Below are positions 1-64,000 of a stretch of 64,000 bases of DNA, piece after piece (position 1 is the first letter of the stretch; every line of letters begins with the position of its first letter). A program made the position numbers and the translations under genes. Under the pieces are notes generated by a model that saw only the letters and a program-made list of their open reading frames with translations, had not been told where the DNA came from and ran no database searches. This DNA is from Paludibacteraceae bacterium (GTDB lineage Bacteria > Bacillota_I > Bacilli_A > RFN20 > CAG-826). The stretch is from assembly GCA_963621535.1 (NCBI GenBank), contig CAVFEQ010000005.1, positions 3,800 through 67,799 of the forward strand. The letters run 5' to 3'.

Positions 1-125
1 ATCGGGACTCGTCCTAGGCCCATCGCCATCAGAGATAACAGGCTGAGCAGGTTGAGGCCTTGGCGACTCAAAGACTTGGGCGATTGGATCCGTTTTGGAG
101 CGGGCGTTTTTGGGCTTGGTGCCAT
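1..125 (-). CDS. partial CDS (5' end only, runs off the window edge); hypothetical protein with a hydrophobic N-terminal segment
   Basis: Minus-strand ATG at 125-123 follows a GAGGG-like SD. The frame stays open to the window edge (MAPSPKTPAPKRIQSPKSLSRQGLNLLSLLSLMAMGLG...). It is too short for the ORF track, so this is a weak call. Confidence 0.3.
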   Translation of the reverse strand, partial: MAPSPKTPAPKRIQSPKSLSRQGLNLLSLLSLMAMGLGRVP

Positions 126-137
126 TTCTTCGCCCTC

Positions 138-530
138 TTATATAATCATAATTAGCTTCTTTGGAGGGATTTCGTGACGGACTGGCGTTTTTTGAGACTC
201 CATAAGCTCCCTAGTCAAGGTCTCCTCCGTATCGGCGCGGTCGACTACCGTTTCGAATAGGCCGATCTTCTCCCTTCGAGTTTGTCGATACCGGTATAGA
301 CCAGGGATTTCCTCGAAAGGATTTTCACTGAGGAGATCTCCCTGGATCCCGATGAGATCAAGGACAACCCATCGCTTATCAAAATCGGCGAAGACATAAC
401 ATTCAAAATTGAGTCGACGCCAGCGAGGGATAGCGTTCCGTAAATGTAGGAGGCAATAAAGAAAAGGAAGTTCCGCAATCAGGTCGTTAAACAAATAGGG
501 GAACTTCCATAAAGTTTTTGTTTTTTTCAT
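138..530 (-). CDS. hypothetical protein (130 aa)
   Basis: ATG at 530 lies directly downstream of AAGGAGGATT (reverse complement of 531-540). The 160-aa track ORF extends upstream only through a non-ATG start. I can assign no motif. Confidence 0.5.
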   Translation of the reverse strand: MKKTKTLWKFPYLFNDLIAELPFLYCLLHLRNAIPRWRRLNFECYVFADFDKRWVVLDLIGIQGDLLSENPFEEIPGLYRYRQTRREKIGLFETVVDRADTEETLTRELMESQKTPVRHEIPPKKLIMII

Positions 531-926
531 AATCCTCCTTTTCCAAAGCCTATCACTTTCGGACATATTGAAGGACGGGCATCTCGAATTGAGCAACAAC
601 TCCGCGGAAAGGGGAATCAAGCCTTTCGTAATCGCGAGAAAGAACCTTCTTTTCTCGAATATCTAGAACGGCGCCGAGTCCTCGGCGATGATCTTCTCGA
701 TCATACAAACCGCCATTGCCAATGGGCTCAAGGCCAGGGAGTCCTGGAAAAGCCGATAGCCGAGATCCCAGAAAATCCAAAGGAAGAGGAGCTCGAAAAG
801 CTGCTACCTTGGAATATAAAACCCTAATCCAACCCCATCCGAATCGGTTCGAACGGGACAAAATTTACGTTTACAACAAAAAAACTCCTATACCATCGAA
901 GGTTTTCGGAGTTTTAGTGAATATTC

Positions 927-1003
927 TGGTGGCTGAGGGGGGATTTGAACCCTCGACATACCGGGTATGAGCCGGTTGCTCTAACCAGCTGGGCTACTCA
1001 GCC
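927..1003 (-). tRNA. tRNA-Met (anticodon CAT); could instead be a lysidine-type tRNA-Ile2
   Basis: 77-nt cloverleaf read on the minus strand. Acceptor GGCTGAG/CTCAGCC, anticodon loop CTCATAC, T-loop TTCAAAT, encoded CCA. One A-C mismatch in the T-stem. Confidence 0.85.
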
Positions 1004-1007
1004 ATCA

Positions 1008-1083
1008 TGGTGGAACCTACCGGGATCGAACCGGCGACCTCATGCTTGCAAAGCACGCGCTCTCCCAGCTGAGCTAAGGTCCC
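1008..1083 (-). tRNA. tRNA-Ala (anticodon TGC)
   Basis: 76-nt cloverleaf. Acceptor GGGACCT/AGGTTCC gives the G3:U70 alanine identity pair. Anticodon loop TTTGCAA, T-loop TTCGATC, encoded CCA. It lies 4 nt from the tRNA-Met. Confidence 0.9.
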
Positions 1084-1173
1084 GCTAGATTACCTGCCGC
1101 CGAAACGGCTTCGCTATTATAGACGTGGAAAAACGCAATAATCAATTATTTTTTGCGTGTTGTGCCCTTGGCC

Positions 1174-2262
1174 TTAACGCAAAGCCTTTCTTGCGAAAGA
1201 ATCTGCGACAGCCACGATTCTTTCGAAAAGCTTTTGGTCAAGCATGGAAGCCAGACGCTTATCGAAGCAGGATTGATAGGCACGCAGATCCTCGGGGCTG
1301 ATTTTCCCGGGATTCCTCTTGTATTTTTGATAGATCAAGGCGCTAGCTTCCTTGGCTTGGTTAAGGTAATCCACGCTATAGGAGGACATCATCACATCGC
1401 CGTGTCCTCGTCCTTCCATGGCGATTTTTTCCACGCCGTTACGGGAATAATCCGCATGGAAGAGAGAGGCTTTAGGAAGCACGACTTTGTCCAAATCGCC
1501 ATGGATGAGGACGCAATAGACGTTCTTTGCCTTCTCCAAAGTCTCTTTCGCGGAAAGGAAGGCGTATTCAGGGTCTCTTTCTTCCATCGCTTTTTTTAGA
1601 GAAGGCACAGTGAAAGAAAGGTCGAAGCCAACATAATGAGAGGGGAGAGAGGTCATGACGGCAAGAGGGTCGGCAAAACCGGAGAGCTCGAAAATCGCCA
1701 AAGGGGATTGGTCGAAGTGCAAGGAAGAACAAATGCCGTACGCTCCCCAGGAATGGCCAAGCAGGAAAAGAGGCAGCTTTTGCAGGCTTGAGCTATGGAT
1801 GAAATTCATTGCCGCGGCCACATCCAAGGCGCTTTGGGAAAGCCCTTTGACCCCTACTCCGTCGCTTCTTCCTGAGGAAGTCAAATCCAAAGCGGCGACG
1901 TCATAGCCTTGGCGAAAGAGGAAATCATGAATGCAGGAAGAGGAATCCTCGCTTAAGCCCCCGATGCCATGCACGCAGAGGAAGAGTCCTTTTGGGGAAG
2001 GCTGCTCATAGAGATGAAGGCAAAGCCTCGTCCCGTTAGAATAAAGAGGAACCAGTTTCCCTCTTTGCAAAGCAGAGAAATCCTCAAAGGACGAGCGCTC
2101 AAGGTAATCCCAAGACGATTTGAAGCTATCAAGGGTGGAGAAACGCCTATCGAAGATGATTTTCAGGGCGTTTTCCGGAGTCAAAGGCCCGCTTTCGCTC
2201 GTTAAGGCGTCTAAAACGTTCGAAGCGGTTTTCAGGGTGCTTTTCAACTTCCAAATGTCCAT
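1174..2262 (-). CDS. alpha/beta-fold serine hydrolase (lysophospholipase/S33-like)
   Basis: 362 aa. Nucleophile elbow GHSWGA, upstream LFLCVHGIGG segment, and C-terminal HGDLD and GRGHG segments typical of alpha/beta hydrolases. Confidence 0.7.
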   Translation of the reverse strand: MDIWKLKSTLKTASNVLDALTSESGPLTPENALKIIFDRRFSTLDSFKSSWDYLERSSFEDFSALQRGKLVPLYSNGTRLCLHLYEQPSPKGLFLCVHGIGGLSEDSSSCIHDFLFRQGYDVAALDLTSSGRSDGVGVKGLSQSALDVAAAMNFIHSSSLQKLPLFLLGHSWGAYGICSSLHFDQSPLAIFELSGFADPLAVMTSLPSHYVGFDLSFTVPSLKKAMEERDPEYAFLSAKETLEKAKNVYCVLIHGDLDKVVLPKASLFHADYSRNGVEKIAMEGRGHGDVMMSSYSVDYLNQAKEASALIYQKYKRNPGKISPEDLRAYQSCFDKRLASMLDQKLFERIVAVADSFARKALR

Positions 2263-2331
2263 AGGGGGATTCTACCACGAAGCGCGCTCTCCTCCTTTCC
2301 TTTTTCCCCTAATTGGACTAGGCTTTGCGCC

Positions 2332-3165
2332 ATGAAACAGAAAAGAGTTCTTTCCATTCAAGACTATTCTTGCCTAGGCCGGTGTTCCTTGACCGTCGCC
2401 TTGCCCACCATCAGCGCAGCAGGCATTGAGGCGGTTGGTCTTCCCACTTCCGTCCTTTCAAATCACACCGTCTTCCCTTCTTGGACTTGGACCGACACCT
2501 TGCCCTCTCTTTTGCAGGCCCCAAAGAAATGGGAAGGATACAACATCGCTTTCGACGCGGTCTACACCGGCTATCTAGCGACCTCGCAAGTGCCAATGGC
2601 CCTAGAATTTATCCACCGCTACCGGAACGATCAAAACATCGTCTTCGTCGATCCTGCTTTTGGCGACGCCGGCAAGCTCTATCCCGGATTCACCCTTGAG
2701 CACATCCAAGCCATGCGCCTACTTCTTAAAGAAGCAAACTTAGCTAAGCCTAATCTCACCGAGGCCTGCTTTTTGACCGATACCCCCTACCCAGAAAGCT
2801 GCCCAAACGAAGCTTTTTTGACAGACCTGATTCATAAAGTCGCCGATCTAGGCCCTAAGAAAATCGTCCTCTCCGGAATCAAAAAGGGCGAGGAAATCGG
2901 CTGCCTAGTCTATGAGGAGGGGAAGCTCACCTCTTTCTTCGAGCCGGCACGAAAAAGCGCCCACGGCACAGGCGATCTTTTCTCTAGCGCGCTGCTTTCT
3001 TCTTATCTACTAGGTCATTCTCTATTAGAGAGCGCCCATCTTGCGGCTCTTTATGTGGCTAAGTCGCTCTCCTATAACGAAGAAGATCAGGTCGATGGGC
3101 AAATCTACGGGCCGGAATTTGAAAAAGCCCTGCCCTTCTTCATGAAAAGCCTCGGGCTTTGCTAA
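2332..3165 (+). CDS. pdxK: pyridoxal/pyridoxamine kinase (ribokinase superfamily)
   Basis: 277 aa. N-terminus VLSIQDYSCLGRCSLTVALPTISAAGIE and C-terminal HGTGDLFSSALL (GTGD anion-hole motif) are characteristic of PdxK-type kinases. Confidence 0.7.
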   Translation: MKQKRVLSIQDYSCLGRCSLTVALPTISAAGIEAVGLPTSVLSNHTVFPSWTWTDTLPSLLQAPKKWEGYNIAFDAVYTGYLATSQVPMALEFIHRYRNDQNIVFVDPAFGDAGKLYPGFTLEHIQAMRLLLKEANLAKPNLTEACFLTDTPYPESCPNEAFLTDLIHKVADLGPKKIVLSGIKKGEEIGCLVYEEGKLTSFFEPARKSAHGTGDLFSSALLSSYLLGHSLLESAHLAALYVAKSLSYNEEDQVDGQIYGPEFEKALPFFMKSLGLC

Positions 3166-3174
3166 AAAGGCAAC

Positions 3175-3212
3175 AAAAATGGCGATTTCTCCGCAAAACC
3201 GCCATTTTTTTG
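3175..3212. terminator. candidate bidirectional intrinsic terminator between convergent pdxK and the ABC gene
   Basis: AAAAATGGCG ... CGCCATTTTTTT. A 6-7 bp stem is flanked by an A-run on one side and a T-run on the other. The loop is rather long. Confidence 0.45.
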
Positions 3213-3216
3213 TGTC

Positions 3217-6012
3217 TTACTCGCTCCGCAACGCGGTAACCGGGTCTTTTCGCGCGGCCGACATCGCCGGCACGATGCCTGAGATTGAGGTCAGAAGAAT
3301 CGAAACCCCCACCATAAGCAAAGCCAGATACCAAGGCAAAGAGGCGATGGTGAACACCCCGGTGAAGCCGCCGACGATGAGGTTGATGATCAAAGAAAGG
3401 AAATAGGTGAAGGCGATGCCGACGAGCCCGGAGAAGAAGCCCACCATGATGGTCTCGGCCATAAATAGATTCGCCACGTCTCTCTTCCTTCCGCCTAGGC
3501 TCCTGATGACCCCGATTTCCTTGATGCGCTCAATGACGGAGACATAGGTGATGATGGCGATCATGACGGTGCTAACAAGCAGCGACAAAGCGGTGAAGGC
3601 GATCAAAGACGCCGTCACGATCTCTAGGATCGTATTGATCATCGAGATGACGACCTGCAAGGTGTCCGTGTATTTGACAGGGTCATCCTTCCTTTCGGCG
3701 TAAGAGATGTAATAAGTTTTCCCATTGGAAGAGATCGCCTTGACATCCCCTTCCGCGTTCCAGGCATCAAGATAATCCGTGACGAGGTATTTCGAATTGA
3801 AATCCAAGGGGTAAATCGCAATGGAGGTGGGAAGGGTGGCTCCTCCTGCCTGAGCTAAGCTAAGCGAGCCGCTTCTTCCACTTCCCCCTCCTAGCCCCAT
3901 CGCCGAGGCGAAAGCGCTGAATAAAGTCGAGGCCGAGGAGCTTCTTCCGACGATCCCATAATCGCTTACGGCCTTATCGAAGGTGTGCCATTTGAGGTAA
4001 TAGGAGAATTCGTAATAGATGCCGCTTCCTTCGGTTTTCCCGCTCGCCGGATTGGTGGTCAAGGTCGTGGTGATCGAATCAGTGCCGGCAAGAGAGGAAT
4101 AGGCGTTAAGCAAGCCGACCAGATAGCTGCTCTCGTTGTCTTTCCGGTAACGAGCAGAGAAGGCCGGGGTGTAATAGAGCCCGCTTTGCAAGGAGCCATA
4201 GTTCACGCCTTGCTTCGGGGCCAAGATGCCGACGATCTTCATCTTCATCCCCTCCCCCCAAGCGCTTTGGCGGATCGATTCGTACTCAAAGGGCTTTTTG
4301 AGATCCTCGGTAGAAGGAGCCACCTCTTCGTCCAAATAGGCCTTGACCGCATCATTAGGGGTATAGATCACGTCGTTAGGATAGTAATAGAAATCCTTCT
4401 CCTTGATCTCTTCGAAGGTGAACTTGTCCTTGAAGAGGGAGGAATCATAGGAATAGGCGAAGCTCTCATCATTATCCGCGGAGAACTTGTCGATGACCGT
4501 CAAAAACTCGTCCTGTGAATAGAAGCCTAGCTCCGTAAGCTGGAAATCGGTCACTTGGTCATTGCCGTTCAAAACAAGGACCAGCTCATCCTCTTCTTTA
4601 GCGAAGTGCCCCCCGTCGACGAATTCATATTGGGACATGACGTATTTCTCTTCATCAAGCCCTAAGGATAGAGGGGAACCATAGGTGGAAACTAAATCCG
4701 CATAGGAAGAATAATCGGTCTGCCTCACGATGGAGGTCGCGAATTGCTCCATGAAGGAGAGGGAGCGCGTCTGCCTCTGCTCGCTGTAGCCTGTCCCTGA
4801 AGAAGAAGCGACGTCGATTGTCACATCGGTGTAGATATTGTGTTCCGGGGCGATGCCATAGGAATAAGAAAGCGCGTTGTAATATTCTTCGGGCATCGCG
4901 CTTAGGAAGTCGACGTAGCCTTTGGTGATGGAATTGGAAATCAAAGAAGAGGCGGTCGTCTTCGAGGTCTTGACGAGCTGCTCGATGATGAAATTCACAT
5001 CCACCTTCCCCTCCTTCACCGAATTGCTGATGATGCCAGTTTGGGTGGAAGTCGAGGTGCTTGAAAGCAGGGATTCGATGTCGAGGGAGCTTTTAGAGAT
5101 GGTGACCGGGCTGCCAGAAAGCATGTCATCTTGCATCGAAGAAAGGTAGCCTTGGACGCCGCTAGAGATCGCTAGAACCAAAGAGACGCCCACGATGCCG
5201 ATGCTCCCGGCGAAGGAAACCATCGCCGTGCGTTTGGCCTTCGAGCCAAGGTTCTGCAAAGAGAGGCGGAAGGCCTGGAAAAGAGAAAGCTTGGCTTTCT
5301 TTGAGGTAGGGGCTTCCTTCTTTTCCTCCTTGAAAGAATAGGGGTTGCTGTCTTCTTCGATTTTCCCATCGCGTAGCCTAACGATGCGCGAAGAATATCT
5401 CTCCGCCAGCTCAGGATTATGGGTGACCATGATGACCAGGCGGTCTTTGGCCACTTCCTTAAGGAGATCCATGATTTGGACGCTGGTCTTCGTATCAAGA
5501 GCGCCAGTAGGCTCATCCGCTAAAAGGATAGAGGGGTCATTGACTAAGGCACGGGCGATGGCGACCCTTTGGCACTGCCCGCCAGAAAGCTGGTTGGGGC
5601 GCTTATGGAGCATCTCCCCCAGCCCCACTTTAGTAAGGGCGTCTATCGCTCTTTGCTGTCTTTCCTCTTTGCCAATCCCAGAAATCGTTAAGGCCAGCTC
5701 GACGTTTTGAAGGACGTTTTGGTGGGGGATCAGGTTATAGGATTGGAAGATGAAGCCGACTTTGTGGTTACGGTAATTGTCCCAATCGCGGTCAGAAAAA
5801 TCCTTCGTGGAGACCCCGTCGATGAAAAGGTCGCCTGAGGTGTAATGGTCAAGGCCGCCGATAATATTAAGCAAAGTCGTCTTCCCCGAGCCGCTAGGGC
5901 CGAGGATCGAGACGAATTCGTTGTCGCGGAAGGTAAGGCTAACCCCCTCTAAAGCGCGGAAGGACTTGCCTGCCACAAGGTAATCTTTGACGATGTCGAC
6001 TAATTTAAGCAT
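3217..6012 (-). CDS. MacB-type fused ABC transporter (N-terminal ATPase plus FtsX-type permease) with an extracytoplasmic domain of about 510 aa
   Basis: 931 aa. Walker A GPSGSGKT, signature LSGGQ, Walker B ILLADEP. TM1 lies at about aa 262-285, followed by a long Ser/Thr/Tyr-rich soluble region, then three C-terminal TM helices (FtsX-like) from about aa 798. SD GGGAGG lies upstream of the ATG at 6012. Confidence 0.85.
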   Translation of the reverse strand: MLKLVDIVKDYLVAGKSFRALEGVSLTFRDNEFVSILGPSGSGKTTLLNIIGGLDHYTSGDLFIDGVSTKDFSDRDWDNYRNHKVGFIFQSYNLIPHQNVLQNVELALTISGIGKEERQQRAIDALTKVGLGEMLHKRPNQLSGGQCQRVAIARALVNDPSILLADEPTGALDTKTSVQIMDLLKEVAKDRLVIMVTHNPELAERYSSRIVRLRDGKIEEDSNPYSFKEEKKEAPTSKKAKLSLFQAFRLSLQNLGSKAKRTAMVSFAGSIGIVGVSLVLAISSGVQGYLSSMQDDMLSGSPVTISKSSLDIESLLSSTSTSTQTGIISNSVKEGKVDVNFIIEQLVKTSKTTASSLISNSITKGYVDFLSAMPEEYYNALSYSYGIAPEHNIYTDVTIDVASSSGTGYSEQRQTRSLSFMEQFATSIVRQTDYSSYADLVSTYGSPLSLGLDEEKYVMSQYEFVDGGHFAKEEDELVLVLNGNDQVTDFQLTELGFYSQDEFLTVIDKFSADNDESFAYSYDSSLFKDKFTFEEIKEKDFYYYPNDVIYTPNDAVKAYLDEEVAPSTEDLKKPFEYESIRQSAWGEGMKMKIVGILAPKQGVNYGSLQSGLYYTPAFSARYRKDNESSYLVGLLNAYSSLAGTDSITTTLTTNPASGKTEGSGIYYEFSYYLKWHTFDKAVSDYGIVGRSSSASTLFSAFASAMGLGGGSGRSGSLSLAQAGGATLPTSIAIYPLDFNSKYLVTDYLDAWNAEGDVKAISSNGKTYYISYAERKDDPVKYTDTLQVVISMINTILEIVTASLIAFTALSLLVSTVMIAIITYVSVIERIKEIGVIRSLGGRKRDVANLFMAETIMVGFFSGLVGIAFTYFLSLIINLIVGGFTGVFTIASLPWYLALLMVGVSILLTSISGIVPAMSAARKDPVTALRSE

Positions 6013-6164
6013 TGATGTCCTCCCTTAAAACAAACACGAAAATGATAGACGGCATTTTCTTTTTATGAAAAAGAAATTTGCCTAATTTCCCTTGAAACTT
6101 TGACGCGCGCCAAAAAAGATCAGTCCGAACGTTTCTTGAAACTCACCAAACTCTTTGGATTCCT

Positions 6165-7436
6165 TCAATTTTTCAAGCAGCCAATCGGGACGATGTAGAT
6201 GCCATCTTCATCGCGATAGGCATAATCCCCAACCCCGATCAGCACCATTTTGAATGAGGGTTCTTTCATTTTCGAGGTATCGATCAAGCTAGCCAGCTCG
6301 TTTAAGGTCTTTTTAGCTTCCGCGATGGCGGCGTCCCCGCCGAGCTTAATTTCAATCAAACCATATTTCCCATTTTTCAAATGGACGACGGCATCGCATT
6401 CAAGACCGTTTTTATCCCGATAGTGATAAACGTTTCCGCCTAAGCTCTCCGCATAGATTCTTAGGTCCCTGACGCAGAGGCACTCAAACAAAAACCCGAA
6501 CGTATGAAGATCGTTAGAAAGATCCTCAACCCCTAAGCCCAAGGCGGCGACAGCAAGAGAGGGATCAACGAAAAAACGTGTATCCGAGGTCCTGACCGCC
6601 GTCTTGCTCCGCAGATTCGGATTCCAGGCGGCCATATCCTCGATAAGGTAAATCTTTTTCAAGGCGTTCACATAAGAGAGGAAGGTGTTTTCGGCGATCT
6701 TTAAGCCGCTAGAAGCATCCGTGTCTTTTTTGATTTCTTCATAGGAAACCTGGGAGGCGATATTTCTGGCGTATGAACGAAGTAGACGTCTCGTCGTTTC
6801 CTCATTTCTTCTCACCCCGTCTACTCTGCTGATATCGGATTTGGCGACGCCGTCCACATAATCAAAAGCTTGGAGGAGAGCGATGTCTTTCTCCATCCCC
6901 ACGGCATGAGGCCAGCCTCCGCGGCAAGTTGCGAAAGAAAGGTCATCAAAAGAAAGGCGATTGCTTCCTTCAATTAGGGAAGGCGCCTTAAAAAGCTCGC
7001 CAAGAGAGACCTCGCCCGTGGATTCGAGTGACTCGAACAAAGACATGGGACGCATTTTCAGCCAAGTGTATCTTCCAGTGCCGGAATGGGTTCTTTCCGG
7101 CGAATCAGGCAGCACCGAGGAACCGGTCAAAATAAACTGCCCCTCAAGCCCGCGGGTATCAACCTCGTAGCGAATGGCGTCGAAGAGCGTGGGAGCAAGC
7201 TGCCATTCATCGATAAGGCGCGGGGTTTCTCCCTTCAAAAGGCGGGAAGGGTTGATCTGCGCCATTTGGATATTTATCTTTCTAGACGAAGGCTCATCCA
7301 TGCGCAAAACACTCTTTGCGCATTGAAGCGCGGTGGTCGTCTTGCCGCACCACTTCGCTCCCTCTACGATACAAGCCCCTTTGCTTTTCAATTTAGTGGC
7401 GAGCATCTCGTCCGCTATTCTGTTTTTATAAAGCAT
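6165..7436 (-). CDS. AAA-type ATPase of the AAA_14/DUF4143 family
   Basis: 423 aa counted from the ATG at 7436, which has an AGGAG SD 10 nt upstream. The track ORF begins at a TTG 18 nt further up. Walker A GAKWCGKTT. Overall length and layout fit the widespread 'ATP-binding protein, DUF4143' family. Confidence 0.7.
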   Translation of the reverse strand: MLYKNRIADEMLATKLKSKGACIVEGAKWCGKTTTALQCAKSVLRMDEPSSRKINIQMAQINPSRLLKGETPRLIDEWQLAPTLFDAIRYEVDTRGLEGQFILTGSSVLPDSPERTHSGTGRYTWLKMRPMSLFESLESTGEVSLGELFKAPSLIEGSNRLSFDDLSFATCRGGWPHAVGMEKDIALLQAFDYVDGVAKSDISRVDGVRRNEETTRRLLRSYARNIASQVSYEEIKKDTDASSGLKIAENTFLSYVNALKKIYLIEDMAAWNPNLRSKTAVRTSDTRFFVDPSLAVAALGLGVEDLSNDLHTFGFLFECLCVRDLRIYAESLGGNVYHYRDKNGLECDAVVHLKNGKYGLIEIKLGGDAAIAEAKKTLNELASLIDTSKMKEPSFKMVLIGVGDYAYRDEDGIYIVPIGCLKN

Positions 7437-7487
7437 CCTGTTGGTCTCCTTCAACGGATTATAGCCCCTATTGATACGTTTGGCGAG

Positions 7488-7569
7488 TTTTCATTGAGGT
7501 ATTTGGCTTGTTTTCGTTGAGGTATTTGGCTTGTTTTCGTTGAGGTAGTTGGCGATATTTCGTTAAAGG
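7488..7569. repeat. 23-bp tandem repeat, about 3.5 copies
   Basis: TTTTC[A/G]TTGAGGTA[T/G]TTGGC... occupies 7488-7510, 7511-7533 and 7534-7556, with a partial copy at 7557-7569. It lies upstream of the DUF4143 ATPase start and downstream of the uxaC stop. Confidence 0.9.
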
Positions 7570-7640
7570 ACTTCAAAAAGGGCCGATTAAGCGTCACTAA
7601 AAAGATGAGCTAGATGCATAAAAAGGCTTTATGGGGCGTC

Positions 7641-9020
7641 TTATTTCAAGCCGAAGTAATTCCAGGCGTTGTTGAAGGAGATGTCCTCCACCACTTTGCC
7701 AACCAATTCAAGATCGGAGGTCATCTGACCACTTTCAATCATCGAGCCAAGGTAAGAGCAGAGGATACGACGGAAATAATGATGACGGGGGTAAGAAAGG
7801 AAGCTTCTTGAGTCCGTGAGCATCCCCACGAAGGCGCCAAGATGGCCGACTGAAGCAAGATCAGCGAGGTGCTTTTCCATGCCGGGCTTATTGTCGAGGA
7901 ACCACCAAGCCGGCCCATACTGGATCTTGCCTTTGAGCGAGGAATCCTGGAAGCAACCCGCAAGGGAAAGCAACTCAAGATTCATCTTCGGGTTCAAATT
8001 GAAGAGGATCATCGCCGGGAGGCGTCCCTCATCATTAAGACGATCCATCAATCGGGAGAGGTTCTTGATGCTATTGTCTTCGCTGATCGAGTCATAGCCC
8101 GTATCAAGGCCAAGGGAAGCGAGCATTTTCGCGTTATTGTTCCTCATCGCCCCGATATGGAGCTCGCTGCGGATCCCGTATTTGCCATATAGGCCAAGGA
8201 GAAAATAGGTAAGATAGCCCTTGAAGAGTTTCGTTTCGCTCTCGGAGACTTTCTCGCCGTTTCTTCTCTTGCTAAAGACTTTCGCGGCCTCTTCTTTGGA
8301 GGAAAGGGGATAGACGCCTTCTAAAGCCGTGTCGGAGGCCACGCAGCCGACTTTAATGAAGTTCTGCAGCCTTTTTTCAATTTCTGCTTCTAAAGCGTCC
8401 AAAGTATCAATTGAGCCGAGTTTTGCAAGGAAATCGTTATATTTCTCAGCTTCGATGTTCATGATTTTGTCCGCGCGGAAGGCGGGGGCAACCAAAAAGG
8501 GATAGCCTTTCTTCTTGATGTCTTCGAAAACCTGGAGGTCATCGAAGATCTCATTGGTCGTGAAGATGGCTTTGACGTTGGATTGCTCAATGAGGCTAAC
8601 CGGGGTTAGGTGATGTTCTTTGATGTAGGCATTGCATTCATCCCAAATCGCATCCGAGTTCTTCTCGTTGATCTCGAGCTCGCAATGGAAATATTCCTGC
8701 AGCTCCACCTGCGACCAATGGTAAAGAGGATTCCCGAAGGCGGTTCCAAGCGTTTTGCAGTAAGCCTTGAATTTCTCTTTGTTCGGTTGATTCCCAGTGA
8801 TATAGGACTCATCGATCCCGAAATTCCTCATGAGCCTCCATTTGTAATGGTCTCCGCCTAACCAGACCTCGAAGATGTCTTTGAATTCCTTGTTCTCGAG
8901 GATCTGGTATTCGGAGAGATGGCAATGGTAGTCGAAAATGGGCATGTTTTTGGCGTGCTCAAAATAAAGTTTCTTCCCCGTTTCGTTGCTCAGGAGGAAG
9001 TCCTCTTTCAAATAGCTCAT
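7641..9020 (-). CDS. uxaC: glucuronate (uronate) isomerase
   Basis: 459 aa. The N-terminus MSYLKEDFLLSNETGKKLYFEHAKNMPIFDYHCHL is the classic UxaC start (the IxDYHCHL motif). Confidence 0.9.
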   Translation of the reverse strand: MSYLKEDFLLSNETGKKLYFEHAKNMPIFDYHCHLSEYQILENKEFKDIFEVWLGGDHYKWRLMRNFGIDESYITGNQPNKEKFKAYCKTLGTAFGNPLYHWSQVELQEYFHCELEINEKNSDAIWDECNAYIKEHHLTPVSLIEQSNVKAIFTTNEIFDDLQVFEDIKKKGYPFLVAPAFRADKIMNIEAEKYNDFLAKLGSIDTLDALEAEIEKRLQNFIKVGCVASDTALEGVYPLSSKEEAAKVFSKRRNGEKVSESETKLFKGYLTYFLLGLYGKYGIRSELHIGAMRNNNAKMLASLGLDTGYDSISEDNSIKNLSRLMDRLNDEGRLPAMILFNLNPKMNLELLSLAGCFQDSSLKGKIQYGPAWWFLDNKPGMEKHLADLASVGHLGAFVGMLTDSRSFLSYPRHHYFRRILCSYLGSMIESGQMTSDLELVGKVVEDISFNNAWNYFGLK

Positions 9021-10417
9021 AAAGTTACCCCTTTCTTGAAGAAGGCGATCTCGCGATTCCCTTCTTCTTTGGCGCGATATTCGCCGCTGGCTAATCTTAG
9101 CACTAGAGACAAAAGAGCGTCCGCTTCCATCGTCGAAGCGTCAAAATCAATCCAATTATTCTTCTTTTTAGCAAGTGCGGCATTGGAAGAGATCTTCAAA
9201 GTCGGCACCACAGAGCTAAAGGGCGTCCCTCTGCCCGTGGTGAAAAGAATGGCCTGGCAGCCAGAAGCCGCTAAAGCGGTCGCGGCGATCAAGTCGTTGC
9301 CCGGGCCATTCAAAACGGATAGCCCCTTCCTTTTCAAAGGCTCCGCATAATCCAGCACGTCAACGATCGGCGAGGAGCCGGCTTTAGCGACGCAGCCAAG
9401 CGACTTCTCCTCCAAAGTGGTGATGCCTCCTGCTTTGTTGCCAGGGCTAGGGTTCTCATAAACCGGAAAACCGAGATCCGTATAGTATTTTTTGAAGTTC
9501 GTAATGAGGGAGCGATATTTTTCATACACCTCTTCGGAGGCGCATTTATCCATGAGGATCTGCTCCGCCCCAAACATCTCCGGCACCTCGGTGAGGATCG
9601 CGCTGCCGCCACAAGAGACGATGGAATCAGAAACTTTCCCAACCAGCGGGTTGGCGGTGATTCCGCTAAAGGCATCGCTTCCCCCGCACTTGAGCCCGAT
9701 GACCAGCTCGCTGCAGTCGCACTCAACTCTTTTCAGCTCTTTCGCCTGATTGATGAACCCTTGCAGGATTTCCATCCCGCAAGAAATCTCATCTTCCTGC
9801 TCCTGACAATTGAAGAAAGCGATGTTGTCCCTTTGATAACCCTTCAGCCTTTCTTCGATTCCGGAGATGGAGTTATTCTCGCAGCCCAAGCCCACGAAAA
9901 GGACGAAGGTGGCGTTTGGGTTCAAAGCAAGGGAAGAGAGGAGCTTAGCGATGTTTTCCCCATCCTCGCCTAGCTGTGAGCAGCCGAATTGATGGGTGAG
10001 GGCAAAGACCCCATCGATGGAGCCTAGGTCAAGCTGATTAGCCCTTTTCTCGAGCTCTTTGCAGACCCCGTTGACGCAGCCGACGGTCGGAATAATGTAA
10101 ATATCGTTACGAATGCCCGCAAAACCCCCTTTTCTTGGATAACCTAGGAAGGTTCTGCGCTCTTTTGGAAGCCTCGTTAGCTTAGGACGATAAGAATAAA
10201 CGAAGTCTTCAGAAAGCCGGCTTTCGAGATTGTGGGAATGCACCCATTCACCTTTTTTGATGTCGCATTTCGCCCTGCCGATGGGGAAGCCGTATTTGAT
10301 GAGGCATTCGCCTTTCTTCACATCGGTCAACGCGATTTTGTGTCCGCAGGGGATAGCCTGCCCTTCCTCTAAGACCACAGCGACGTTGTCTTTGGGATTG
10401 ATGGAAAAACACTTCAT
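9017..10417 (-). CDS. uxaA: altronate dehydratase (UxaA family hydro-lyase)
   Basis: 466 aa. N-terminal SAF-like segment (NPKDNVAVVLEEGQAIPCGHKIALTDVKKGECLIKYGFPIG) is followed by a large Cys-containing catalytic part. Its stop overlaps the uxaC start (ATGA). Confidence 0.85.
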   Translation of the reverse strand: MKCFSINPKDNVAVVLEEGQAIPCGHKIALTDVKKGECLIKYGFPIGRAKCDIKKGEWVHSHNLESRLSEDFVYSYRPKLTRLPKERRTFLGYPRKGGFAGIRNDIYIIPTVGCVNGVCKELEKRANQLDLGSIDGVFALTHQFGCSQLGEDGENIAKLLSSLALNPNATFVLFVGLGCENNSISGIEERLKGYQRDNIAFFNCQEQEDEISCGMEILQGFINQAKELKRVECDCSELVIGLKCGGSDAFSGITANPLVGKVSDSIVSCGGSAILTEVPEMFGAEQILMDKCASEEVYEKYRSLITNFKKYYTDLGFPVYENPSPGNKAGGITTLEEKSLGCVAKAGSSPIVDVLDYAEPLKRKGLSVLNGPGNDLIAATALAASGCQAILFTTGRGTPFSSVVPTLKISSNAALAKKKNNWIDFDASTMEADALLSLVLRLASGEYRAKEEGNREIAFFKKGVTL

Positions 10418-10420
10418 CGC

Positions 10421-11794
10421 TTAAAGGACCTCTTTTCCGTTTTCGATGTCTTTCACTAAGGAAGCAACCTTCTCGAGCAAGCCAGGGATGGAGGTCAAAT
10501 CCATGCCCCAAGCAAGGTCGTCGGAAAGGAAATCCGCGATGGTTTTGCCGCTAGAAAAATAGCTCAGGTATCTTTCCTCGTCTTTCATTTCGATATCGCG
10601 TCCAGGGAGGTGGCAAATGTAGGACCCATTAATTTTCTCAATGTGGCGGTACATCGCGACTAAATAACTAAAACCAATCGTAAGCAAAGGAGGCAAAGCG
10701 CCGTTGTTATGGTAATAATCCAAATAAGAAGGCAAACATCTCGCGCGCCATTTCGAAACAGAATTCAGCGCGATGCTCGTAAGCTGATGATTGAGGAAAG
10801 GATTGAGGAAGCGCGAACGGACTTCCGAGGCGAAGCCCATCGTGGCCTCAACGTCCTCACTCACGTAAGGAACGATCTCCTCTTTTAGAGTCCTGTCCAC
10901 AAAAGCGCCGAGCCTTTCGTCCTTCATCACCTCGTAGACGGTCTTCTTGCCTTGCCAAAGGGAAATCGGGACAAGATTCGTGTGGCTGCCGTTAAGAACC
11001 CTGACTTTCCTTTTCTTATAATAGGCGATGTCCTTAGTCAAAACGACGTCGATGTTGTGATGCCCTTCGCGGATAAGAGAGGAAATCTCCCCTTTGTCCT
11101 CGATGGCCCATAAGCCGAAAGGCTCACCGAGAGAAAGAAGCTGGTCCTCTTCTCCGATAAGGTCCCAAAGATGATGTTTGGTCTTTTCTTCGCGCGGGAA
11201 CCCCGAGACGATGCGGTCCACCAAGGTATTGCAATAAAAGTTTTCCTTCTCGTTCCATTGCCTGAACTCTTCCCCTAATCCCCAAAGGGAGATATAGGCA
11301 TCCACGCAGCGATGAAGCTCGTCCCCGTTGTTATTAATGAGCTCTACCGGCAGCAAATAAAGACCAGGCAGGCCGGCTTCAAAACGCTTATAAAGCCATT
11401 TGGTGAGCTTCGCTGGATAAGAAATCTCCGCAAAACCATCCTTTTTATCCTTTTCTTGGAAGCAAATCCCCGCTTCGGTTGTATTGGAAACTAGGAGCTT
11501 AACCTCCGGGTCTAGAGCCAAGCGGTAAAAAGCGTCTTGATCAGAGAAAGGGTTGATGGTCTCTTTCACTGAAGAGATTTCAAAAACCTTTTCCACCTCT
11601 TCCCCTTCCGCTAAGCCGCGCAGGACGATGTGATAACGGTTGTTTTGCTTAACGAACTGGTCCAACGAGCCATAAGGGATGGGTTTAACGATCGCGACCT
11701 CATATGGCCCTTCTCCTTCTTTGTTCAGCGCGTCGAAATAGGCGTCGACGAACGTCCTTAGGAAATTGCCTTCCCCGAATTGGATGATTTTCAT
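10421..11794 (-). CDS. uxaB: tagaturonate reductase (altronate oxidoreductase)
   Basis: 457 aa from the ATG at 11794, which has a GGAGG SD. The track start at 11812 is a TTG. N-terminus MKIIQFGEGNFLRTFVD is typical of UxaB/mannitol-dehydrogenase-family enzymes. Confidence 0.8.
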   Translation of the reverse strand: MKIIQFGEGNFLRTFVDAYFDALNKEGEGPYEVAIVKPIPYGSLDQFVKQNNRYHIVLRGLAEGEEVEKVFEISSVKETINPFSDQDAFYRLALDPEVKLLVSNTTEAGICFQEKDKKDGFAEISYPAKLTKWLYKRFEAGLPGLYLLPVELINNNGDELHRCVDAYISLWGLGEEFRQWNEKENFYCNTLVDRIVSGFPREEKTKHHLWDLIGEEDQLLSLGEPFGLWAIEDKGEISSLIREGHHNIDVVLTKDIAYYKKRKVRVLNGSHTNLVPISLWQGKKTVYEVMKDERLGAFVDRTLKEEIVPYVSEDVEATMGFASEVRSRFLNPFLNHQLTSIALNSVSKWRARCLPSYLDYYHNNGALPPLLTIGFSYLVAMYRHIEKINGSYICHLPGRDIEMKDEERYLSYFSSGKTIADFLSDDLAWGMDLTSIPGLLEKVASLVKDIENGKEVL

Positions 11795-11868
11795 AAGCCG
11801 CCTCCTAGGCAAAATTAATATACCTTTTTTCCTCTTTTCCTAATGATGAAACGCCTAAAGTCGCTTTT

Positions 11869-11937
11869 TCGATAGTTTTTTACAATTTATCGATACGCCA
11901 AATCCATCCTTATTTTTTAGAGTTAAGCCAATCGATA
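11869..11937. promoter_or_regulatory. three phased TCGATA/ATCGAT motifs in the divergent uxaB / lipoprotein promoter region (candidate operator)
   Basis: TCGATA occurs at 11869-11874, 11890-11895 and 11932-11937, with spacings of 21 and 42 bp. The last copy abuts the AAGGAG SD of the 11950 gene. Confidence 0.25.
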
Positions 11938-11949
11938 AGGAGAGCCCCC

Positions 11950-13299
11950 ATGAAGAAAGACCGCATCCTTTTCTTGGCTTTGCCGCTAGCTTCCTTTGCC
12001 CTTTCCTCTTGCGCAGGCTCTTCAGAGGAGGAATACCACGTTGTCTCAGGGGCACCTGATTTCTCCGCGAAAAGAAGCAGCAACATCCTCCGCATCGGCG
12101 CCTGGGAGGGGCCTCCGCCAGCGAACTACGAAGGCAAGGGCAACCCGGATTTCATCACCGAGGAACGTTACCAAGAAATCGCCGAAAGCGGGATAAACCT
12201 GATATACGGCCTCCATGAAAACGCCGACCAGGCCTCAATCAAAAAAGCATTGCAATGCTGCGAAAAAGCAGGCATTTCCTATCTTGCAAGTGATAACCTC
12301 ACCAGTTCTTTCTACGCGGGCTCAAGCATGCATGAGTTCACCAAAGACTACGATTCCAGCCCCGCGCTGAAAGGCTTTTTCATCACCGACGAGCCGCCCG
12401 CGAAATGGTTTTCTGATTTGGGCAAGATGAAAAAGGCCTTTGAGAAGGAATACCCTGGGAAGGAATTCTATCTGAATCTCTACCCTACTTACGCCAAAGC
12501 GGATCAGCTAGGAACTTCAACCTACGAGGAATACCTTGACTCCTATCTGAAGGAGCTACAGCCGAATTTCCTAAGCTTCGACCATTATTCCTTAAAGACC
12601 TCCGGGGATCGCCCCTTTATGACAACGGATGTTCTCTACAATCTCGAACTCGCCCAAGAGAAGTGCCAAGAATACGGCATCCCCATGTACGCCTTCGTCG
12701 CATCGATGAGCGGGATGGATACCTTCCGCTCGCCAAAGGAATCCGAGATCTCCCATCAAGTCATGACTGAGCTTGCCTATGGCTCGCGTTCCATCCAATA
12801 CTTCTGCTACTGGACCCCTTTAAGCTATGAGGAGCTCGGGGTAAACGCCATGATCAGCGCAAGCGGGGAACGCACACCGTTATACGAGGAAGTCAAAAAC
12901 GTGAACAAGACCCTTTTGAATCTCGATGAGGCATATCTAGATTTCTCCTATCAGGGTACCTTGCCCATCCAAGGAAGCGAAGAAGAGGATTATCCTTTGC
13001 AGTATACGATGCTCGATGACCCCCTAGAAGAAATCGAAGGCATAAAAGAAATCGCAGCAAGCGAGAACACCCTGATTGGCGCCTTCAAAAACGCGGAAGG
13101 GAGAGACGGCTACCTCATCTCCAATTTCTCCGATCCCGCATACGAGAAGAAAGACGAGATCGCCCTGACCCTAAAAGGGGCAAACGCCGCCTTGCTTTAC
13201 CGCGGGGAGAAAAAAGAAGAAATCGCTCTTCAATCCTCCCGTTTCACGATAACGCTTAACGAAGGAGAGGGCATTTTCCTCATCCCTTACAAAAATTAA
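11950..13299 (+). CDS. lipoprotein, unassigned TIM-barrel-like glycosidase-like family ('DEP-motif' paralogue 1)
   Basis: 449 aa with an AAGGAG SD. Signal plus lipobox MKKDRILFLALPLASFALSSC. It shares the blocks FFITDEP, LNLYPTY and FDHYSL with the ORFs at 18284 and 22164. Confidence 0.6.
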   Translation: MKKDRILFLALPLASFALSSCAGSSEEEYHVVSGAPDFSAKRSSNILRIGAWEGPPPANYEGKGNPDFITEERYQEIAESGINLIYGLHENADQASIKKALQCCEKAGISYLASDNLTSSFYAGSSMHEFTKDYDSSPALKGFFITDEPPAKWFSDLGKMKKAFEKEYPGKEFYLNLYPTYAKADQLGTSTYEEYLDSYLKELQPNFLSFDHYSLKTSGDRPFMTTDVLYNLELAQEKCQEYGIPMYAFVASMSGMDTFRSPKESEISHQVMTELAYGSRSIQYFCYWTPLSYEELGVNAMISASGERTPLYEEVKNVNKTLLNLDEAYLDFSYQGTLPIQGSEEEDYPLQYTMLDDPLEEIEGIKEIAASENTLIGAFKNAEGRDGYLISNFSDPAYEKKDEIALTLKGANAALLYRGEKKEEIALQSSRFTITLNEGEGIFLIPYKN

Positions 13300-13335
13300 G
13301 CCTCATTCACTCACGTCAGCCACAAGTCAAAAATA

Positions 13336-13362
13336 AAAACATCCGCCACAAACGGATTTTTC
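13336..13362 (+). terminator. weak intrinsic terminator candidate
   Basis: ATCCG-ccacaaa-CGGAT followed by TTTTT. The stem is short. Confidence 0.35.
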
Positions 13363-13547
13363 CGGTATTTCCCAACCTAAAAGATTAAAAGCACAAAATA
13401 CGTCTTTAAAACTAACTTTCTATATTTTTGTTCTATTTTTTGATATTTGTAAGCCCTTTTACGCACTAGAGTATTTGTATAAGCAAGGCGAGGCTAAAGC
13501 GCGAGGCGCCAGGCTCCGCCAAAAGGGGATTCCCTGGAGGAAAAAAT

Positions 13548-15125
13548 ATGAAAAAGTCAACGAAGATTCTCATCCTGTGCCTAGCCGCCTCTTCCCTCGG
13601 CGCCTGCTCTGGCGGGGGAAGCGACGTCAATAGCGACGGCGTCCCCGCGACCACCATCAACATCAAAGTCTATAAAGGCGGCCACGGCACGACCTGGCTT
13701 TACACTCTCAAAGAGAAATTCGAGGCGGTCTATGCGAAAGAGAACTACAAGGTGAACATCATCACCCCGAGCAACACCCTCGAAGGCGCTAGCGCCCTCG
13801 CGGATATGCGCATCGGATATAAGAAGACCAACGTCGACCTTTATCTCGTCTCGGCCTGCCGGGCCAGCGAAACCCAGGATAAGCAATACGATGCCTGCAT
13901 CGAATCCTTAGACGATGTCTACTCCTCTCATCCGATCGCTTTCGACGGGAGCGAAGAAAGCAAGCTCATCAAAGACAAACTCGACCCAACCTACGATCAC
14001 GCGGTCAAATACGACGGCACCTATTACGGCGTCCTTTGGTCCTCCTCCCCTTGCGGCATGGTCGCCAACACCAAAGTCCTCGCGGATTACAAACTTTCTC
14101 TCCCCCGCACGACCGACGAGCTCTTCGCTTGCTTCGACACCATCTACGCGAAAACCTCCCAAACCGGTGTCTACCCCTTCTCCTGGGGCGGATACAACTC
14201 CTCGGGCTATTCCCTTTTCGCCGTCTATCCCTGGCTCGCCCAGATCCTTGGCAAAGAGGGCTACACCCAGTTCATGACCCTGCAGAAGGATCAAAACGAA
14301 ATCACCCAAGATGACATCGACACGGGCTATACCTGGTATCAGAAAGACGAGATATACACCCCGCTTTCCCTGATCGATAAGCTCTATAACGTCGACACCT
14401 CCACTGCCAACAGCGAGAACGAGACCCACGCCAAATCCCATTATAACGTCGTCACCGGCAAAGCCGCCTTCACTTGCGACGGGGAGTTCTTCTTCAACGA
14501 AGTCAAGGCCAACTACCAGAAATATCTCAACGACATCACCTTCATCAACACCCCCGTCAGCTCGAGTTTGGGGACTGCGCTAGGGATAAGCGATGAGCAG
14601 CTCTCGACCATCATCGGTCTCTACGACGAGGATAAAACGGTCGAAGAAGCAGTCAGCGCCACCTCGCTCAGCCAAGAGATCGTCGAAAGGGTCTATGAGG
14701 CTAGAGGCGCCCATTTCGAGAAAGCCTACGCCAACGCCTACCTCACCAAAGGCTCCACGAAAGCCTCAGTCGCCAAACTCTTCCTGCGCATGCTCTGCAG
14801 CAACGATTTTGGGAAGGTCTTCAACGAAACCGCCTATGGGGCCTCGGTCTACGCCGACAGTAACACCATCGAAAGCGAATACCCCTTCGTGAACGGGGTA
14901 AGCAAAGTCATCAACGGGCAAAGCGCCTGGATGGTCAATAACGCCAGGAACGTCGGGCTGCGCTTCAACGCCAACATCCAGACCTACGTCCAATATGGCG
15001 ACACCATCGTGAAAAACATCGTCGCCAAAGGCTCTTCCGAAGTCATCAGCGACATCAAGACCAACATGACCTCAGAATATTGGGCGAAGACCCTCAAAAC
15101 CGCGGGATATGACGTTAGCAAATAA
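13548..15125 (+). CDS. sugar ABC transporter solute-binding lipoprotein (large LplA-type)
   Basis: 525 aa with a GGAGG SD. Lipobox MKKSTKILILCLAASSLGAC. Its size and its position before two MalF/MalG-type permeases match LplABC-type oligosaccharide importers. Confidence 0.8.
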   Translation: MKKSTKILILCLAASSLGACSGGGSDVNSDGVPATTINIKVYKGGHGTTWLYTLKEKFEAVYAKENYKVNIITPSNTLEGASALADMRIGYKKTNVDLYLVSACRASETQDKQYDACIESLDDVYSSHPIAFDGSEESKLIKDKLDPTYDHAVKYDGTYYGVLWSSSPCGMVANTKVLADYKLSLPRTTDELFACFDTIYAKTSQTGVYPFSWGGYNSSGYSLFAVYPWLAQILGKEGYTQFMTLQKDQNEITQDDIDTGYTWYQKDEIYTPLSLIDKLYNVDTSTANSENETHAKSHYNVVTGKAAFTCDGEFFFNEVKANYQKYLNDITFINTPVSSSLGTALGISDEQLSTIIGLYDEDKTVEEAVSATSLSQEIVERVYEARGAHFEKAYANAYLTKGSTKASVAKLFLRMLCSNDFGKVFNETAYGASVYADSNTIESEYPFVNGVSKVINGQSAWMVNNARNVGLRFNANIQTYVQYGDTIVKNIVAKGSSEVISDIKTNMTSEYWAKTLKTAGYDVSK

Positions 15126-16077
15126 CCTCAAAAGGCATTACAAGCTAGCCTATTCCATGGAAGACCGCCAGGCCTTCCCCTTCTGCTACTTAATGCTTTT
15201 GATCCCGGTGGCGCAGTTCATCGTCTTCTGGGTGGTCGTCAACATCAACTCCATCATCTACGCCTTCACCGATTCCTTCGGCGCGTTCACGCTAGAGAAC
15301 TTCCAGAACGTCTTCATCGCCTTCGTGAAAGAGGATTCCCACGGCTGGGTGCTTGGGGAGATCCTAGGCAAGACCGTTCTCTACTGGTTCATCGTCAACA
15401 TCGTCTGCACCCCGCTCATCACCCTGTCCACCTATATCCTTTATAAAAGGATTCCAGGCCATAACTTCTTCCGCATCGTCTTCGCGATACCCGCGATCCT
15501 TGGCTCGGTGGTCTGGACGAGACTAGTCTCAATTCTCGTCGGCGGAGGAGAGATGGGCGGCCCCATCATCTCCCTTCTCATGCACATGGGCATCGACATC
15601 CCTAAAGACATCATGCGCAGCGGCTTCTTTTCTAGCGACAGCACCGCCTACATCACGATCGTCCTCGTCAACACGATCCCCCATCTCATCGCCTGCGACA
15701 TCGCCCTCACTGGCGCCTACACCCGCATCCCGAAAGACCTCGTCGAGGCCGCTCATCTTGATGGGGTGGGTTTCTTCGGGGAATTCCTCCATGTGGCCAT
15801 CCCTACGGCCTGGCCGACGCTAGTCATCAGCCTCGTCAGCGGCTTATCGACGATCTTCACCGCGGACGGATGCGTCTTCCTCTACACCATGGGCGAGCAC
15901 AAAACCGCGACCATGGGCTTCTACCTCTACTATTGGGTCTACAACATCTCCTCAAGCCCGAACATGTCCAACCAATACGGTTTCCCAGCGGCTTTGGGCT
16001 TGCTGCTGACCTTGATGACCATGCCCATCATCCTTTTGGCGAAGCGCTTCTTAGAAAAGGCGGTGACTGAAAAATGA
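15109..16077 (+). CDS. carbohydrate ABC transporter permease (MalF/LplB-like)
   Basis: 322 aa, multi-TM, with an EAA-loop-like region (VEAAHLDGVGFFGEFLHVAIP). Confidence 0.8.
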   Translation: MTLANNLKRHYKLAYSMEDRQAFPFCYLMLLIPVAQFIVFWVVVNINSIIYAFTDSFGAFTLENFQNVFIAFVKEDSHGWVLGEILGKTVLYWFIVNIVCTPLITLSTYILYKRIPGHNFFRIVFAIPAILGSVVWTRLVSILVGGGEMGGPIISLLMHMGIDIPKDIMRSGFFSSDSTAYITIVLVNTIPHLIACDIALTGAYTRIPKDLVEAAHLDGVGFFGEFLHVAIPTAWPTLVISLVSGLSTIFTADGCVFLYTMGEHKTATMGFYLYYWVYNISSSPNMSNQYGFPAALGLLLTLMTMPIILLAKRFLEKAVTEK

Positions 16078-16994
16078 ACTATTCCCGCAGCCAGAAGATG
16101 AAGCCGAGCTTCGGCGAGATGATCTACTCTAAATTCTCCCGACGCACCAAAAGCGAGAACATCGTCTTCACCGTCTACTTCATCCTCTTCATTCTCTTCG
16201 CCGCTTTCTCGATTTTCCCTCTCTTCTATTGCTTCATGAACTCCATGAAGACCCTAGATGAGCTCTACGGCTCAGACCCCCTCTCTTTCCCCAGCCAATT
16301 CAAGCTCGATCAGTTCGCCCAGGCCATCAAGGAATTTGAGGTCGACGGGGTCGGCTTCTGGGAGATGCTATGGAACTCCTGCTGGCAATGCTTCGGCTCC
16401 AGCGCCCTTAATATCCTAGCCTCGCTTCTGGTCGCCTATCCCTTGGCCCGCTACAAATTCCCGGGGAACAAAATCATCTACTTCATCATCATTTTCCGCA
16501 TCACCATCCCGATCATCGGCACCGCCCCGGCCCAATATCGTCTGTTCAAGACCTTCGACATGCTCGATAACCCGAGCCTGTTCTGGATGGCCTGGCTCTC
16601 CGGCTTCGACATGAGCGCGCTGATCTTCTATAGCTATCTGAAGAACATCGACAAGTCTTACAGCGAAGCCGCCTATCTCGACGGGGCGAACCGCCTGCAA
16701 GTCATGTTCCGGGTCATCTTGCCCCAGATCCTGCCTTGCATCATCGCCCTCTACACCACGCAGGTGCTCGCGACCTGGAACAACTACCAGACCCCGATGC
16801 TCTACATGCGTTCCTACCCCAACCTGGCCTATGGCCTATACAAATTCGAATCCATTGTTTCCAACAGCGCGGATATGTCCATGTCGACCTATTACGCTTC
16901 CGTTTGCCTTGCGGCCATCCCGCCGATGATCCTTTATGCGATCGGGCAAAGGAAGATGTTGGAAAACGTTTCTGCAGGAGGCATCAAAGGATGA
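16074..16994 (+). CDS. carbohydrate ABC transporter permease (MalG/LplC-like)
   Basis: 306 aa, multi-TM, with an EAA-loop-like region (SEAAYLDGANRLQVMFRVILPQ). It overlaps the previous gene by 4 nt. Confidence 0.8.
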   Translation: MNYSRSQKMKPSFGEMIYSKFSRRTKSENIVFTVYFILFILFAAFSIFPLFYCFMNSMKTLDELYGSDPLSFPSQFKLDQFAQAIKEFEVDGVGFWEMLWNSCWQCFGSSALNILASLLVAYPLARYKFPGNKIIYFIIIFRITIPIIGTAPAQYRLFKTFDMLDNPSLFWMAWLSGFDMSALIFYSYLKNIDKSYSEAAYLDGANRLQVMFRVILPQILPCIIALYTTQVLATWNNYQTPMLYMRSYPNLAYGLYKFESIVSNSADMSMSTYYASVCLAAIPPMILYAIGQRKMLENVSAGGIKG

Positions 16995-18280
16995 AAGCCA
17001 AAAATCTGTTTCTCACTTCAGCCCTGCTTTTAGCGAGCCTGCTTCCAGGCTGCTCGAGCCAAGACCCTTCGCAAACCTCTCTTGGGGTGAGCTATATCGG
17101 GGAAGACCCCTCAAGCCTAAGCGTGGCCATCGAAGACATGGCCGACTTCAACGCTTATTTCTCCATTCCTAACGGAGTAAGCGCCAGTATCGAAATCACC
17201 ACCCCAAGCGGAAATAGACTCACCACCACCTCGCTTTATTACCAATTCGATGAGGTCGGCAGCTACACATTTGTCTTCACCTTCGAAGGGGCTAACGGAG
17301 TGAAGGAAAGCTACACCCTCAACATCGAATCGCTTCCCCCTGCCCCTGACGTAACCCCGGCCACCAACGGGGTGAGCGTCAAAGTCGGGGCGAGTTTGAC
17401 TTTCGAGGAGATTTACAATCGCAGCGGCATCATCGCCCTCCCTCTTGCCTACACGACCATCGATTTCGAATCCGTGACCTATGGCAACGAGACGATCTCC
17501 GTCGACTCCTATTCCGTCGACGAGAAAACCACGAAGATCGAAGAGGGGACGACCTCCTACACCTTCTCTGATCCCGGCACTTACACCTTTAACCTCAACA
17601 TCCATAACGCCGCAGGATATGAGCTGACCACCATCAACGTCACCGCCACCGATTCTGACGGGGCGAGCTGGGGAGAGGGGATCACCAGCAAAAGCGCCTA
17701 CGCAGGGGACAAAGACAACTGCGTCAAGCTCCTTTCAGGCTCTTCCTCATCTTCCTTGTCTTATATCGGTTACGAAGAAGACCTCTCCTTAGCCAAAGAC
17801 ACCTTCTACACCGTCTCCACCCGCTTCCGGGGCAAAAACGCCCCGCAGATCATGCTGCTGGCGGATTCTGCCGATGGGGAAGTAGGCTCCGGACACGGGC
17901 TAGTCTGCTCTTTGGAGCAAATGGCCCCTTATGATGGCATGCGCATTTACGGGCCCGACCGCCTGCGCTTTTCTACCCCCATCGCCTATCGCTCGGGAAC
18001 CTTCGGCAGGGATGATTTAAGCAGCAAGTCGATCTACGACTGGAACGTGGTCATCACCAAGCTCTCCGAGACCAAGCTCGGCGTCCGCAGCTACCTCTAC
18101 GAGGAAAAGGAAGAGGGGAAAGAACTCGTCGGCTTCTTCGACTGGATGTCTTTCGCCTACGCCCACGAGATGAAGGGCAAAACCGTTTTCCTCGGCTCGA
18201 GCCAATTCGGGAACGTCATCTTCGAATTCGAAAAGCCCTACCTTTCCGACAAAGCCGGGAATAGGGCCGTGGAGGAATAA
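16991..18280 (+). CDS. lipoprotein, unknown function; Ig/PKD-like N-terminal modules plus a beta-sandwich-like C-terminal part
   Basis: 429 aa from the ATG at 16991, which overlaps the permease stop (ATGA). The track ORF's upstream 85 aa lie inside the permease gene. Lipobox MKAKNLFLTSALLLASLLPGC. PKD-like strands GSYTFVFTFEGANG and PGTYTFNLNIHNAAGYE. Confidence 0.7.
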   Translation: MKAKNLFLTSALLLASLLPGCSSQDPSQTSLGVSYIGEDPSSLSVAIEDMADFNAYFSIPNGVSASIEITTPSGNRLTTTSLYYQFDEVGSYTFVFTFEGANGVKESYTLNIESLPPAPDVTPATNGVSVKVGASLTFEEIYNRSGIIALPLAYTTIDFESVTYGNETISVDSYSVDEKTTKIEEGTTSYTFSDPGTYTFNLNIHNAAGYELTTINVTATDSDGASWGEGITSKSAYAGDKDNCVKLLSGSSSSSLSYIGYEEDLSLAKDTFYTVSTRFRGKNAPQIMLLADSADGEVGSGHGLVCSLEQMAPYDGMRIYGPDRLRFSTPIAYRSGTFGRDDLSSKSIYDWNVVITKLSETKLGVRSYLYEEKEEGKELVGFFDWMSFAYAHEMKGKTVFLGSSQFGNVIFEFEKPYLSDKAGNRAVEE

Positions 18281-18283
18281 GCC

Positions 18284-19834
18284 ATGCAACTCAAAAAGAT
18301 TCTTTATGTTATGGCGGCGCTGACGCTGAGTGCCTGCGCCACCACCCCCTCTTCTTCAAGCGAGAGCGAGCCCCCAGCAAGCTCCATCGACACCTCAAAG
18401 GCCCCGGATTATTCCTCATCCTCAAAGAAGATGACGATGTATTCCTACGCCGCTCCCAACAAAGGCTTCTACACCAAAGACGGGACGATCTATCAGACCA
18501 AAGACGAAAACGGCAACCCCATCACCTTCCAGACCAAGGAGATGTACCAGCAATACAAAGACGCCGGCTTCGACTATCTCCTCATCGACGCCAACGACCC
18601 CTATAACGGGGAGGATTGGGAAAGCTCGAGCGTCAAGAAACTCTTCGATCTCGCCGAAAGCGTCGGGCTGAAGACGATTCTCTTCGACCAGAGGATCTAC
18701 AAGCTTTCCACTTCCGAGACCCCCATCGTCGGCGAAGGCTATGCCTATGCAAGCCAAGAAGAGCTCGTCGCCTATTTGAAAACCTGCATCCAGGATTATT
18801 CAAAGCACCCTGCCTTCCACGGCATCATGCTCAAAGACGAGCCAAGCTATCTTTCTTTCCCCGCGATCGGTGCCCTCTATAAAGGCATTAAGGAGATAAG
18901 CTCGGACATCTTCGTCCAATGCAATCTCTTCCCCTGCAATCCTAGCGTCGCCTCCTCTTACGAAGAAGGCGCCACTTCCGATGGCCTGCTTAGCCATTAT
19001 CGGAACTACGTAAGCGGCTTCGTCGAGGCCACTGGGGCGAGCTACATCATGGTGGACTCCTACCCCATGAGAGTGAAAGATGGCGACATCAATAGCCCTC
19101 AACTAGACATCAACCACCTTCCGACGATGCAAATCTGCGCCGAAGTGGCCGAAAAGGAAAACTTAGAGCTTTATCTAGTCGTCCAATCCTCCTCCTGGAC
19201 CAATAACGGGGTGAGGAAGACCCGTCCGGTCACCTTGAATGACCTCTATTGGCAGTGGAACGTCGCTCTTGGCTTCGGGGTGGACCAAATCAGCTACTTC
19301 ACCTATATGCGCCGTCCTAGCAACTCCTCTACAGGGGAAAGCTTCGATGACGGCACTAGCTTCGTCACAAGCAACGGCAAGACCACCCCGCTGTATGACT
19401 GGGCGAAAACCTATCACCCCGGGATCAAAAGCCTCGCCAGCGTCACGATGAACTTCTCCTATAATGGCCTTTGCTCCTATCTAAATTCCACTAGCGCCGC
19501 TTGCGACGTGAGCTTCCTAAGCAATGTCAAAGACGCGGAAAGCTTCAAATACGTGGACATGGAGAAGACCGAGAACGATTCCAAATCGATTCTCCTTGCC
19601 ACGGAGATGATCGACAAATCAAACAGCCAGTATGGCTATATGTGCGTCAACGCGACCGATCCGGTGACCACCAGCTCCAAATCCAAAAGCGTCGTCGCCT
19701 TCAAAGAGGGGGTCGACGCGGTCAGAGTCATCGACGATGAGGGGAATATCAGCGACTTCGCTGCAAGCTCAGGAACCTACACAGTCGAGCTTGAGCCCGG
19801 AAGAGGCGTGTTCATCATGCCTTATTCCTATTGA
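18284..19834 (+). CDS. lipoprotein, 'DEP-motif' TIM-barrel-like paralogue 2
   Basis: 516 aa with a GGAGGA SD. Lipobox MQLKKILYVMAALTLSAC. Blocks IMLKDEP, CNLFPCNP and IMVDSYPM align with the 11950 and 22164 ORFs. Confidence 0.6.
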   Translation: MQLKKILYVMAALTLSACATTPSSSSESEPPASSIDTSKAPDYSSSSKKMTMYSYAAPNKGFYTKDGTIYQTKDENGNPITFQTKEMYQQYKDAGFDYLLIDANDPYNGEDWESSSVKKLFDLAESVGLKTILFDQRIYKLSTSETPIVGEGYAYASQEELVAYLKTCIQDYSKHPAFHGIMLKDEPSYLSFPAIGALYKGIKEISSDIFVQCNLFPCNPSVASSYEEGATSDGLLSHYRNYVSGFVEATGASYIMVDSYPMRVKDGDINSPQLDINHLPTMQICAEVAEKENLELYLVVQSSSWTNNGVRKTRPVTLNDLYWQWNVALGFGVDQISYFTYMRRPSNSSTGESFDDGTSFVTSNGKTTPLYDWAKTYHPGIKSLASVTMNFSYNGLCSYLNSTSAACDVSFLSNVKDAESFKYVDMEKTENDSKSILLATEMIDKSNSQYGYMCVNATDPVTTSSKSKSVVAFKEGVDAVRVIDDEGNISDFAASSGTYTVELEPGRGVFIMPYSY

Positions 19835-19851
19835 GGAAGGAGGAAAGAAAT

Positions 19852-22131
19852 ATGAACCTCAAAGCCAAAGCAAATGCCCTCTTCCTGCTTTCCGCCACCG
19901 CTTTAAGCGGGGCGATCGCCCTTTCCTTGAACCTCTCTTCCCCAATCGAGGCCAAGCCTCTCCACGCGGAAGAAGAGACCATCAAAACCCTTTCGATCTT
20001 CGGCAGCCAGAAGTCCAATAGCGATGAAGCCGCAGGCGGAGCCAACGGCATGTTCTACCGCGTCTACGCAACCCAAGGCATCGTCGCCTGGGGAAAGGAA
20101 TACAAAGGGGCGGCCTATGATGCTTCCGGCAACAAATACGACGTCCTCGTCCGCAACGTCGCTGGCAGCGCGAAGCTGGAAGATGGAACAGCGGTCCACG
20201 TCCTCGACATCAAGATGGAAGGGACTTTCCTAAGCCCCCTCATCCTCAAGAAAAGCACCGTCTTCGTACAAACTGACGACGAGACCAGCAAACTGAGCTT
20301 CGATAAAAGCTATCAGCTCACCCACGTCGCGGATTGGACGCCAGCAACGGTCAGCGAATACGCTGAGCCTAAGCTCACCGCCATCCATGATTGCTTCAAA
20401 AGCTGCGACGACCCGGCGGAAGGAGGGAGCAGCGGCATGTTCTACCGCCTCCATTTGGAGCTAGGCACCACCGCTTATAACGCCACCTACTCCGGAGCCG
20501 TCTATGACCAATACGGCATCAAATACGAAATCACTTTCCTTGACCGGGGAAGCGAAGACGTCAGTGATGGGGAAACCACGACTAAATACCGCATCGTCGA
20601 TCTGCAGATGGCAAGCGCTTTCCTCCCTGAGGTCTATATCAGCAGCGACACCGTCTTCACCAACCTCTCCAATGAGGGCGATTGCTTCTCCTTTAAAAAG
20701 AACTACCGCATCGCTCATGTCAAGAACTGGTCGCCGGCTATGGTAGAAGAAGTCGACGAGATCGTCATGGCGGCGAGCATGGAGATCGATACCTCCTCTT
20801 CTTTAGAATGCAACGAAGCGGAGAAGCGCTTCCGCTTCTTGGTGGAAGATACTATCGTCAGCGAAGGAGCGACCTATTCAGGTCAAGTCTATGACATCTA
20901 CGATGAATCTTACGACGCCACCTTGGAAGCAAAAGGCATCGATGAGACCAGCAAAAAGCGGATCGTCGATTTGAAACTCTCGACCTGGAAGAGCCCCTTC
21001 GTCCTTAAGACGACCACTCTCTTCATTTCCACCGACAACCCCAACTTCAAGTTCACGATGGACAAGCAATACCTTCTCAGCGCGACAAAAGAAAGCAAAA
21101 CAAGCGTGCAGGTCTATAAGGGCCCAGTCTCCGTCTCGCTTTCTACATGCATGCTTAACGAAACAATCGACTTCGGGGAAGCGAGCTTCGACGTCCCTCT
21201 TTGCTATTCTACCGGAGACAACGTGCCCGCTTATTTCGCTAGGGGAACCTTGACCCTGACGCAAAGCGAAACCAAAGACGGGAAGACCGCCTTCACGCTC
21301 AAGATGCAGGCAAGCGGAGGCTTGGAATCGTTCCTCATCCGCAAAAAGAACCTGCTCGCTTCTAATAACGCAAACCTGCCCATCATCGAAATCGATAAGG
21401 ACTATGAATGCAAGAAGCAAGAAGACGGCAGCTATCTCCTTGACGAGGTGAGCCAGAGCGAAAGCGCCTCCTTTTCCTTAGGGAACTCGCGCTGGGCAAC
21501 CTCGCTAAAAAACGATGACTACACCAATCTCGTGAGCTTTGACTACTCAGCCCTAAGCGGCCTCCACTCCTTGAGGAACAACACCCCATATTATGGCAAG
21601 GTGTATTCGCAAAGCGGCGCGGAGATCGAGGCGAAGATCATCGTCTTCGAGGTCGAGGAAGTCATCGACACCACCTTATTCCGCTGCGGCATCTACATCG
21701 CTTCGGAAGAGCAGGAATTCATCTTGAAGAAAGAGACCCTCTTCAGTCGCGATACCAGCAGCCAATGGAGCTCAAGCGGCCCCGCGGCAATCTTTTCGGG
21801 CTATGATTATGACATCGCCTTCACCCCTGATAGCGCCCGCATCAGCAAATCCATCGTCGGCTCCTCGAAAGACAAGACGACCGATGAGGCGCCCACGATC
21901 CGCTACGAAGGGGAGAAGACGCTCTACAAGAAAGAAGGGGATAGCGCCCCGCTATTCATCGTAAGCGCCGCCGACGCCTTCGGAATGGATGTCCTCGTTG
22001 ACCGCATCTACAGCGAAGGCGCAGTCGACTCTAGGGGAAGGCTAACAAAGGGCGAGCACACCTGCTCCTTCATCGCCAAAGACTCTTACGGTAACACGGC
22101 TACCCTAGTCATCACCCTCATCGTCGAATAA
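19852..22131 (+). CDS. secreted protein made of about five copies of an unassigned ~130-aa module plus a C-terminal Ig-like (DUF5011-like) domain
   Basis: 759 aa from the ATG at 19852, which has a GAGGAAGGAGG SD. Type-I signal peptide (MNLKAKANALFLLSATALSGAIALS...). Repeated signatures GG[AS][NS]GMFYR and Y.G.VYD..G..Y. The C-terminus ends ...GEHTCSFIAKDSYGNTATLVITLIV. Confidence 0.7.
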   Translation: MNLKAKANALFLLSATALSGAIALSLNLSSPIEAKPLHAEEETIKTLSIFGSQKSNSDEAAGGANGMFYRVYATQGIVAWGKEYKGAAYDASGNKYDVLVRNVAGSAKLEDGTAVHVLDIKMEGTFLSPLILKKSTVFVQTDDETSKLSFDKSYQLTHVADWTPATVSEYAEPKLTAIHDCFKSCDDPAEGGSSGMFYRLHLELGTTAYNATYSGAVYDQYGIKYEITFLDRGSEDVSDGETTTKYRIVDLQMASAFLPEVYISSDTVFTNLSNEGDCFSFKKNYRIAHVKNWSPAMVEEVDEIVMAASMEIDTSSSLECNEAEKRFRFLVEDTIVSEGATYSGQVYDIYDESYDATLEAKGIDETSKKRIVDLKLSTWKSPFVLKTTTLFISTDNPNFKFTMDKQYLLSATKESKTSVQVYKGPVSVSLSTCMLNETIDFGEASFDVPLCYSTGDNVPAYFARGTLTLTQSETKDGKTAFTLKMQASGGLESFLIRKKNLLASNNANLPIIEIDKDYECKKQEDGSYLLDEVSQSESASFSLGNSRWATSLKNDDYTNLVSFDYSALSGLHSLRNNTPYYGKVYSQSGAEIEAKIIVFEVEEVIDTTLFRCGIYIASEEQEFILKKETLFSRDTSSQWSSSGPAAIFSGYDYDIAFTPDSARISKSIVGSSKDKTTDEAPTIRYEGEKTLYKKEGDSAPLFIVSAADAFGMDVLVDRIYSEGAVDSRGRLTKGEHTCSFIAKDSYGNTATLVITLIVE

Positions 22132-22163
22132 ACTCACCCCACAAGGGAGAAAGGCGAGTTCCT

Positions 22164-23345
22164 ATGGAAAATCGCGAAAAATTCATCCTAACCTACTTTG
22201 CCTTCTCCCCGGTGGAGTATGAGCAAAGCCTCATCCGCTTCTCAAAAGAGGCCCTGATCAACCTCCTTCCTACCTATACCTACGACCCCGCCAAACATTC
22301 TTTGGCCCGTTTCGAAGAATATCTAAGCAAAGCGGAGGAGGAAAACCTCCCCGTTTTGCTTTACGACGCCCGTATCTCCTACAAGGCTTTGAAAGAAAAG
22401 GGCGAGGAAAGCTTCCGACTTGATTTAGATGAAAGCTTGAAGGTCGCTTCAAAGCATAAGAACGTCCTTGGCTACTTCCTTGGCGATGAGCCTTATGAGA
22501 AGGACTTCCCTTATTTGATCCGCTGCAACAAAATCATCGCAGAAAAAGCGCCGTATCTCTCCAATTACGTGAATTTCTTCCCCTATTTCAACCAGAAAAG
22601 CCAGAAGGACATCTACTCCTTTTCGATGGAAGAATACCCTATGGTCCTTGCTCGTCTTCTTAAGGAATCCGGCCTCAAACTCTGGGGGATGGACCATTAC
22701 GGGATCCTCTGGGAATATGGCAGAGAAAGAGGGGTCGAGGAGTTCTTCAAGACGATTGACATCATGAAGAAAGTCGCCTCGCTTTCAGGTCTTTCTCCTT
22801 GGTTAGCGGGATGCTCTATCGGGCACTTCCAGATGGCCCATCCTCATTATGAGGACTTCCGTTACGTCTTATCGCTTGCCTTCCTTTCCGGCTTCTCCGG
22901 GGTCAGCTGGTACAAATTCGCCGACTCCGGTTTTGGGTTAAGCGCCTTGTTTAGCGGATCAGACGGGCTCTTCCCCGTCACGTTGAACGGCAAGACCAGC
23001 GCGACCTACGATGAGCTAACTCTTGCCCAGCTTTGGTTCAAAAGGAAATTCTCCCAATATGAGAATCTGACTTACCTGCGTTCCCTTCAAGTGAATTTTT
23101 CAGGCCACCAAATCGAGGACTTCTCTCCTAATGAGGAGATCCTCGATTTCCATAGCGATCACTCTTCCCCCTTCTTGCTCTCCGTTTTCATAGACGAGAG
23201 GGGAAAACGCTACTACTTCGCGATGAATCTGAACCAAGAGAAAGCAGACGCCATCCATTTCTCTTTCTCCGCTACCTCCAACTACAAAAAGGGATCCTGC
23301 TGGCTTAGACCCGGCGAAATGGCCCTCATCAGCAATGAAAAATAA
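22164..23345 (+). CDS. cytoplasmic 'DEP-motif' TIM-barrel-like paralogue 3
   Basis: 393 aa with no signal peptide. Blocks YFLGDEP, VNFFPYFN and WGMDHYGI align with the two lipoprotein paralogues. Confidence 0.55.
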   Translation: MENREKFILTYFAFSPVEYEQSLIRFSKEALINLLPTYTYDPAKHSLARFEEYLSKAEEENLPVLLYDARISYKALKEKGEESFRLDLDESLKVASKHKNVLGYFLGDEPYEKDFPYLIRCNKIIAEKAPYLSNYVNFFPYFNQKSQKDIYSFSMEEYPMVLARLLKESGLKLWGMDHYGILWEYGRERGVEEFFKTIDIMKKVASLSGLSPWLAGCSIGHFQMAHPHYEDFRYVLSLAFLSGFSGVSWYKFADSGFGLSALFSGSDGLFPVTLNGKTSATYDELTLAQLWFKRKFSQYENLTYLRSLQVNFSGHQIEDFSPNEEILDFHSDHSSPFLLSVFIDERGKRYYFAMNLNQEKADAIHFSFSATSNYKKGSCWLRPGEMALISNEK

Positions 23346-26118
23346 GCATCGTTACTACGAACTCATCTCCTATAAGAAAACCCACCGCGGAAGCGGGGAT
23401 TTCAATGGCCCAGAAAGTTCCTTCTCTTTAAAGGAGCAGCTTGATTATCTAGAAACTTTCGCGACTGACTACTCTTCTTTCATCGACGCCAAGCTAGACC
23501 AAGAAGTCATTGAGGAAGAAGAGCTTTCCAAATGGAAAGAGAAAATCAAGCCGCAGGAGAACGCGTTCAGAAAAAGGGAATACCTCAAAGACCTAGAGGC
23601 CTATGCACAGGTGGAAGGGGAATATGAGTACCTTCATCCCTTCACTTCCCGTTGCCAGATAAAAGGGCGGAGAATTTGCCTCACCGGGCAAGGGGTTTAC
23701 CCAGCTTCGGGCTTCGTCCTCGAGCTAGGCTCCCCTTTTGCGAAGATGGAGCTAAAAATCCGCATAAGCGAGGATTTTGCGACCCCTCTGCGGGGCAAGA
23801 AGACAGTCACCGCGATGGGGAAGGTCTTAGAATTCCGTAACGGCATAGAGGAAATCATCCGCCTCCAGTTCTATAGCGATGGCTCTTTGGACGCGCGGAC
23901 GTTAGAGAAAGACATCTATCATTACACCAATCACGGAATCGCTTCTTTCCCTTTTGGGGAAGACAACGACCTTCATCTTTTCTTTTCAGAAAAAGAGGTG
24001 AAAATCTCTTTCCGCGGCCAAAAGGCAAGCTTCCCCTGCGCGACTTTGCCTAACCTCTTGATGGGAAGCTCCGGCTTCTACCCCATGGGGGACATGGAAG
24101 TCGAGTTGACGCACGTCTATGACAAAGAAGGCAAAGAGATCGACCCTTTCAAGAAAGCCAGCAAGAAAGAAACCCGTTGCTTAGAGAAGGTGGACCTTCC
24201 TTTTGGGATTGGGGGACAAGCTAACGCCTTCTCTACCTTGATTCTTAAAAAGAGCTTTAAGCACCAAGAAAACGGAAAGGATCTTTATCTTCATCTCTCT
24301 TGCCTTGACCCTTGCGGGAAGGCGGTTATCAATGGCCACGAATTCCCTTGCCCCGACTTCCTTTCGCAGGAATTCAACTTGACCCCTTACCTAAAAGAAG
24401 GAGAAAACGAGCTAGAGCTATTTGTGGAACCCCGCTGTAGCGAGAACTTCTGTTCCTGGCACCGCGGCAAAGACCCCAATTACGGATGGTTCGCCGGGGA
24501 GGCTTATCTAGAGGAAAGAAGCAAAGAGGCCTATCTGGCTTTCGTCAAAATCGAAACGTTAAAAGGCAGCCTAGCGAGAGTCTCTCTCGACGTTTCTAGC
24601 GGCTCTCCAAGAAAGGTTCTTCTAGAGACTTATTGCGATTCCTCTCTCCGTAAAAGCGAGGAATTCGCTTTAGAGAAAGGGCTCACCCATCTGGAGTTTG
24701 AGGCGGATTTCCAAACAAGCCTTTGGAGCCCAGAAAGGCCAGATCTGCATGATATTCGCTTCGATTTATTGGAAAAAGGCCGCAAAAGTGACTCCTTTTC
24801 TTTGCAATATGGCTTCCGGACCATCGCGCAAAATCATGGGGATTTGCTGCTAAACGGTTCCCCTTATGTCTTAAAAGGGGCACTGCTCATGCTCTACCCC
24901 TGGCCGATTGAAGAACTGCCTTTGCAACATCTTTGCCCCAGCGAGGAAACGATTCTAAAAGAGGCTTTGAAAGCCAAGGCGATGAACTGCAACACCGTGC
25001 GCATGCATATGCTGGGGTATGGGAACGCCGAGGAGAGATATGCGCGGATCTTCGACGCGGTTGGGCTAAACGTGATCTGGACGACCCGTTTCATCGATTC
25101 TTTGGCTACCTGCCTTTGGGACCCTTCGTGGCGGCAGAAAGAAGGCTACGCCCACCAGATCAAAGACGTGATCAACCACCCTTCCATCATCATCTACGAA
25201 GGCCTCAACGAGCAAGGGATGTATCAAAAAGACATCGACGCGTCTTACCGCGCCTTCCTCGCGCTGAAGGATGTCGATTCCTCGCGCCTACTTTCCCCGA
25301 TCTCCCATCTTTATTACGCGGCCGACTCCTATGACCTAGGCTGCTTCTATTACAAAGACGCGGGAAAGGAAAACCAATTCGGCGAGGCAGTTCAATCCGA
25401 TCCCTCCTGGAACGATTCTTTGATCGTCCGTTCTAGCCACGCCTACAATTGGCTGCTTGGCTATGGGCTTGGCTACGACAAACTGAGAAAACAAGATTGG
25501 TCAGGTTACCTCGATCTTCTCCAGAGCAAAAAGGCCGCTTATCTCGTCAGCGAATACGCGATCATCGGCAGGGCGAACCCTAAGACGAAAAACGCCCAAG
25601 CCTTCTTCAATCCAGACTCTTATGAATATGGCGACGAGAAAACGCTTGGCTATGACTTCTCCTCTAATTTCCTGCTCTCTCAGGCCTATCAGGCACTAGC
25701 CGCCAAAAGCGCTTCGAAGAAAATGCTCGGAGACGGGGTCGACGGTTTGCTTTGGTGCGCCCTTTCTAGCGGTGCTAACGAAGGCTCTTATCTGAAGCCT
25801 CCTTTCGATTACCAAGGCTATCCCAAACTCTCTTTCTACGCCTTAAGGGAAGTTTTCCAAAACGCGGTCTGCTTCGATGAGTCGACCGACCTCCTCTGGG
25901 GGGAGGATCATTTGCTCCGCCCTCTTTTATACGGGTGTCCAGACGGAAAGACCTATCAAGTTTCCATCACGATTGAAAACCTAAAAGGGGAGGCTATCAG
26001 AAAGCTAGCTTTCGACCCTGTTCAATTTGACCGATCCGTGGTCAAATTGGAGGCAAGGGAGATAGGGGATTTGCAAGATGGCTACTACCGTATCGTCTAC
26101 GAGGTGAAGGAAGCATGA
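23335..26118 (+). CDS. glycoside hydrolase family 2-like enzyme with an unassigned N-terminal region of about 300 aa
   Basis: 927 aa. Jelly-roll-like segment (LYLHLSCLDPCGKAVINGHEF), TIM-barrel segment (MNCNTVRMHMLGYGN) and a putative acid/base motif HPSIIIYEGLNEQG. It overlaps both neighbouring genes. Confidence 0.55.
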   Translation: MKNKHRYYELISYKKTHRGSGDFNGPESSFSLKEQLDYLETFATDYSSFIDAKLDQEVIEEEELSKWKEKIKPQENAFRKREYLKDLEAYAQVEGEYEYLHPFTSRCQIKGRRICLTGQGVYPASGFVLELGSPFAKMELKIRISEDFATPLRGKKTVTAMGKVLEFRNGIEEIIRLQFYSDGSLDARTLEKDIYHYTNHGIASFPFGEDNDLHLFFSEKEVKISFRGQKASFPCATLPNLLMGSSGFYPMGDMEVELTHVYDKEGKEIDPFKKASKKETRCLEKVDLPFGIGGQANAFSTLILKKSFKHQENGKDLYLHLSCLDPCGKAVINGHEFPCPDFLSQEFNLTPYLKEGENELELFVEPRCSENFCSWHRGKDPNYGWFAGEAYLEERSKEAYLAFVKIETLKGSLARVSLDVSSGSPRKVLLETYCDSSLRKSEEFALEKGLTHLEFEADFQTSLWSPERPDLHDIRFDLLEKGRKSDSFSLQYGFRTIAQNHGDLLLNGSPYVLKGALLMLYPWPIEELPLQHLCPSEETILKEALKAKAMNCNTVRMHMLGYGNAEERYARIFDAVGLNVIWTTRFIDSLATCLWDPSWRQKEGYAHQIKDVINHPSIIIYEGLNEQGMYQKDIDASYRAFLALKDVDSSRLLSPISHLYYAADSYDLGCFYYKDAGKENQFGEAVQSDPSWNDSLIVRSSHAYNWLLGYGLGYDKLRKQDWSGYLDLLQSKKAAYLVSEYAIIGRANPKTKNAQAFFNPDSYEYGDEKTLGYDFSSNFLLSQAYQALAAKSASKKMLGDGVDGLLWCALSSGANEGSYLKPPFDYQGYPKLSFYALREVFQNAVCFDESTDLLWGEDHLLRPLLYGCPDGKTYQVSITIENLKGEAIRKLAFDPVQFDRSVVKLEAREIGDLQDGYYRIVYEVKEA

Positions 26119-27749
26119 AATGCGAACTGGAAAAAGAATATCTGCTGCCTAAGCGAATCGCCAGCCAACAAGGGCGCATCGAGAACGCAGAATGCCTGCT
26201 TAGCAACCAGGGAAGAGTGATTTTCATCCAAGAGAGCAACGTCGCCACGTTCTATGGCCCCTGCTTCATCGTCTTGGATTTCGGCGAGGAAATCCAAGGA
26301 GGAGCGCGCATCCTCTCCCATAAATTCTGCCCAAACTACCATCAAAGAATCCGCCTGCGCTTTGGCGAATCCTTTGGGGAGGCGAATGCCGAATTAGGCG
26401 AGAAGAACGCGACCAACGACCATTCTATTCGCGATCTTTCCTTCACCCTGAATCACCTCTCCGATTTTGAGTTTGGGAAGACGGGGTTCCGTTTTCTGCG
26501 CATCGACTTCTTGGATGAAGGGGAATATCGGATAAAGAACATCTACGCCTCCTACACACATACCAAGCTGAAGGCATCGGGGAAGTTTGTCTCTAATGAC
26601 GTTACGACGAACGCTATTTTCAAAGCCGCGGAAAGGACCATCTACCTGAATCTCCAGGAAGAGCTTCTTGAGGGGATAAAACGCGACCGTCTGGTCTGGA
26701 TGGGAGACATGCAGCAAGAGGTCGAGGCCATGGTCTGGCTCTACCCAGAAAATGACTATATCAAAAGAGCCGTGACTCTTTCCCTTGAAAAGAACCCCTT
26801 GCCCTGTTGGTTTGGGAATATTCCCACCTACTCCTTCTGCCTGCCCCAGATTCTCTTCGAGCATTATCTCCACACAGGGAATCCTTCTTTATCCTTGGCG
26901 AGCATGGATTACCTAGAAGGGATCGTAAGGCAGCTTGATCCCTGCGTGAGCGAAGATGGGCGCATCGATTATTCATTAGGTCAAGCCAAAGCAAGAGAAG
27001 GCTTCTTCTTCGACTGGCCCTCAGCCGGGATGGACGAGGAATGCCAAGAAGCGAACCGCTTCATCTTCCTTTTAGGATTAGAAAGTTATGACAAACTAAG
27101 GAAAAGCCTTGGGCTAAAAAAAGATGAAATTAGCGTCTTTTTGCAGCGAAAACTCCGCAGAAGCCCCTTAAAAAACCTTCAGATTAAGAGCGTCGTCGCC
27201 CTGGGCTACCTCGCTAAAATGATTCCGGAAGAAGTGGCGAGAGAAAAGCTTTTAAAAGACGGGGCAAAAGGGGTTTCCATTCATTACAGCTACGTGATTT
27301 TTAAAGCCATAGCCGAGCTCTCCTCCGCAAAAAAAGCATTGGAGATTTGCAGCGAATTCTATGGGGCGATGCTCTCTAGAGGCGCCACGACGTTTTGGGA
27401 GAACTTCGATTTGGGTATGTTAGAAGGAAGCGGAGCGATCGATATGCCCACCCCCAAGGGAATGAAAGACATCCACGGGGATTTCGGCGACCATTGCTAT
27501 AAAGGCTATCGCCTCTCGCTTTGCCATGGCTGGTCCGTCGGCCCAATCCCTTTCCTCTTCGACAACGTTTTGGGCGTAAAAGTCTTAGAGCCTGGATGCA
27601 AAGTTTTGTCCATCCATCCTGATTTAGGCAACCTAAAGGAACTATCCGCGAGCTTCCCCACCCCTTATGGGCTCGTAAGTATCGAAACCAAAAACGGGGC
27701 GGATACCAAGATAACCGCCCCAAAGGAAATCAGAATAGTCGAAAGATAG
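26115..27749 (+). CDS. GH78-like (alpha-L-rhamnosidase family) six-hairpin glycosidase
   Basis: 544 aa. N-terminal FIVLDFGEEIQGGARI, central RDRLVWMGDM, and C-terminal GATTFWENFD ... SLCHGWSVGPIPFLFDNVLGVKVLEPG are typical of bacterial rhamnosidase-type (alpha/alpha)6 enzymes. The gene ends in TAG. Confidence 0.6.
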   Translation: MKCELEKEYLLPKRIASQQGRIENAECLLSNQGRVIFIQESNVATFYGPCFIVLDFGEEIQGGARILSHKFCPNYHQRIRLRFGESFGEANAELGEKNATNDHSIRDLSFTLNHLSDFEFGKTGFRFLRIDFLDEGEYRIKNIYASYTHTKLKASGKFVSNDVTTNAIFKAAERTIYLNLQEELLEGIKRDRLVWMGDMQQEVEAMVWLYPENDYIKRAVTLSLEKNPLPCWFGNIPTYSFCLPQILFEHYLHTGNPSLSLASMDYLEGIVRQLDPCVSEDGRIDYSLGQAKAREGFFFDWPSAGMDEECQEANRFIFLLGLESYDKLRKSLGLKKDEISVFLQRKLRRSPLKNLQIKSVVALGYLAKMIPEEVAREKLLKDGAKGVSIHYSYVIFKAIAELSSAKKALEICSEFYGAMLSRGATTFWENFDLGMLEGSGAIDMPTPKGMKDIHGDFGDHCYKGYRLSLCHGWSVGPIPFLFDNVLGVKVLEPGCKVLSIHPDLGNLKELSASFPTPYGLVSIETKNGADTKITAPKEIRIVER

Positions 27750-27758
27750 AAAACGGGT

Positions 27759-29369
27759 TCAAGGAAGGACTTCCACACCTTCTGGCACGGAGATCTCGGA
27801 TACGACTTTCCCGTCTTCAAGACGATGGGTGATACGAAGGGGCCCATAAACGGTAGGCAAAGTGCCTGAGACTTCCTTTAAGCCGCAGAGCTTGGGCTCA
27901 AGACGGATTTTCTTATAGCCAGGCTCCACCATTTTGATGCCGAGGATATAGTCATAAAAGAAAGGCAGGAATCCGCTCGACCAGCCATGGCAAAGGCTAT
28001 GACGGAGGCCCAAGTAGCAATATTTCCCGTAATCGGCGTGGATGTTCTTCCTTTTTTCATCTGGCAAAGAGGTGATCGGCAAAGGATTGTCTTTAAGCCA
28101 ATCCATGTCGAAATCCTCCCAGAAGGTCGTCGTCCCCATATCAAGCATCGCCCCGTAATATTCTTTGATGATCTTAAGCGCAAGCTCGCCTTGATTCATT
28201 TTCTCTAGGGCTTCGACGATGACGCAGCTCATGAAGGTGGTCATGCCTTGGCTAAGGCCTTCTTCGATGTTCTTCAAAGCGGTCTTTTGATCAAGGCGAT
28301 TAGCCAAAACGCCGAGGGCGTTGACTTGCTTTAGCTTAGACGGAGCGTAGATGTGCTTATCCAAACGAGAAAGGATGGAGGCAGTCACTTGAGAGGATTC
28401 CCCCGCTTCTTCTAATGGTTTAGCGAGGCTTTCCATGGTGTAAGTCAAAAGGTAACGCCAGCCCTCTTCGCTGTCTTTGCTCCCGTTGGAAGGCCAATCG
28501 ATGAAATATTCGTTGTCCGCATAATAGTCAAAAGAAGACTTGGAGAAGTCTATGCTTCCATCCTCCATGACGATTTCATCGAAGGCGTGGATCAGTTTTT
28601 TGACATAAGGAAGCTTCTGCTTGAAATAATCCCCGTTCCCGGTCAATGCGCAATATTTGCACAAACAAAGCAGCCACCAGGCGGAATAAGAAGGGATGTG
28701 ATTGACCCAGCAGTTTTCGAAGCTGGTGATCATATCGAGGACGATTCCTAGCTGCGGGGCATCCCCAAACAAGGCAAAAGCGCCAAGTAGTTCCGGGTAG
28801 AAATCCCCAATCCAGACGGCCCTGTCGCGTTTGATGCCATCCCAAATGGCATCGGGGCGGACGCAAAGGGAGATCGTCTTCGCCGCGGCTTCATAAATCG
28901 CATTGATCCGCGCATCGTCGCAATGGAATTCCCCGACCCGAGTAAGGCCGTTGGGAGTGGGCTCAGCGAAGATGGAGACAATCTGAGCCACAGCCCCTTC
29001 CACCACATCGATTCGGGCAAAACGGAAACCAGTCTCGGTCGTCGAGAAATCGCTAAGCTGAGAGAAAGGGTAAACCGCATCGCGAATAGCGTGGTCATTG
29101 GTCGCGTTCTTCTCCCCGATTTCGGCGCAGACTTCATAAGCGGATTCCCCAGTTCTGATTCTGATCTTGCCGGGGGCGTTCCTTGCGAAAAGGACATGCA
29201 GCCTGCCGCAGATCTCCTCCCCGAAATCAACGAGGACGTATCCGCCCTTCAATATCCTGCAAAAAGGGGCCTCAAACAGGTGAGTTCCCTTTTTGAAGTT
29301 TTCCTCCAAGACCTCCAAATCAGAAGATAAAGAACTGGTTACGATGTTTTTGAAATTCAACTTTTCCAT
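27759..29369 (-). CDS. GH78-like six-hairpin glycosidase, paralogue of 26115-27749
   Basis: 536 aa with the same block structure (VLVDFGEEICGRLHV, RDRAVWIGDF, GTTTFWEDFD, SLCHGWSSGFLPFF). It is convergent with its paralogue. Confidence 0.6.
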   Translation of the reverse strand: MEKLNFKNIVTSSLSSDLEVLEENFKKGTHLFEAPFCRILKGGYVLVDFGEEICGRLHVLFARNAPGKIRIRTGESAYEVCAEIGEKNATNDHAIRDAVYPFSQLSDFSTTETGFRFARIDVVEGAVAQIVSIFAEPTPNGLTRVGEFHCDDARINAIYEAAAKTISLCVRPDAIWDGIKRDRAVWIGDFYPELLGAFALFGDAPQLGIVLDMITSFENCWVNHIPSYSAWWLLCLCKYCALTGNGDYFKQKLPYVKKLIHAFDEIVMEDGSIDFSKSSFDYYADNEYFIDWPSNGSKDSEEGWRYLLTYTMESLAKPLEEAGESSQVTASILSRLDKHIYAPSKLKQVNALGVLANRLDQKTALKNIEEGLSQGMTTFMSCVIVEALEKMNQGELALKIIKEYYGAMLDMGTTTFWEDFDMDWLKDNPLPITSLPDEKRKNIHADYGKYCYLGLRHSLCHGWSSGFLPFFYDYILGIKMVEPGYKKIRLEPKLCGLKEVSGTLPTVYGPLRITHRLEDGKVVSEISVPEGVEVLP

Positions 29370-29464
29370 GGGAGCGCCTTTCCTTAAGCCGGGGGTATTC
29401 TAAGCCTTTTTACCATAAAAAGCCCCCGAATTCCCTTCGAGGGCCCAGAAAAGAAGGAGGAGAA

Positions 29465-30736
29465 TTACTTTTCTTGTTTTTTACGCTTTGCAAAGAGCAC
29501 GAGCGCGGCGCTCGCGCCAAGGCCAAGCGCAAGCGCGGCGACGGTCGGAATGACGTAATTCGTCCCGTCGTCACTTACAACGGCGCGGATGCCGGATTTG
29601 CTTCCGTTATCGCCATTTGCGGCGGCCCAGGCGGTGTAGCGTGCCTTCATATCAGAGTAAGAAGAATCGTTTTGGAAGAGGATCTTCGCCCCGTTAGAAA
29701 GAGCTTCGTAAGCGGTTTTGGCCGTGGCGTAATAGCCTGTCTCGCCTGCGCAGAGTCCGCTACCGGCGTCTGTTGCTGCGATTTCAGGATGCATATAGTT
29801 GGTAACGAACTGATCGGCTTCTGTTTTTACCGCCGTTTTCGTGGCAAGCACAGGAAGGGCGCCATCACCTTCAAAGGTAACGAAGTAATCATCTTCGAAT
29901 TTGAGAATGGTGTTCTTATCGTCGCTTTTCACGAAGCGAGTGTCTTTGCTGATAATGAAGTGATTCGTCCATTCCGTGAATTTCACGCCCAATTTGTGGC
30001 GTCCGGTCCCATCTAGAGTGCTGCTGCCAAGGTTCGTTAAGACAACGGAATATTCTTTGCCGGTAATATCGCAAACATTTCCGTTATAAACATCGCTATA
30101 CGCGGTAACGCTTTGGGTCACATAGACGAGGTATCTCATGCTTGACGAAGAGTTAAGCGCTTTGTCAGATGCTTCGTTATTTATGGTCTTCCCGTTTCCA
30201 TCAAAAGCCGCGATGGTTTTAACGGTTTCCGTGGAGCCCGTATATTCGGCGATGGTAACAGGGGAACCATTCTGAACGAACGTCAAGAGATAATCTTTGT
30301 CGAAGGAAAACGTATCTGTAGAATCGTCGCTTTGGGTAAAAACTGTATCCTTTTTAATAATGACTTTGTTCAAAAACGTTGTAGGAAATTGCAAATCTAA
30401 CTTGTGATATGTCGTACCCAAAGAAGTATCACCGCCAAGATTTTTAAAGGTGATATCGTGCGAAGCACCATCGACATCATAGACAACACCTTGATAGGTT
30501 TTGTCATAAGTGGTCTTTGCAAGCGTAACCAAAAGTCGATAAAACATCCCGCTCGATCCACCGTATGATGCACTATCCGAAGCAGATAGGCTGCCAAAAA
30601 TCTCAACTGTCTTCGCGGCCTCAGCTTTGACATTTATGACGTCGTCGCCTGCAAAAGAGGTCGCCACCGGCGTAGCAATAGCAGGAAGCGCGAGCAAAAG
30701 AGCGGAAGCGCTCAACAATAATGTTTTTCGGTTCAT
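29465..30736 (-). CDS. secreted, C-terminally membrane-anchored protein with two copies of the same ~130-aa module as 19852-22131
   Basis: 423 aa. Signal peptide MNRKTLLLSASALLLALPAIA. Module signatures GGSSGMFYRL...YQGVVYDVDGASHDITF and SSSMRYLVYV...YNGNVCDITGKEYSVVL. C-terminal hydrophobic helix plus basic tail (VAALALGLGASAALVLFAKRKKQEK) with no LPXTG. Confidence 0.7.
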   Translation of the reverse strand: MNRKTLLLSASALLLALPAIATPVATSFAGDDVINVKAEAAKTVEIFGSLSASDSASYGGSSGMFYRLLVTLAKTTYDKTYQGVVYDVDGASHDITFKNLGGDTSLGTTYHKLDLQFPTTFLNKVIIKKDTVFTQSDDSTDTFSFDKDYLLTFVQNGSPVTIAEYTGSTETVKTIAAFDGNGKTINNEASDKALNSSSSMRYLVYVTQSVTAYSDVYNGNVCDITGKEYSVVLTNLGSSTLDGTGRHKLGVKFTEWTNHFIISKDTRFVKSDDKNTILKFEDDYFVTFEGDGALPVLATKTAVKTEADQFVTNYMHPEIAATDAGSGLCAGETGYYATAKTAYEALSNGAKILFQNDSSYSDMKARYTAWAAANGDNGSKSGIRAVVSDDGTNYVIPTVAALALGLGASAALVLFAKRKKQEK

Positions 30737-30798
30737 AGAATACCCCCTTAATTGATGTGTGTCGTATTCCCGAAACTGCAGTTATCATAGTGAAAGCG

Positions 30799-30827
30799 TT
30801 GACTTGGAAATATAAGAATTTATCATA
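30799..30827 (+). promoter_or_regulatory. candidate sigma-70-type promoter for the AraC gene
   Basis: TTGACT at 30799-30804, a 16-nt spacer, then TATCAT at 30821-30826. The start codon lies at 30846 with no obvious SD. Confidence 0.35.
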
Positions 30828-30845
30828 TGGATATCAAAATTTAGT

Positions 30846-31679
30846 ATGTTCAATAAAGCGGATTTCCATGACATCAACCTGCAAAGAAGGAAAAATCCCA
30901 TCCTTTCCTTCAGCTATACCGAGCTAGACGATGAGCCCTCGATCTTCCACGCCCACCAGAACTTTGAGATCATCATCCCTAGAAGCGGCGCGGGGCTCAT
31001 CGTCGGGGTGGCGAGTTCCTTCCCCGTGGAAGAAGGCTGTATCTACGTCATCCCCTCCAACGCCACCCATACGGAGAAGAAATTAGGTAAGGAATCGACC
31101 TTCAAGTATTACGCCTTGAAGACGACCAACGCGATCCGCCTAGAAAGCAACGCCTTCCTCAAAATCAAACTCGAGCCCTCTTTGATGAGAACTTTGCTCA
31201 CTCATCTAAAAGGGGCTTATGACAGCTTCATCCAATATCCCGATGACCCTGTTCTTTCTTATTTGGACGTCCTCTCTTTCTATTTGCTGCTCATCAACAA
31301 GCTCAAGGAGATGGGCTATCAGATCGAAGACGACAAGGACAAGCTCCGCTCCTCCTTCGTCTTCGAGATCCAAAGCTATCTGAATTCCTCTTACCACGAA
31401 GACATCGAGATGAACGCCCTAGCTAAACGCTATGGCATGTCGCGCTCCTCTTTAGAGAAGCGCTTCAAGAAGGAAACGGGCATCACCCCGAAGGAATATC
31501 TTTCTAGACGCCGGCTAGAATCGGCGAAATACCTCCTTTCGACGACCGATTATTCAATCGGGCAAATCGCTTCCCTCTGCGGCTTCTCCACCTCGGCCTA
31601 CTTCATCTACTTCTTCCGCCAGGAGACTGGATCAACCCCCAAGCACTTCCGCGAGCTTTCCTTGTCTTCTGCGAAATAA
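30846..31679 (+). CDS. AraC-family transcriptional regulator (cupin-like sensor plus HTH)
   Basis: 277 aa. The C-terminal region (LAKRYGMSRSSLEKRFKKETGITPKEYLSRRRLESAKYLLSTTDYSIGQIASLCGFSTSAYFIYFFRQETGSTPKHFR) is a textbook AraC double HTH. Confidence 0.85.
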   Translation: MFNKADFHDINLQRRKNPILSFSYTELDDEPSIFHAHQNFEIIIPRSGAGLIVGVASSFPVEEGCIYVIPSNATHTEKKLGKESTFKYYALKTTNAIRLESNAFLKIKLEPSLMRTLLTHLKGAYDSFIQYPDDPVLSYLDVLSFYLLLINKLKEMGYQIEDDKDKLRSSFVFEIQSYLNSSYHEDIEMNALAKRYGMSRSSLEKRFKKETGITPKEYLSRRRLESAKYLLSTTDYSIGQIASLCGFSTSAYFIYFFRQETGSTPKHFRELSLSSAK

Positions 31680-31734
31680 AAATCGCAGAAAAAACCTTTG
31701 CCAATGGCATTTTTTACCCACATTATATGTGGGT

Positions 31735-33117
31735 ATGAAAAATCAAAAGACCCTTTTGCTCGCCTTATCCGCTTCCTTGTTGCTTGTTAGCTGCAATAAC
31801 AGTCAAGGCAAAACCGATTCTTCCACGGAGACGGCTTCAGTCTCTATCGACCCTTCTTATAAGAGCTCGGTGAAGAATTACCTGAAAATCCTGACCAAAA
31901 TAAAGAACTACACCTTGAAGGAAGAAGTCTCTTCCACCGCTTCAAGCGCCAAAAACTCCGCGACCATCTATTACGGCGAGGATTTCTATTACTATGACGC
32001 AAGCTACACTCTCCCCTATGGCTACATCTCCTGCGCGGATGGGGTTTACCGCATCCACGAGAATAGCGGCAAGCTCATCGGCGGCGAGCTTGCTTTAGAC
32101 GAGCAAGGGAGCCCCTACAAGACCCTTTGGAACGACTATTTCTTCTATAGCTTCGCCGATCTAGAAGAAGAGAGCATCGATGCGATCGCTAGCGAAGGCA
32201 AAGAGAAAGTCGCGATCACCGGGAAGAAAAATAGGCTCGCCCTGCTTGATCTGCTTGGCCTAGGCTCTGCCTATTATGGGAGCATCGTCTCCTTTTACGG
32301 CACGGTGAATGACGACGCTTCCCTCTCGCTGAGCCTAAGCGTCAACGACACCTCCTCCGGGGCTTTGATTAGCGTCAAAGCCAGCGTGAGCGCCCTAGGG
32401 TCCACCTTCTGCGGCAAGGTGGAGGAATATCGGGAGAAGAACTCCTACTTCGTGATCGACGAGGATTTCGCTAAAGCCCGCGCCTTGATGAAAAGCAACA
32501 ACTACACCCATTATTACACCGATGAAGAAGATGATGACAAAATCGTCGGCACCGAGATTTTCAACGAGAACTACTATTTCGTGGAATGGGATAGCAGCTA
32601 CGCCGCAAAAATGGCAAGCGAAGGCTCTGCCATCCTCTATAGCACCGGGCTCATCGGCATCCGCAACAAGAAGATCAAGGATACCTCTGGGAACTACCAC
32701 ACCTTAAACGGCAGCTACCTGATCTCCTTAAGCGGCGGCGCTTATTCGGTCAACCTCACGAATTATTACAACGAATCCCCTGATATCCCAAGTGTCTATA
32801 GCTATCCAAGCCTATTGCAGATGTGGGACGAGGTAGAGCTATTCGAAGAAAGCGAAATCGAAGGGATGGACAAAGCCTATGTCACCGAGGACATCACCCT
32901 CATCGAAGACTTCGTCGACATGTTCTTCTTATCGAGCGTCGTCGCTTCCGTCGTCTGCAACGATCTCTCCATCAGCTGGAAAAACCTCGATTCAGAAGAC
33001 GAGAAGATGATTTGCTTCACTTTAGACACCACCGGTGGCTCGTTAAGTTACGAGTTCTACCACTTCGGAAGCACCTTCATCCCCGCGCTCGATCTTTTCC
33101 TAGAAGATCTGGAGTGA
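31735..33117 (+). CDS. lipoprotein, unknown function
   Basis: 460 aa from the ATG at 31735. Lipobox MKNQKTLLLALSASLLLVSC. No motif assigned. It is co-directional with the AraC gene and immediately downstream of it. Confidence 0.65.
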   Translation: MKNQKTLLLALSASLLLVSCNNSQGKTDSSTETASVSIDPSYKSSVKNYLKILTKIKNYTLKEEVSSTASSAKNSATIYYGEDFYYYDASYTLPYGYISCADGVYRIHENSGKLIGGELALDEQGSPYKTLWNDYFFYSFADLEEESIDAIASEGKEKVAITGKKNRLALLDLLGLGSAYYGSIVSFYGTVNDDASLSLSLSVNDTSSGALISVKASVSALGSTFCGKVEEYREKNSYFVIDEDFAKARALMKSNNYTHYYTDEEDDDKIVGTEIFNENYYFVEWDSSYAAKMASEGSAILYSTGLIGIRNKKIKDTSGNYHTLNGSYLISLSGGAYSVNLTNYYNESPDIPSVYSYPSLLQMWDEVELFEESEIEGMDKAYVTEDITLIEDFVDMFFLSSVVASVVCNDLSISWKNLDSEDEKMICFTLDTTGGSLSYEFYHFGSTFIPALDLFLEDLE

Positions 33118-33154
33118 GCCCGCGAAATCTCTTCTATTTCCTGCAGGACACAAG

Positions 33155-33185
33155 AAAAGCTCAGGATCGCTCCTGAGCTTTTTTC
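33155..33185. terminator. bidirectional intrinsic terminator
   Basis: AAAAGCTCAGGA-tcgc-TCCTGAGCTTTTTT. A 9-bp GC-containing stem with a 4-nt loop is flanked by A- and T-runs. It sits between convergent genes ending at 33117 and 33201. Confidence 0.85.
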
Positions 33186-33200
33186 TTGGCTAGAAACGGC

Positions 33201-35882
33201 TCACTCGTCCAAGGTGAACCATTGATATTCGGCGGCGTAATCATCTTCGACGGGATAGCCGATGACGTAATTGTCTTCGCTATCATCCCCGCCAGACCAC
33301 GTGCTTTCATAGACATAGATGCCGATTAGGCCGTAGTCTTCAAGCATATAGACGCCGATGTCGACGCTATTGCTAGCGGAGCGGACGCTTAAGACCATTC
33401 CTCCGCTGTCGCCGATGCCGTAGTTGTAATAGAAGTCGTAGTCGGTCTTCGTGCTCGTGACGGTGACCTTGCCTTTTTTATAGGCCGTGCCATTGATCTC
33501 TTTGCCTTCTTCCGAGGTGAAGCTGATGGTCGCGGGGACGAAGGACCCGTCCATGTAGCGCGGATCGGTCGAGGTAACGCCGTCGCTATTGTAGTCGTGG
33601 GCGGTCCAACTCGTGCCTTCAAGCGAAGAAGGGAGCAAGGAGGCGGTGCCCGGTCTGATTTCAAGGGTGATCGTGGACTTGACCGAGGCATTACGCGCAT
33701 CGGTGACGGTGATGGTCTCGCTTAAGGCCGTCTCGGCGGCGATGGATCTGGCGTCGATCGTCATAATGTAGGCCTGATAGGTCGCGATTTGGTAACTCGT
33801 CGGCTTCACCGTGCTATCCCCCACGGTGATTTTGACCTCCTCATTTGAGCAGGCGACGATGGGTTTGGCGACGCAGTCGATGGGGCTTGCCCAGAGGTAG
33901 ACGTTCATGATCCTTCCGGCTTTGATGGAGACCTTAGAGGAGGTGGGGACATCATCTTCGCCCTCATTCCCATACGCCCAGACGTAATATCCATTCGGGG
34001 CGGGGGCGTCGTCGACGGTGATGCTCGCTTTTTTGGTGACGTCATTGGTCGCGTGGTTCCCGATGGTGACTTCGGTCGTGCCGGAGCCGCAGCCGATCCA
34101 TTCTCTTGGGCGGAACTCGCTCTTGCTGACGATCGAATCATCATCGGTGGCGACGATGCCATATTCCCAGGCGTCTAAGGCGGTAGAAGGGGTATAGGTA
34201 AGCTTCAAGGTCGAGGTGTAGCCGGAAGCGGTATCTTCTTCCACGGTCGGGGTATAGGGATCCCTTCTATCCTCATCGATGATCTCCTTGTATTTGACGT
34301 GGCCCTCTTCTTTGGTTTTGTCGCTATTGGACTTGATGGTGACGCTATCGATGCTGGAAATGAAATAAGGCGTGGTGTCGAAGGAGATATTCGAAGATTT
34401 CGCCGCCCCATAGCCATAGCTCACGCTGCTGCTGTTTTTGATCTCAGGGTCTTTGCCGGTGATCGCGCTGCCGCCATTGGTAGTGTCGCTGTTATTGAAG
34501 GACCAGTTTTCCTTGGTGTAATAGTTCTCGAGATAGGTGACGCTACTTAGCGTGCCGTCGGCGTTGATATTGATGGTGATGTCATATTCATAACGCGTCT
34601 GGACGGCTTCGCTATCCTCATAATTCTTCCAGCTGTGGATAGTGGTCGAGAAGCTGTTGTCGGCGTTTTTGACGCCCGTGAATTTCCTGTCGCAAGCCTT
34701 CAGCTCGTCTTCGACGGTGTAGCCGATGTAATAGCCATATTGGATCTCGGCGTTGATCGAATGCAGCTCATGGCTAGGCATGGCCATGTCGGCTTTGGCC
34801 ATGAAGGGGGTCTTCTGGTAATGGGAGTTCTCGACTTCGTCGACGATCTTGTATTTGCCAGAATAGGCCACGGTGTCCTGGGTTTTCGTCCGATCGACGT
34901 AACCGGCGGTATCCGTCCAGGATTCGACGTAGCTATCCACCACCGTATAGACGTTGTCCTTGATGGACTTATAGACATAGCTCTCCTTGTTGGTGAGTTT
35001 GTCTTTGGCGGTGGCAAAAGACCCATCCTGATAAAGGTCCCAAGTATAGTCGACCTTGCTTCTAGAGCTGCTATAGGTGACGTGATTGAGGTTCCTCACG
35101 TTATAGGCCCCGCCATCGAGCACTTCCCTGCCGGCGAACCAGCCGCAGAAGTACTGAGCGACCTCGCTTTCGCTTTCTAGGGCCTTCAAGATGCCGGTGC
35201 GGTAGATTGAGATCGGCTTCTCCGCGGCGGGGTCGAAGGTGAGCTCATAAGTCGCGTTGCCGCCGAGGCTGATCTTCGTGGTCGCTTTCGATCCGCTTTC
35301 ATAGACGCCGGAGATATAGGCGTAGGAATTATCGAAATTCACGGAGGCGTAGCCATATTCGGCGCTCCCGACGAGGATGAGGAAGGTGGTGTCTTTCTCC
35401 GCGGTGAAACTCCCTTTGAAGGTGCCATCTTCTTGCTTAACCAAAGCGATGGCGACGTCGCCGCTAGTGACGACGTCCCCGTTTACGCTAAGCGAGGCGG
35501 TGATGGCCACGGCGTTGTCCCCCATGACGAAGGTATAGGTTGTGTCGCTAGTTTTCGTGCATTCCTTGCCGTTAGCGTAGAGGGCGTTAAGGACGTAATT
35601 CTCCTTGACTTTCGCAGTGATTGTGATCGTCTCTCCTTTAGGGGCGCTAGTCGCGCTTAAGGCGATATCGACTCCTTCCCCCGTGCGGTCGACGATCGCG
35701 TATTTGGTCACTTTGGCTTCGCTAGAAGAATCGCCTCCATCAATAGAAGAGGTGTCGCTAGAGGGGGTGATGGTTGTCGAATCAGTGCCAGTGGAGTCAA
35801 TGTTGTTGTTATTCGTATTGCATCCTGCAAGGAGCAAAGCGCTAGAGAGGATCAATAAGGTCCTGTTGATGGTTTTTTTCAT
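33201..35882 (-). CDS. large surface lipoprotein (gene 5 of the lipoprotein operon)
   Basis: 893 aa. Lipobox MKKTINRTLLILSSALLLAGC followed by a Ser/Thr/Asp-rich linker. N-terminal divergent InlB-B-repeat-like module (KYAIVDRTGEGVDIALSATSAPKGETITITAKV...YTFVMGDNAV). Ig-like modules occur later. Confidence 0.75.
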   Translation of the reverse strand: MKKTINRTLLILSSALLLAGCNTNNNNIDSTGTDSTTITPSSDTSSIDGGDSSSEAKVTKYAIVDRTGEGVDIALSATSAPKGETITITAKVKENYVLNALYANGKECTKTSDTTYTFVMGDNAVAITASLSVNGDVVTSGDVAIALVKQEDGTFKGSFTAEKDTTFLILVGSAEYGYASVNFDNSYAYISGVYESGSKATTKISLGGNATYELTFDPAAEKPISIYRTGILKALESESEVAQYFCGWFAGREVLDGGAYNVRNLNHVTYSSSRSKVDYTWDLYQDGSFATAKDKLTNKESYVYKSIKDNVYTVVDSYVESWTDTAGYVDRTKTQDTVAYSGKYKIVDEVENSHYQKTPFMAKADMAMPSHELHSINAEIQYGYYIGYTVEDELKACDRKFTGVKNADNSFSTTIHSWKNYEDSEAVQTRYEYDITININADGTLSSVTYLENYYTKENWSFNNSDTTNGGSAITGKDPEIKNSSSVSYGYGAAKSSNISFDTTPYFISSIDSVTIKSNSDKTKEEGHVKYKEIIDEDRRDPYTPTVEEDTASGYTSTLKLTYTPSTALDAWEYGIVATDDDSIVSKSEFRPREWIGCGSGTTEVTIGNHATNDVTKKASITVDDAPAPNGYYVWAYGNEGEDDVPTSSKVSIKAGRIMNVYLWASPIDCVAKPIVACSNEEVKITVGDSTVKPTSYQIATYQAYIMTIDARSIAAETALSETITVTDARNASVKSTITLEIRPGTASLLPSSLEGTSWTAHDYNSDGVTSTDPRYMDGSFVPATISFTSEEGKEINGTAYKKGKVTVTSTKTDYDFYYNYGIGDSGGMVLSVRSASNSVDIGVYMLEDYGLIGIYVYESTWSGGDDSEDNYVIGYPVEDDYAAEYQWFTLDE

Positions 35883-35897
35883 GTTCTTTTCCTTTCC

Positions 35898-36707
35898 TTA
35901 GATTGCACTGGAAGGCTCTAAGATGCCGAGTAGCCCGTTGCGCGTATGGGCGTGGAGCCTATCGCCGGTGTTCCAGACGGCGAAGTAGTCGAAGACGAAG
36001 TCGCTGATCGTCCAATTGCTCACCTTGTAGATGTACCAGTAGGCGGCGTCTTCAGCGATGGAACTATATTCCTGGTTCCATTCGTAGGTGAAGGATTGGC
36101 TAGCGAGGCTGACTCCGCCAGATTCAGTCCCGGAGATATAGCCTGTGCCTCCTTCGACGAACCACATCGTGAGATCGCCGGTCGCGCTTTCAAACCCGGG
36201 CACGGTCGAGAAGAAATCTTCTTCGACAAGGGAAGAGCTCACCTCTTCCGCGGTGAGCTTCTTCTTCACCGTGACGAGTTTTCTGAAGTGGGCGATGCCG
36301 TCTCCGTCCTCGATGATGAGATGGGCCTTCCCCTGCTTATGGCTAAGCAAGGTCCAACTGGTCCCTGACTCGCTCACCTCCGCGGTGAGGACGTTCTCGT
36401 TGTCGCTTCTGACCACCACTTTCCCCGTGGGGTTGTTACTAAGAGAGAAGGAGATCGGATAAGAGGAGTGCCCGGCTAGAGACATCCCGATGCTGATGTC
36501 ATTAAGGAAGCCAGAGATCGATACGCTGATGCCCGAGCTGATGTCGCTAAGCTCCTCAATCGGCGTTGTGTCGACATCATCATCGATCGAAGAGGAGGCC
36601 TCGCCGCTAGAGGGGGAGGGATCCGTTGATTCCACTGGGCCGCTTTGCCCAGAGCAGCCGCTTAATAAGGCTGCTGAAGCAAGCAATAAGAGAATGTTTT
36701 TCTTCAT
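35898..36707 (-). CDS. small surface lipoprotein (gene 4 of the lipoprotein operon)
   Basis: 269 aa. Lipobox MKKNILLLLASAALLSGC, acidic Ser-rich linker, one Big_2-like segment (VVVRSDNENVLTAEVSESGTSWTLLSHKQGKAHLII). Confidence 0.7.
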   Translation of the reverse strand: MKKNILLLLASAALLSGCSGQSGPVESTDPSPSSGEASSSIDDDVDTTPIEELSDISSGISVSISGFLNDISIGMSLAGHSSYPISFSLSNNPTGKVVVRSDNENVLTAEVSESGTSWTLLSHKQGKAHLIIEDGDGIAHFRKLVTVKKKLTAEEVSSSLVEEDFFSTVPGFESATGDLTMWFVEGGTGYISGTESGGVSLASQSFTYEWNQEYSSIAEDAAYWYIYKVSNWTISDFVFDYFAVWNTGDRLHAHTRNGLLGILEPSSAI

Positions 36708-36720
36708 GATTTTCCTTTCT

Positions 36721-39003
36721 TTATGAGACGAGGCTTAGCTTCGTGTCATTGAAGTAAGCCCCGTTAACCCCGCCTTTGGCCGTGAAGTAGTCGCCAGAAG
36801 CGTTGTAAGTAAGAATAATGGAGGCGCCGCTGCTCTTTTCAGGCGTATTGGCGCAGTTATAGAACATTGTTTTAATGGTGTTCCCGTTTTCCACCGTGTA
36901 TTCGGTTTCCGCCTCGTAATACTTTCTCCCGCCGATATACTCAATCCAAGTCAAGGTGTTCCCTTCGCTAGAGAAAGCGACTTCATAGGTATTAGACCAA
37001 CTGGTATCGGAATCGGAGGAACTATATTGAGGAATCCCTTTGTAGGATTTCCCCATCCAAGGCATCGAGGCCTCTTCTTTTTTGTTCACGGTGAAGGACA
37101 TGGTTGTTTTATCGATACTCCCCGTCACGACCGCGTCGTTGCTATTGAGAGTGATGCTCACCCCGTCTTCAGCAACGCTGTAGCCGTAGGAGGCGCCATC
37201 ATAACTGGCGCCGCCCGAGCCATTAAGATATAGGCTTTTGCCCTCGCTGTCGAGATAAGTCCCGTACTCTTCGCCAAGAGCGGCGCGGTTTTTCGCCCCG
37301 CCCTCATCGAGATAGCCGACGCTAAGGAGCGTGGTCTCCCCTTCTTTGACACGGAAGATCGCCTTCTCTTCGTTAACGAACTCCCCTTCGAGCATCTCCA
37401 CCTCGACTCCGAAGTGGATGGTGTTCTTCGTATAGTCCCCTTTCGTGCGCTCAACGAGAACGTTCTCTATAGTGGAAGAGCCCTCATAGAAGCAAGCTAA
37501 GGCGTAGGTGACCTCGCCGAGCTTGAACTGGGTGGCTTTTAGGGAATATTCGCCATCTTCCTTCTCTTTCTTCAAAGACACGGTGAGGTAATTAGAGGAA
37601 TAAACCCCTCCTTCCAGAAAGGAATCGTAGACGAGGAGGTTTTTCGAATAGGCGATGCTAGGCAAGGAATAGCTCCCGGCTTTCTCTAGTTTGATGAGCC
37701 CAGTGCCTTCATTGTCCTCATAGGAGGAGAGCGAATAATCGGTATAAACGCTTGATTCGCTGCGCGCGTAAACCAAGTCGCCGCTCTCTAGGATCTTCAT
37801 GGACCCTTTCTCTTCGAAGGCGGAGTAATCGCTAGAAGGGCCATAGCTGAAATCGAGGTTAGCGTATTCCCCGATGAAGGGAGCGTCCTTATAGGCATGA
37901 AGGTCATATTCAGTGACCTTGATTGTGACCTTCTCGCTAGCCATAGGGTAGGTGAAGGCATATAAGCCGGTCTCTTCCTCGTAGCAGGAAGAGAGGTCTT
38001 TGCTCGTTTGGCTTCCGGTAGAGGAAGCGTAGGAGCAGACAATCGTCTTCACGCCATAATCCTCGCTTGAAGGAGTGGCTTTCAAATAGACGGTGCTATA
38101 AGGGATATAGGCGTCCTTGATCTGCTCTTTGCAGGCAGAATCAGCGAACAAAGACAGGCTAATATGGGCGGAATCCAAAAGCTCGAAGGCGATGGACTTA
38201 TAAGAATAAGAAAGGGAGACACTGGTGTCTTCCGCGCCCATAAAGAAGGAATAAGTCTCGCTGCCTTCCTTCAAGGAAGCGGCAACCCCATTCACCGACA
38301 CCCCCGTAAGCTCATAGTTCGCCACGGAGGCATTGAAGCTAAGCAACACTTCCGCGCCGAACTCGGCGGCTTTATAGGAAGAGGAAGAGGTCTCCCCTTC
38401 TTCATCCGCCTCGCTTTCCTCGGTAATGGTGTCTAAAGCGACATAGGCAGAAGAGCCGACTTTCTTTTGGGTCACGCTTTTAAGGAAGCCGCCAGCATCA
38501 TTGACGCTGAGCTTATAGGATTTCCTTTTCGTGGATACTTTGATGATGACCCCTCTTCTAGGCATCGAAAAGGAATAATCCCCATCGAAGCCCGCGAGAA
38601 GATCAAGCTCAGCGGTCCCCGCTTTCGCAGACACTTCTCCAAGAGAGAAGCCATTAAGCACAGTAACGGTGAAATGAACCTCGCTCCCCGCGGTGGCTTT
38701 TTCCGTTTTCAAGGTGACTTTCGCTCCTTCATCGCTTTCGGCGACGATGTCGTATTCCTTGACCGCGGGCTCTGAAGAATCATAGCTCTCCGAGCTGGAT
38801 TCTTCGGATACATCCGAGGAAACCGTAGCTTTGGAATCAGAGCTAGGGTCAACGATCGACTCGGCGGATTCCTCCGCGCTAGAAAAGGATTCCGGCGCTA
38901 AGCTAGATTCCGAGCCCGAAGATGGCCCTTCAGACGAAACGGTGCAGCCAGGCAAAGCAAGCAAGGCGGAAGCCACTAATATCACTAACGCATTCTTTTT
39001 CAT
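36721..39003 (-). CDS. large surface lipoprotein (gene 3 of the lipoprotein operon)
   Basis: 760 aa. Lipobox MKKNALVILVASALLALPGC followed by a Ser/Glu-rich linker. N-terminal divergent InlB-B-repeat-like modules (EYDIVAESDEGAKVTLKTEKATAGSEVHFTVTV...YSFSMPRRGV). Confidence 0.75.
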   Translation of the reverse strand: MKKNALVILVASALLALPGCTVSSEGPSSGSESSLAPESFSSAEESAESIVDPSSDSKATVSSDVSEESSSESYDSSEPAVKEYDIVAESDEGAKVTLKTEKATAGSEVHFTVTVLNGFSLGEVSAKAGTAELDLLAGFDGDYSFSMPRRGVIIKVSTKRKSYKLSVNDAGGFLKSVTQKKVGSSAYVALDTITEESEADEEGETSSSSYKAAEFGAEVLLSFNASVANYELTGVSVNGVAASLKEGSETYSFFMGAEDTSVSLSYSYKSIAFELLDSAHISLSLFADSACKEQIKDAYIPYSTVYLKATPSSEDYGVKTIVCSYASSTGSQTSKDLSSCYEEETGLYAFTYPMASEKVTIKVTEYDLHAYKDAPFIGEYANLDFSYGPSSDYSAFEEKGSMKILESGDLVYARSESSVYTDYSLSSYEDNEGTGLIKLEKAGSYSLPSIAYSKNLLVYDSFLEGGVYSSNYLTVSLKKEKEDGEYSLKATQFKLGEVTYALACFYEGSSTIENVLVERTKGDYTKNTIHFGVEVEMLEGEFVNEEKAIFRVKEGETTLLSVGYLDEGGAKNRAALGEEYGTYLDSEGKSLYLNGSGGASYDGASYGYSVAEDGVSITLNSNDAVVTGSIDKTTMSFTVNKKEEASMPWMGKSYKGIPQYSSSDSDTSWSNTYEVAFSSEGNTLTWIEYIGGRKYYEAETEYTVENGNTIKTMFYNCANTPEKSSGASIILTYNASGDYFTAKGGVNGAYFNDTKLSLVS

Positions 39004-39039
39004 TGATTCCTCTCTTTATTATCAAATTTCGATACCCCT

Positions 39040-39085
39040 AAAACAAACAAAGAACTAGCCCGAAGAAAAACTCGGGCTAGTTCTT
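39040..39085 (-). terminator. intrinsic terminator/attenuator hairpin inside the lipoprotein operon
   Basis: On the minus strand: AAGAACTAGCCCGAG-tttttct-TCGGGCTAGTTCTT followed by TGTTTGTTTT. The stem is about 14 bp. It lies in the 92-nt gap between genes 2 and 3. Confidence 0.7.
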
Positions 39086-39095
39086 ACGGATGAGA

Positions 39096-42000
39096 TTAAG
39101 CAACCGTGAATGTCACGTTGCGAATGTAAGCGGCATCGAGGGTGCCACTGGTTCCACTATCCTTCGTATAAAGGAAAGTGATAATGTCTCCTGCCGCGAC
39201 AGTGATTGGTTCGGCTGTGTGCCAGGTCAAATTGTCAAAAGACGTAACACCAGCATCACCCTCCGTAGATCCATTCACAACAACGGAAGTAGACGTCCCG
39301 CTTGTGTGGGTGATATAGAGATAATCATATCTGCAATTGCTTTCGCCGGAGAATGTCCACTCAAACGAGAAGGTCCCCGCTTTGGTGAAATGGTAGATTA
39401 AAGCAGATTTGCCGTAGCTAGAATCGCATTTTCCGCTTTGATACACACCGGCATGATCGCTCATCTCCGACCACCCTTTTGTATCGTCAACGCCAGTCGG
39501 GGTGCTCGTTCTATCGGAATAAGAACCGGTGCCGCTCGTTGTTGTGGTGTAATAATCCGGCAGATCCTCTTGGGCAACCGCGACGCTTACGGAAGTCTTC
39601 TCGGAAACGCCATTGATTTGGCAGTAGAAGAGATAATCTCCGGAGGCGAAGATGAGCGCATCGGAAGCCTCTGTCCCACTCAAGGTAACGATCGGGGTCG
39701 TGGTATCCGTGGAGCTATAGATCTTGACGGTCGTATTCTCATCAGGAAGAGTGAACGTGAACTTCTTCGAGACGGCGAAGGTTATCTTGCTCCAGTAGCC
39801 ATCAGAAGTGCCATCGACGCTCACGGAGGTAACGCCATCATTGATGGTGGCTCCGCTATCCGCCACATCGGCGCTGCTGCCAGTGGTCTTTTCCTTAATG
39901 CCGAATTTGATGGTATCCGCAGTCGATCCGACGGCAGGAACCTTCAGTTTCAGATAGTAGGTAGTGCCAGAGGTGAAAGCGTATTCAGCATAAGCGCTAT
40001 AGGGCACGCCTAAGGTTTCAGCGTGAGCGCTCTTGTCGTCGTCATTATTAACGATCGCAGTTAGCGCAGTCGAGCTTGTGGAGGAATCGTAAACGTCGCT
40101 AATGGCGCTGTCAGGACCATTTCCAGTAGCTGCCGAGTCTCCTTTGGTCGCCTGGAAGAACAATTTGAACGTGCCAGTCGAGGTGGCGGTGTATTTGAAG
40201 AAAAGCGTGCTGTAACTAGAAGCAGGCGCATAGCTTGTGAGGTCTGCTAGTCCGTCCGAACCCAAGTTAAGGGAATAGGCAGTGTCTGCGGTTTCCCCGG
40301 TTTCAACGGTATCAGCTCTAGAGAACTTGACCGTCTCGCTAGCGTCTTGGCCACTAACTTTGACGATATAAGAAACGCCGGAAGTGGTTTTGTATACGAT
40401 TTTGCCGTTCGAAGCGGTCTTGAGGCTCTTCCCCGTCGTGTCTAGAAGCGCGATAGTGGTCTTACTAGAGACGCTAGAGACATCGATGATGAGATAGTTA
40501 TCCGCGGTCGAAGCAATCCGGTAGAACTTGCCTTTGGTCGAGCCAACAAGCGTGGTATTCTCGCCAAGAGTCGGAGTGATGTCCTCCGGGAGGTTGATCG
40601 AATCGCCGACTGCGATTTTGACGATGGAGAAGGTGAAATCCTTCCAGCTTGTAATCTTGGTCTTGCTGTCATAATCCCCCCAACCAGAGGAACTGCCCGA
40701 GATGCTGCCATCGTAACCAACGAAAACGGTGTAGGTGCCTTCATTCAAAGTAACCTCGCTCGCGTCAAGGGTCTTGCCTTTGGAGGCGCTCTTCAAAGTG
40801 GCACCGCTCACGGGGTTGCCGCTTTCATCATAGATGATCACGGTCTGTCCATAAGAAGAATAGCCAGCGCCTGTGGTCACGCCATATAGCCCGTCTTCGC
40901 TCGCGGTGAAGGTGTAATAAGCACCTGCGAGATATTTGTCAGAGGAGGTGTAAATCTGGGTGACCGTCTTCGTTTCGCCTAGGGTATAGCTAAGCGCTTT
41001 GTCTTTGCTATAGCCTTCGGGAGTGTCTTCGATCGAGAAGGAGAAATACTTGTCCGCAGCAACATCAGAGGTGGCGTAGTTTGCCTTAATTTCAACGTAG
41101 TAAGTGTGGCCGGATTCAACATCAAAGCCGAAGGAAGAAGACCCGGTGCCGGAACTGGCGGCGATCTCCGTCGTCGGGGCAGAAGCGTCCACTACCACAA
41201 TGTTGGTGAAGTTATAAGCCTTGTCGTCCTTTTTGAAGATGACCGTCTCGCTGGTTTCAGCGACGTACTTATAAAGGAGCGGTTGCGATGAGCTGATGAA
41301 ATTCGGGGTCACAGAGACGCCTTTGCTCATCGCTATGGCTTCTGAAGCGGAGTCATTGGCGAAGGTGAAGAACTTCATCGCGATCGTGCCATAGTTGTAC
41401 TGTTTTAGATTGCTGTAATAGGCACGGGTCATAGAGGCTTTGATGTAATAGGTCTCGCCAGGGGCGGCATAGATGCGGACGGAGCCAGAATCGCTCGCGC
41501 CGTATTGGACGATCTTGCCGCTCTTCACCGTCCAAGAAGATTCCGTGGAAAGGGGGTTCTCGGTGTCGGAAACGCCATAAACGGTGATGGCGCCATCAAC
41601 GCTAGAGGTGCAGCTTGAGGTAGTACTGTCTTTGACGGAATTATCTTCGTCGACGGAGAAGTAATACCAATCGCTCCCACTTGCAGTCTCAGGAACCGTG
41701 AACTTGATGTATTCGAATTCCTTGCCGGGATAAAGCGAGGCGGAGAAGCTGCCAGCGGAGCTTGGGCTCATTTCCAAGGGGTTAGCAAAGCTATAGCCCG
41801 CGCCGGGCTCGCCATAAACGGCATAAAGATCGAGGTCGGTTGTGACAAGCGAATTGAAATCGAAAGCGTTCGCCCCCGCTTCATCCGTATACCAGCCCTT
41901 GAATTCTTTCTCGGCGAGGTAAGGATTGCCGGGATCAGCGACGGTGCGGTTATTTCTCGCCCTGACCTCGACATCGCCAGTGACATCCCCGAGTTTGCCC

Positions 42001-43190
42001 GATCCATAATGGAAGGTGACGGTGCTATAGGTTGTGTCGGCGCAGACGACATCAAGATAATAGAAGCCGCTGGAGGCGTTGTCTTCGCTCTTCATCGCTT
42101 CCCATTCCGCTTCCGTTCCTTCAAAGACGATCGATTCGGGTTCGCTGCTTGAAGAGAAGAATTTATTCGGAATGGATTTGACGTTTTTGGAAATGACGAT
42201 GTTCGTCGCGCAGAAACCGGTGTCATTGGCATTGACCAAATTCGGGGTTTCATAGATGAGCTTGCTGACCTTATAGGAGCCTTTGAAAGCCCCTGAGGCA
42301 ATCGAGACCAGGCTCGAAGGGACGTTCATCTCGGCGACAGCCACATAATTGAAAGCATATGCTTTGATGGTCGTGATGGTGTTAGGCAAAGTCAGTTTGT
42401 TGATGGTTCTGCTAAAAGCCTTCGCCTCGATCGTTGTTATCGTGCCGACTTTTACGGCGTAGCAATCGCTCACCGAATAATAAGTGGAAGGGACGTAAAG
42501 ATCATCACCGTTGTTATAAGAGGCGGTCAAAGAATAGTCGGAATCGGTATCGCTGATCGGCGTGGCAGTGAACCTGCTGTCCCAACCGGCAACGCCGTTA
42601 GCGTTAACGATGAATTCTTTGGAGTCCTCCGCTAAGGAAGTGGCGGAGAATTTCACGATGATCGTGTCGTAATAATGGGCAACGGGGACGTTGCGGAGAG
42701 TGTAGATGATGTAGTACTTCTTCGTGAAGCTCTCTTCAATCGTGCCGTTCCAGCCGATGCTGCTTGTATCGGATAAAGAGGAATAGACCTCGGTGACGTT
42801 GAAGGTTTTCTCCTCTTTGATGACCGCTTCCTCTTCGCCCGCCGTATTTTTGTCGGTGCGGCTAGAGACGACTTTCGAGGTGACGCTTGCGCTGGTCAAG
42901 TTCTTGTAATCGTCCACCACCGCGATGATGCGCACAGACATCGTCGAGGCGGTCTTGTCGAGGATCTCGTAGCCAAAAGCGCTCGAGACATTGACCTGGG
43001 CGGTCGGGGTAACGGCGCTATGGAGAGAGACTTTCGTCCCGACTTCATCCGCGGTCTCCACCGCATCATCGATGACGCTGGTATCCGGAATCTCATCCTT
43101 GTCGGAGACATCCGGAGTCAAATTGCAGCCCGTGAGGACCATGCCCGCGACGGCCGCAAGAGAGAGAATCAGTATATTTTGCTTTTTCAT
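39096..43190 (-). CDS. giant surface lipoprotein (gene 2): BspA-type LRR, Listeria-Bacteroides repeat, about six PPC-like modules, C-terminal jelly-roll-like domain
   Basis: 1364 aa from the ATG at 43190, which has an AAGGAGG SD. Lipobox MKKQNILILSLAAVAGMVLTGC. LRR segment TITTIEAKAFSRTINKLTLPNTITTIKAYAFNY...SLVSIASGAFKG. Flg_new-like segment VTFHYGSGKL...EFKGWYTDEAGANAFDFNSLVTTDLDLYAVY. Repeated pairs such as DWYYFSV with GETYYIKAS. Confidence 0.8.
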   Translation of the reverse strand: MKKQNILILSLAAVAGMVLTGCNLTPDVSDKDEIPDTSVIDDAVETADEVGTKVSLHSAVTPTAQVNVSSAFGYEILDKTASTMSVRIIAVVDDYKNLTSASVTSKVVSSRTDKNTAGEEEAVIKEEKTFNVTEVYSSLSDTSSIGWNGTIEESFTKKYYIIYTLRNVPVAHYYDTIIVKFSATSLAEDSKEFIVNANGVAGWDSRFTATPISDTDSDYSLTASYNNGDDLYVPSTYYSVSDCYAVKVGTITTIEAKAFSRTINKLTLPNTITTIKAYAFNYVAVAEMNVPSSLVSIASGAFKGSYKVSKLIYETPNLVNANDTGFCATNIVISKNVKSIPNKFFSSSSEPESIVFEGTEAEWEAMKSEDNASSGFYYLDVVCADTTYSTVTFHYGSGKLGDVTGDVEVRARNNRTVADPGNPYLAEKEFKGWYTDEAGANAFDFNSLVTTDLDLYAVYGEPGAGYSFANPLEMSPSSAGSFSASLYPGKEFEYIKFTVPETASGSDWYYFSVDEDNSVKDSTTSSCTSSVDGAITVYGVSDTENPLSTESSWTVKSGKIVQYGASDSGSVRIYAAPGETYYIKASMTRAYYSNLKQYNYGTIAMKFFTFANDSASEAIAMSKGVSVTPNFISSSQPLLYKYVAETSETVIFKKDDKAYNFTNIVVVDASAPTTEIAASSGTGSSSFGFDVESGHTYYVEIKANYATSDVAADKYFSFSIEDTPEGYSKDKALSYTLGETKTVTQIYTSSDKYLAGAYYTFTASEDGLYGVTTGAGYSSYGQTVIIYDESGNPVSGATLKSASKGKTLDASEVTLNEGTYTVFVGYDGSISGSSSGWGDYDSKTKITSWKDFTFSIVKIAVGDSINLPEDITPTLGENTTLVGSTKGKFYRIASTADNYLIIDVSSVSSKTTIALLDTTGKSLKTASNGKIVYKTTSGVSYIVKVSGQDASETVKFSRADTVETGETADTAYSLNLGSDGLADLTSYAPASSYSTLFFKYTATSTGTFKLFFQATKGDSAATGNGPDSAISDVYDSSTSSTALTAIVNNDDDKSAHAETLGVPYSAYAEYAFTSGTTYYLKLKVPAVGSTADTIKFGIKEKTTGSSADVADSGATINDGVTSVSVDGTSDGYWSKITFAVSKKFTFTLPDENTTVKIYSSTDTTTPIVTLSGTEASDALIFASGDYLFYCQINGVSEKTSVSVAVAQEDLPDYYTTTTSGTGSYSDRTSTPTGVDDTKGWSEMSDHAGVYQSGKCDSSYGKSALIYHFTKAGTFSFEWTFSGESNCRYDYLYITHTSGTSTSVVVNGSTEGDAGVTSFDNLTWHTAEPITVAAGDIITFLYTKDSGTSGTLDAAYIRNVTFTVA

Positions 43191-43204
43191 TGTCCTTGCC
43201 TCCT

Positions 43205-45472
43205 TTATTCGCCCCAATTGTCGTCGATGCCGGAATCTCCTCCGGCTTCGCCTTCATGGCTCACGTCGTAGCCATGCACGGAAACAGGGGACTCGCTCGC
43301 CTCTTCGATGGCGATGGCAACGGCCTTGCTCGCGTCGTCTTCGCCGAAGCTGACCCCGAAGCTCACCGTGTTGCTAACGTAATCGGAAGTGATGTACATG
43401 GCGTTGATTTTTCCAAGCAAGCCTAAGCAAGAAGCAAAGCTGGCGATCGGGGAATCTTTGCCGAGGTCTTCGTTTGCGAAATCAACCGCATAAACGTCAA
43501 CGTGGTTTTCGCCGTCGGTCTCTACCCATTTGAGGTTAGGATCGGATAAGATGGCGTCCCAGGAGAAATAATCATCGAGCGAGAGATCCGCCCCGTCCTT
43601 GGTGTTGTAGGCGTATTCTTCTTCGACCGAGTCATAAGAGAAGGGATAAACCTTGTCATCGACGCCCACCATGCCGGATTTATCGTTTTCACAATAAACC
43701 ATGGTGTCGGCGATATAGGTGCCAGAATAAGAGTCGTTCACGGTCTGTTTCGGCGCTACGCCATAAGCGGAGGTCAGAGACTTCACGCCATCGTTAACCT
43801 CTACGTTGATGACGCCGAAGAGCATTTGTTTACCGCCTTTGATCTCGGCGACATAGGACTTACCCTCTTCAAGCTCGACGTCAAAGCAGAAGTCGTACTT
43901 ATATAGGCAGTACCCATCGGCGTCTCCGCCTTTTGCAAAATCATCATTGGAGGTATCGCCGTTAACATCCGTCATGCCCGTCTCGCTGACCTGACCGTCT
44001 TCATCGACTTCATATAGACCCCAAATTTTAGCGTCGAAGCTATCGGAGTTATTTGAGAAGATGGAATAGGTCCCCGCTTTAGAAACGGTGAATTTGATGT
44101 AGCGTTTTTCGCTGGTGGTAGTCCCCATATCTTCGGCACTGAGGCTCATCACGGGGATATCAGCAGTCGGCGCGGTGCCGCTATAGGTAGAGGTGACTTT
44201 GCTATCTGTTTTGAACGTAAAAGCAGTGTCTTTGGTTTTGCCGTCATTGATCACGTCAACTTCATAAGTACGGGTGAGGCTAGCCTTATAAGAAGAAGGC
44301 AGGTTCGTCACTTCATCGGCTTTGATAACAGGATCGGTGACCTTGATCACGACGCTGTCAGATTTCGTCCCGCAGGTAGCGGTGATCGTGGCTTCGCCTT
44401 GTTTGACCCCGGTCACGACGCCATCATCGCCGACGGTCGCGATATTTTCATCGCTCGAAGACCAGGTGATATCCTTGAAAGTCACATCATCTGGGGAAAC
44501 GCTCGCGCTGAGTGTGATGCTGCGATGCAAAGGAAGATCACCGACGTCAGACTTGTTCTCAATGGTGACTCCATCGGCTTCAACGTTAGAGACGGTGACA
44601 TCCAAAGTGGCGTCAACCCCGCCGAAGCTAACCTTTACCTTCACTGTCCCAGCCTTAACGCCAACAAGGGTGGCGCTCGCGCCGTTCCCGGTTAAAGTTG
44701 CAAGTTCAGAATTGTCGATCGACCAAACGTAATCGCTGCCCACGATATTCGAGGATTTCGCTTCCAAAGCGATTTCTTTTCCCACGTAGACTGTCTTTGG
44801 GCCTTCGATGACAAGCCCCTGCTCAGGGACGGTGATGGACAGGCTGCTCTCCACGCCGCCGTAAGCCACTTTGATGGTCGCCGAGCCCGCTTTAAGCCCG
44901 GTGACGGTCGCGTTCGCGCCGTCTCCGGCAACGGAAGCGACGGTTTCGTCGGAAGAGGTCCAGACGAAGGTGGAGCCTTCAACCTTGATGTTAGCTGCCT
45001 TCGCCTCAAGGGCGATGCTCGCCCCGATAAGAACGGTGGTATCCCCATCGATGATCAGACTTTGTTCAGGAACGGTGACCGCAAAAAAGGCGCTCTTGCC
45101 GGCTGCGCTAGCAACGATGTTCGCGCTGCCCGCTTTCAAGGCGGTAATCGTCACTTTGATGATCAATGATCCGTCGGGATCGCTGATCTGGTCATCGCAG
45201 CTAACCCTAGCGACATCAGGATCGCTAGAAACGATGCTGACCTCGCTAGCAAGCGCGCCGCTGATTTTTGCTTCAATGTCTAAGCTTTCCCCGACGAGAA
45301 TCGAGCCGGAGGTCTTGCCAGTGGAATCTGCAAGCTGGACGGAGGTGATGACCTCTACGCTGCTAGAAGTGGAATCAGAGGTTTCTGAGGAATCCTCCTG
45401 CGGATTGTTGCCGCCGCAGCCCACTAAAAGCAGGGAGAGAGCCAAAGGAATAAGGATTTTTGTTTTTTTCAT
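43205..45472 (-). CDS. surface lipoprotein (gene 1): four Big_2-like Ig domains plus a PPC-like module
   Basis: 755 aa. Lipobox MKKTKILIPLALSLLLVGC. Four repeats of the type ...FVWTSSDETVASVAGDGANATVTGLKAGSATIKVAYGG.... Later segments KRYIKFTVSKAGTYSIFS and GKSYVAEIKGG. Confidence 0.8.
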   Translation of the reverse strand: MKKTKILIPLALSLLLVGCGGNNPQEDSSETSDSTSSSVEVITSVQLADSTGKTSGSILVGESLDIEAKISGALASEVSIVSSDPDVARVSCDDQISDPDGSLIIKVTITALKAGSANIVASAAGKSAFFAVTVPEQSLIIDGDTTVLIGASIALEAKAANIKVEGSTFVWTSSDETVASVAGDGANATVTGLKAGSATIKVAYGGVESSLSITVPEQGLVIEGPKTVYVGKEIALEAKSSNIVGSDYVWSIDNSELATLTGNGASATLVGVKAGTVKVKVSFGGVDATLDVTVSNVEADGVTIENKSDVGDLPLHRSITLSASVSPDDVTFKDITWSSSDENIATVGDDGVVTGVKQGEATITATCGTKSDSVVIKVTDPVIKADEVTNLPSSYKASLTRTYEVDVINDGKTKDTAFTFKTDSKVTSTYSGTAPTADIPVMSLSAEDMGTTTSEKRYIKFTVSKAGTYSIFSNNSDSFDAKIWGLYEVDEDGQVSETGMTDVNGDTSNDDFAKGGDADGYCLYKYDFCFDVELEEGKSYVAEIKGGKQMLFGVINVEVNDGVKSLTSAYGVAPKQTVNDSYSGTYIADTMVYCENDKSGMVGVDDKVYPFSYDSVEEEYAYNTKDGADLSLDDYFSWDAILSDPNLKWVETDGENHVDVYAVDFANEDLGKDSPIASFASCLGLLGKINAMYITSDYVSNTVSFGVSFGEDDASKAVAIAIEEASESPVSVHGYDVSHEGEAGGDSGIDDNWGE

Positions 45473-45939
45473 TGTTTGTCTTAATCTCTAAAGCCTTTCA
45501 AAGGGAGAGTATCAAGGCGCTCGAAAAATAATCAATAGGTTTTTTCAACGAAAATAAACACGGTAACGGGGTTTTAAGCAGGCAGGGATTCAACGCCCCG
45601 TCTTATAGGCTTCCGGCCGAGCAAAACCCCTTATTCGACCAGCCAGGAAAGCAAGTTGTATTCGCTTGAAAGATAGACGTTACACGTTTGAGCTCCAATT
45701 TTAGGCGTGGGAGCCAAGCCGATTACAGGTATAAAAGGGCAGGGATTTAAGACCCCATCCCTCTTTTATGTCAAATGTTCTCAATGATTACCCAATAATT
45801 GGACATTTCATGAGAATTATTACTTCAGTATCAGGGACAGCCTTCAGCCTTATTAAGAGGCGACGGCCACGGCTACTGATGCGGCTGACTTTTCATATAA
45901 AAATTGCTCGACGTAGAGAAATCCGATTGCTTTCGCGAC

Positions 45940-45976
45940 GTTATCGGTTAGTTTATTTGTTTCTTTTTGTATAATG
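45940..45976 (+). promoter_or_regulatory. candidate promoter of the deacetylase gene
   Basis: Perfect TATAAT at 45970-45975 with TG immediately 5' of it. A TTAGTT-like -35 element lies about 17 nt upstream, and the ATG at 46007 lies 32 nt downstream. The surrounding sequence is AT-rich. Confidence 0.45.
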
Positions 45977-46006
45977 TAACCAAAATATTCCGACCGGAGC
46001 GGTATT

Positions 46007-46714
46007 ATGAAAAATTATTTTAACGGAAAGATGAAAGCCGTGACGTTCAGTTTCGACGACGGCGTTACGCAAGATAAAAGACTGATTGAAATTTTGAATA
46101 AATACGGTTTGAAAGCCACTTTTAACTTAAATTCCGCTCTTCTCGGCACGAACGGAGAAATAAGCGGAACCGACCATATCGTTCGCCACGACAAAAACCC
46201 CGCCGACAAGGTTGCGGAAATTTATAGCGGACACGAAGTCGCCGTACACACGCTCGTCCACCCCAACCTTACAGAACTCTCCGACGAAGGCGTAATATGG
46301 CAGGTAGAAGAGGACCGCAAACTGCTCGAATCCCTCGTCGGCTACGACGTGAGGTGCATGGCTTATCCGTGCGGCGGCGTGAACAACGACGACAGAGTTG
46401 CGGGCGTGATTAAAAACAACACGAAAATTAAGTTCGCGAGGACGATAACCTCGAGCGATTCGTTCGATATTCCCGATAATCTGCTTCGGTATAACCCGAC
46501 GGTTTATTACGTAGAGAAGGATAAACTTTTCAGCCTCGGCGAGAAATTTCTTAACCTGAAAGCGGACAAGCCGCAGGTGTTGTGCGTTTGGGGACATTCC
46601 TACGAAATGGACGCCGAATATATTTCATGGCGGGAATTCGAGGAATTCTGCAAAATGATTTCGGGCAAAGACGATATTTTTTACGGAACGAACGGACAGA
46701 TTTTTTTGAAGTGA
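46007..46714 (+). CDS. polysaccharide deacetylase (CE4 / NodB-homology family)
   Basis: 235 aa. The N-terminus KAVTFSFDDGVTQDKRLIEILNKYGLKATFNL contains the TFDDG-type motif 1. Later segments HEVAVHTLVHPN and MAYPCG fit the NodB motifs. Confidence 0.75.
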   Translation: MKNYFNGKMKAVTFSFDDGVTQDKRLIEILNKYGLKATFNLNSALLGTNGEISGTDHIVRHDKNPADKVAEIYSGHEVAVHTLVHPNLTELSDEGVIWQVEEDRKLLESLVGYDVRCMAYPCGGVNNDDRVAGVIKNNTKIKFARTITSSDSFDIPDNLLRYNPTVYYVEKDKLFSLGEKFLNLKADKPQVLCVWGHSYEMDAEYISWREFEEFCKMISGKDDIFYGTNGQIFLK

Positions 46715-46736
46715 ATAAACAGATAAACAAACAGAC

Positions 46737-46780
46737 AAGTGGGCGAGCTTTTCGCAAAAACGAAAGGCTCGCCCACTTTA
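46737..46780 (+). terminator. hairpin downstream of the deacetylase gene (terminator-like, weak T-tail)
   Basis: AAGTGGGCGAGC-(18 nt)-GCTCGCCCACTT. The 12-bp perfect stem is followed only by TA. Confidence 0.5.
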
Positions 46781-46865
46781 ACTGCACGCTATAAGCAACG
46801 TTTGCGACGATGAGTGAAATTTTCTGCGTCAGATCATCACTCGCATCAATCCTATTGTTGTTATA

Positions 46866-46942
46866 TGGCGCCCTGGGAGGGACTCGGACCCGCAACCGAC
46901 GGCTTCGAAGGCCGTTGCTCTATCCAGTTGAGCTACCAGGAC
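46866..46942 (-). tRNA. tRNA-Arg (anticodon TCG) with a non-canonical T-arm
   Basis: 77 nt. Acceptor GTCCTGG/CCAGGGC, D-arm GCTCAACTGGATAGAGC, anticodon loop CTTCGAA, encoded CCA. The T-loop reads TCCGAGT (C where U55 is expected) and the T-stem has a C-T mismatch. Confidence 0.7.
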
Positions 46943-46959
46943 GCTTTTCTATTCTACAA

Positions 46960-46992
46960 CAAGAAAACCCCTCCTGGCTAAGAAGGGGTTCT
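46960..46992 (-). terminator. intrinsic terminator after the feo/regulator unit
   Basis: On the minus strand: AACCCCT-(11 nt)-AGGGGTT followed by TTCTTGTTG. Confidence 0.5.
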
Positions 46993-47008
46993 CCTGGTTT
47001 TTGGAGAT

Positions 47009-47368
47009 TTATTGAACGGTGGCTAAACCGGTCAAATCATTCACTAAGGAGCGCGACCCTTGGGTAAGGGTCAAGTAGGATAGCTCCTTTATCCTCTCTT
47101 GACTTAGAGAAAGGGAGGAATAGGCGGAGGCGATGCCATCAAGAGCTTCTTTCAAGGAAGCGATGGTCTCCATTCCTTTGCCTAAGAGTTTCACTTCCCT
47201 GGCGCCGAAGCGCTTCACATAGCCCTTCTCCTCCAGCTCATCGATGAGCACGGAGACGCGGGACTTCGAGATTTTCATCTCTAGGCCCAGGGCTTTGTAG
47301 CGGAAGGTATCACCCTCTTTGCACCGATCGATGGATAAGAGGGTGCGAAGCAGGGATTCACTCGCCAT
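47009..47368 (-). CDS. winged-helix transcriptional regulator (MarR/DtxR-like), co-transcribed with feoB
   Basis: 119 aa. HTH-like segment ALGLEMKISKSRVSVLIDELEEKGYVKRF. It overlaps the upstream small ORF by 11 nt. Confidence 0.5.
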   Translation of the reverse strand: MASESLLRTLLSIDRCKEGDTFRYKALGLEMKISKSRVSVLIDELEEKGYVKRFGAREVKLLGKGMETIASLKEALDGIASAYSSLSLSQERIKELSYLTLTQGSRSLVNDLTGLATVQ

Positions 47369-47561
47369 GCTTGGCGGCCTTTCTTTGCATCCTCATCTGT
47401 TTCCGTTTCGCCTTGTGGTATTCCTCCACTAAGCGCGGCCCCTTCGCATCGTAGCAAGAGTTGATGGGCTCATGATGGGCCTTCTTGTAAAGGTAGAGGG
47501 CGAGCATGGAAAGAAGGTAGAGGGAAGTGAGGACGATGACGACGATTTCAATCCAGCTCAT
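47358..47561 (-). CDS. small single-pass membrane protein downstream of feoB
   Basis: 67 aa. N-terminal TM helix (WIEIVVIVLTSLYLLSMLALYLY) and a basic tail. Its position matches FeoB-associated small membrane proteins, but it lacks their Cys-rich motif. Confidence 0.45.
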   Translation of the reverse strand: MSWIEIVVIVLTSLYLLSMLALYLYKKAHHEPINSCYDAKGPRLVEEYHKAKRKQMRMQRKAAKHGE

Positions 47562-47566
47562 GACTC

Positions 47567-49858
47567 TTAAGCCTTAACAGGCTCCTCTTTTTTGGCTTTG
47601 TTCTTATCGTAGAAGTAGATGCCTACGAACATCGCGGCAAGGAGGGGGAGAGTGATCGCTAAGGTCCACGCCCAGCGGACGGTCACATAGGTAAGGCAGC
47701 CGACGATATAGGAAGCGCCAAGCCAGAACACCACGGTTCCGACGTAGTTCTTCCCTTTGCCAAGCTCGGATTTGGCAGTGGCCACGGAAGCGAAGCAAGG
47801 GATGGTCGTCATGTTGAAGGCGGCGAAGGCGCTTAAGGCCGCCGCGGTCTCAAGATTGCTCTTGCCCGCGAAGGCCACGGCGACGACGTCTTCGAAGGAG
47901 CCGCCGCTGATGACGCCAGCCATCGTCTCCATCGAGGAGGTGACGGCTTCTTTGGCGACGATGCCTTGGATCGAGGCAGCGGAGAACATCCAGCTGTATT
48001 GGATCTGTGAGCCAAAGCCCATCGGGGTGAAGATCGGGGCGATGAACATGCCGATGTTGGCAAGGATCGAATCCTCGACGGTGAGGTCTTTGTATTTGTC
48101 GATGAAGCGCCAGTCCCAGGTGAAGTTGGTGAAGAGCCAGACGACGATCGTGGAGACCAAGATGATGGTGAAGGCCTTCTTGATGAAGTGCTTGCCTTTG
48201 TCCCAGACGTGGATCAAAAGGGATTTGATCTGCGGGGCATGGTAAGCGGGGAGCTCCATGATGAAGGGAGGAACCTTTTCCCTTTGGGTCGTATGGTTCA
48301 TGATGATGACCGAGACGAAGGCGACGACCACGCCTAGAAGATAGATGAGGAAGGTGAATAGCCCTTTGTCGAAGCTCACGGCCGAAGCCACGCAAGCGGC
48401 GATGAGGACAAGGAATTCGGCTTTCGCCCCGCAGGTGAAGAAGGGAATGACGCGGATGGTCTTGACCCTTTCTTTGTCCGTGGCGAGGGTACGAGTGTTG
48501 ACCATGGCGGGGACGCCGCAGCCAAAGCCCATGATCATCGGAAGCATCGCGCGCCCGGAGATCCCGAAGCGGCGGAAGATGCGGTCGAGCACGAAGGCAA
48601 TACGCGCCATGTAGCCCGAATCTTCAAGAAGAGAGAAGAAGGCGAACAGAAGCAAGATCTGGGGGACGAAGCCCAAGACGGCCGAGACGCCGCCATAGAC
48701 GCCATCATAGATGAATCCAATGACCCATTCAGGGGCGTCCCAGACGATGAGCAGCTGCTTGATGCCAAGCCCGATGCAGCCTAGGATGCCGGTTTCATTA
48801 TCCCCAGCCAGGCAATGGAGGAATTCGCCGATGGAATTGATGCCATCCTCGCTCCAGAAGAGCCCGGCGAAGGGGTTGAATCCCTCGCCGTCCACCGTGA
48901 TGGTGATGAAGCCAGGATAGCCATCCCCGAAGCTCACCCCCATCGCGCCGAGATAGAAGAGATCGCCGGCGAAGGTGATGTGGAAGATAAGGAAGAGGAT
49001 CACGATCATGATGGGGATCGCGGCCCAGCGGTTGGTGAGGACTTTATCGATCTTGTCGGAGAAGGAGAGCTTCTCTTTCTCTTGTCTAGCCGCGCCTTGG
49101 ATCAGCTTATGGCAGATCGGGGTGAGGTATTGATAACGCTCATCGGCGATCTCGGCTTCGTAGTCCTTCTCGCCGTCTTTGCACAAAGCGGCGACTTTTT
49201 TGTATTCCTCAGCGTGTTCTTTCTCCTCGATTTCGTCCTTTTCAAGAGCTTTGGTGGCGTGGAACAAGGGAGAGGAAATCCCTGCAGTTTCATAAATCGA
49301 GACGGCTTTTGCGGTGATTTCATCACCCTTGAGGCAAGAGATGCCTTTCCGGGGAGAAGAAGCGGCTTTTTGCGCCAGTTTCATGAGGTCTTCTAGACCT
49401 TTCTCCCGCAAAGCGGAGATGCCAATCACCGGAATGCCAAGGGCTTTCTCTAAGCCCTCCAAATCGATGATTTGCCCCGCGTCTTTGACCGCGTCCATCA
49501 TGTTGACGGCGACGACCACAGGGACGTCCATCTCCATGATCTGGGTGGTCATGTAGAGGTTGCGCTCAAGGTTGGTGCCATCAAGGACGTTGATGACGAC
49601 GTCAGGCTTTTCGTTCAGGATGTAGTTCCTGGAGATGACTTCTTCAGGGGTATAGGGAGAGAGGCTATAAATGCCAGGGAGGTCGACGACCTCGATGCCT
49701 TCCTCTTTCTTTTTCTTCCCTTTGAAATAGAAGGTCCCGCTTCTTTTCTCGACGGTGACCCCCGGCCAGTTGCCCACATAGGCAGTAGAGCCAGTAAGCG
49801 AGTTGAAGAGGGTGGTTTTCCCGCAGTTGGGGTTACCGGCTAATGCAACGCGAATCAT
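47567..49858 (-). CDS. feoB: ferrous iron transporter FeoB
   Basis: 763 aa. N-terminal G-domain (MIRVALAGNPNCGKTTLFNSLTG, DLPGIYSL) is followed by a polytopic membrane domain. Confidence 0.95.
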   Translation of the reverse strand: MIRVALAGNPNCGKTTLFNSLTGSTAYVGNWPGVTVEKRSGTFYFKGKKKKEEGIEVVDLPGIYSLSPYTPEEVISRNYILNEKPDVVINVLDGTNLERNLYMTTQIMEMDVPVVVAVNMMDAVKDAGQIIDLEGLEKALGIPVIGISALREKGLEDLMKLAQKAASSPRKGISCLKGDEITAKAVSIYETAGISSPLFHATKALEKDEIEEKEHAEEYKKVAALCKDGEKDYEAEIADERYQYLTPICHKLIQGAARQEKEKLSFSDKIDKVLTNRWAAIPIMIVILFLIFHITFAGDLFYLGAMGVSFGDGYPGFITITVDGEGFNPFAGLFWSEDGINSIGEFLHCLAGDNETGILGCIGLGIKQLLIVWDAPEWVIGFIYDGVYGGVSAVLGFVPQILLLFAFFSLLEDSGYMARIAFVLDRIFRRFGISGRAMLPMIMGFGCGVPAMVNTRTLATDKERVKTIRVIPFFTCGAKAEFLVLIAACVASAVSFDKGLFTFLIYLLGVVVAFVSVIIMNHTTQREKVPPFIMELPAYHAPQIKSLLIHVWDKGKHFIKKAFTIILVSTIVVWLFTNFTWDWRFIDKYKDLTVEDSILANIGMFIAPIFTPMGFGSQIQYSWMFSAASIQGIVAKEAVTSSMETMAGVISGGSFEDVVAVAFAGKSNLETAAALSAFAAFNMTTIPCFASVATAKSELGKGKNYVGTVVFWLGASYIVGCLTYVTVRWAWTLAITLPLLAAMFVGIYFYDKNKAKKEEPVKA

Positions 49859-50094
49859 TGTTCCCCTCCTTCTTCGATTTCCACTTCGACGAAGCTCGCT
49901 TCGCTTTGGCGCAAAGTGAGCTCATAGCCGCGCAAGGTCACCTCTAACGGGTCGCCAAGCGGAGCTTTCTTGCGCAGGTAGATCTCGGCGCCTGGGGTGA
50001 TCCCCATGTCGAAGATGCGCCTGCGGATCTTGCCTTCCCCGGTGATCTTCCTGACGAGGCAAGAAGAGCCGATGGGCAGTTCATTGAGAGTCAT
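49855..50094 (-). CDS. feoA: FeoA-family protein
   Basis: 79 aa. SH3-like FeoA pattern (LNELPIGSSCLVRKITGEG...RRRIFDMGITPGAEI). Its stop overlaps the feoB start. Confidence 0.85.
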   Translation of the reverse strand: MTLNELPIGSSCLVRKITGEGKIRRRIFDMGITPGAEIYLRKKAPLGDPLEVTLRGYELTLRQSEASFVEVEIEEGGEQ

Positions 50095-50112
50095 AACGCT
50101 CTTTCCTTTCCT

Positions 50113-50331
50113 TTAGGCCACCGATACCATGATCGACATCGAGACCTTATGATCAAGACCCAGGCGGGTCCCTTTCACGGAGACGATGGCGGCGCCGTTA
50201 GCTTCATCAACCAGACGGATTGTGCCCCCTTCCACGATTCCTAAAGACGCAAGGTGCTTGTTCACCTTGGTCTCCCCGTGGACGGAGACGATCTTCAAGT
50301 CCTGATCTTTTGGCGCGAATAGCAATGGCAT
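50113..50331 (-). CDS. feoA: FeoA-family protein (second copy)
   Basis: 72 aa from the ATG at 50331 (MPLLFAPKDQDLKIVSVHGETKVNKHLASLGIVEGGTIRLV...). The longer track ORF uses an upstream start with no SD. Confidence 0.75.
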   Translation of the reverse strand: MPLLFAPKDQDLKIVSVHGETKVNKHLASLGIVEGGTIRLVDEANGAAIVSVKGTRLGLDHKVSMSIMVSVA

Positions 50332-50656
50332 AACAAATGGTCCTTGGTTGTAAACCGGACTTAAGTTTATAAATATTAACAATCATGTCAATAGGAAGTT
50401 AATACTTTTTAACATTTCGTTCTTTCTCTTCTACGCAGCAAATAGCTCTTGGGTCGGGCAGATGCTTTTTGAAGTCATGGCAATAGCCAAGAGGTCGATG
50501 AATCACGCTCAAAAAAAGGGACGTGTGGCTACAAGGAAGGGAAAGATTCTCATCTTCCCCATTCTTGCTATAGATCCTCCCCGTCACTTGACTCCTTAAG
50601 GCAAAATTCAATGAAGAAATGTTGGCCTCTCGCGCCACCTTTGCTACTATTTCGAT

Positions 50657-51070
50657 ATGGAAACGCGCCTGCAGCTAGCTTATGAAAACCAAAATAGGGA
50701 CCTCGCCCTTAAAATTGGAAGAATCCTGGGCGAGAACGGATTCGAGGTCGAGCTCGTCCAAAAAGACATCGATCCCCAGAAGGTCACCCTTATCCTTATT
50801 AATATATATAGCAAAGAAGAAACTCTTTTTTCCTCTCTGCCTTGGCTAAAAGAGCAGTTCCTCTACTCCTCCTTAAAAGGTTTCCGCCTTTTCCCGGTCC
50901 TTGCCTATTCCCCATCCAAAGAAGACCCGGAAGCTCTCTTCGACGGCGAGCTTGGCCAAGTGTATGAAGATGTCTTCTCCGGCGAGTTCAAGCCCTTTGG
51001 CTGGAACGAGGAAAACGATACTTTGGATCCGGAGTTCAAGCGGATTCTCGAAGAATCCTATTCGGAATAA
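50657..51070 (+). CDS. hypothetical cytoplasmic protein (137 aa)
   Basis: Isolated plus-strand ORF between minus-strand operons. The beta-alpha-beta start (LQLAYENQNRDLALKIGRILGENGFEVELV) is vaguely flavodoxin/TIR-like. No firm motif. Confidence 0.5.
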   Translation: METRLQLAYENQNRDLALKIGRILGENGFEVELVQKDIDPQKVTLILINIYSKEETLFSSLPWLKEQFLYSSLKGFRLFPVLAYSPSKEDPEALFDGELGQVYEDVFSGEFKPFGWNEENDTLDPEFKRILEESYSE

Positions 51071-51077
51071 GACTATC

Positions 51078-51110
51078 AATTAAAGCAAGGGCGAAGTCGC
51101 CTTCCTTGCC
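51078..51110. terminator. hairpin between convergent genes
   Basis: GCAAGG-(13 nt, itself containing GGCGA/TCGCC)-CCTTGC. A T-rich tail is present on the minus-strand side only. Confidence 0.35.
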
Positions 51111-51114
51111 TAAA

Positions 51115-51648
51115 TCAGAATCCGTAGGTTTCCTTTTGACGCTCAATCACCTTGGTTGAGCGGATTTTTCTTACCAGCATTCCAATCAATACCCCCGTAA
51201 CCAAAGAGATCGGCATCAAGAAGCAGTAATAATAGAAGACGCCGATGCTAGAAAGGAATAAGGCTCCCACCGCAACCTGGGCGAAACTATGGAGGAGGCT
51301 GCCAAGAGTAGACACCCCAACTTCGGTGAAAATATGGAACTTATAAAGGCTGGCCATCGCCAAAAAGGAAACGGCAGCGCCCGCTAAAGACATATAGAAG
51401 CCCATTTGGAGGAAGCTGCCCCGCAACAAATTCACCAGCAGCACCTTCGCTAAATCAAGGAACAACGCCTCAAAGAAGCCCAGCTCATAAAGGCAAAGAA
51501 GGATAATGAGATTAGCTAAGCCAAGCCTAATCCCGCCCACAGGGCCTAGGGGAGGCAAAAAGCTTTCGGCCACCCCTATCGCCACGGCTAGAGCAAGCAG
51601 AATCGCTAGCAGGGTCATCTTATGGACGTTGAATCGCTTCTTCTTCAT
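51115..51648 (-). CDS. Gx transporter family membrane protein (heptaprenyl-diphosphate-synthase component I-like)
   Basis: 177 aa with about five TM helices. It starts MTLLAILLALAVAIGVAESFLPP...IRLGLANLIILLCLY. This is the usual partner of NusG-domain-II and ApbE genes. Confidence 0.6.
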   Translation of the reverse strand: MKKKRFNVHKMTLLAILLALAVAIGVAESFLPPLGPVGGIRLGLANLIILLCLYELGFFEALFLDLAKVLLVNLLRGSFLQMGFYMSLAGAAVSFLAMASLYKFHIFTEVGVSTLGSLLHSFAQVAVGALFLSSIGVFYYYCFLMPISLVTGVLIGMLVRKIRSTKVIERQKETYGF

Positions 51649-52043
51649 AAGATGAAATCCGCCTCCGTGCTTCCTAGAATCGAGATCACGATATGGTTAT
51701 AGGCGCAGACTAAAGGCCTGCCCGCTTCGCTTATCCATCCCTGATGGACGCAATATTGCGAGGGGCAGGAGCTAGAAAGGACGCAAATCGCGTCTTTTTT
51801 CACTCCGATGGTCATTTCGCTTCGATATCCTTGGATCACGATTTCCGTAGTCTCTTCGCCATATTTAGACAAATCCAGCAAGCCGTTTTGCTTTAACCTT
51901 TCCCCATCTAAAGCGATCTCGGCTTGGTGAGAGGAGCCTCCTCTAGGCAAGGCAGCATAAAGAGCTAGCCCGGTGGCAAGGCAAGCGGAGACGCCGATCA
52001 AAATAACGTCCCCTAGATGACTCTTCCAAAAGCCTTTCTTCAT
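51645..52043 (-). CDS. NusG domain II-containing membrane-anchored protein
   Basis: 132 aa. N-terminal TM helix and C-terminal CPSQYCVHQGWISEAGRPLVCAYNHIVISI pattern. ATGA overlaps on both sides. Confidence 0.6.
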   Translation of the reverse strand: MKKGFWKSHLGDVILIGVSACLATGLALYAALPRGGSSHQAEIALDGERLKQNGLLDLSKYGEETTEIVIQGYRSEMTIGVKKDAICVLSSSCPSQYCVHQGWISEAGRPLVCAYNHIVISILGSTEADFIL

Positions 52044-53047
52044 GACTCCACTAGCCCAATGTCATCGCGCAGCACTACCCCGTCTTTGTAATAGACGGCC
52101 TTAATGTCATATTCCTTTTCCAAGGCGAGCCTCTCTTCTTCGCTCATCCACATCAAAGCGGTTGAAAAAGCATCGAGCAAAGAGGCATCTTCCCCTAAAA
52201 GAGTGACCCCGGTGATCGAGGGAGAGGCTTCGCCAGTGAACGGGTTGACGATATGGGAATACATCCTTCCCTCGATTTCCTCTCCCTGAACGGTGAGGGA
52301 GCTTGTCGAGAGGCAAACATTCTTCACTTTCATCTTCTTATTGGGGAGATCGTCTTTCCAGGCGATCGAGAAATAGCCCTCGTTCTGCTCGGCTTCGCCA
52401 AGCACCATCGTGGAGTTGCCCCCGTTGATGTAATAGTTCTTCCACTCGAAGGATTCGGCTTTCTCTTTGGCTTTCCTAGCCGCGTAGCCTTTGGCGATCC
52501 CCCCTAAATCAAGAGAGGCTCTCCCTAGGGAAGAATCTTTCGTCTCAAGGAAGGCCGTATACGTCTCATCCTTCTTTTCGAGTTTCAACGAGGTGTTCGC
52601 GATTTTGTTGACCTCAGTTTGAATGTCTTCTTCATCAGGCAAATAGGCGCTTTGCCCTTCTTTTTCAGGATGGAGGCAGCTCTTCCAAAGCTCATCTAGC
52701 CCCAAACAAAGGGGATTGAAATAGCCCTTCGTGGCTTCTTGCATTTCCAAAGCAAAAGAAAGCAGCTCATAAAGCTCTTCCCCTATCTCCACGGGGGAAG
52801 AGGAGCGATTGATGTCATAGATCCCGGTGACTTGGTAATGATGCATCGTCGCATCGCTATAGAGCTCGACTTCCTCGAAAGAAGAAAGCACTTCGTCTAA
52901 CTCGGACTCATCTTTTGTCTTCGCTAGGCAGGCGATGCTGGTGTTCATGGCGAAAGTGACTTTCTGGTAGCTAGTCTCACTCGCGCAGGAAAGCAAAAAA
53001 GAAGGGAGAAGCAAGAGGATTCCTTTCTTCGCATAGGCCTTTTTCAT
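52040..53047 (-). CDS. apbE: FAD:protein FMN transferase (flavin transferase ApbE), lipoprotein
   Basis: 335 aa. Lipobox MKKAYAKKGILLLLPSFLLSC. ApbE signature LDLGGIAKGYAA. Confidence 0.85.
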   Translation of the reverse strand: MKKAYAKKGILLLLPSFLLSCASETSYQKVTFAMNTSIACLAKTKDESELDEVLSSFEEVELYSDATMHHYQVTGIYDINRSSSPVEIGEELYELLSFALEMQEATKGYFNPLCLGLDELWKSCLHPEKEGQSAYLPDEEDIQTEVNKIANTSLKLEKKDETYTAFLETKDSSLGRASLDLGGIAKGYAARKAKEKAESFEWKNYYINGGNSTMVLGEAEQNEGYFSIAWKDDLPNKKMKVKNVCLSTSSLTVQGEEIEGRMYSHIVNPFTGEASPSITGVTLLGEDASLLDAFSTALMWMSEEERLALEKEYDIKAVYYKDGVVLRDDIGLVES

Positions 53048-53147
53048 CGCGCCTATTATCGCACTAGAAACCCCGTAGGTCTAAAGAAAGATATCAAGAG
53101 AAAAAACCCGCAAAACCAAAGGATAATCATAAAAAAGCCCGCAGAAA

Positions 53148-53181
53148 CCCCATAAAAGAAAAGAGGCCCCGAAGGGCCTCT
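53148..53181 (-). terminator. intrinsic terminator at the end of the rnf operon
   Basis: On the minus strand: AGAGGCCC-ttcg-GGGCCTCT followed by TTTCTTTTAT. Confidence 0.85.
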
Positions 53182-53183
53182 AC

Positions 53184-53531
53184 TCATAAAGTCGGCACGT
53201 GCTTAGTTCCATCCGCATCCGGATGGGCTTCCATGTAGGCGATGATCGGCTGGAAGTTCTTATCCGTCTTGCCCACTTTGCACAGGGTCACTTTCTTCGC
53301 CTGCCCAGAGACAAGGGCCTCAGCCATATCGTGGCAGCCGGCGTATCCGCAGGCGCCGCAGTTGGCGTTAGGGAGCATCTTCTCGACCTCGGCGATGCGG
53401 TTATCTTCCTCGACGTGGAGGAATTTCTCCGCTAAAGCAAGCGCCACGCCAAACAGCAGGCCCAGCCCGCCAAGAATCAAGATCCCCCAAAGGATCGTCA
53501 GGGGGTTAACTTCAGTCAGGATTGCGTTCAT
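53184..53531 (-). CDS. rnfB: minimal RnfB-like subunit (TM helix plus one Cys-cluster domain, no ferredoxin-type domains)
   Basis: 115 aa with a GGAG SD. N-terminal TM helix (LTILWGILILGGLGLLFGVALALA) then NCGACGYAGCHDMAEALVSG...LC, the N-terminal Fe-S domain of RnfB. There is no CxxCxxCxxxCP motif. Confidence 0.7.
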   Translation of the reverse strand: MNAILTEVNPLTILWGILILGGLGLLFGVALALAEKFLHVEEDNRIAEVEKMLPNANCGACGYAGCHDMAEALVSGQAKKVTLCKVGKTDKNFQPIIAYMEAHPDADGTKHVPTL

Positions 53532-53754
53532 TGGAATTCTCCTTTTCTTCTTTTTCCTTCTTCAAATCGCCTTTTGCCTCATATAGCTGGAACTCGCAGC
53601 GCGAGTTCGGGCAAGAGGAGCAAAGCTCGCTTGGCTTTTTCTCGCACCCTTTGGGCACAGGGGTCTTCACGTAGAGCAGGAAGCTGCCCACGAAGATCGC
53701 CACAAGCAGGAGCAAGACGGCAACGGCGATGATGATCCAAGCGTATTGAGGCAT
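53512..53754 (-). CDS. small membrane protein with a Cx7Cx2Cx4C motif, encoded between rnfA and rnfB
   Basis: 80 aa. Its ATG shares a base with the rnfA stop (TGATG). TM helix AWIIIAVAVLLLLVAIFVGSFLLYV, then GCEKKPSELCSSCPNSRC, then a Lys/Glu-rich tail. The ORF fills the otherwise unexplained 222-nt rnfA-rnfB gap. Confidence 0.55.
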   Translation of the reverse strand: MPQYAWIIIAVAVLLLLVAIFVGSFLLYVKTPVPKGCEKKPSELCSSCPNSRCEFQLYEAKGDLKKEKEEKENSNERNPD

Positions 53755-54335
53755 CAAACCATCCCGCCAAGGCCAGAGAAGGCCATAGCCAGCAAGGCCG
53801 CGGTGATGAGGGCGATCGGCAGGCCTTTGAAGGCCTTGGGCACATCATGGTCCTCAATGCGGAGACGAATCGCCGAGAAGAGGACGATGACGAAGAGGAA
53901 GCCTAAGCTCGTCCCGATGGCATTAGCCATAGACATCCCGAAGTCGAGGCCCTGCGAGGCATTTTCCTCCACTACGCCAAGCACCGCGCAGTTGGTGGTG
54001 ATCAGCGGCAGGTAGATGCCTAAAGCCTTATAGAGGGAGGGGCTGTACTTCTTGATGAAGAAGCCGATGAGCTGCACCAAAGAAGCGATGACGAGGATGA
54101 AGACGATGGTCCTTAAGAAGGTGAGCCCCGCTGCTTCTAGTAGCATGTACAGGGGATAGCAGATAAGGGCGCTGATGACGATGACGAAGGTGACGGCAAG
54201 ACCCATCGAAAAGGCGTTCTTGAGTTTGTTGGAGACGCCGACGAAAGAGCAGATGCCATAGAAGCGGGAGAGAACGACGTTCTCGATGAGCATTGAGGAA
54301 ACGATCGCGAGCAAGAAGGAAACGAGGTATTGCAT
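53754..54335 (-). CDS. rnfA: Rnf electron transport complex subunit A
   Basis: 193 aa, polytopic. ENVVLSRFYGICSFVGVSNKLKNAFSMGLAVTFV is the RnfA signature region. Confidence 0.9.
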   Translation of the reverse strand: MQYLVSFLLAIVSSMLIENVVLSRFYGICSFVGVSNKLKNAFSMGLAVTFVIVISALICYPLYMLLEAAGLTFLRTIVFILVIASLVQLIGFFIKKYSPSLYKALGIYLPLITTNCAVLGVVEENASQGLDFGMSMANAIGTSLGFLFVIVLFSAIRLRIEDHDVPKAFKGLPIALITAALLAMAFSGLGGMV

Positions 54336-54337
54336 AT

Positions 54338-55072
54338 TTATTTGACCTCCTTAGCGGCGGAAGCTTTCGCCGCGAGCAGCTCTTGCTTCTTTCTTTCTTT
54401 CTCTTTGGCCGCTTTGCTTAGATTAATGGCTTGGATAACCGCCATGATAACCCCGAGCACGATGAAGGCGCCCGCGGGCTGGGTGAAGAGAGATATCGAG
54501 AAATTCGGCCCGCCGAAATCAGAGAAATCAAGGATGTGCAGGGTGCATTTGGGCAGGAAGGTCAAAGTGGACCCAAAGCTGATGCAGCCGGTGCCAAGCA
54601 CCTCGCGGATGAGCCCGATCATGCAGATAGCAAGGGTATAGCCGATGCCGTTGCCGATGCCATCAAGAAGCGAGTCAAGGACGGAGTTCTTATTCGCAAA
54701 CGCCTCCGCCCTGCCAAGGACGATGCAATTGACGACAAGAAGGGAGATGAAGACGCCTAGGCTCGAATATAGCTCAGGGAGGAAAGCCTCAGAGAACATC
54801 TCGACCAAGCAGACAAAGGTCGCGATGATGACGATATAGGCCGGGGTCTCAACCTCTTCGGGGATGAATTTCTTCAGCGCGCTCACCAAGACGTTGCTGC
54901 CTACCAAAACGAAGGTGAAGAGCAACCCCATGCCAAAAGCGGCTTCTAAGCTCGTGGTGACCCCTAGCGCCGGGCAGGTGCCAAGAATCAACACGAAGAG
55001 AGGGTTCGCCCGCCAAATGGGGGCGAGGAAGGACTCTAGATGGGTCCCATGCTGTTTTTTGGCCATTCTCAT
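54338..55072 (-). CDS. rnfE: Rnf electron transport complex subunit E (with a Lys/Ala/Glu-rich C-terminal tail)
   Basis: 244 aa. ANPLFVLILGTCPALGVTTSLEAAFGMGLLFTFVLVGSN is the RnfE signature region. Its start overlaps the rnfG stop (ATGA). Confidence 0.9.
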   Translation of the reverse strand: MRMAKKQHGTHLESFLAPIWRANPLFVLILGTCPALGVTTSLEAAFGMGLLFTFVLVGSNVLVSALKKFIPEEVETPAYIVIIATFVCLVEMFSEAFLPELYSSLGVFISLLVVNCIVLGRAEAFANKNSVLDSLLDGIGNGIGYTLAICMIGLIREVLGTGCISFGSTLTFLPKCTLHILDFSDFGGPNFSISLFTQPAGAFIVLGVIMAVIQAINLSKAAKEKERKKQELLAAKASAAKEVK

Positions 55073-56562
55073 TTGCCTCCTTTCAAAGAAGCGTAATGCT
55101 GACGCTCAAGCTCGGCGACGCCATAGAGGCCGTGGCTAGAGATGGTCGCGCCGGTTTTGCCGACGCCCACCTTCACTCCCGAGGCGCATTTGCTCTTGAA
55201 TTGCTCCCAGGAATGATCTTCGCCCTCGTTGAAGGGGGTGACCACGTTCTTAAGAAGAGCGGAGCCTCTGGAGAAGCTGTTCTCAAGGACATCGATATTG
55301 CTCAAGGTCGGGTTATCGTAGTTCTCGCCGGAGAAGCCAAGCAGGAAGTAAAGCCCGCCGTGAGCCTCGGTATCGTCTGAGCCGGATTCCTCTTTGACGA
55401 TGTGGAACTCGGCCTCGTAGACGACGCCAAGTTCAGTGTCGTCTTGGTCATAGACGGTGTAGCTACTAGCGATGATCTGGCGTTTCTCACTGCTTGGCCA
55501 GCTCTCATCGTCCAAGCCAAGATTAGCGACGCCGGTGATGACTTGATCAAGCGTAGCCTTGCTTGCGTGGTCGCCGCCATCAAAGAGGCTGATCGCCTGA
55601 TATTCGATGGTCTCTAAAGGAGAGGAAGAGGCTAATTTGGCCGCCTTCTCGCCAAAAGAGGCAAGGGCTTTGCCCGTATCGCCGCTAGGCAAGGAAGAGG
55701 CGCTATAGAAAGGAGCGGACTTATAATCGACGTCGGTGTAGCTAGAAGAGAGAACATATCCTCCTTCAAAGCCGTTTGCGCTGATGGCGATGGCGGAGGC
55801 AAAATCGCCATCTTTCCCGACGTACCAGCGGCCCGCTTCGTTATGGCCTAGGGCGTCGTCATAGTAGGAATAGTATTTGGAGAATTCTGGGTAAGAAGCA
55901 TCGCTAAGCGCGGTGGCAGAAGAGGAAACCGTGTAGTTTTTCCCCGCAAAAGCGGCCTGATTCCAAGCGGAGGGGTCTTCGACGATGCCTCCTGCAAGGG
56001 CCGCGTAGAGCTTGCTGGATTCGCTGACGATTTTGCTGACCGCGCTTGCGGTGATGGTCGCGCCGATGTTCTGCAGATCGTCATAGCTCTTGCTCCCGTT
56101 ATTGACGGGGTCGAGGTAGTTCTTCTCGAAGGTGCTTCTAAAGGAGTCGCTGCATTTGAGCATCGTGATCTTCTTTAGGGCTGGGGTGCCATTATCCATG
56201 GCAAAGCCGACTAAGATTTCAAGATCGGCATCTCTTCCGGCGGCGCTGCCGTGGAAGACTTTGCCTAGCTCCTTACTTTTGCCCTCGTCGCTATAGGCGT
56301 TGACGTAATAGTCGACGGTGGAAAGGCTTAAGCCATTATCCAAGAGGGCTTTCTTCTCTTCTTCGGTATCGAAGTTCATCTTCTCAAAGGCCTTGGCCTC
56401 AGGGAAGATCTCAAGGTAGCCGGCATTGGCTTTCTTCGCGGCTTCTTCGGCGATGATCGGGGCGGTGACTAGGTTCACCCCCGCAAGCAGGCCGGCGCTA
56501 ACTACGCCTAACCCGAGCAAGACGCCTCCGCAAAGGAGGTATTTCTTCATTTGGTCTTTCAT
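55069..56562 (-). CDS. rnfG: RnfG-like subunit, double length, with two FMN_bind-like modules
   Basis: 497 aa. N-terminal TM anchor and APIIAEEAAKKA as in RnfG. First module ends DDLQNIGATITASAV (aa ~160-175) and the second ends GVGKTGATISSHGL (aa ~466-480). About 180 aa of unassigned sequence lies between them. Confidence 0.75.
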   Translation of the reverse strand: MKDQMKKYLLCGGVLLGLGVVSAGLLAGVNLVTAPIIAEEAAKKANAGYLEIFPEAKAFEKMNFDTEEEKKALLDNGLSLSTVDYYVNAYSDEGKSKELGKVFHGSAAGRDADLEILVGFAMDNGTPALKKITMLKCSDSFRSTFEKNYLDPVNNGSKSYDDLQNIGATITASAVSKIVSESSKLYAALAGGIVEDPSAWNQAAFAGKNYTVSSSATALSDASYPEFSKYYSYYDDALGHNEAGRWYVGKDGDFASAIAISANGFEGGYVLSSSYTDVDYKSAPFYSASSLPSGDTGKALASFGEKAAKLASSSPLETIEYQAISLFDGGDHASKATLDQVITGVANLGLDDESWPSSEKRQIIASSYTVYDQDDTELGVVYEAEFHIVKEESGSDDTEAHGGLYFLLGFSGENYDNPTLSNIDVLENSFSRGSALLKNVVTPFNEGEDHSWEQFKSKCASGVKVGVGKTGATISSHGLYGVAELERQHYASLKGGK

Positions 56563-57686
56563 TAGAAGCCTCCTTTCAAGACGATCGAGGCTTTCGCGGC
56601 GTCAAGAAGCTCATTGGTTTTTGAGGGAACGGCGAAGCAGAGGATGAGGATTGCAAGGGAGGCGATGATGCCGTAGGTCAAGAAATCCTTCCAGTTGTAG
56701 CGCGAATGGACCCATTTGTAGTGATCAAGGAAGGCGCTGACCCCATTAGCGATCAAGATGCCATAGGCGACGCCTTCAGGATTCGAAGCAAATAGGCGCA
56801 TGAAGAGGGCAAGGATCGCGGCGATCATGCCGTAGGTGACTCTAGAGGGGGCGTCGATAGGCATGGTGACGGGATCGGTGATCATGAAGGTCAGGCCAAA
56901 GAGCATGCCGCCAGAAAGGATCTGGTTGAGGGCGAAAGCAAAAGCGCCGTCACCACTTTTTTGGAAGGCTCCAGCAAGCAAAGACAAAAGCGCGAAGCTC
57001 AGCCCATAAGAAAGGACGACCCGCCAATCCGCCGCCCGGCGGACCAATAGATAAACAAGGCCAAGAAGGATCGCGGCCTTGCATACCTCCCCCATCGCTC
57101 CCGCGGTGTTGCCAAGGAAGAGATCGAGGAAGGAATAAGGGCATTTGCTGATGAGGGGATTTGAGCTTAGATAAGTCGCCCCGGTAGAAAGGGAAGCGTC
57201 TAGTCCGAAGAGCTTGATCCAGCCATTGGTGACGTAGGCCCCATTCCAGGAGGAGCCAAAGCAGAGTTTCGTGAAGACGAACCCGACGGCGGCGGGGTTG
57301 AAGATGTTTTGCCCGAACCCGCCGAAGAGGAGTTTAGCGATGATGATGCCAAAGGCGCTGCCGGCGATGAGATAGAAATATTCCATCCCGGCCATCGAGG
57401 CGGATCTAGGCTCCATCATGAGCCCGAAGATGAGCGCGCTGACGGCGGCCCCTAAAGCGTTGGAGGGCCGATAGGATTTAAGCGAGCCCTTGCCCTTGAT
57501 AAGGACGAAAATGAGCTCGGCAGTTTCCATGGTGATTAAAGGGATCAAGATGTTCTTGATGCCCGTCCAGCCATAGCCGCAGCTCCAAATAAGCAGAGGG
57601 AGCAAGGCAATGAGGACATCAACAAGCATCGTGACGACGCTTGCTTTTCTCCTAATGTGCGGAGAGGTTTCAACGGTGAAATTCAT
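56562..57686 (-). CDS. rnfD: Rnf electron transport complex subunit D
   Basis: 374 aa, polytopic NqrB/RnfD-like protein (starts MNFTVETSPHIRRKASV, contains a ..STGATYLS.. segment). AGGAG SD. Confidence 0.85.
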   Translation of the reverse strand: MNFTVETSPHIRRKASVVTMLVDVLIALLPLLIWSCGYGWTGIKNILIPLITMETAELIFVLIKGKGSLKSYRPSNALGAAVSALIFGLMMEPRSASMAGMEYFYLIAGSAFGIIIAKLLFGGFGQNIFNPAAVGFVFTKLCFGSSWNGAYVTNGWIKLFGLDASLSTGATYLSSNPLISKCPYSFLDLFLGNTAGAMGEVCKAAILLGLVYLLVRRAADWRVVLSYGLSFALLSLLAGAFQKSGDGAFAFALNQILSGGMLFGLTFMITDPVTMPIDAPSRVTYGMIAAILALFMRLFASNPEGVAYGILIANGVSAFLDHYKWVHSRYNWKDFLTYGIIASLAILILCFAVPSKTNELLDAAKASIVLKGGF

Positions 57687-57704
57687 GTTCTCTTTCTCCT
57701 TTCA

Positions 57705-59021
57705 TCAGGGCAGCTTCGCCACCACTTTCGCTCGTCTCATATAATCGGTGAGAGGGATTTTCGAGGTGCAGGAATAGCTGCAAAGGCCGCATTCCATGCA
57801 AGAGAGGACGTTGAGCGATTTGATCTTCTCTTTGTTGACGGGCATGCTCTTCATGGCTTTCATCACCAGAACCGGGTGCAGGTGAACGGGGCAAGAGAGG
57901 ACGCAGGAGCCGCAGCGGATGCAGGGTTCCTCGACGTAATGCTTTTTCTCGTTGACGACGATGGAAGTAACGGTACGTGTAACGAAGCAGTCATCGCTAG
58001 GGATCGCTGCACCCATCATGGCCCCGCCGACGATGAGGACCTTCTCCTTCTTCTCGTCTTTATATCCTCCCGCGGCGGCGATAAGCTCGCTGAAGGGGGT
58101 TCCAACGCGAGCAAGAACCGTGCAGGGAGAAGAAATCATGTCGCCATTGACGTTGACGTAGCGCTCCATCACGGGGCGCCCATCCTCAAGAATCGACATC
58201 ATCTGAATCATCGTGTTGACGTTGAAGTTCAGGATGCCGTATTTAGCGGGAAGCGTCCCTGATTTCACTTCGATTCCCGTCGCGCGGCGGATCATCTCGA
58301 TTTCCCACCCTTGCGGATAATACGAGCCAAGAAGCTGCATGGTGACTCCGCTACCGGGATATTCGGCAATGACTTTATTGAAGATGGGAACAAGCTCTTG
58401 ATGTTTCTTTTTGATGCAGATGCGCGCGTCATGGCAAGAGAAGATCCTCTCTAAGAGAATCATCCCCTCAATCACGCGGCGGAGGCTATCTTCATCCGAG
58501 AGGGAACGGTGGTCGGCGCTCACGTAAGGCTCGCATTCGACCCCATCGATCAGGATGGTGTTGATCTTCTCCTTCGTCTGCATTTTGACGTAGGAAGGGA
58601 AGCTTGATCCGCCAAGCCCGACGGCCGCGTAATGCTTTAGCTCCTCCACAAGCTCGTCTTGGGTCAAGGATTTTAGCTCTTCCTTGCTCCTTGTCTTCAC
58701 GTTCGGGTCAAGGGTGTCCAAACCGTCGTTTTCGAATTTCAGGTATTCGATGACCTTACCGTTGCGGTAACCGTGTTTCTCGACGCCTAAAAAAGTCCCC
58801 GAGCAGGGAGAAAAGATAGGCTGGTCGTAGAAAGGCCCGTGACGGACGCCGATCTCTTGGCAGAAATTGACTTTGTCCCCTTCTTTAAGCGCGACATCCG
58901 CCTTTGCGCAGCGGAAGTTCGTCTTCGGGACCCACAAGAATTTCTGAACCGGCAAAGCGCAGAGAGGAAGGTCGAGTGAATAGCCCTTCGGCGTCTGCAG
59001 ATGATTCGACTTTGCAATCAT
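57705..59021 (-). CDS. rnfC: Rnf electron transport complex subunit C
   Basis: 438 aa. Two 4Fe-4S motifs (CIRCGSCVLSCP and CMECGLCSYSCT), a nucleotide-binding-like GLGGSSFP segment, and a GGAG SD. Confidence 0.9.
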   Translation of the reverse strand: MIAKSNHLQTPKGYSLDLPLCALPVQKFLWVPKTNFRCAKADVALKEGDKVNFCQEIGVRHGPFYDQPIFSPCSGTFLGVEKHGYRNGKVIEYLKFENDGLDTLDPNVKTRSKEELKSLTQDELVEELKHYAAVGLGGSSFPSYVKMQTKEKINTILIDGVECEPYVSADHRSLSDEDSLRRVIEGMILLERIFSCHDARICIKKKHQELVPIFNKVIAEYPGSGVTMQLLGSYYPQGWEIEMIRRATGIEVKSGTLPAKYGILNFNVNTMIQMMSILEDGRPVMERYVNVNGDMISSPCTVLARVGTPFSELIAAAGGYKDEKKEKVLIVGGAMMGAAIPSDDCFVTRTVTSIVVNEKKHYVEEPCIRCGSCVLSCPVHLHPVLVMKAMKSMPVNKEKIKSLNVLSCMECGLCSYSCTSKIPLTDYMRRAKVVAKLP

Positions 59022-59050
59022 AAAAATGGTGTCTCCATTCCTTTTTCGAG

Positions 59051-59056
59051 ATTATA
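59051..59056 (-). promoter_or_regulatory. candidate -10 element of the rnf promoter
   Basis: The minus strand reads TATAAT about 30 nt upstream of the rnfC ATG. No good -35 element is seen. Confidence 0.3.
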
Positions 59057-59117
59057 AGGTTGCGCGCACGCAAAGAGAAGCGATATCGCGTTACTGATTT
59101 ACCAATTGTATCGCCCA

Positions 59118-59149
59118 CGAAAAAAGGAGGGCCGAAGCCCTCCAAAAAG
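59118..59149. terminator. bidirectional-looking intrinsic terminator after the 59168 lipoprotein gene
   Basis: AAAAAAGGAGGGC-cgaa-GCCCTCCAAAAA. On the minus strand the hairpin is followed by TTTTTT. Confidence 0.8.
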
Positions 59150-59167
59150 GACTTAGAAATTCCTTAT

Positions 59168-60187
59168 TTATTTCCCCCAGTGGGCGGGATAGAGGTCGCT
59201 TGTGGCAGTCGGCTGATCGGTGGCGACAAGGGCCGCGATAAGCGCGGGGACGGTCACGACTAAAGCAGCGCCGACCGCGCTTTCCGCCTCGGCGTAGTCG
59301 CAGACGGTGTTAACGGCGGTGCCGTAGTTCATCGTCCACTCATTGCCGGCGTAGTTGCTGGCTTTGGCATTGTACCAATGGGTGAGGATGTTGTCGTTGA
59401 ATTCGAACTTCAAAGGCTCGTGCAATTTAGCAGGCTGCTTCGGATTCGGATAAAGCGCATCGAAATCAAGGGTGAGGTTGCCTGTTCCAGTGGAGGAATA
59501 CTTCTCATCGGCAAGAGCGATGTAAGAGCCATTGTCCGTCGCACCGGCCATGATGGTCTCCTCGCCAACGGCGATTGCCTCTTGCTTGGTGTCGAGGGTG
59601 TCTTGTCTTTTCAGATAAGCGGAAAGGCCGCCGGCGCCATTGTGCCAGTGCTCACGGCCGCATTTGACGAAGGCGTCAATCTGGTTCTGGGCGAAGTCGG
59701 TCATAATGTCTTTGGCGGCAGCATAAGAGACGGTGTCTTTGGAGGTGATGGTGACCTTGTAGCTCGTGGTCGCGTTATTGCCGGTCTCCTCATCAGCGTA
59801 GGCCGATTTGACGCCGAAGACATAATCTTCGCCGCTCTTGTAAGCGAAAAGCTCATCGTTGGCGCCGAGAGTGATTGTTTCCGCGTCTGCTTCGCTAGAC
59901 AAGGCAATGGTCTTGCCAGCGCCGAGAGTGACGTGAGCGTAGTTGGTGGTCGCATCGAAGACGTAGGTCGAAAGAGTGCCGGCCTTGGTGGTGGCGCCAT
60001 CAGCGTTGGTGACATCCTTCATCGTGTTGTTGGTGGAGGTCAGTTTGGTCTGCGTGGTTGGGGTGGCGGCGACGATTTCGTCCAATTTGGTGTAAGCCTC
60101 TTTGCGGGTGAGGCTATTATTGCCTCCGCAGGAGGTGAGTCCGAGGACGAGCGCGGACAAAGTCAGAGAAAGTTTTTTTGCATTCAT
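59168..60187 (-). CDS. lipoprotein, unknown function, with an additional C-terminal hydrophobic segment
   Basis: 339 aa from the ATG at 60187, which has an AGGAG SD. The track ORF extends 54 aa further up with no signal logic. Lipobox MNAKKLSLTLSALVLGLTSC. C-terminal AVGAALVVTVPALIAALVA. Confidence 0.7.
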   Translation of the reverse strand: MNAKKLSLTLSALVLGLTSCGGNNSLTRKEAYTKLDEIVAATPTTQTKLTSTNNTMKDVTNADGATTKAGTLSTYVFDATTNYAHVTLGAGKTIALSSEADAETITLGANDELFAYKSGEDYVFGVKSAYADEETGNNATTSYKVTITSKDTVSYAAAKDIMTDFAQNQIDAFVKCGREHWHNGAGGLSAYLKRQDTLDTKQEAIAVGEETIMAGATDNGSYIALADEKYSSTGTGNLTLDFDALYPNPKQPAKLHEPLKFEFNDNILTHWYNAKASNYAGNEWTMNYGTAVNTVCDYAEAESAVGAALVVTVPALIAALVATDQPTATSDLYPAHWGK

Positions 60188-60328
60188 GATGAATTGCTCC
60201 TTTACGGGCAAGATTTTAGTGACGTTTTTCCCTTGCTTGCAAGGGGGATGCTTAATTTTTGAGCGTTTCCGCTTCAAATGTCCGAAAGACCCTTTGTTTT
60301 TCATCCCTCTCTCTTCTATCCTTCTCCC

Positions 60329-61117
60329 ATGAACGAAGAGGAAATCCAATTTGCCTTGGCGCGCCTAGGCGATTTATCCAGGGAATGCGAAGAAAAAAAC
60401 TATCTCACCCACAGCGCCTTCTTCGGCTTTTCCGAGCAAAGCCTCTTATTAGAAGCTTTGAAAAGGCAAAAAGAAGTCAGCGGGGTTCCCTATGTCCTTT
60501 TCGGCGGTGAGGGGGAGAACGAAAGGCGGTGTTTCGTCTTCCTGCCATCCTATTTGACCGAAGAAGATTTCCTGCAAGAGAAGGCCCTGCAAGAGCAAGT
60601 CCTCTCTTGCCTCCATATTTATCCTAAAGCGGAGAAATTCGCCCTTCCCTTATCGCATCGCGACTATCTAGGGGCCTTGCTCTCCCTAGGGATAGAAAGA
60701 AATAGACTTGGGGACATCCTCTGCGGCGAGAAAGACGCCTATGCCTACGTCTCTTCCGAGCTGCTAGATTATCTTCAAGCAAACCTGACAAGCGTTGGCA
60801 GGAACCCCATTAAAACCGCAAAAGCGCCCTCTTTTTCTTGCCCCTACGCGCCTAACTTCCAGCAGAAGCGCCTATCCGTTTCCTCTTTGCGGCTAGATTC
60901 CCTTTTAGCCGGAGCCTTCCAGATTTCTAGAGAAGAGGCCAAGCGTCAGATCGAGGCAGGGAACGTCTTTTTGACCTCCACCACTCCAAAGCCCGATGCC
61001 TTTCCAAAAGAAGGAGAGCACATCTCTTTAAGAGGCAAAGGGAAATTCATTTATCTAGGCGCGGACGGCGTATCGAAAAAAGGGAAGCCAATCGCCTTGA
61101 TCAAGCTTCCCAAGTGA
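60329..61117 (+). CDS. ylmH: YlmH-like S4-domain RNA-binding protein
   Basis: 262 aa from the ATG at 60329 (MNEEEIQFALARL...). Central DYLGALLSLGIERNRLGDIL and C-terminal S4-like SSLRLDSLLAGAFQISREEAKRQIEAGNVFL. Confidence 0.6.
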   Translation: MNEEEIQFALARLGDLSRECEEKNYLTHSAFFGFSEQSLLLEALKRQKEVSGVPYVLFGGEGENERRCFVFLPSYLTEEDFLQEKALQEQVLSCLHIYPKAEKFALPLSHRDYLGALLSLGIERNRLGDILCGEKDAYAYVSSELLDYLQANLTSVGRNPIKTAKAPSFSCPYAPNFQQKRLSVSSLRLDSLLAGAFQISREEAKRQIEAGNVFLTSTTPKPDAFPKEGEHISLRGKGKFIYLGADGVSKKGKPIALIKLPK

Positions 61118-61449
61118 CCTATTTTCCGTTCAAGAGTTCACTGAGAATCCCACAGGAACCATTTTCTCACATTGATGGGTTGTTTTTTCTCAAGACTAGC
61201 TTGCCTTTCTTCGCATTCTTACAGCCTTCTTTCGCGCGGCGTGCTATCGCCCCGCACGGAAAACTTATAAGCATCAAAAAAGTTCAGAAGATCAGAGGCA
61301 AGAGCTCATTGGCAATGGCGACCTATTACAAATCACATACATGCCTTTGATTCCATTTAAGTGAAAGTGCATGCCTAGTGAACTTCGTTTAGGTTTTGCG
61401 GGCTTTTTTGAATCGTTATCCCAATTGTTGAACTTGTGGGTTAAAAACG

Positions 61450-62346
61450 CTAATCCGCGGCGGCCGTCGTTATGGTCGCCGGGTTGCTCCGGACCCCAAA
61501 AGGCACGCCGTTGCGGGTTTTTCTCCTTCGGTAGAAGGTGTAGGTGGTATTCGGAAGGAGCCCGTCGAAAAGGCCGCTTTCCTGATAATCCTCGCCGGCA
61601 ATGCGGTATTCGTAGAGATCATTAGTTACTAATTGTATGGTTGTAGCGGTGACATTTTTGCATTCTGGCGCATCCTCATAAACGTATTTGACGTCACAAA
61701 CGCGTTTGGAGCCTAAGTACCCTTTTCCTTTGCAGGCGGTACACATGACCCTTGCATCCAAGACCAGCTTATTGTTAGAGCCACTCCACCTATTTTCATA
61801 TACCTTTTGGCCACAGGATGAGCAATACCCATAGTCGGCGTTGTAGTTACCGTAGTACTTTGTATCAGTAATGGCAACGTAAGGTTCTTTGCAATAAGAG
61901 CAGAACCAGCCGCAGCCATCGCATTCCTTGCACGAAGTGTCGCCCGTCCCGCCACAATCCGGGCAGAGTGGGACCCACATGGCATACATAGTGAGATTGA
62001 TGTCTAAACCGAAGAAATAATCCCCATAAACATACTTTGAGTAAAGGTTGTTCCAGCCGTAGAAATGATAGCCTTTGCGGGATGGTTGTCCTTGAATCCG
62101 CAGGGTCTCCCCTTTTTTCTTTGTCTGCTTTTCTGGCCCGCCGGTCCCGCCGTTGGCGTTAAACCAAATGGTGAACTCGTCGCATTCCTTCTTTACGTAT
62201 TTCGCGGTATAAGTCGCGTCACCAGTAACTTCCTCAACCTCAGGATACCAGCCATCGAAGGCCCAGCCTTCGTAAGGCATCTCATCGGAAGGCTTGACTT
62301 CTCGTTTCGGGTCCTCGCCATATGAGGGCAGATCCCCATAAGCCAC
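61450..62346 (-). CDS. C-terminal segment of an interrupted lipoprotein gene: Listeria-Bacteroides repeats, CxxCxGxG Cys-rich region, FN3-like end
   Basis: 298-aa track ORF starting at a GTG with no SD. It is in the same frame as 62407-63120 and separated from it only by a TAG at 62407-62409 plus 20 sense codons. Segments FTIWFNANGGTGG...KGYHFYGWNN, CPDCGGTG, CKECDGCG and CTACKGKG. Confidence 0.6.
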   Translation of the reverse strand: MAYGDLPSYGEDPKREVKPSDEMPYEGWAFDGWYPEVEEVTGDATYTAKYVKKECDEFTIWFNANGGTGGPEKQTKKKGETLRIQGQPSRKGYHFYGWNNLYSKYVYGDYFFGLDINLTMYAMWVPLCPDCGGTGDTSCKECDGCGWFCSYCKEPYVAITDTKYYGNYNADYGYCSSCGQKVYENRWSGSNNKLVLDARVMCTACKGKGYLGSKRVCDVKYVYEDAPECKNVTATTIQLVTNDLYEYRIAGEDYQESGLFDGLLPNTTYTFYRRRKTRNGVPFGVRSNPATITTAAAD

Positions 62347-62406
62347 GGAAGAAACTTTCAGCGTGCTGCCGTCATAATCCTTCCAGGTGATTTTGTATTT
62401 GTTTGT

Positions 62407-63120
62407 CTAGCACTCGTAAACGGCTTTATAGGTGGCGTCCCCAGTCACATTCTCAATCTTTGGCTCCCAACTTTTAAAGGCATAGGTGTATTGGGCATCG
62501 CGTTCCCTGAAGGGCTTTTCCTCACCATAAGAAGGCTTTTCCCCATAAGGGAGGGTATCGACACGAAGGACGCTGTCATCGTAATCAACCCAAGTAATCT
62601 TATACTCGTTTGTTATGCGCTTAAAACGAGCCACATATTCACGATTCTGATGAATAGGCCCTTTATCCCCTTCCCAATAAGAGAAAGCGTACGTGTAATA
62701 GGCATCGCCGCTTTTCGTCGGGGTCTCCCCGCGGTAAACGGGTGTGGAGCCATATTCCCATTCCTCTTCAAGGATGACGGTCTCATCCTCGTTCATCCAA
62801 GTGACAGTATATGTTTTGAGATTTTTATCTAAGATCGCTGTGTACGTGACGTCTTCGTAGGCCGGCCGCACTTCAGGGGTCCACCCGGCGAAGGTATAAG
62901 AGTATTGACGATCAGAGTCGTTTTTTACCGAAATAGCAAAGTCCTCCCACCCAGGGGATGGGGAGGGCATCTCACCTCGTTTCACGCGGGTGGTATCACG
63001 GTGTGACCCGATGACCCAAGTTATTTCATAATCCCAACTACCAGAACCGCCGCAAGAAACAAGACATAACGATAAAAAAATTGCGTAGAACAAAATCGCC
63101 TTCTTTGCATGGAATTTCAT
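62407..63120 (-). CDS. N-terminal segment of the same lipoprotein gene (InlB-B-repeat-like modules), ending at an in-frame TAG
   Basis: 237 aa. Lipobox MKFHAKKAILFYAIFLSLCLVSC. Repeats of the type YTYAF.SWEP......GDATY.A.Y. Its start overlaps the stop of the upstream gene (ATGA). Confidence 0.7.
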   Translation of the reverse strand: MKFHAKKAILFYAIFLSLCLVSCGGSGSWDYEITWVIGSHRDTTRVKRGEMPSPSPGWEDFAISVKNDSDRQYSYTFAGWTPEVRPAYEDVTYTAILDKNLKTYTVTWMNEDETVILEEEWEYGSTPVYRGETPTKSGDAYYTYAFSYWEGDKGPIHQNREYVARFKRITNEYKITWVDYDDSVLRVDTLPYGEKPSYGEEKPFRERDAQYTYAFKSWEPKIENVTGDATYKAVYEC

Positions 63121-63794
63121 ATCGAACCTCTCTGCCTAGCGCAATTCAGGCACTGCTCGACGGCCCGCTCGTTTTTCTTGGAGTAATGCGAAAGAGGCGG
63201 CACATCAAGCGTGTGCCTCCCTTGCGTCAGTTCCCGGTCCAGCAAATAGCGGATGTTCCGCAGCTTGAGGAGAAGCGATTTCGCCCCATGCGCAATGATG
63301 ATATCGCCGAAATCGGGATCCATTATGAAACCATCGGACGACAAATTCTTCTTATTTATGACGTAGATATCGACGGCTTTTCTCGCGACAAGGCGCTCTT
63401 CCTCGTCCGTCCAGCCGCTTTTCGATGGGGTTTTAAAGGCGCTCGGAACGTGGGCTACCACTCCAGTCTTCGTGCCGCTTAGGGACGGTTTTTCATTCGC
63501 TCTCACCTTTTCGAATGCCTTCCTGAATATTTCGATGATGACTCCGCTGATTACGTTGACGCCAATCGACACGAGAGCCGGGATAAGCAAGTCAAGCAAA
63601 ATGGATCCCTCCCTGACCCCTTTCACACGCACCGTGGATCTGGCGAGATCCTCACGAAGCTCTGGGCGTCTAATCGAGCAGATCGCCAAAGCCGAATCAA
63701 AGGTCCCGTTTACAAATTCGAGAAACCTAGCAAGGGTCTCGAGCGTCAAGGGCTCATCATAAGTAATGCGGAATTCGAAGACGTCGTTTTCCAT
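63117..63794 (-). CDS. hypothetical protein (225 aa) with one central hydrophobic segment
   Basis: GAGGTG SD 7 nt upstream of the ATG at 63794. Hydrophobic stretch ILLDLLIPALVSIGVNVISGVIIEIF. No motif assigned. It is translationally coupled to the lipoprotein gene. Confidence 0.6.
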   Translation of the reverse strand: MENDVFEFRITYDEPLTLETLARFLEFVNGTFDSALAICSIRRPELREDLARSTVRVKGVREGSILLDLLIPALVSIGVNVISGVIIEIFRKAFEKVRANEKPSLSGTKTGVVAHVPSAFKTPSKSGWTDEEERLVARKAVDIYVINKKNLSSDGFIMDPDFGDIIIAHGAKSLLLKLRNIRYLLDRELTQGRHTLDVPPLSHYSKKNERAVEQCLNCARQRGSI

Positions 63795-63822
63795 GTGATT
63801 GCACCTCTCAAAAAAGAATTGT

Positions 63823-63844
63823 AGAGAGAGAGAGAGAGAGAGAG
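63823..63844. repeat. (AG)11 dinucleotide microsatellite, which reads (CT)11 on the coding strand of the downstream gene
   Basis: Counted directly: 11 perfect AG units. It lies 28 nt upstream of the ATG at 63794 and about 15 nt upstream of its SD. Confidence 0.95.
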
Positions 63845-63883
63845 AAGCAAGCGGAAAATGATGGCCTGTTAGTTCTAATAGTT

Positions 63884-63913
63884 AATGCAGTTCAGGAAAG
63901 GGAAAACTGCATT
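63884..63913. promoter_or_regulatory. perfect 9-bp inverted repeat (AATGCAGTT-12 nt-AACTGCATT) in a TGCA-rich AT-rich region
   Basis: Arms lie at 63884-63892 and 63905-63913. At least five further (A/T)TGCA(A/T)-type motifs follow up to the window end. Confidence 0.4.
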
Positions 63914-64000
63914 TACTCTGCAAACTAGCAAATAACATGATTTCATGCAAAACTTACTGCAGATTTGACATAACTTTTGCATTTAATTGCATTAGACTTG

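Follow-up and report, generated by a model that had tools for sequence, protein, structure and literature searches.

Gene content and organization of the locus

The 64,000-nucleotide stretch of DNA analysed here (the window) encodes five putative lipoproteins in consecutive genes on the minus strand, g1 (positions 43205-45472; 755 amino acids), g2 (39096-43190; 1364 amino acids), g3 (36721-39003; 760 amino acids), g4 (35898-36707; 269 amino acids) and g5 (33201-35882; 893 amino acids), which are separated by gaps of 14, 92, 13 and 15 nt, as reported in a preliminary description of the locus. The coordinates of g2 refer to its ATG start; the open frame extends past this codon, reaching a TTG at position 43217. 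A sixth lipoprotein gene, n462 (31729-33117, plus strand; 462 amino acids), is located just past the terminator downstream of g5 and is convergent with it. This gene lies outside positions 33201-45472, to which the preliminary description was confined, and was missed there.

Upstream of g1, a non-coding region of 534 bp (45473-46006), presumed to contain the g1 promoter, separates the gene from a divergently oriented polysaccharide deacetylase gene. A 22-nt direct repeat occurs twice in this region (45581-45602 and 45738-45759; 0.08 matches expected by chance), and no copy of it was identified in any related locus compared. The 92-nt gap between g2 and g3 (folding energy dG -30 kcal/mol) contains a minus-strand hairpin with a perfect 15-bp stem and a T-rich tail (39085-39050), which likely functions as a terminator or attenuator. 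A stem-loop is kept at this position in all four relatives with g1 and g2 that were compared (L002, L009, L010 and L017), in which the stem sequences have changed while the pairing is retained. A second hairpin, bidirectional and terminator-like, has an A-run on one side and a T-run on the other. It is located at about 33151-33186, in the gap where g5 and n462 converge, in agreement with the terminator previously placed at 33155-33185, and comparable hairpins are found in the g5/n462 gaps of L002, L009, L012 and L023. A single co-transcribed five-gene operon, as initially proposed, is doubtful given the conserved hairpin after g2, which resembles an intrinsic terminator in the window. As relatives also exist that encode g3-g4-g5 and lack g1-g2, it is plausible that g1-g2 and g3-g4-g5 form two transcription units.

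All five proteins encoded on the minus strand start with MKK, followed by a hydrophobic stretch, a lipobox (LVGC, LTGC, LPGC, LSGC and LAGC in g1 to g5, respectively) and a linker rich in Ser, Thr, Asp and Glu, and all are strongly acidic, with net charges of -21 to -68. Lipoproteins were recognized by a positively charged n-region, a hydrophobic h-region and a lipobox of the form [LVI][ASTVI][GAS]C, features assigned to g1 to g5 and also to n462, which has the lipobox LVSC. The lipobox cysteine is invariant in the family alignments of g5 (20 sequences), g4 (Cys18) and n462, and is retained by at least 90% of 53 divergent g5 relatives. Thus, all six are predicted to be lipid-anchored surface proteins. 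A thin wall or peptidoglycan deficiency has been predicted for RF39, RFN20 and ML615J-28, the latter two of which lack sortases (PMC10868615), and lipid anchoring is therefore the expected mode of surface display in this presumed lineage. No paralogy among the five proteins was detected by BLASTP, cross-matches between family profiles were weak and limited to signal peptides and linkers, and profile-profile comparison of the trimmed domains revealed no relation among the families.

Domain architecture and predicted folds

The four Big_2 immunoglobulin-like domains noted by eye in g1 are supported by Pfam (Big_2, PF02368; 82.9 bits against a cut-off of 22.8), which recognizes three stretches, and by self-comparison, which resolves four repeats at residues ~57-380; Big_2 domains in the PDB were matched as well. 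The C-terminal half of g1 received no Pfam domain assignment. Likewise, g2 contains the BspA-type leucine-rich repeat (LRR_5, PF13306; 48.0 bits, cut-off 27.7, residues 252-357) and the Listeria-Bacteroides repeat (Flg_new, PF09479; 40.8 bits, cut-off 27, residues 390-458) that had been proposed, and its PDB sequence matches include 4gt6 and the InlB B-repeat structure 2y5p. The approximately seven PPC-like beta-sandwiches of the preliminary description were not recovered, as Pfam yielded no PPC match at E<=0.1 and BLAST detected no repeats; precomputed Pfam annotations of g2 orthologues list LRR_5 and Flg_new only and no PPC domain. Profile self-comparison of the g2 family alignment identified weak repeats with a period of ~125-130 amino acids at residues ~470-1100 (best pair: probability 89%, E 2e-6).

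The N-terminal part of g3 matches the g5 family profile (E 2e-17), and no domain was assigned to its C-terminal ~480 amino acids. By eye, a Big_2-like immunoglobulin segment at residues ~95-150 of g4 precedes a beta-rich C-terminal domain, and g4 has no match in Pfam or the PDB. The divergent InlB-B-repeat-like module previously suggested falls below the Pfam threshold in g5 itself (Flg_new_2, PF18998; 20.5 bits, cut-off 23.6) and is detected in 30 of 53 g5 family members at E<=0.01 (best E-value 4e-9). Positions 60-140 of the g5 profile alone match thousands of proteins. Across the 53 family members, Pfam identified only Flg_new_2 and Big_2, and residues ~135-893 of g5 correspond to no Pfam model. 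When the PDB was searched with sequences and profiles of g5 (20- and 56-sequence profiles), g4, n462 and g3, only signal peptides were matched.

The AlphaFold2 (AF2) model of g5 (pLDDT 82) is a chain of immunoglobulin-like beta-sandwiches that follows the putative N-terminal InlB-B-repeat-like domain and includes an alpha/beta region (about residues 235-500). Its Foldseek matches are exclusively strings of immunoglobulin-like domains, including the EA1 S-layer protein, cadherins, RAGE and SGBP-B. The membrane-proximal two-thirds of the protein (residues 58-628) are conserved and the C-terminal third (629-893) is more variable; most conserved residues are aromatic or glycine. A putative zincin motif ('SHELH' near residue 371) was rejected, as it reads HExH instead of HExxH and only one of its histidines is conserved.

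The AF2 model of n462 (pLDDT 82.9, pTM 0.70) contains two alpha/beta halves, in each of which a helix leads into a long antiparallel sheet. Profile-profile comparison of the two halves with each other gave an E-value of 0.004 at a probability of only 3.6%. The best Foldseek matches are LolA-like proteins (LolA, LolB, RseB, EPDR1 and the two-barrel BFA1) and span about one half of the protein, the match to LolA (1iwl) reaching a probability of 0.99 and a target TM of 0.41. Several LolA structures were matched with probabilities of 0.91-0.99, yet with target TM values of 0.3-0.41 and an rmsd of 7-11 A, and neither n462 nor 15 members of its family matched the LolA, LolB or LolA_like Pfam families. 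A comparison with viral structures returned no match at E<=0.001. Invariant residues of the n462 family have chiefly aromatic and hydrophobic side chains. The model thus suggests a modest resemblance of n462 to the LolA fold class.

No catalytic, transporter or regulator domain was identified in g1 to g5 by searches of Pfam, NCBIfam, PADLOC, PHROGs and PDB sequences, which agrees with the initial reading of the locus. The regions left unassigned by eye were searched for ordinary enzymes, and none was recognized in sequence searches or in the structure models of g5 and n462; a relaxed Pfam scan (E<=5) of ten isolated domain slices also returned nothing meaningful. Furthermore, PADLOC detected no anti-phage defence system, PHROGs matches were restricted to immunoglobulin-like and LRR domains, and a tblastn search with g5 against phage and plasmid sequences yielded no match.

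Conservation across related loci

The locus was compared with 43 related loci from metagenome-assembled genomes (MAGs) of uncultured gut Bacilli/"Mollicutes". The g5 family is present in 40 of these loci, g4 in 39, n462 in 36 and g3 in 22, and g2-like and g1-like genes were identified in 11 and 8 loci, respectively. Accordingly, g4, g5 and n462 are classified as core members, g3 as a frequent accessory member and g1 and g2 as accessory and clade-specific. In all 39 informative loci g4 is directly upstream of g5, down to 25% identity, with a median gap of 17 nt (range 2-43 nt). The position of n462 is more flexible (convergent with g4-g5 in 26 loci, divergent in 3, and co-directional and abutting or overlapping in 8), and the gene has been kept near g4-g5 through at least four gene arrangements. 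This retention of the neighbourhood despite rearrangement suggests a functional linkage of n462 to g4-g5. About three loci (L021, L029 and L031) contain no n462 gene in the sequence covered.

Only the closest clade (L002/L016, L009, L010 and L017) has the complete g1-g5 order; relatives with 56-64% g5 identity encode g3-g4-g5 without g1-g2, and more distant relatives encode g4-g5 and n462 only. The conserved unit is therefore not the five-gene set of the preliminary description, which had also named a scattered rather than syntenic distribution of homologues as evidence against its proposal; for g3-g4-g5, no such scattering was observed. A possible role of g3 as a hidden fourth universal member was dismissed, as iterative HMM searches with the C-terminal region particular to g3 reached convergence at 22 of the 43 loci. 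The g4 and g5 proteins diverge most slowly and at matched rates (g4/g5 identities of 88/80, 63/64, 61/61, 56/56 and 37/38% across relatives), followed by n462, g3, g2 and g1 at progressively faster rates, with g1 retaining 37% identity where g5 keeps 79%. About 110 of the 150 best g5 representatives (clusters at 50% identity) match over their full length, and nearly all of these have 800-1,020 amino acids, a narrow range that points to a constrained architecture.

Each related assembly supplied one locus to the scan. The MAGs derive from human, horse, chicken and ruminant gut and carry the public labels Mollicutes, Bacilli, Candidatus Enteromonas and Erysipelotrichaceae, with several of the MAGs clearly mislabelled; Bacilli and Mollicutes are monoderms. 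The g4-g5-n462 module is restricted to uncultured gut-associated Bacilli.

Genomic neighbourhood

In the window, the module adjoins an AraC-family regulator (30846-31679), rhamnosidase-like and GH2-like genes (23335-29369) and genes for hexuronate catabolism. The glycosidase and AraC neighbourhood is common only to the closest relatives (3 loci); elsewhere, the module adjoins unrelated genes encoding MgtC, a Na/H exchanger, LysR, an ECF transporter, thioredoxin or ABC exporters. Candidates for a conserved functional neighbour (ABC_tran in 7 loci, AAA_14/DUF4143 in 6, DegV in 5 and HTH_3 in 5) were rejected as too sporadic. The DegV genes, which belong to a fatty-acid-binding family, are found beside the module in about 3 species. 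Across the 43 loci, neither a SusC/SusD pair nor a combination of glycosidases and a sugar transporter recurs beside the module, and neither a lipid-metabolism gene nor a transporter gene is consistently linked to it.

Proposed function of the module

The locus is a composite of an old three-lipoprotein core (g4, g5 and n462) and later additions, which in this clade comprise g3, acquired immediately upstream of the core, and the separate adhesin-type pair g1-g2 further upstream. The core probably forms a complex that is anchored to the membrane and acts by binding, not as an enzyme. That g4, g5 and n462 form a complex we infer from gene linkage alone. The earlier view of the locus as a set of membrane-tethered binding or scaffold proteins without detectable enzyme stands, whereas a dedicated five-protein assembly does not hold as an evolutionary unit. 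The preliminary description had also seen no match to any named system, which still applies, as g4, g5 and n462 have neither a Pfam model nor a sequence relative in the PDB. In the literature we found no name for any of the proteins, and searches on RF39 lipoproteins matched only papers on blood lipoproteins.

According to this proposal, the cell would be thin-walled or wall-less, with all six proteins held by lipid anchors on the outside of its membrane. The tightly spaced genes g4 and g5 would probably be expressed at a fixed ratio and their products form a heteromer, in which residues 58-628 of g5 might serve as a rigid stalk and docking platform, with residues 629-893 facing outward. The LolA-like n462 could be the third partner, with each of its open half-barrels occupied either by part of a partner protein or by a hydrophobic ligand. 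Faster-evolving binding modules would be contributed by g1, g2 and g3, and the assembly would work via binding (attachment or ligand capture) and not via catalysis.

The nature of the ligand is more speculative. The trio might scavenge hydrophobic nutrients (lipids, sterols or others) from gut contents, with n462 as carrier and g4-g5 as capture and docking platform; we regard this as rather unlikely, and give the same standing to its corollary that the module is a functional analogue of P116 of Mycoplasma pneumoniae or of mycobacterial LprG/LppX-type lipoproteins. Consistent with such a role, the fold class matched by n462 (LolA, LolB, EPDR1 and RseB) has members that bind acyl chains or lipids, the invariant residues of n462 are predominantly aromatic or hydrophobic, and a DegV gene adjoins the module in 5 loci. 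Furthermore, the presumed host lineage has reduced genomes and is related to Mycoplasmatales (PMC10868615), and P116 demonstrates that dedicated surface proteins extract lipids in such bacteria (PMC10023570). However, the fold match of n462 is modest, the 50 best Foldseek matches of g5 do not include P116, no linked lipid-metabolism or transporter gene recurs, and LolA-like lipoproteins of Gram-positive bacteria can act purely via protein binding, as does GerS of C. difficile (bioRxiv 10.1101/2025.01.13.632879). A hydrophobic cargo for the module is only a weak lead. The stronger version appears improbable, in which g4-g5-n462 would be an unrecognized surface machine of reduced-genome gut Bacilli of the RF39/RFN20 type that extracts and hands over lipids or sterols, with a double LolA-like carrier and a long immunoglobulin-domain stalk as its capture arm, and that has independently invented the role of P116.

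We think it quite improbable that the lipoproteins capture glycans in the manner of the surface glycan-binding proteins of Bacteroides polysaccharide utilization loci, feeding the nearby glycosidases under AraC control. The AraC, rhamnosidase-like, GH2-like and hexuronate catabolism genes in the window would fit this idea, as would the frequent association of Big_2 domains with carbohydrate-active proteins and the presence of Bacteroides ovatus SGBP-B (6e9b; E 1.7e-3) among the g5 fold matches. However, that neighbourhood is confined to the 3 closest loci, Pfam detected no CBM family, and the SGBP-B match reflects a generic immunoglobulin string with a TM of 0.09-0.16.

There is similarly little reason to favour independent surface lipoproteins (adhesins or antigens) that are together by descent and each act alone. 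Compatible with this explanation, no domain common to the six proteins was detected apart from signal peptides, linkers and the InlB-like module, g1 and g2 were gained or lost independently of the core, and a terminator-like hairpin divides the array. Yet g4 and g5 are adjacent in 39 of 39 informative loci and diverge at matched rates, and the retention of n462 through at least four arrangements would be hard to explain without functional coupling. Finally, the S-layer-like coat of the preliminary description, in which g5 and its partners would tile the surface as a protective lattice in place of a reduced wall, is highly improbable and found no specific support: the top g5 Foldseek match is EA1 of Bacillus anthracis (8opr; E 1e-6, probability 0.96), the proteins are acidic and Ser/Thr-rich like many S-layer proteins and, by prediction, cells of the lineage have a thin wall or lack one, but the TM to EA1 of only 0.10-0.12 indicates a mere chain of immunoglobulin-like domains, Pfam found no SLH, CWB2 or other wall-anchoring domain, and a lipid anchor with long disordered linkers would be an unusual S-layer attachment.

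Members of RF39, RFN20 and related orders are widespread in the gut of humans and animals. To our knowledge, none has been cultured and the interactions of their cells with the surroundings are almost undescribed. As a candidate for a surface structure that defines the lineage, the g4-g5-n462 module is concrete and testable, and its three protein families are new and can be added to curated databases. If the LolA-like n462 does carry lipid, it would hint at how these organisms acquire membrane components; if the trio is an ordinary adhesin set, its value lies chiefly in annotation.

Comparison with known systems

The closest general counterpart of the locus are the lipoprotein and adhesin clusters of Mollicutes and other low-G+C Gram-positive bacteria, which share lipobox anchors, acidic low-complexity linkers, tandem co-oriented genes, Big_2, BspA-type LRR and Listeria-Bacteroides repeats, the lack of an enzyme domain and a host-associated lineage with reduced genomes. 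In contrast to these clusters, the core families g4, g5 and n462 are unnamed, are not covered by a Pfam model and lack sequence relatives in the PDB. Mycoplasma lipoprotein families are typically multi-copy and size- and phase-variable, whereas the g4-g5-n462 module was represented by one locus per assembly in the scan and is strongly conserved in length. The Mycoplasma MIB-MIP system combines a DUF31-type serine protease in tandem with an immunoglobulin-binding partner; a corresponding protease was not found here, as the six proteins had no match to DUF31 or a peptidase family at E<=0.1.

Bacteroides SGBP-B and SusE/F-like proteins are likewise lipid-anchored chains of immunoglobulin-like beta-sandwiches that project a binding domain. 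Unlike these systems, the module occurs in a monoderm host and lacks a SusC/SusD pair and a conserved linkage to glycosidases. P116 resembles the module by analogy only, as a large protein on the surface of a Bacillota relative that lacks a wall and depends on lipids, and it acts through binding, without ATP or catalysis (PMC10023570, PMC12487902); it has its own distinct fold, forms a homodimer and showed no sequence relation to the module.

By Foldseek, and with modest scores, the modelled alpha/beta halves of n462 are placed with the LolA/LolB fold class, which is characterized by an open antiparallel half-barrel with a helical plug and includes LolA, LolB, RseB, LprG/LppX-type proteins, ependymin-related proteins and GerS, and LolB, LprG and GerS are themselves lipoproteins, as is predicted for n462. 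In contrast to LolA and LolB, n462 would contain two tandem copies of the fold per chain without sequence similarity to the LolA families, its monoderm host has no outer membrane as a destination for lipoproteins, and its partner genes g4 and g5 resemble no Lol component.

Gene content of the lipoprotein locus

Five consecutive minus-strand ORFs occupy the positions assigned to them in the preliminary description: g1 (43205-45472, 755 aa), g2 (39096-43190; 1364 aa counted from the ATG giving MKKQNIL, with the frame open back to a TTG at 43217), g3 (36721-39003, 760 aa), g4 (35898-36707, 269 aa) and g5 (33201-35882, 893 aa). Each encodes a lipoprotein with an initial MKK, a hydrophobic stretch, a lipobox Cys and a Ser/Thr/Asp/Glu-rich linker, and the intergenic gaps of 14, 92, 13 and 15 nt were confirmed. 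All five proteins are strongly acidic and Arg-poor in composition. The convergent gene past the terminator, n462 (31729-33117, plus strand, 462 aa), likewise encodes a lipoprotein, a feature missed previously, which raises the number of predicted lipoproteins at the locus to six. No enzyme was detectable among them, as originally stated for the first five.

Pfam searches agreed with the reported Big_2 Ig domains in g1 and with LRR_5 and Flg_new in g2, gave a below-threshold Flg_new_2 match in g5 and returned no matches for g3 and g4. Beyond Pfam, NCBIfam matches to g1-g5 were only at the level of signal peptides. The PPC domains proposed for g2 were not detected by Pfam, and BLAST self-comparison of g2 identified no repeats. 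Profile self-comparison of the g2 family alignment yielded weak repeats with a period of ~125-130 aa across residues ~470-1100 (best probability 89%), and g2 therefore likely carries repeated modules.

At window positions 13548-30736, rhamnosidase-like and GH2-like genes are interspersed with large genes that could be assigned to a family weakly or not at all. Four of these ORFs (13548-15125, 19831-22131, 22164-23345 and 29465-30736) have no Pfam matches, and the lipoprotein encoded at 18284-19834 matches DUF4434 only weakly. This block may represent a glycan-degradation cluster with unclassified enzymes. A single tRNA gene (46869-46942, minus strand) is flanked by the polysaccharide deacetylase gene on one side and by a small MarR-like gene, itself upstream of feoB, on the other.

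A conserved trio in uncultured gut Bacilli

A scan with the g5 family profile, using one genome per species, returned 49 loci, 35 of which (L008-L042) match the profile beyond the domain level; distant family members are under-sampled in this set because locus recovery relied on two peptide patterns. These 35 loci derive from gut MAGs, with human, horse, chicken, yak and other ruminants as hosts. The MAGs are labelled as uncultured Mollicutes, Bacilli, Firmicutes, Erysipelotrichaceae, Candidatus Enteromonas or Candidatus Alectryobacillus, and each related assembly contributed one locus to the scan. The uncultured orders RF39, RFN20 and ML615J-28 are placed among Mycoplasmatales, Acholeplasmatales and Erysipelotrichales and are predicted to have thin walls or to be deficient in peptidoglycan, with sortases missing from RFN20 and ML615J-28 (PMC10868615). 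Several 'cleanbin' MAGs among L008-L020 carry this Bacilli-type locus under the names Bacteroides uniformis, Parasutterella excrementihominis, Prevotella sp., Hallerella sp., Sodaliphilus sp. or Lachnospiraceae, which points to misassigned taxonomy or chimeric bins in that submission.

Every ORF of the fetched loci was compared first with the six window proteins and then with family profiles, and neighbours within 8 kb were clustered. The g5, g4 and n462 families were identified in 40, 39 and 36 of 43 loci, respectively, followed by the g3 (22), g2-like (11) and g1-like (8) families, and any further neighbour family occurs in at most eight. Recurrent additional neighbours (an unknown protein, ABC_tran, AAA_14/DUF4143, DegV and HTH_3) are sporadic. 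The five genes first described do not form an evolutionary unit, as the full g1-g5 order is confined to L002/L016, L009, L010 and L017; L011-L015 and L020, with 56-64% g5 identity, encode g3-g4-g5 with different genes upstream. Instead, g4, g5 and n462 constitute a core trio, kept together as neighbours even between deeply diverged loci.

In all cases g4 directly precedes g5, separated from it by a median of 17 nt (range 2-43 nt; spacing was calculated from the first in-frame start codon of each ORF, and a few starts are over-extended). The position of n462 is more variable: it is convergent downstream in 26 loci, divergent upstream in three, and co-directional, abutting or overlapping g4-g5, in eight, either 3' of g5 (L026, L035, L037, L038, L039) or 5' of g4 (L028, L034, L041), with L035 and L039 corrected manually in this tally. 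Only about three loci with room for n462 lack it. Sequence divergence is slowest in g4 and g5, which track each other, and increases through n462, g3, g2 and g1. A search with an HMM built on the C-terminal region specific to g3 converged on 22 loci; g3 is therefore a frequent accessory gene, and its candidacy as a hidden universal member was rejected.

Additional gene copies were observed at a few loci. L035 (4067-9526), L037 (4359-8963) and L038 (4167-8738) carry two tandem g3-family genes on the minus strand, opposite to g4-g5, the second of which covers no more than positions 1 to ~280 of the g3-specific profile. L006 contains an extra small and large gene pair (294 and 975 aa; 3623-7436, plus strand) upstream of g4-g5 without detectable similarity to either family, and an 853-aa gene after g5 (12598-15159, plus strand) that shares the InlB-like domain alone; these additions may represent paralogous modules that have diverged very far. 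Genes for AAA_14/DUF4143 ATPases are located near the module in L002 (19883-21094) and L004 (6281-7579 and 14754-16083, one of them between g5 and n462), recur in several genomes and are also present elsewhere in the window (6165-7454, minus strand). Mobility, or mere abundance in this lineage, may account for their recurrence.

Transcription units and non-coding elements

The hairpin reported in the 92-nt g2-g3 gap has a perfect 15-bp stem and a 6-nt loop followed by TGTTTGTTTT, and the downstream terminator was recovered as a hairpin between g5 and n462 flanked by an A-run and a T-run. The stem-loop after g2 is retained in L002, L009, L010 and L017 with stem sequences that differ yet still pair, which argues for selection on its structure. 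The T-rich tail is present in the window, L009 and L010 and absent in L002 and L017. The conserved hairpin and the existence of relatives whose array begins at g3 speak against the single five-gene operon originally proposed; the most economical reading is therefore two putative units, g1-g2 ending at a terminator or attenuator and g3-g4-g5, with read-through possible. By eye, the best promoter-like match 3' of the hairpin (TTGTTT, 17 nt, GATAAT) is weak and under the scan threshold.

An AraC-family regulator gene (30846-31679, plus strand) precedes n462 by 49 nt in the same orientation and may be co-transcribed with it; only L001 and L010, from the closest relatives, share this arrangement. 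A 22-nt direct repeat (GGCAGGGATTYAASRCCCCRTC) occurs twice in the non-coding DNA upstream of g1, at 45581-45602 and 45738-45759, 157 nt apart. The whole window yields just these two matches, against 0.08 expected by chance, and no copies were found in the fetched loci. The pair may represent operator sites or a small-repeat remnant.

Architecture of the core proteins

The g4, g5 and n462 families appear uncharacterised: they lack a Pfam model, a PDB sequence relative and a name. Database records of the exact window proteins likewise leave them unnamed. For g5, a word-indexed search returned only 25 clusters, and an exhaustive HMMER search gave 5,330 hits, of which ~110 of the best 150 are full-length (nearly all 800-1,020 aa); the remaining hits are limited to profile positions 60-140, corresponding to the InlB-B-repeat-like domain. 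Across 53 divergent members, Pfam identified only Flg_new_2, plus Big_2 in members extended at the N-terminus. The AlphaFold2 model of g5 (pLDDT 82, pTM 0.63) is almost entirely beta, with helices at residues 359-385, and all its Foldseek matches in the PDB are chains of Ig-like domains (EA1 S-layer, cadherins, RAGE, SGBP-B) with TM around 0.1. Residues 58-628 are more conserved than 629-893. Conserved positions are mainly aromatic or Gly, with a single motif, PxTALDxW[EQ]YG (565-575), and none of them resembles an active site. As the anchor is N-terminal, the conserved part would be membrane-proximal and the variable part distal. The g4 family alignment comprises a lipobox, a linker, a Big_2-Ig-like segment (by eye) and a C-terminal beta-rich domain; Pfam and PDB searches with g4 gave no match.

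A word-indexed search with n462 returned only 12-13 clusters, none of them named. Its model (pLDDT 82.9, pTM 0.70) has two halves, in each of which a helix leads into long antiparallel strands and more helices. The best specific Foldseek matches were LolA of several bacteria (probability ≤0.99, target TM ≤0.41), with further matches to LolB, RseB, ependymin-related proteins and the two-barrel BFA1. On these similarities, whose scores are modest, one half or both would fall among the open half-barrels of the LolA-like class; Pfam and PDB searches gave no sequence support for this fold.

Putative function of the trio

We lean towards a general model in which the trio forms a membrane-anchored complex that would work through binding. 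In this model g4 and g5 would be produced together, the conserved proximal part of g5, with its predicted Ig-string architecture, would serve as a docking platform with the variable distal part as the exposed end, and n462, modelled with modest scores as LolA-like, would hold a hydrophobic ligand or a segment of a partner protein. LolA, LolB and proteins of the LprG type have acyl chains as ligands, but the LolA-like lipoprotein GerS of C. difficile acts through protein binding (bioRxiv 10.1101/2025.01.13.632879). A LolA-like fold is thus compatible with both options for n462. Adhesin-type modules are found in the accessory genes g1, g2 and g3, whose faster evolution fits exposed binding proteins.

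Four further readings could apply within or beside this model. Scavenging of hydrophobic nutrients, for which n462 would hold the hydrophobic ligand rather than a protein segment, is unlikely. Glycan capture is quite improbable, and the lipoprotein set does not belong to the Sus-like loci. That the proteins form no assembly whatever is comparably improbable, given a trio kept together at most loci. An S-layer-like coat is very improbable, and the set does not fall among S-layer proteins.

Relation to known systems

For RF39/RFN20-type gut bacteria, the trio is a solid starting point for work on their surface biology. The six-protein set does not belong to the LolA/LolB sequence families, MIB-MIP or the PPC-domain proteins. 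In anchoring, linkers and domain types it resembles the surface lipoprotein/adhesin clusters of Mollicutes and other low-G+C Gram-positives. Clusters of lipid-anchored, non-enzymatic surface proteins are already known, and what is new is the specific, deeply conserved trio, including a putative double LolA-like partner, in an uncultured lineage.
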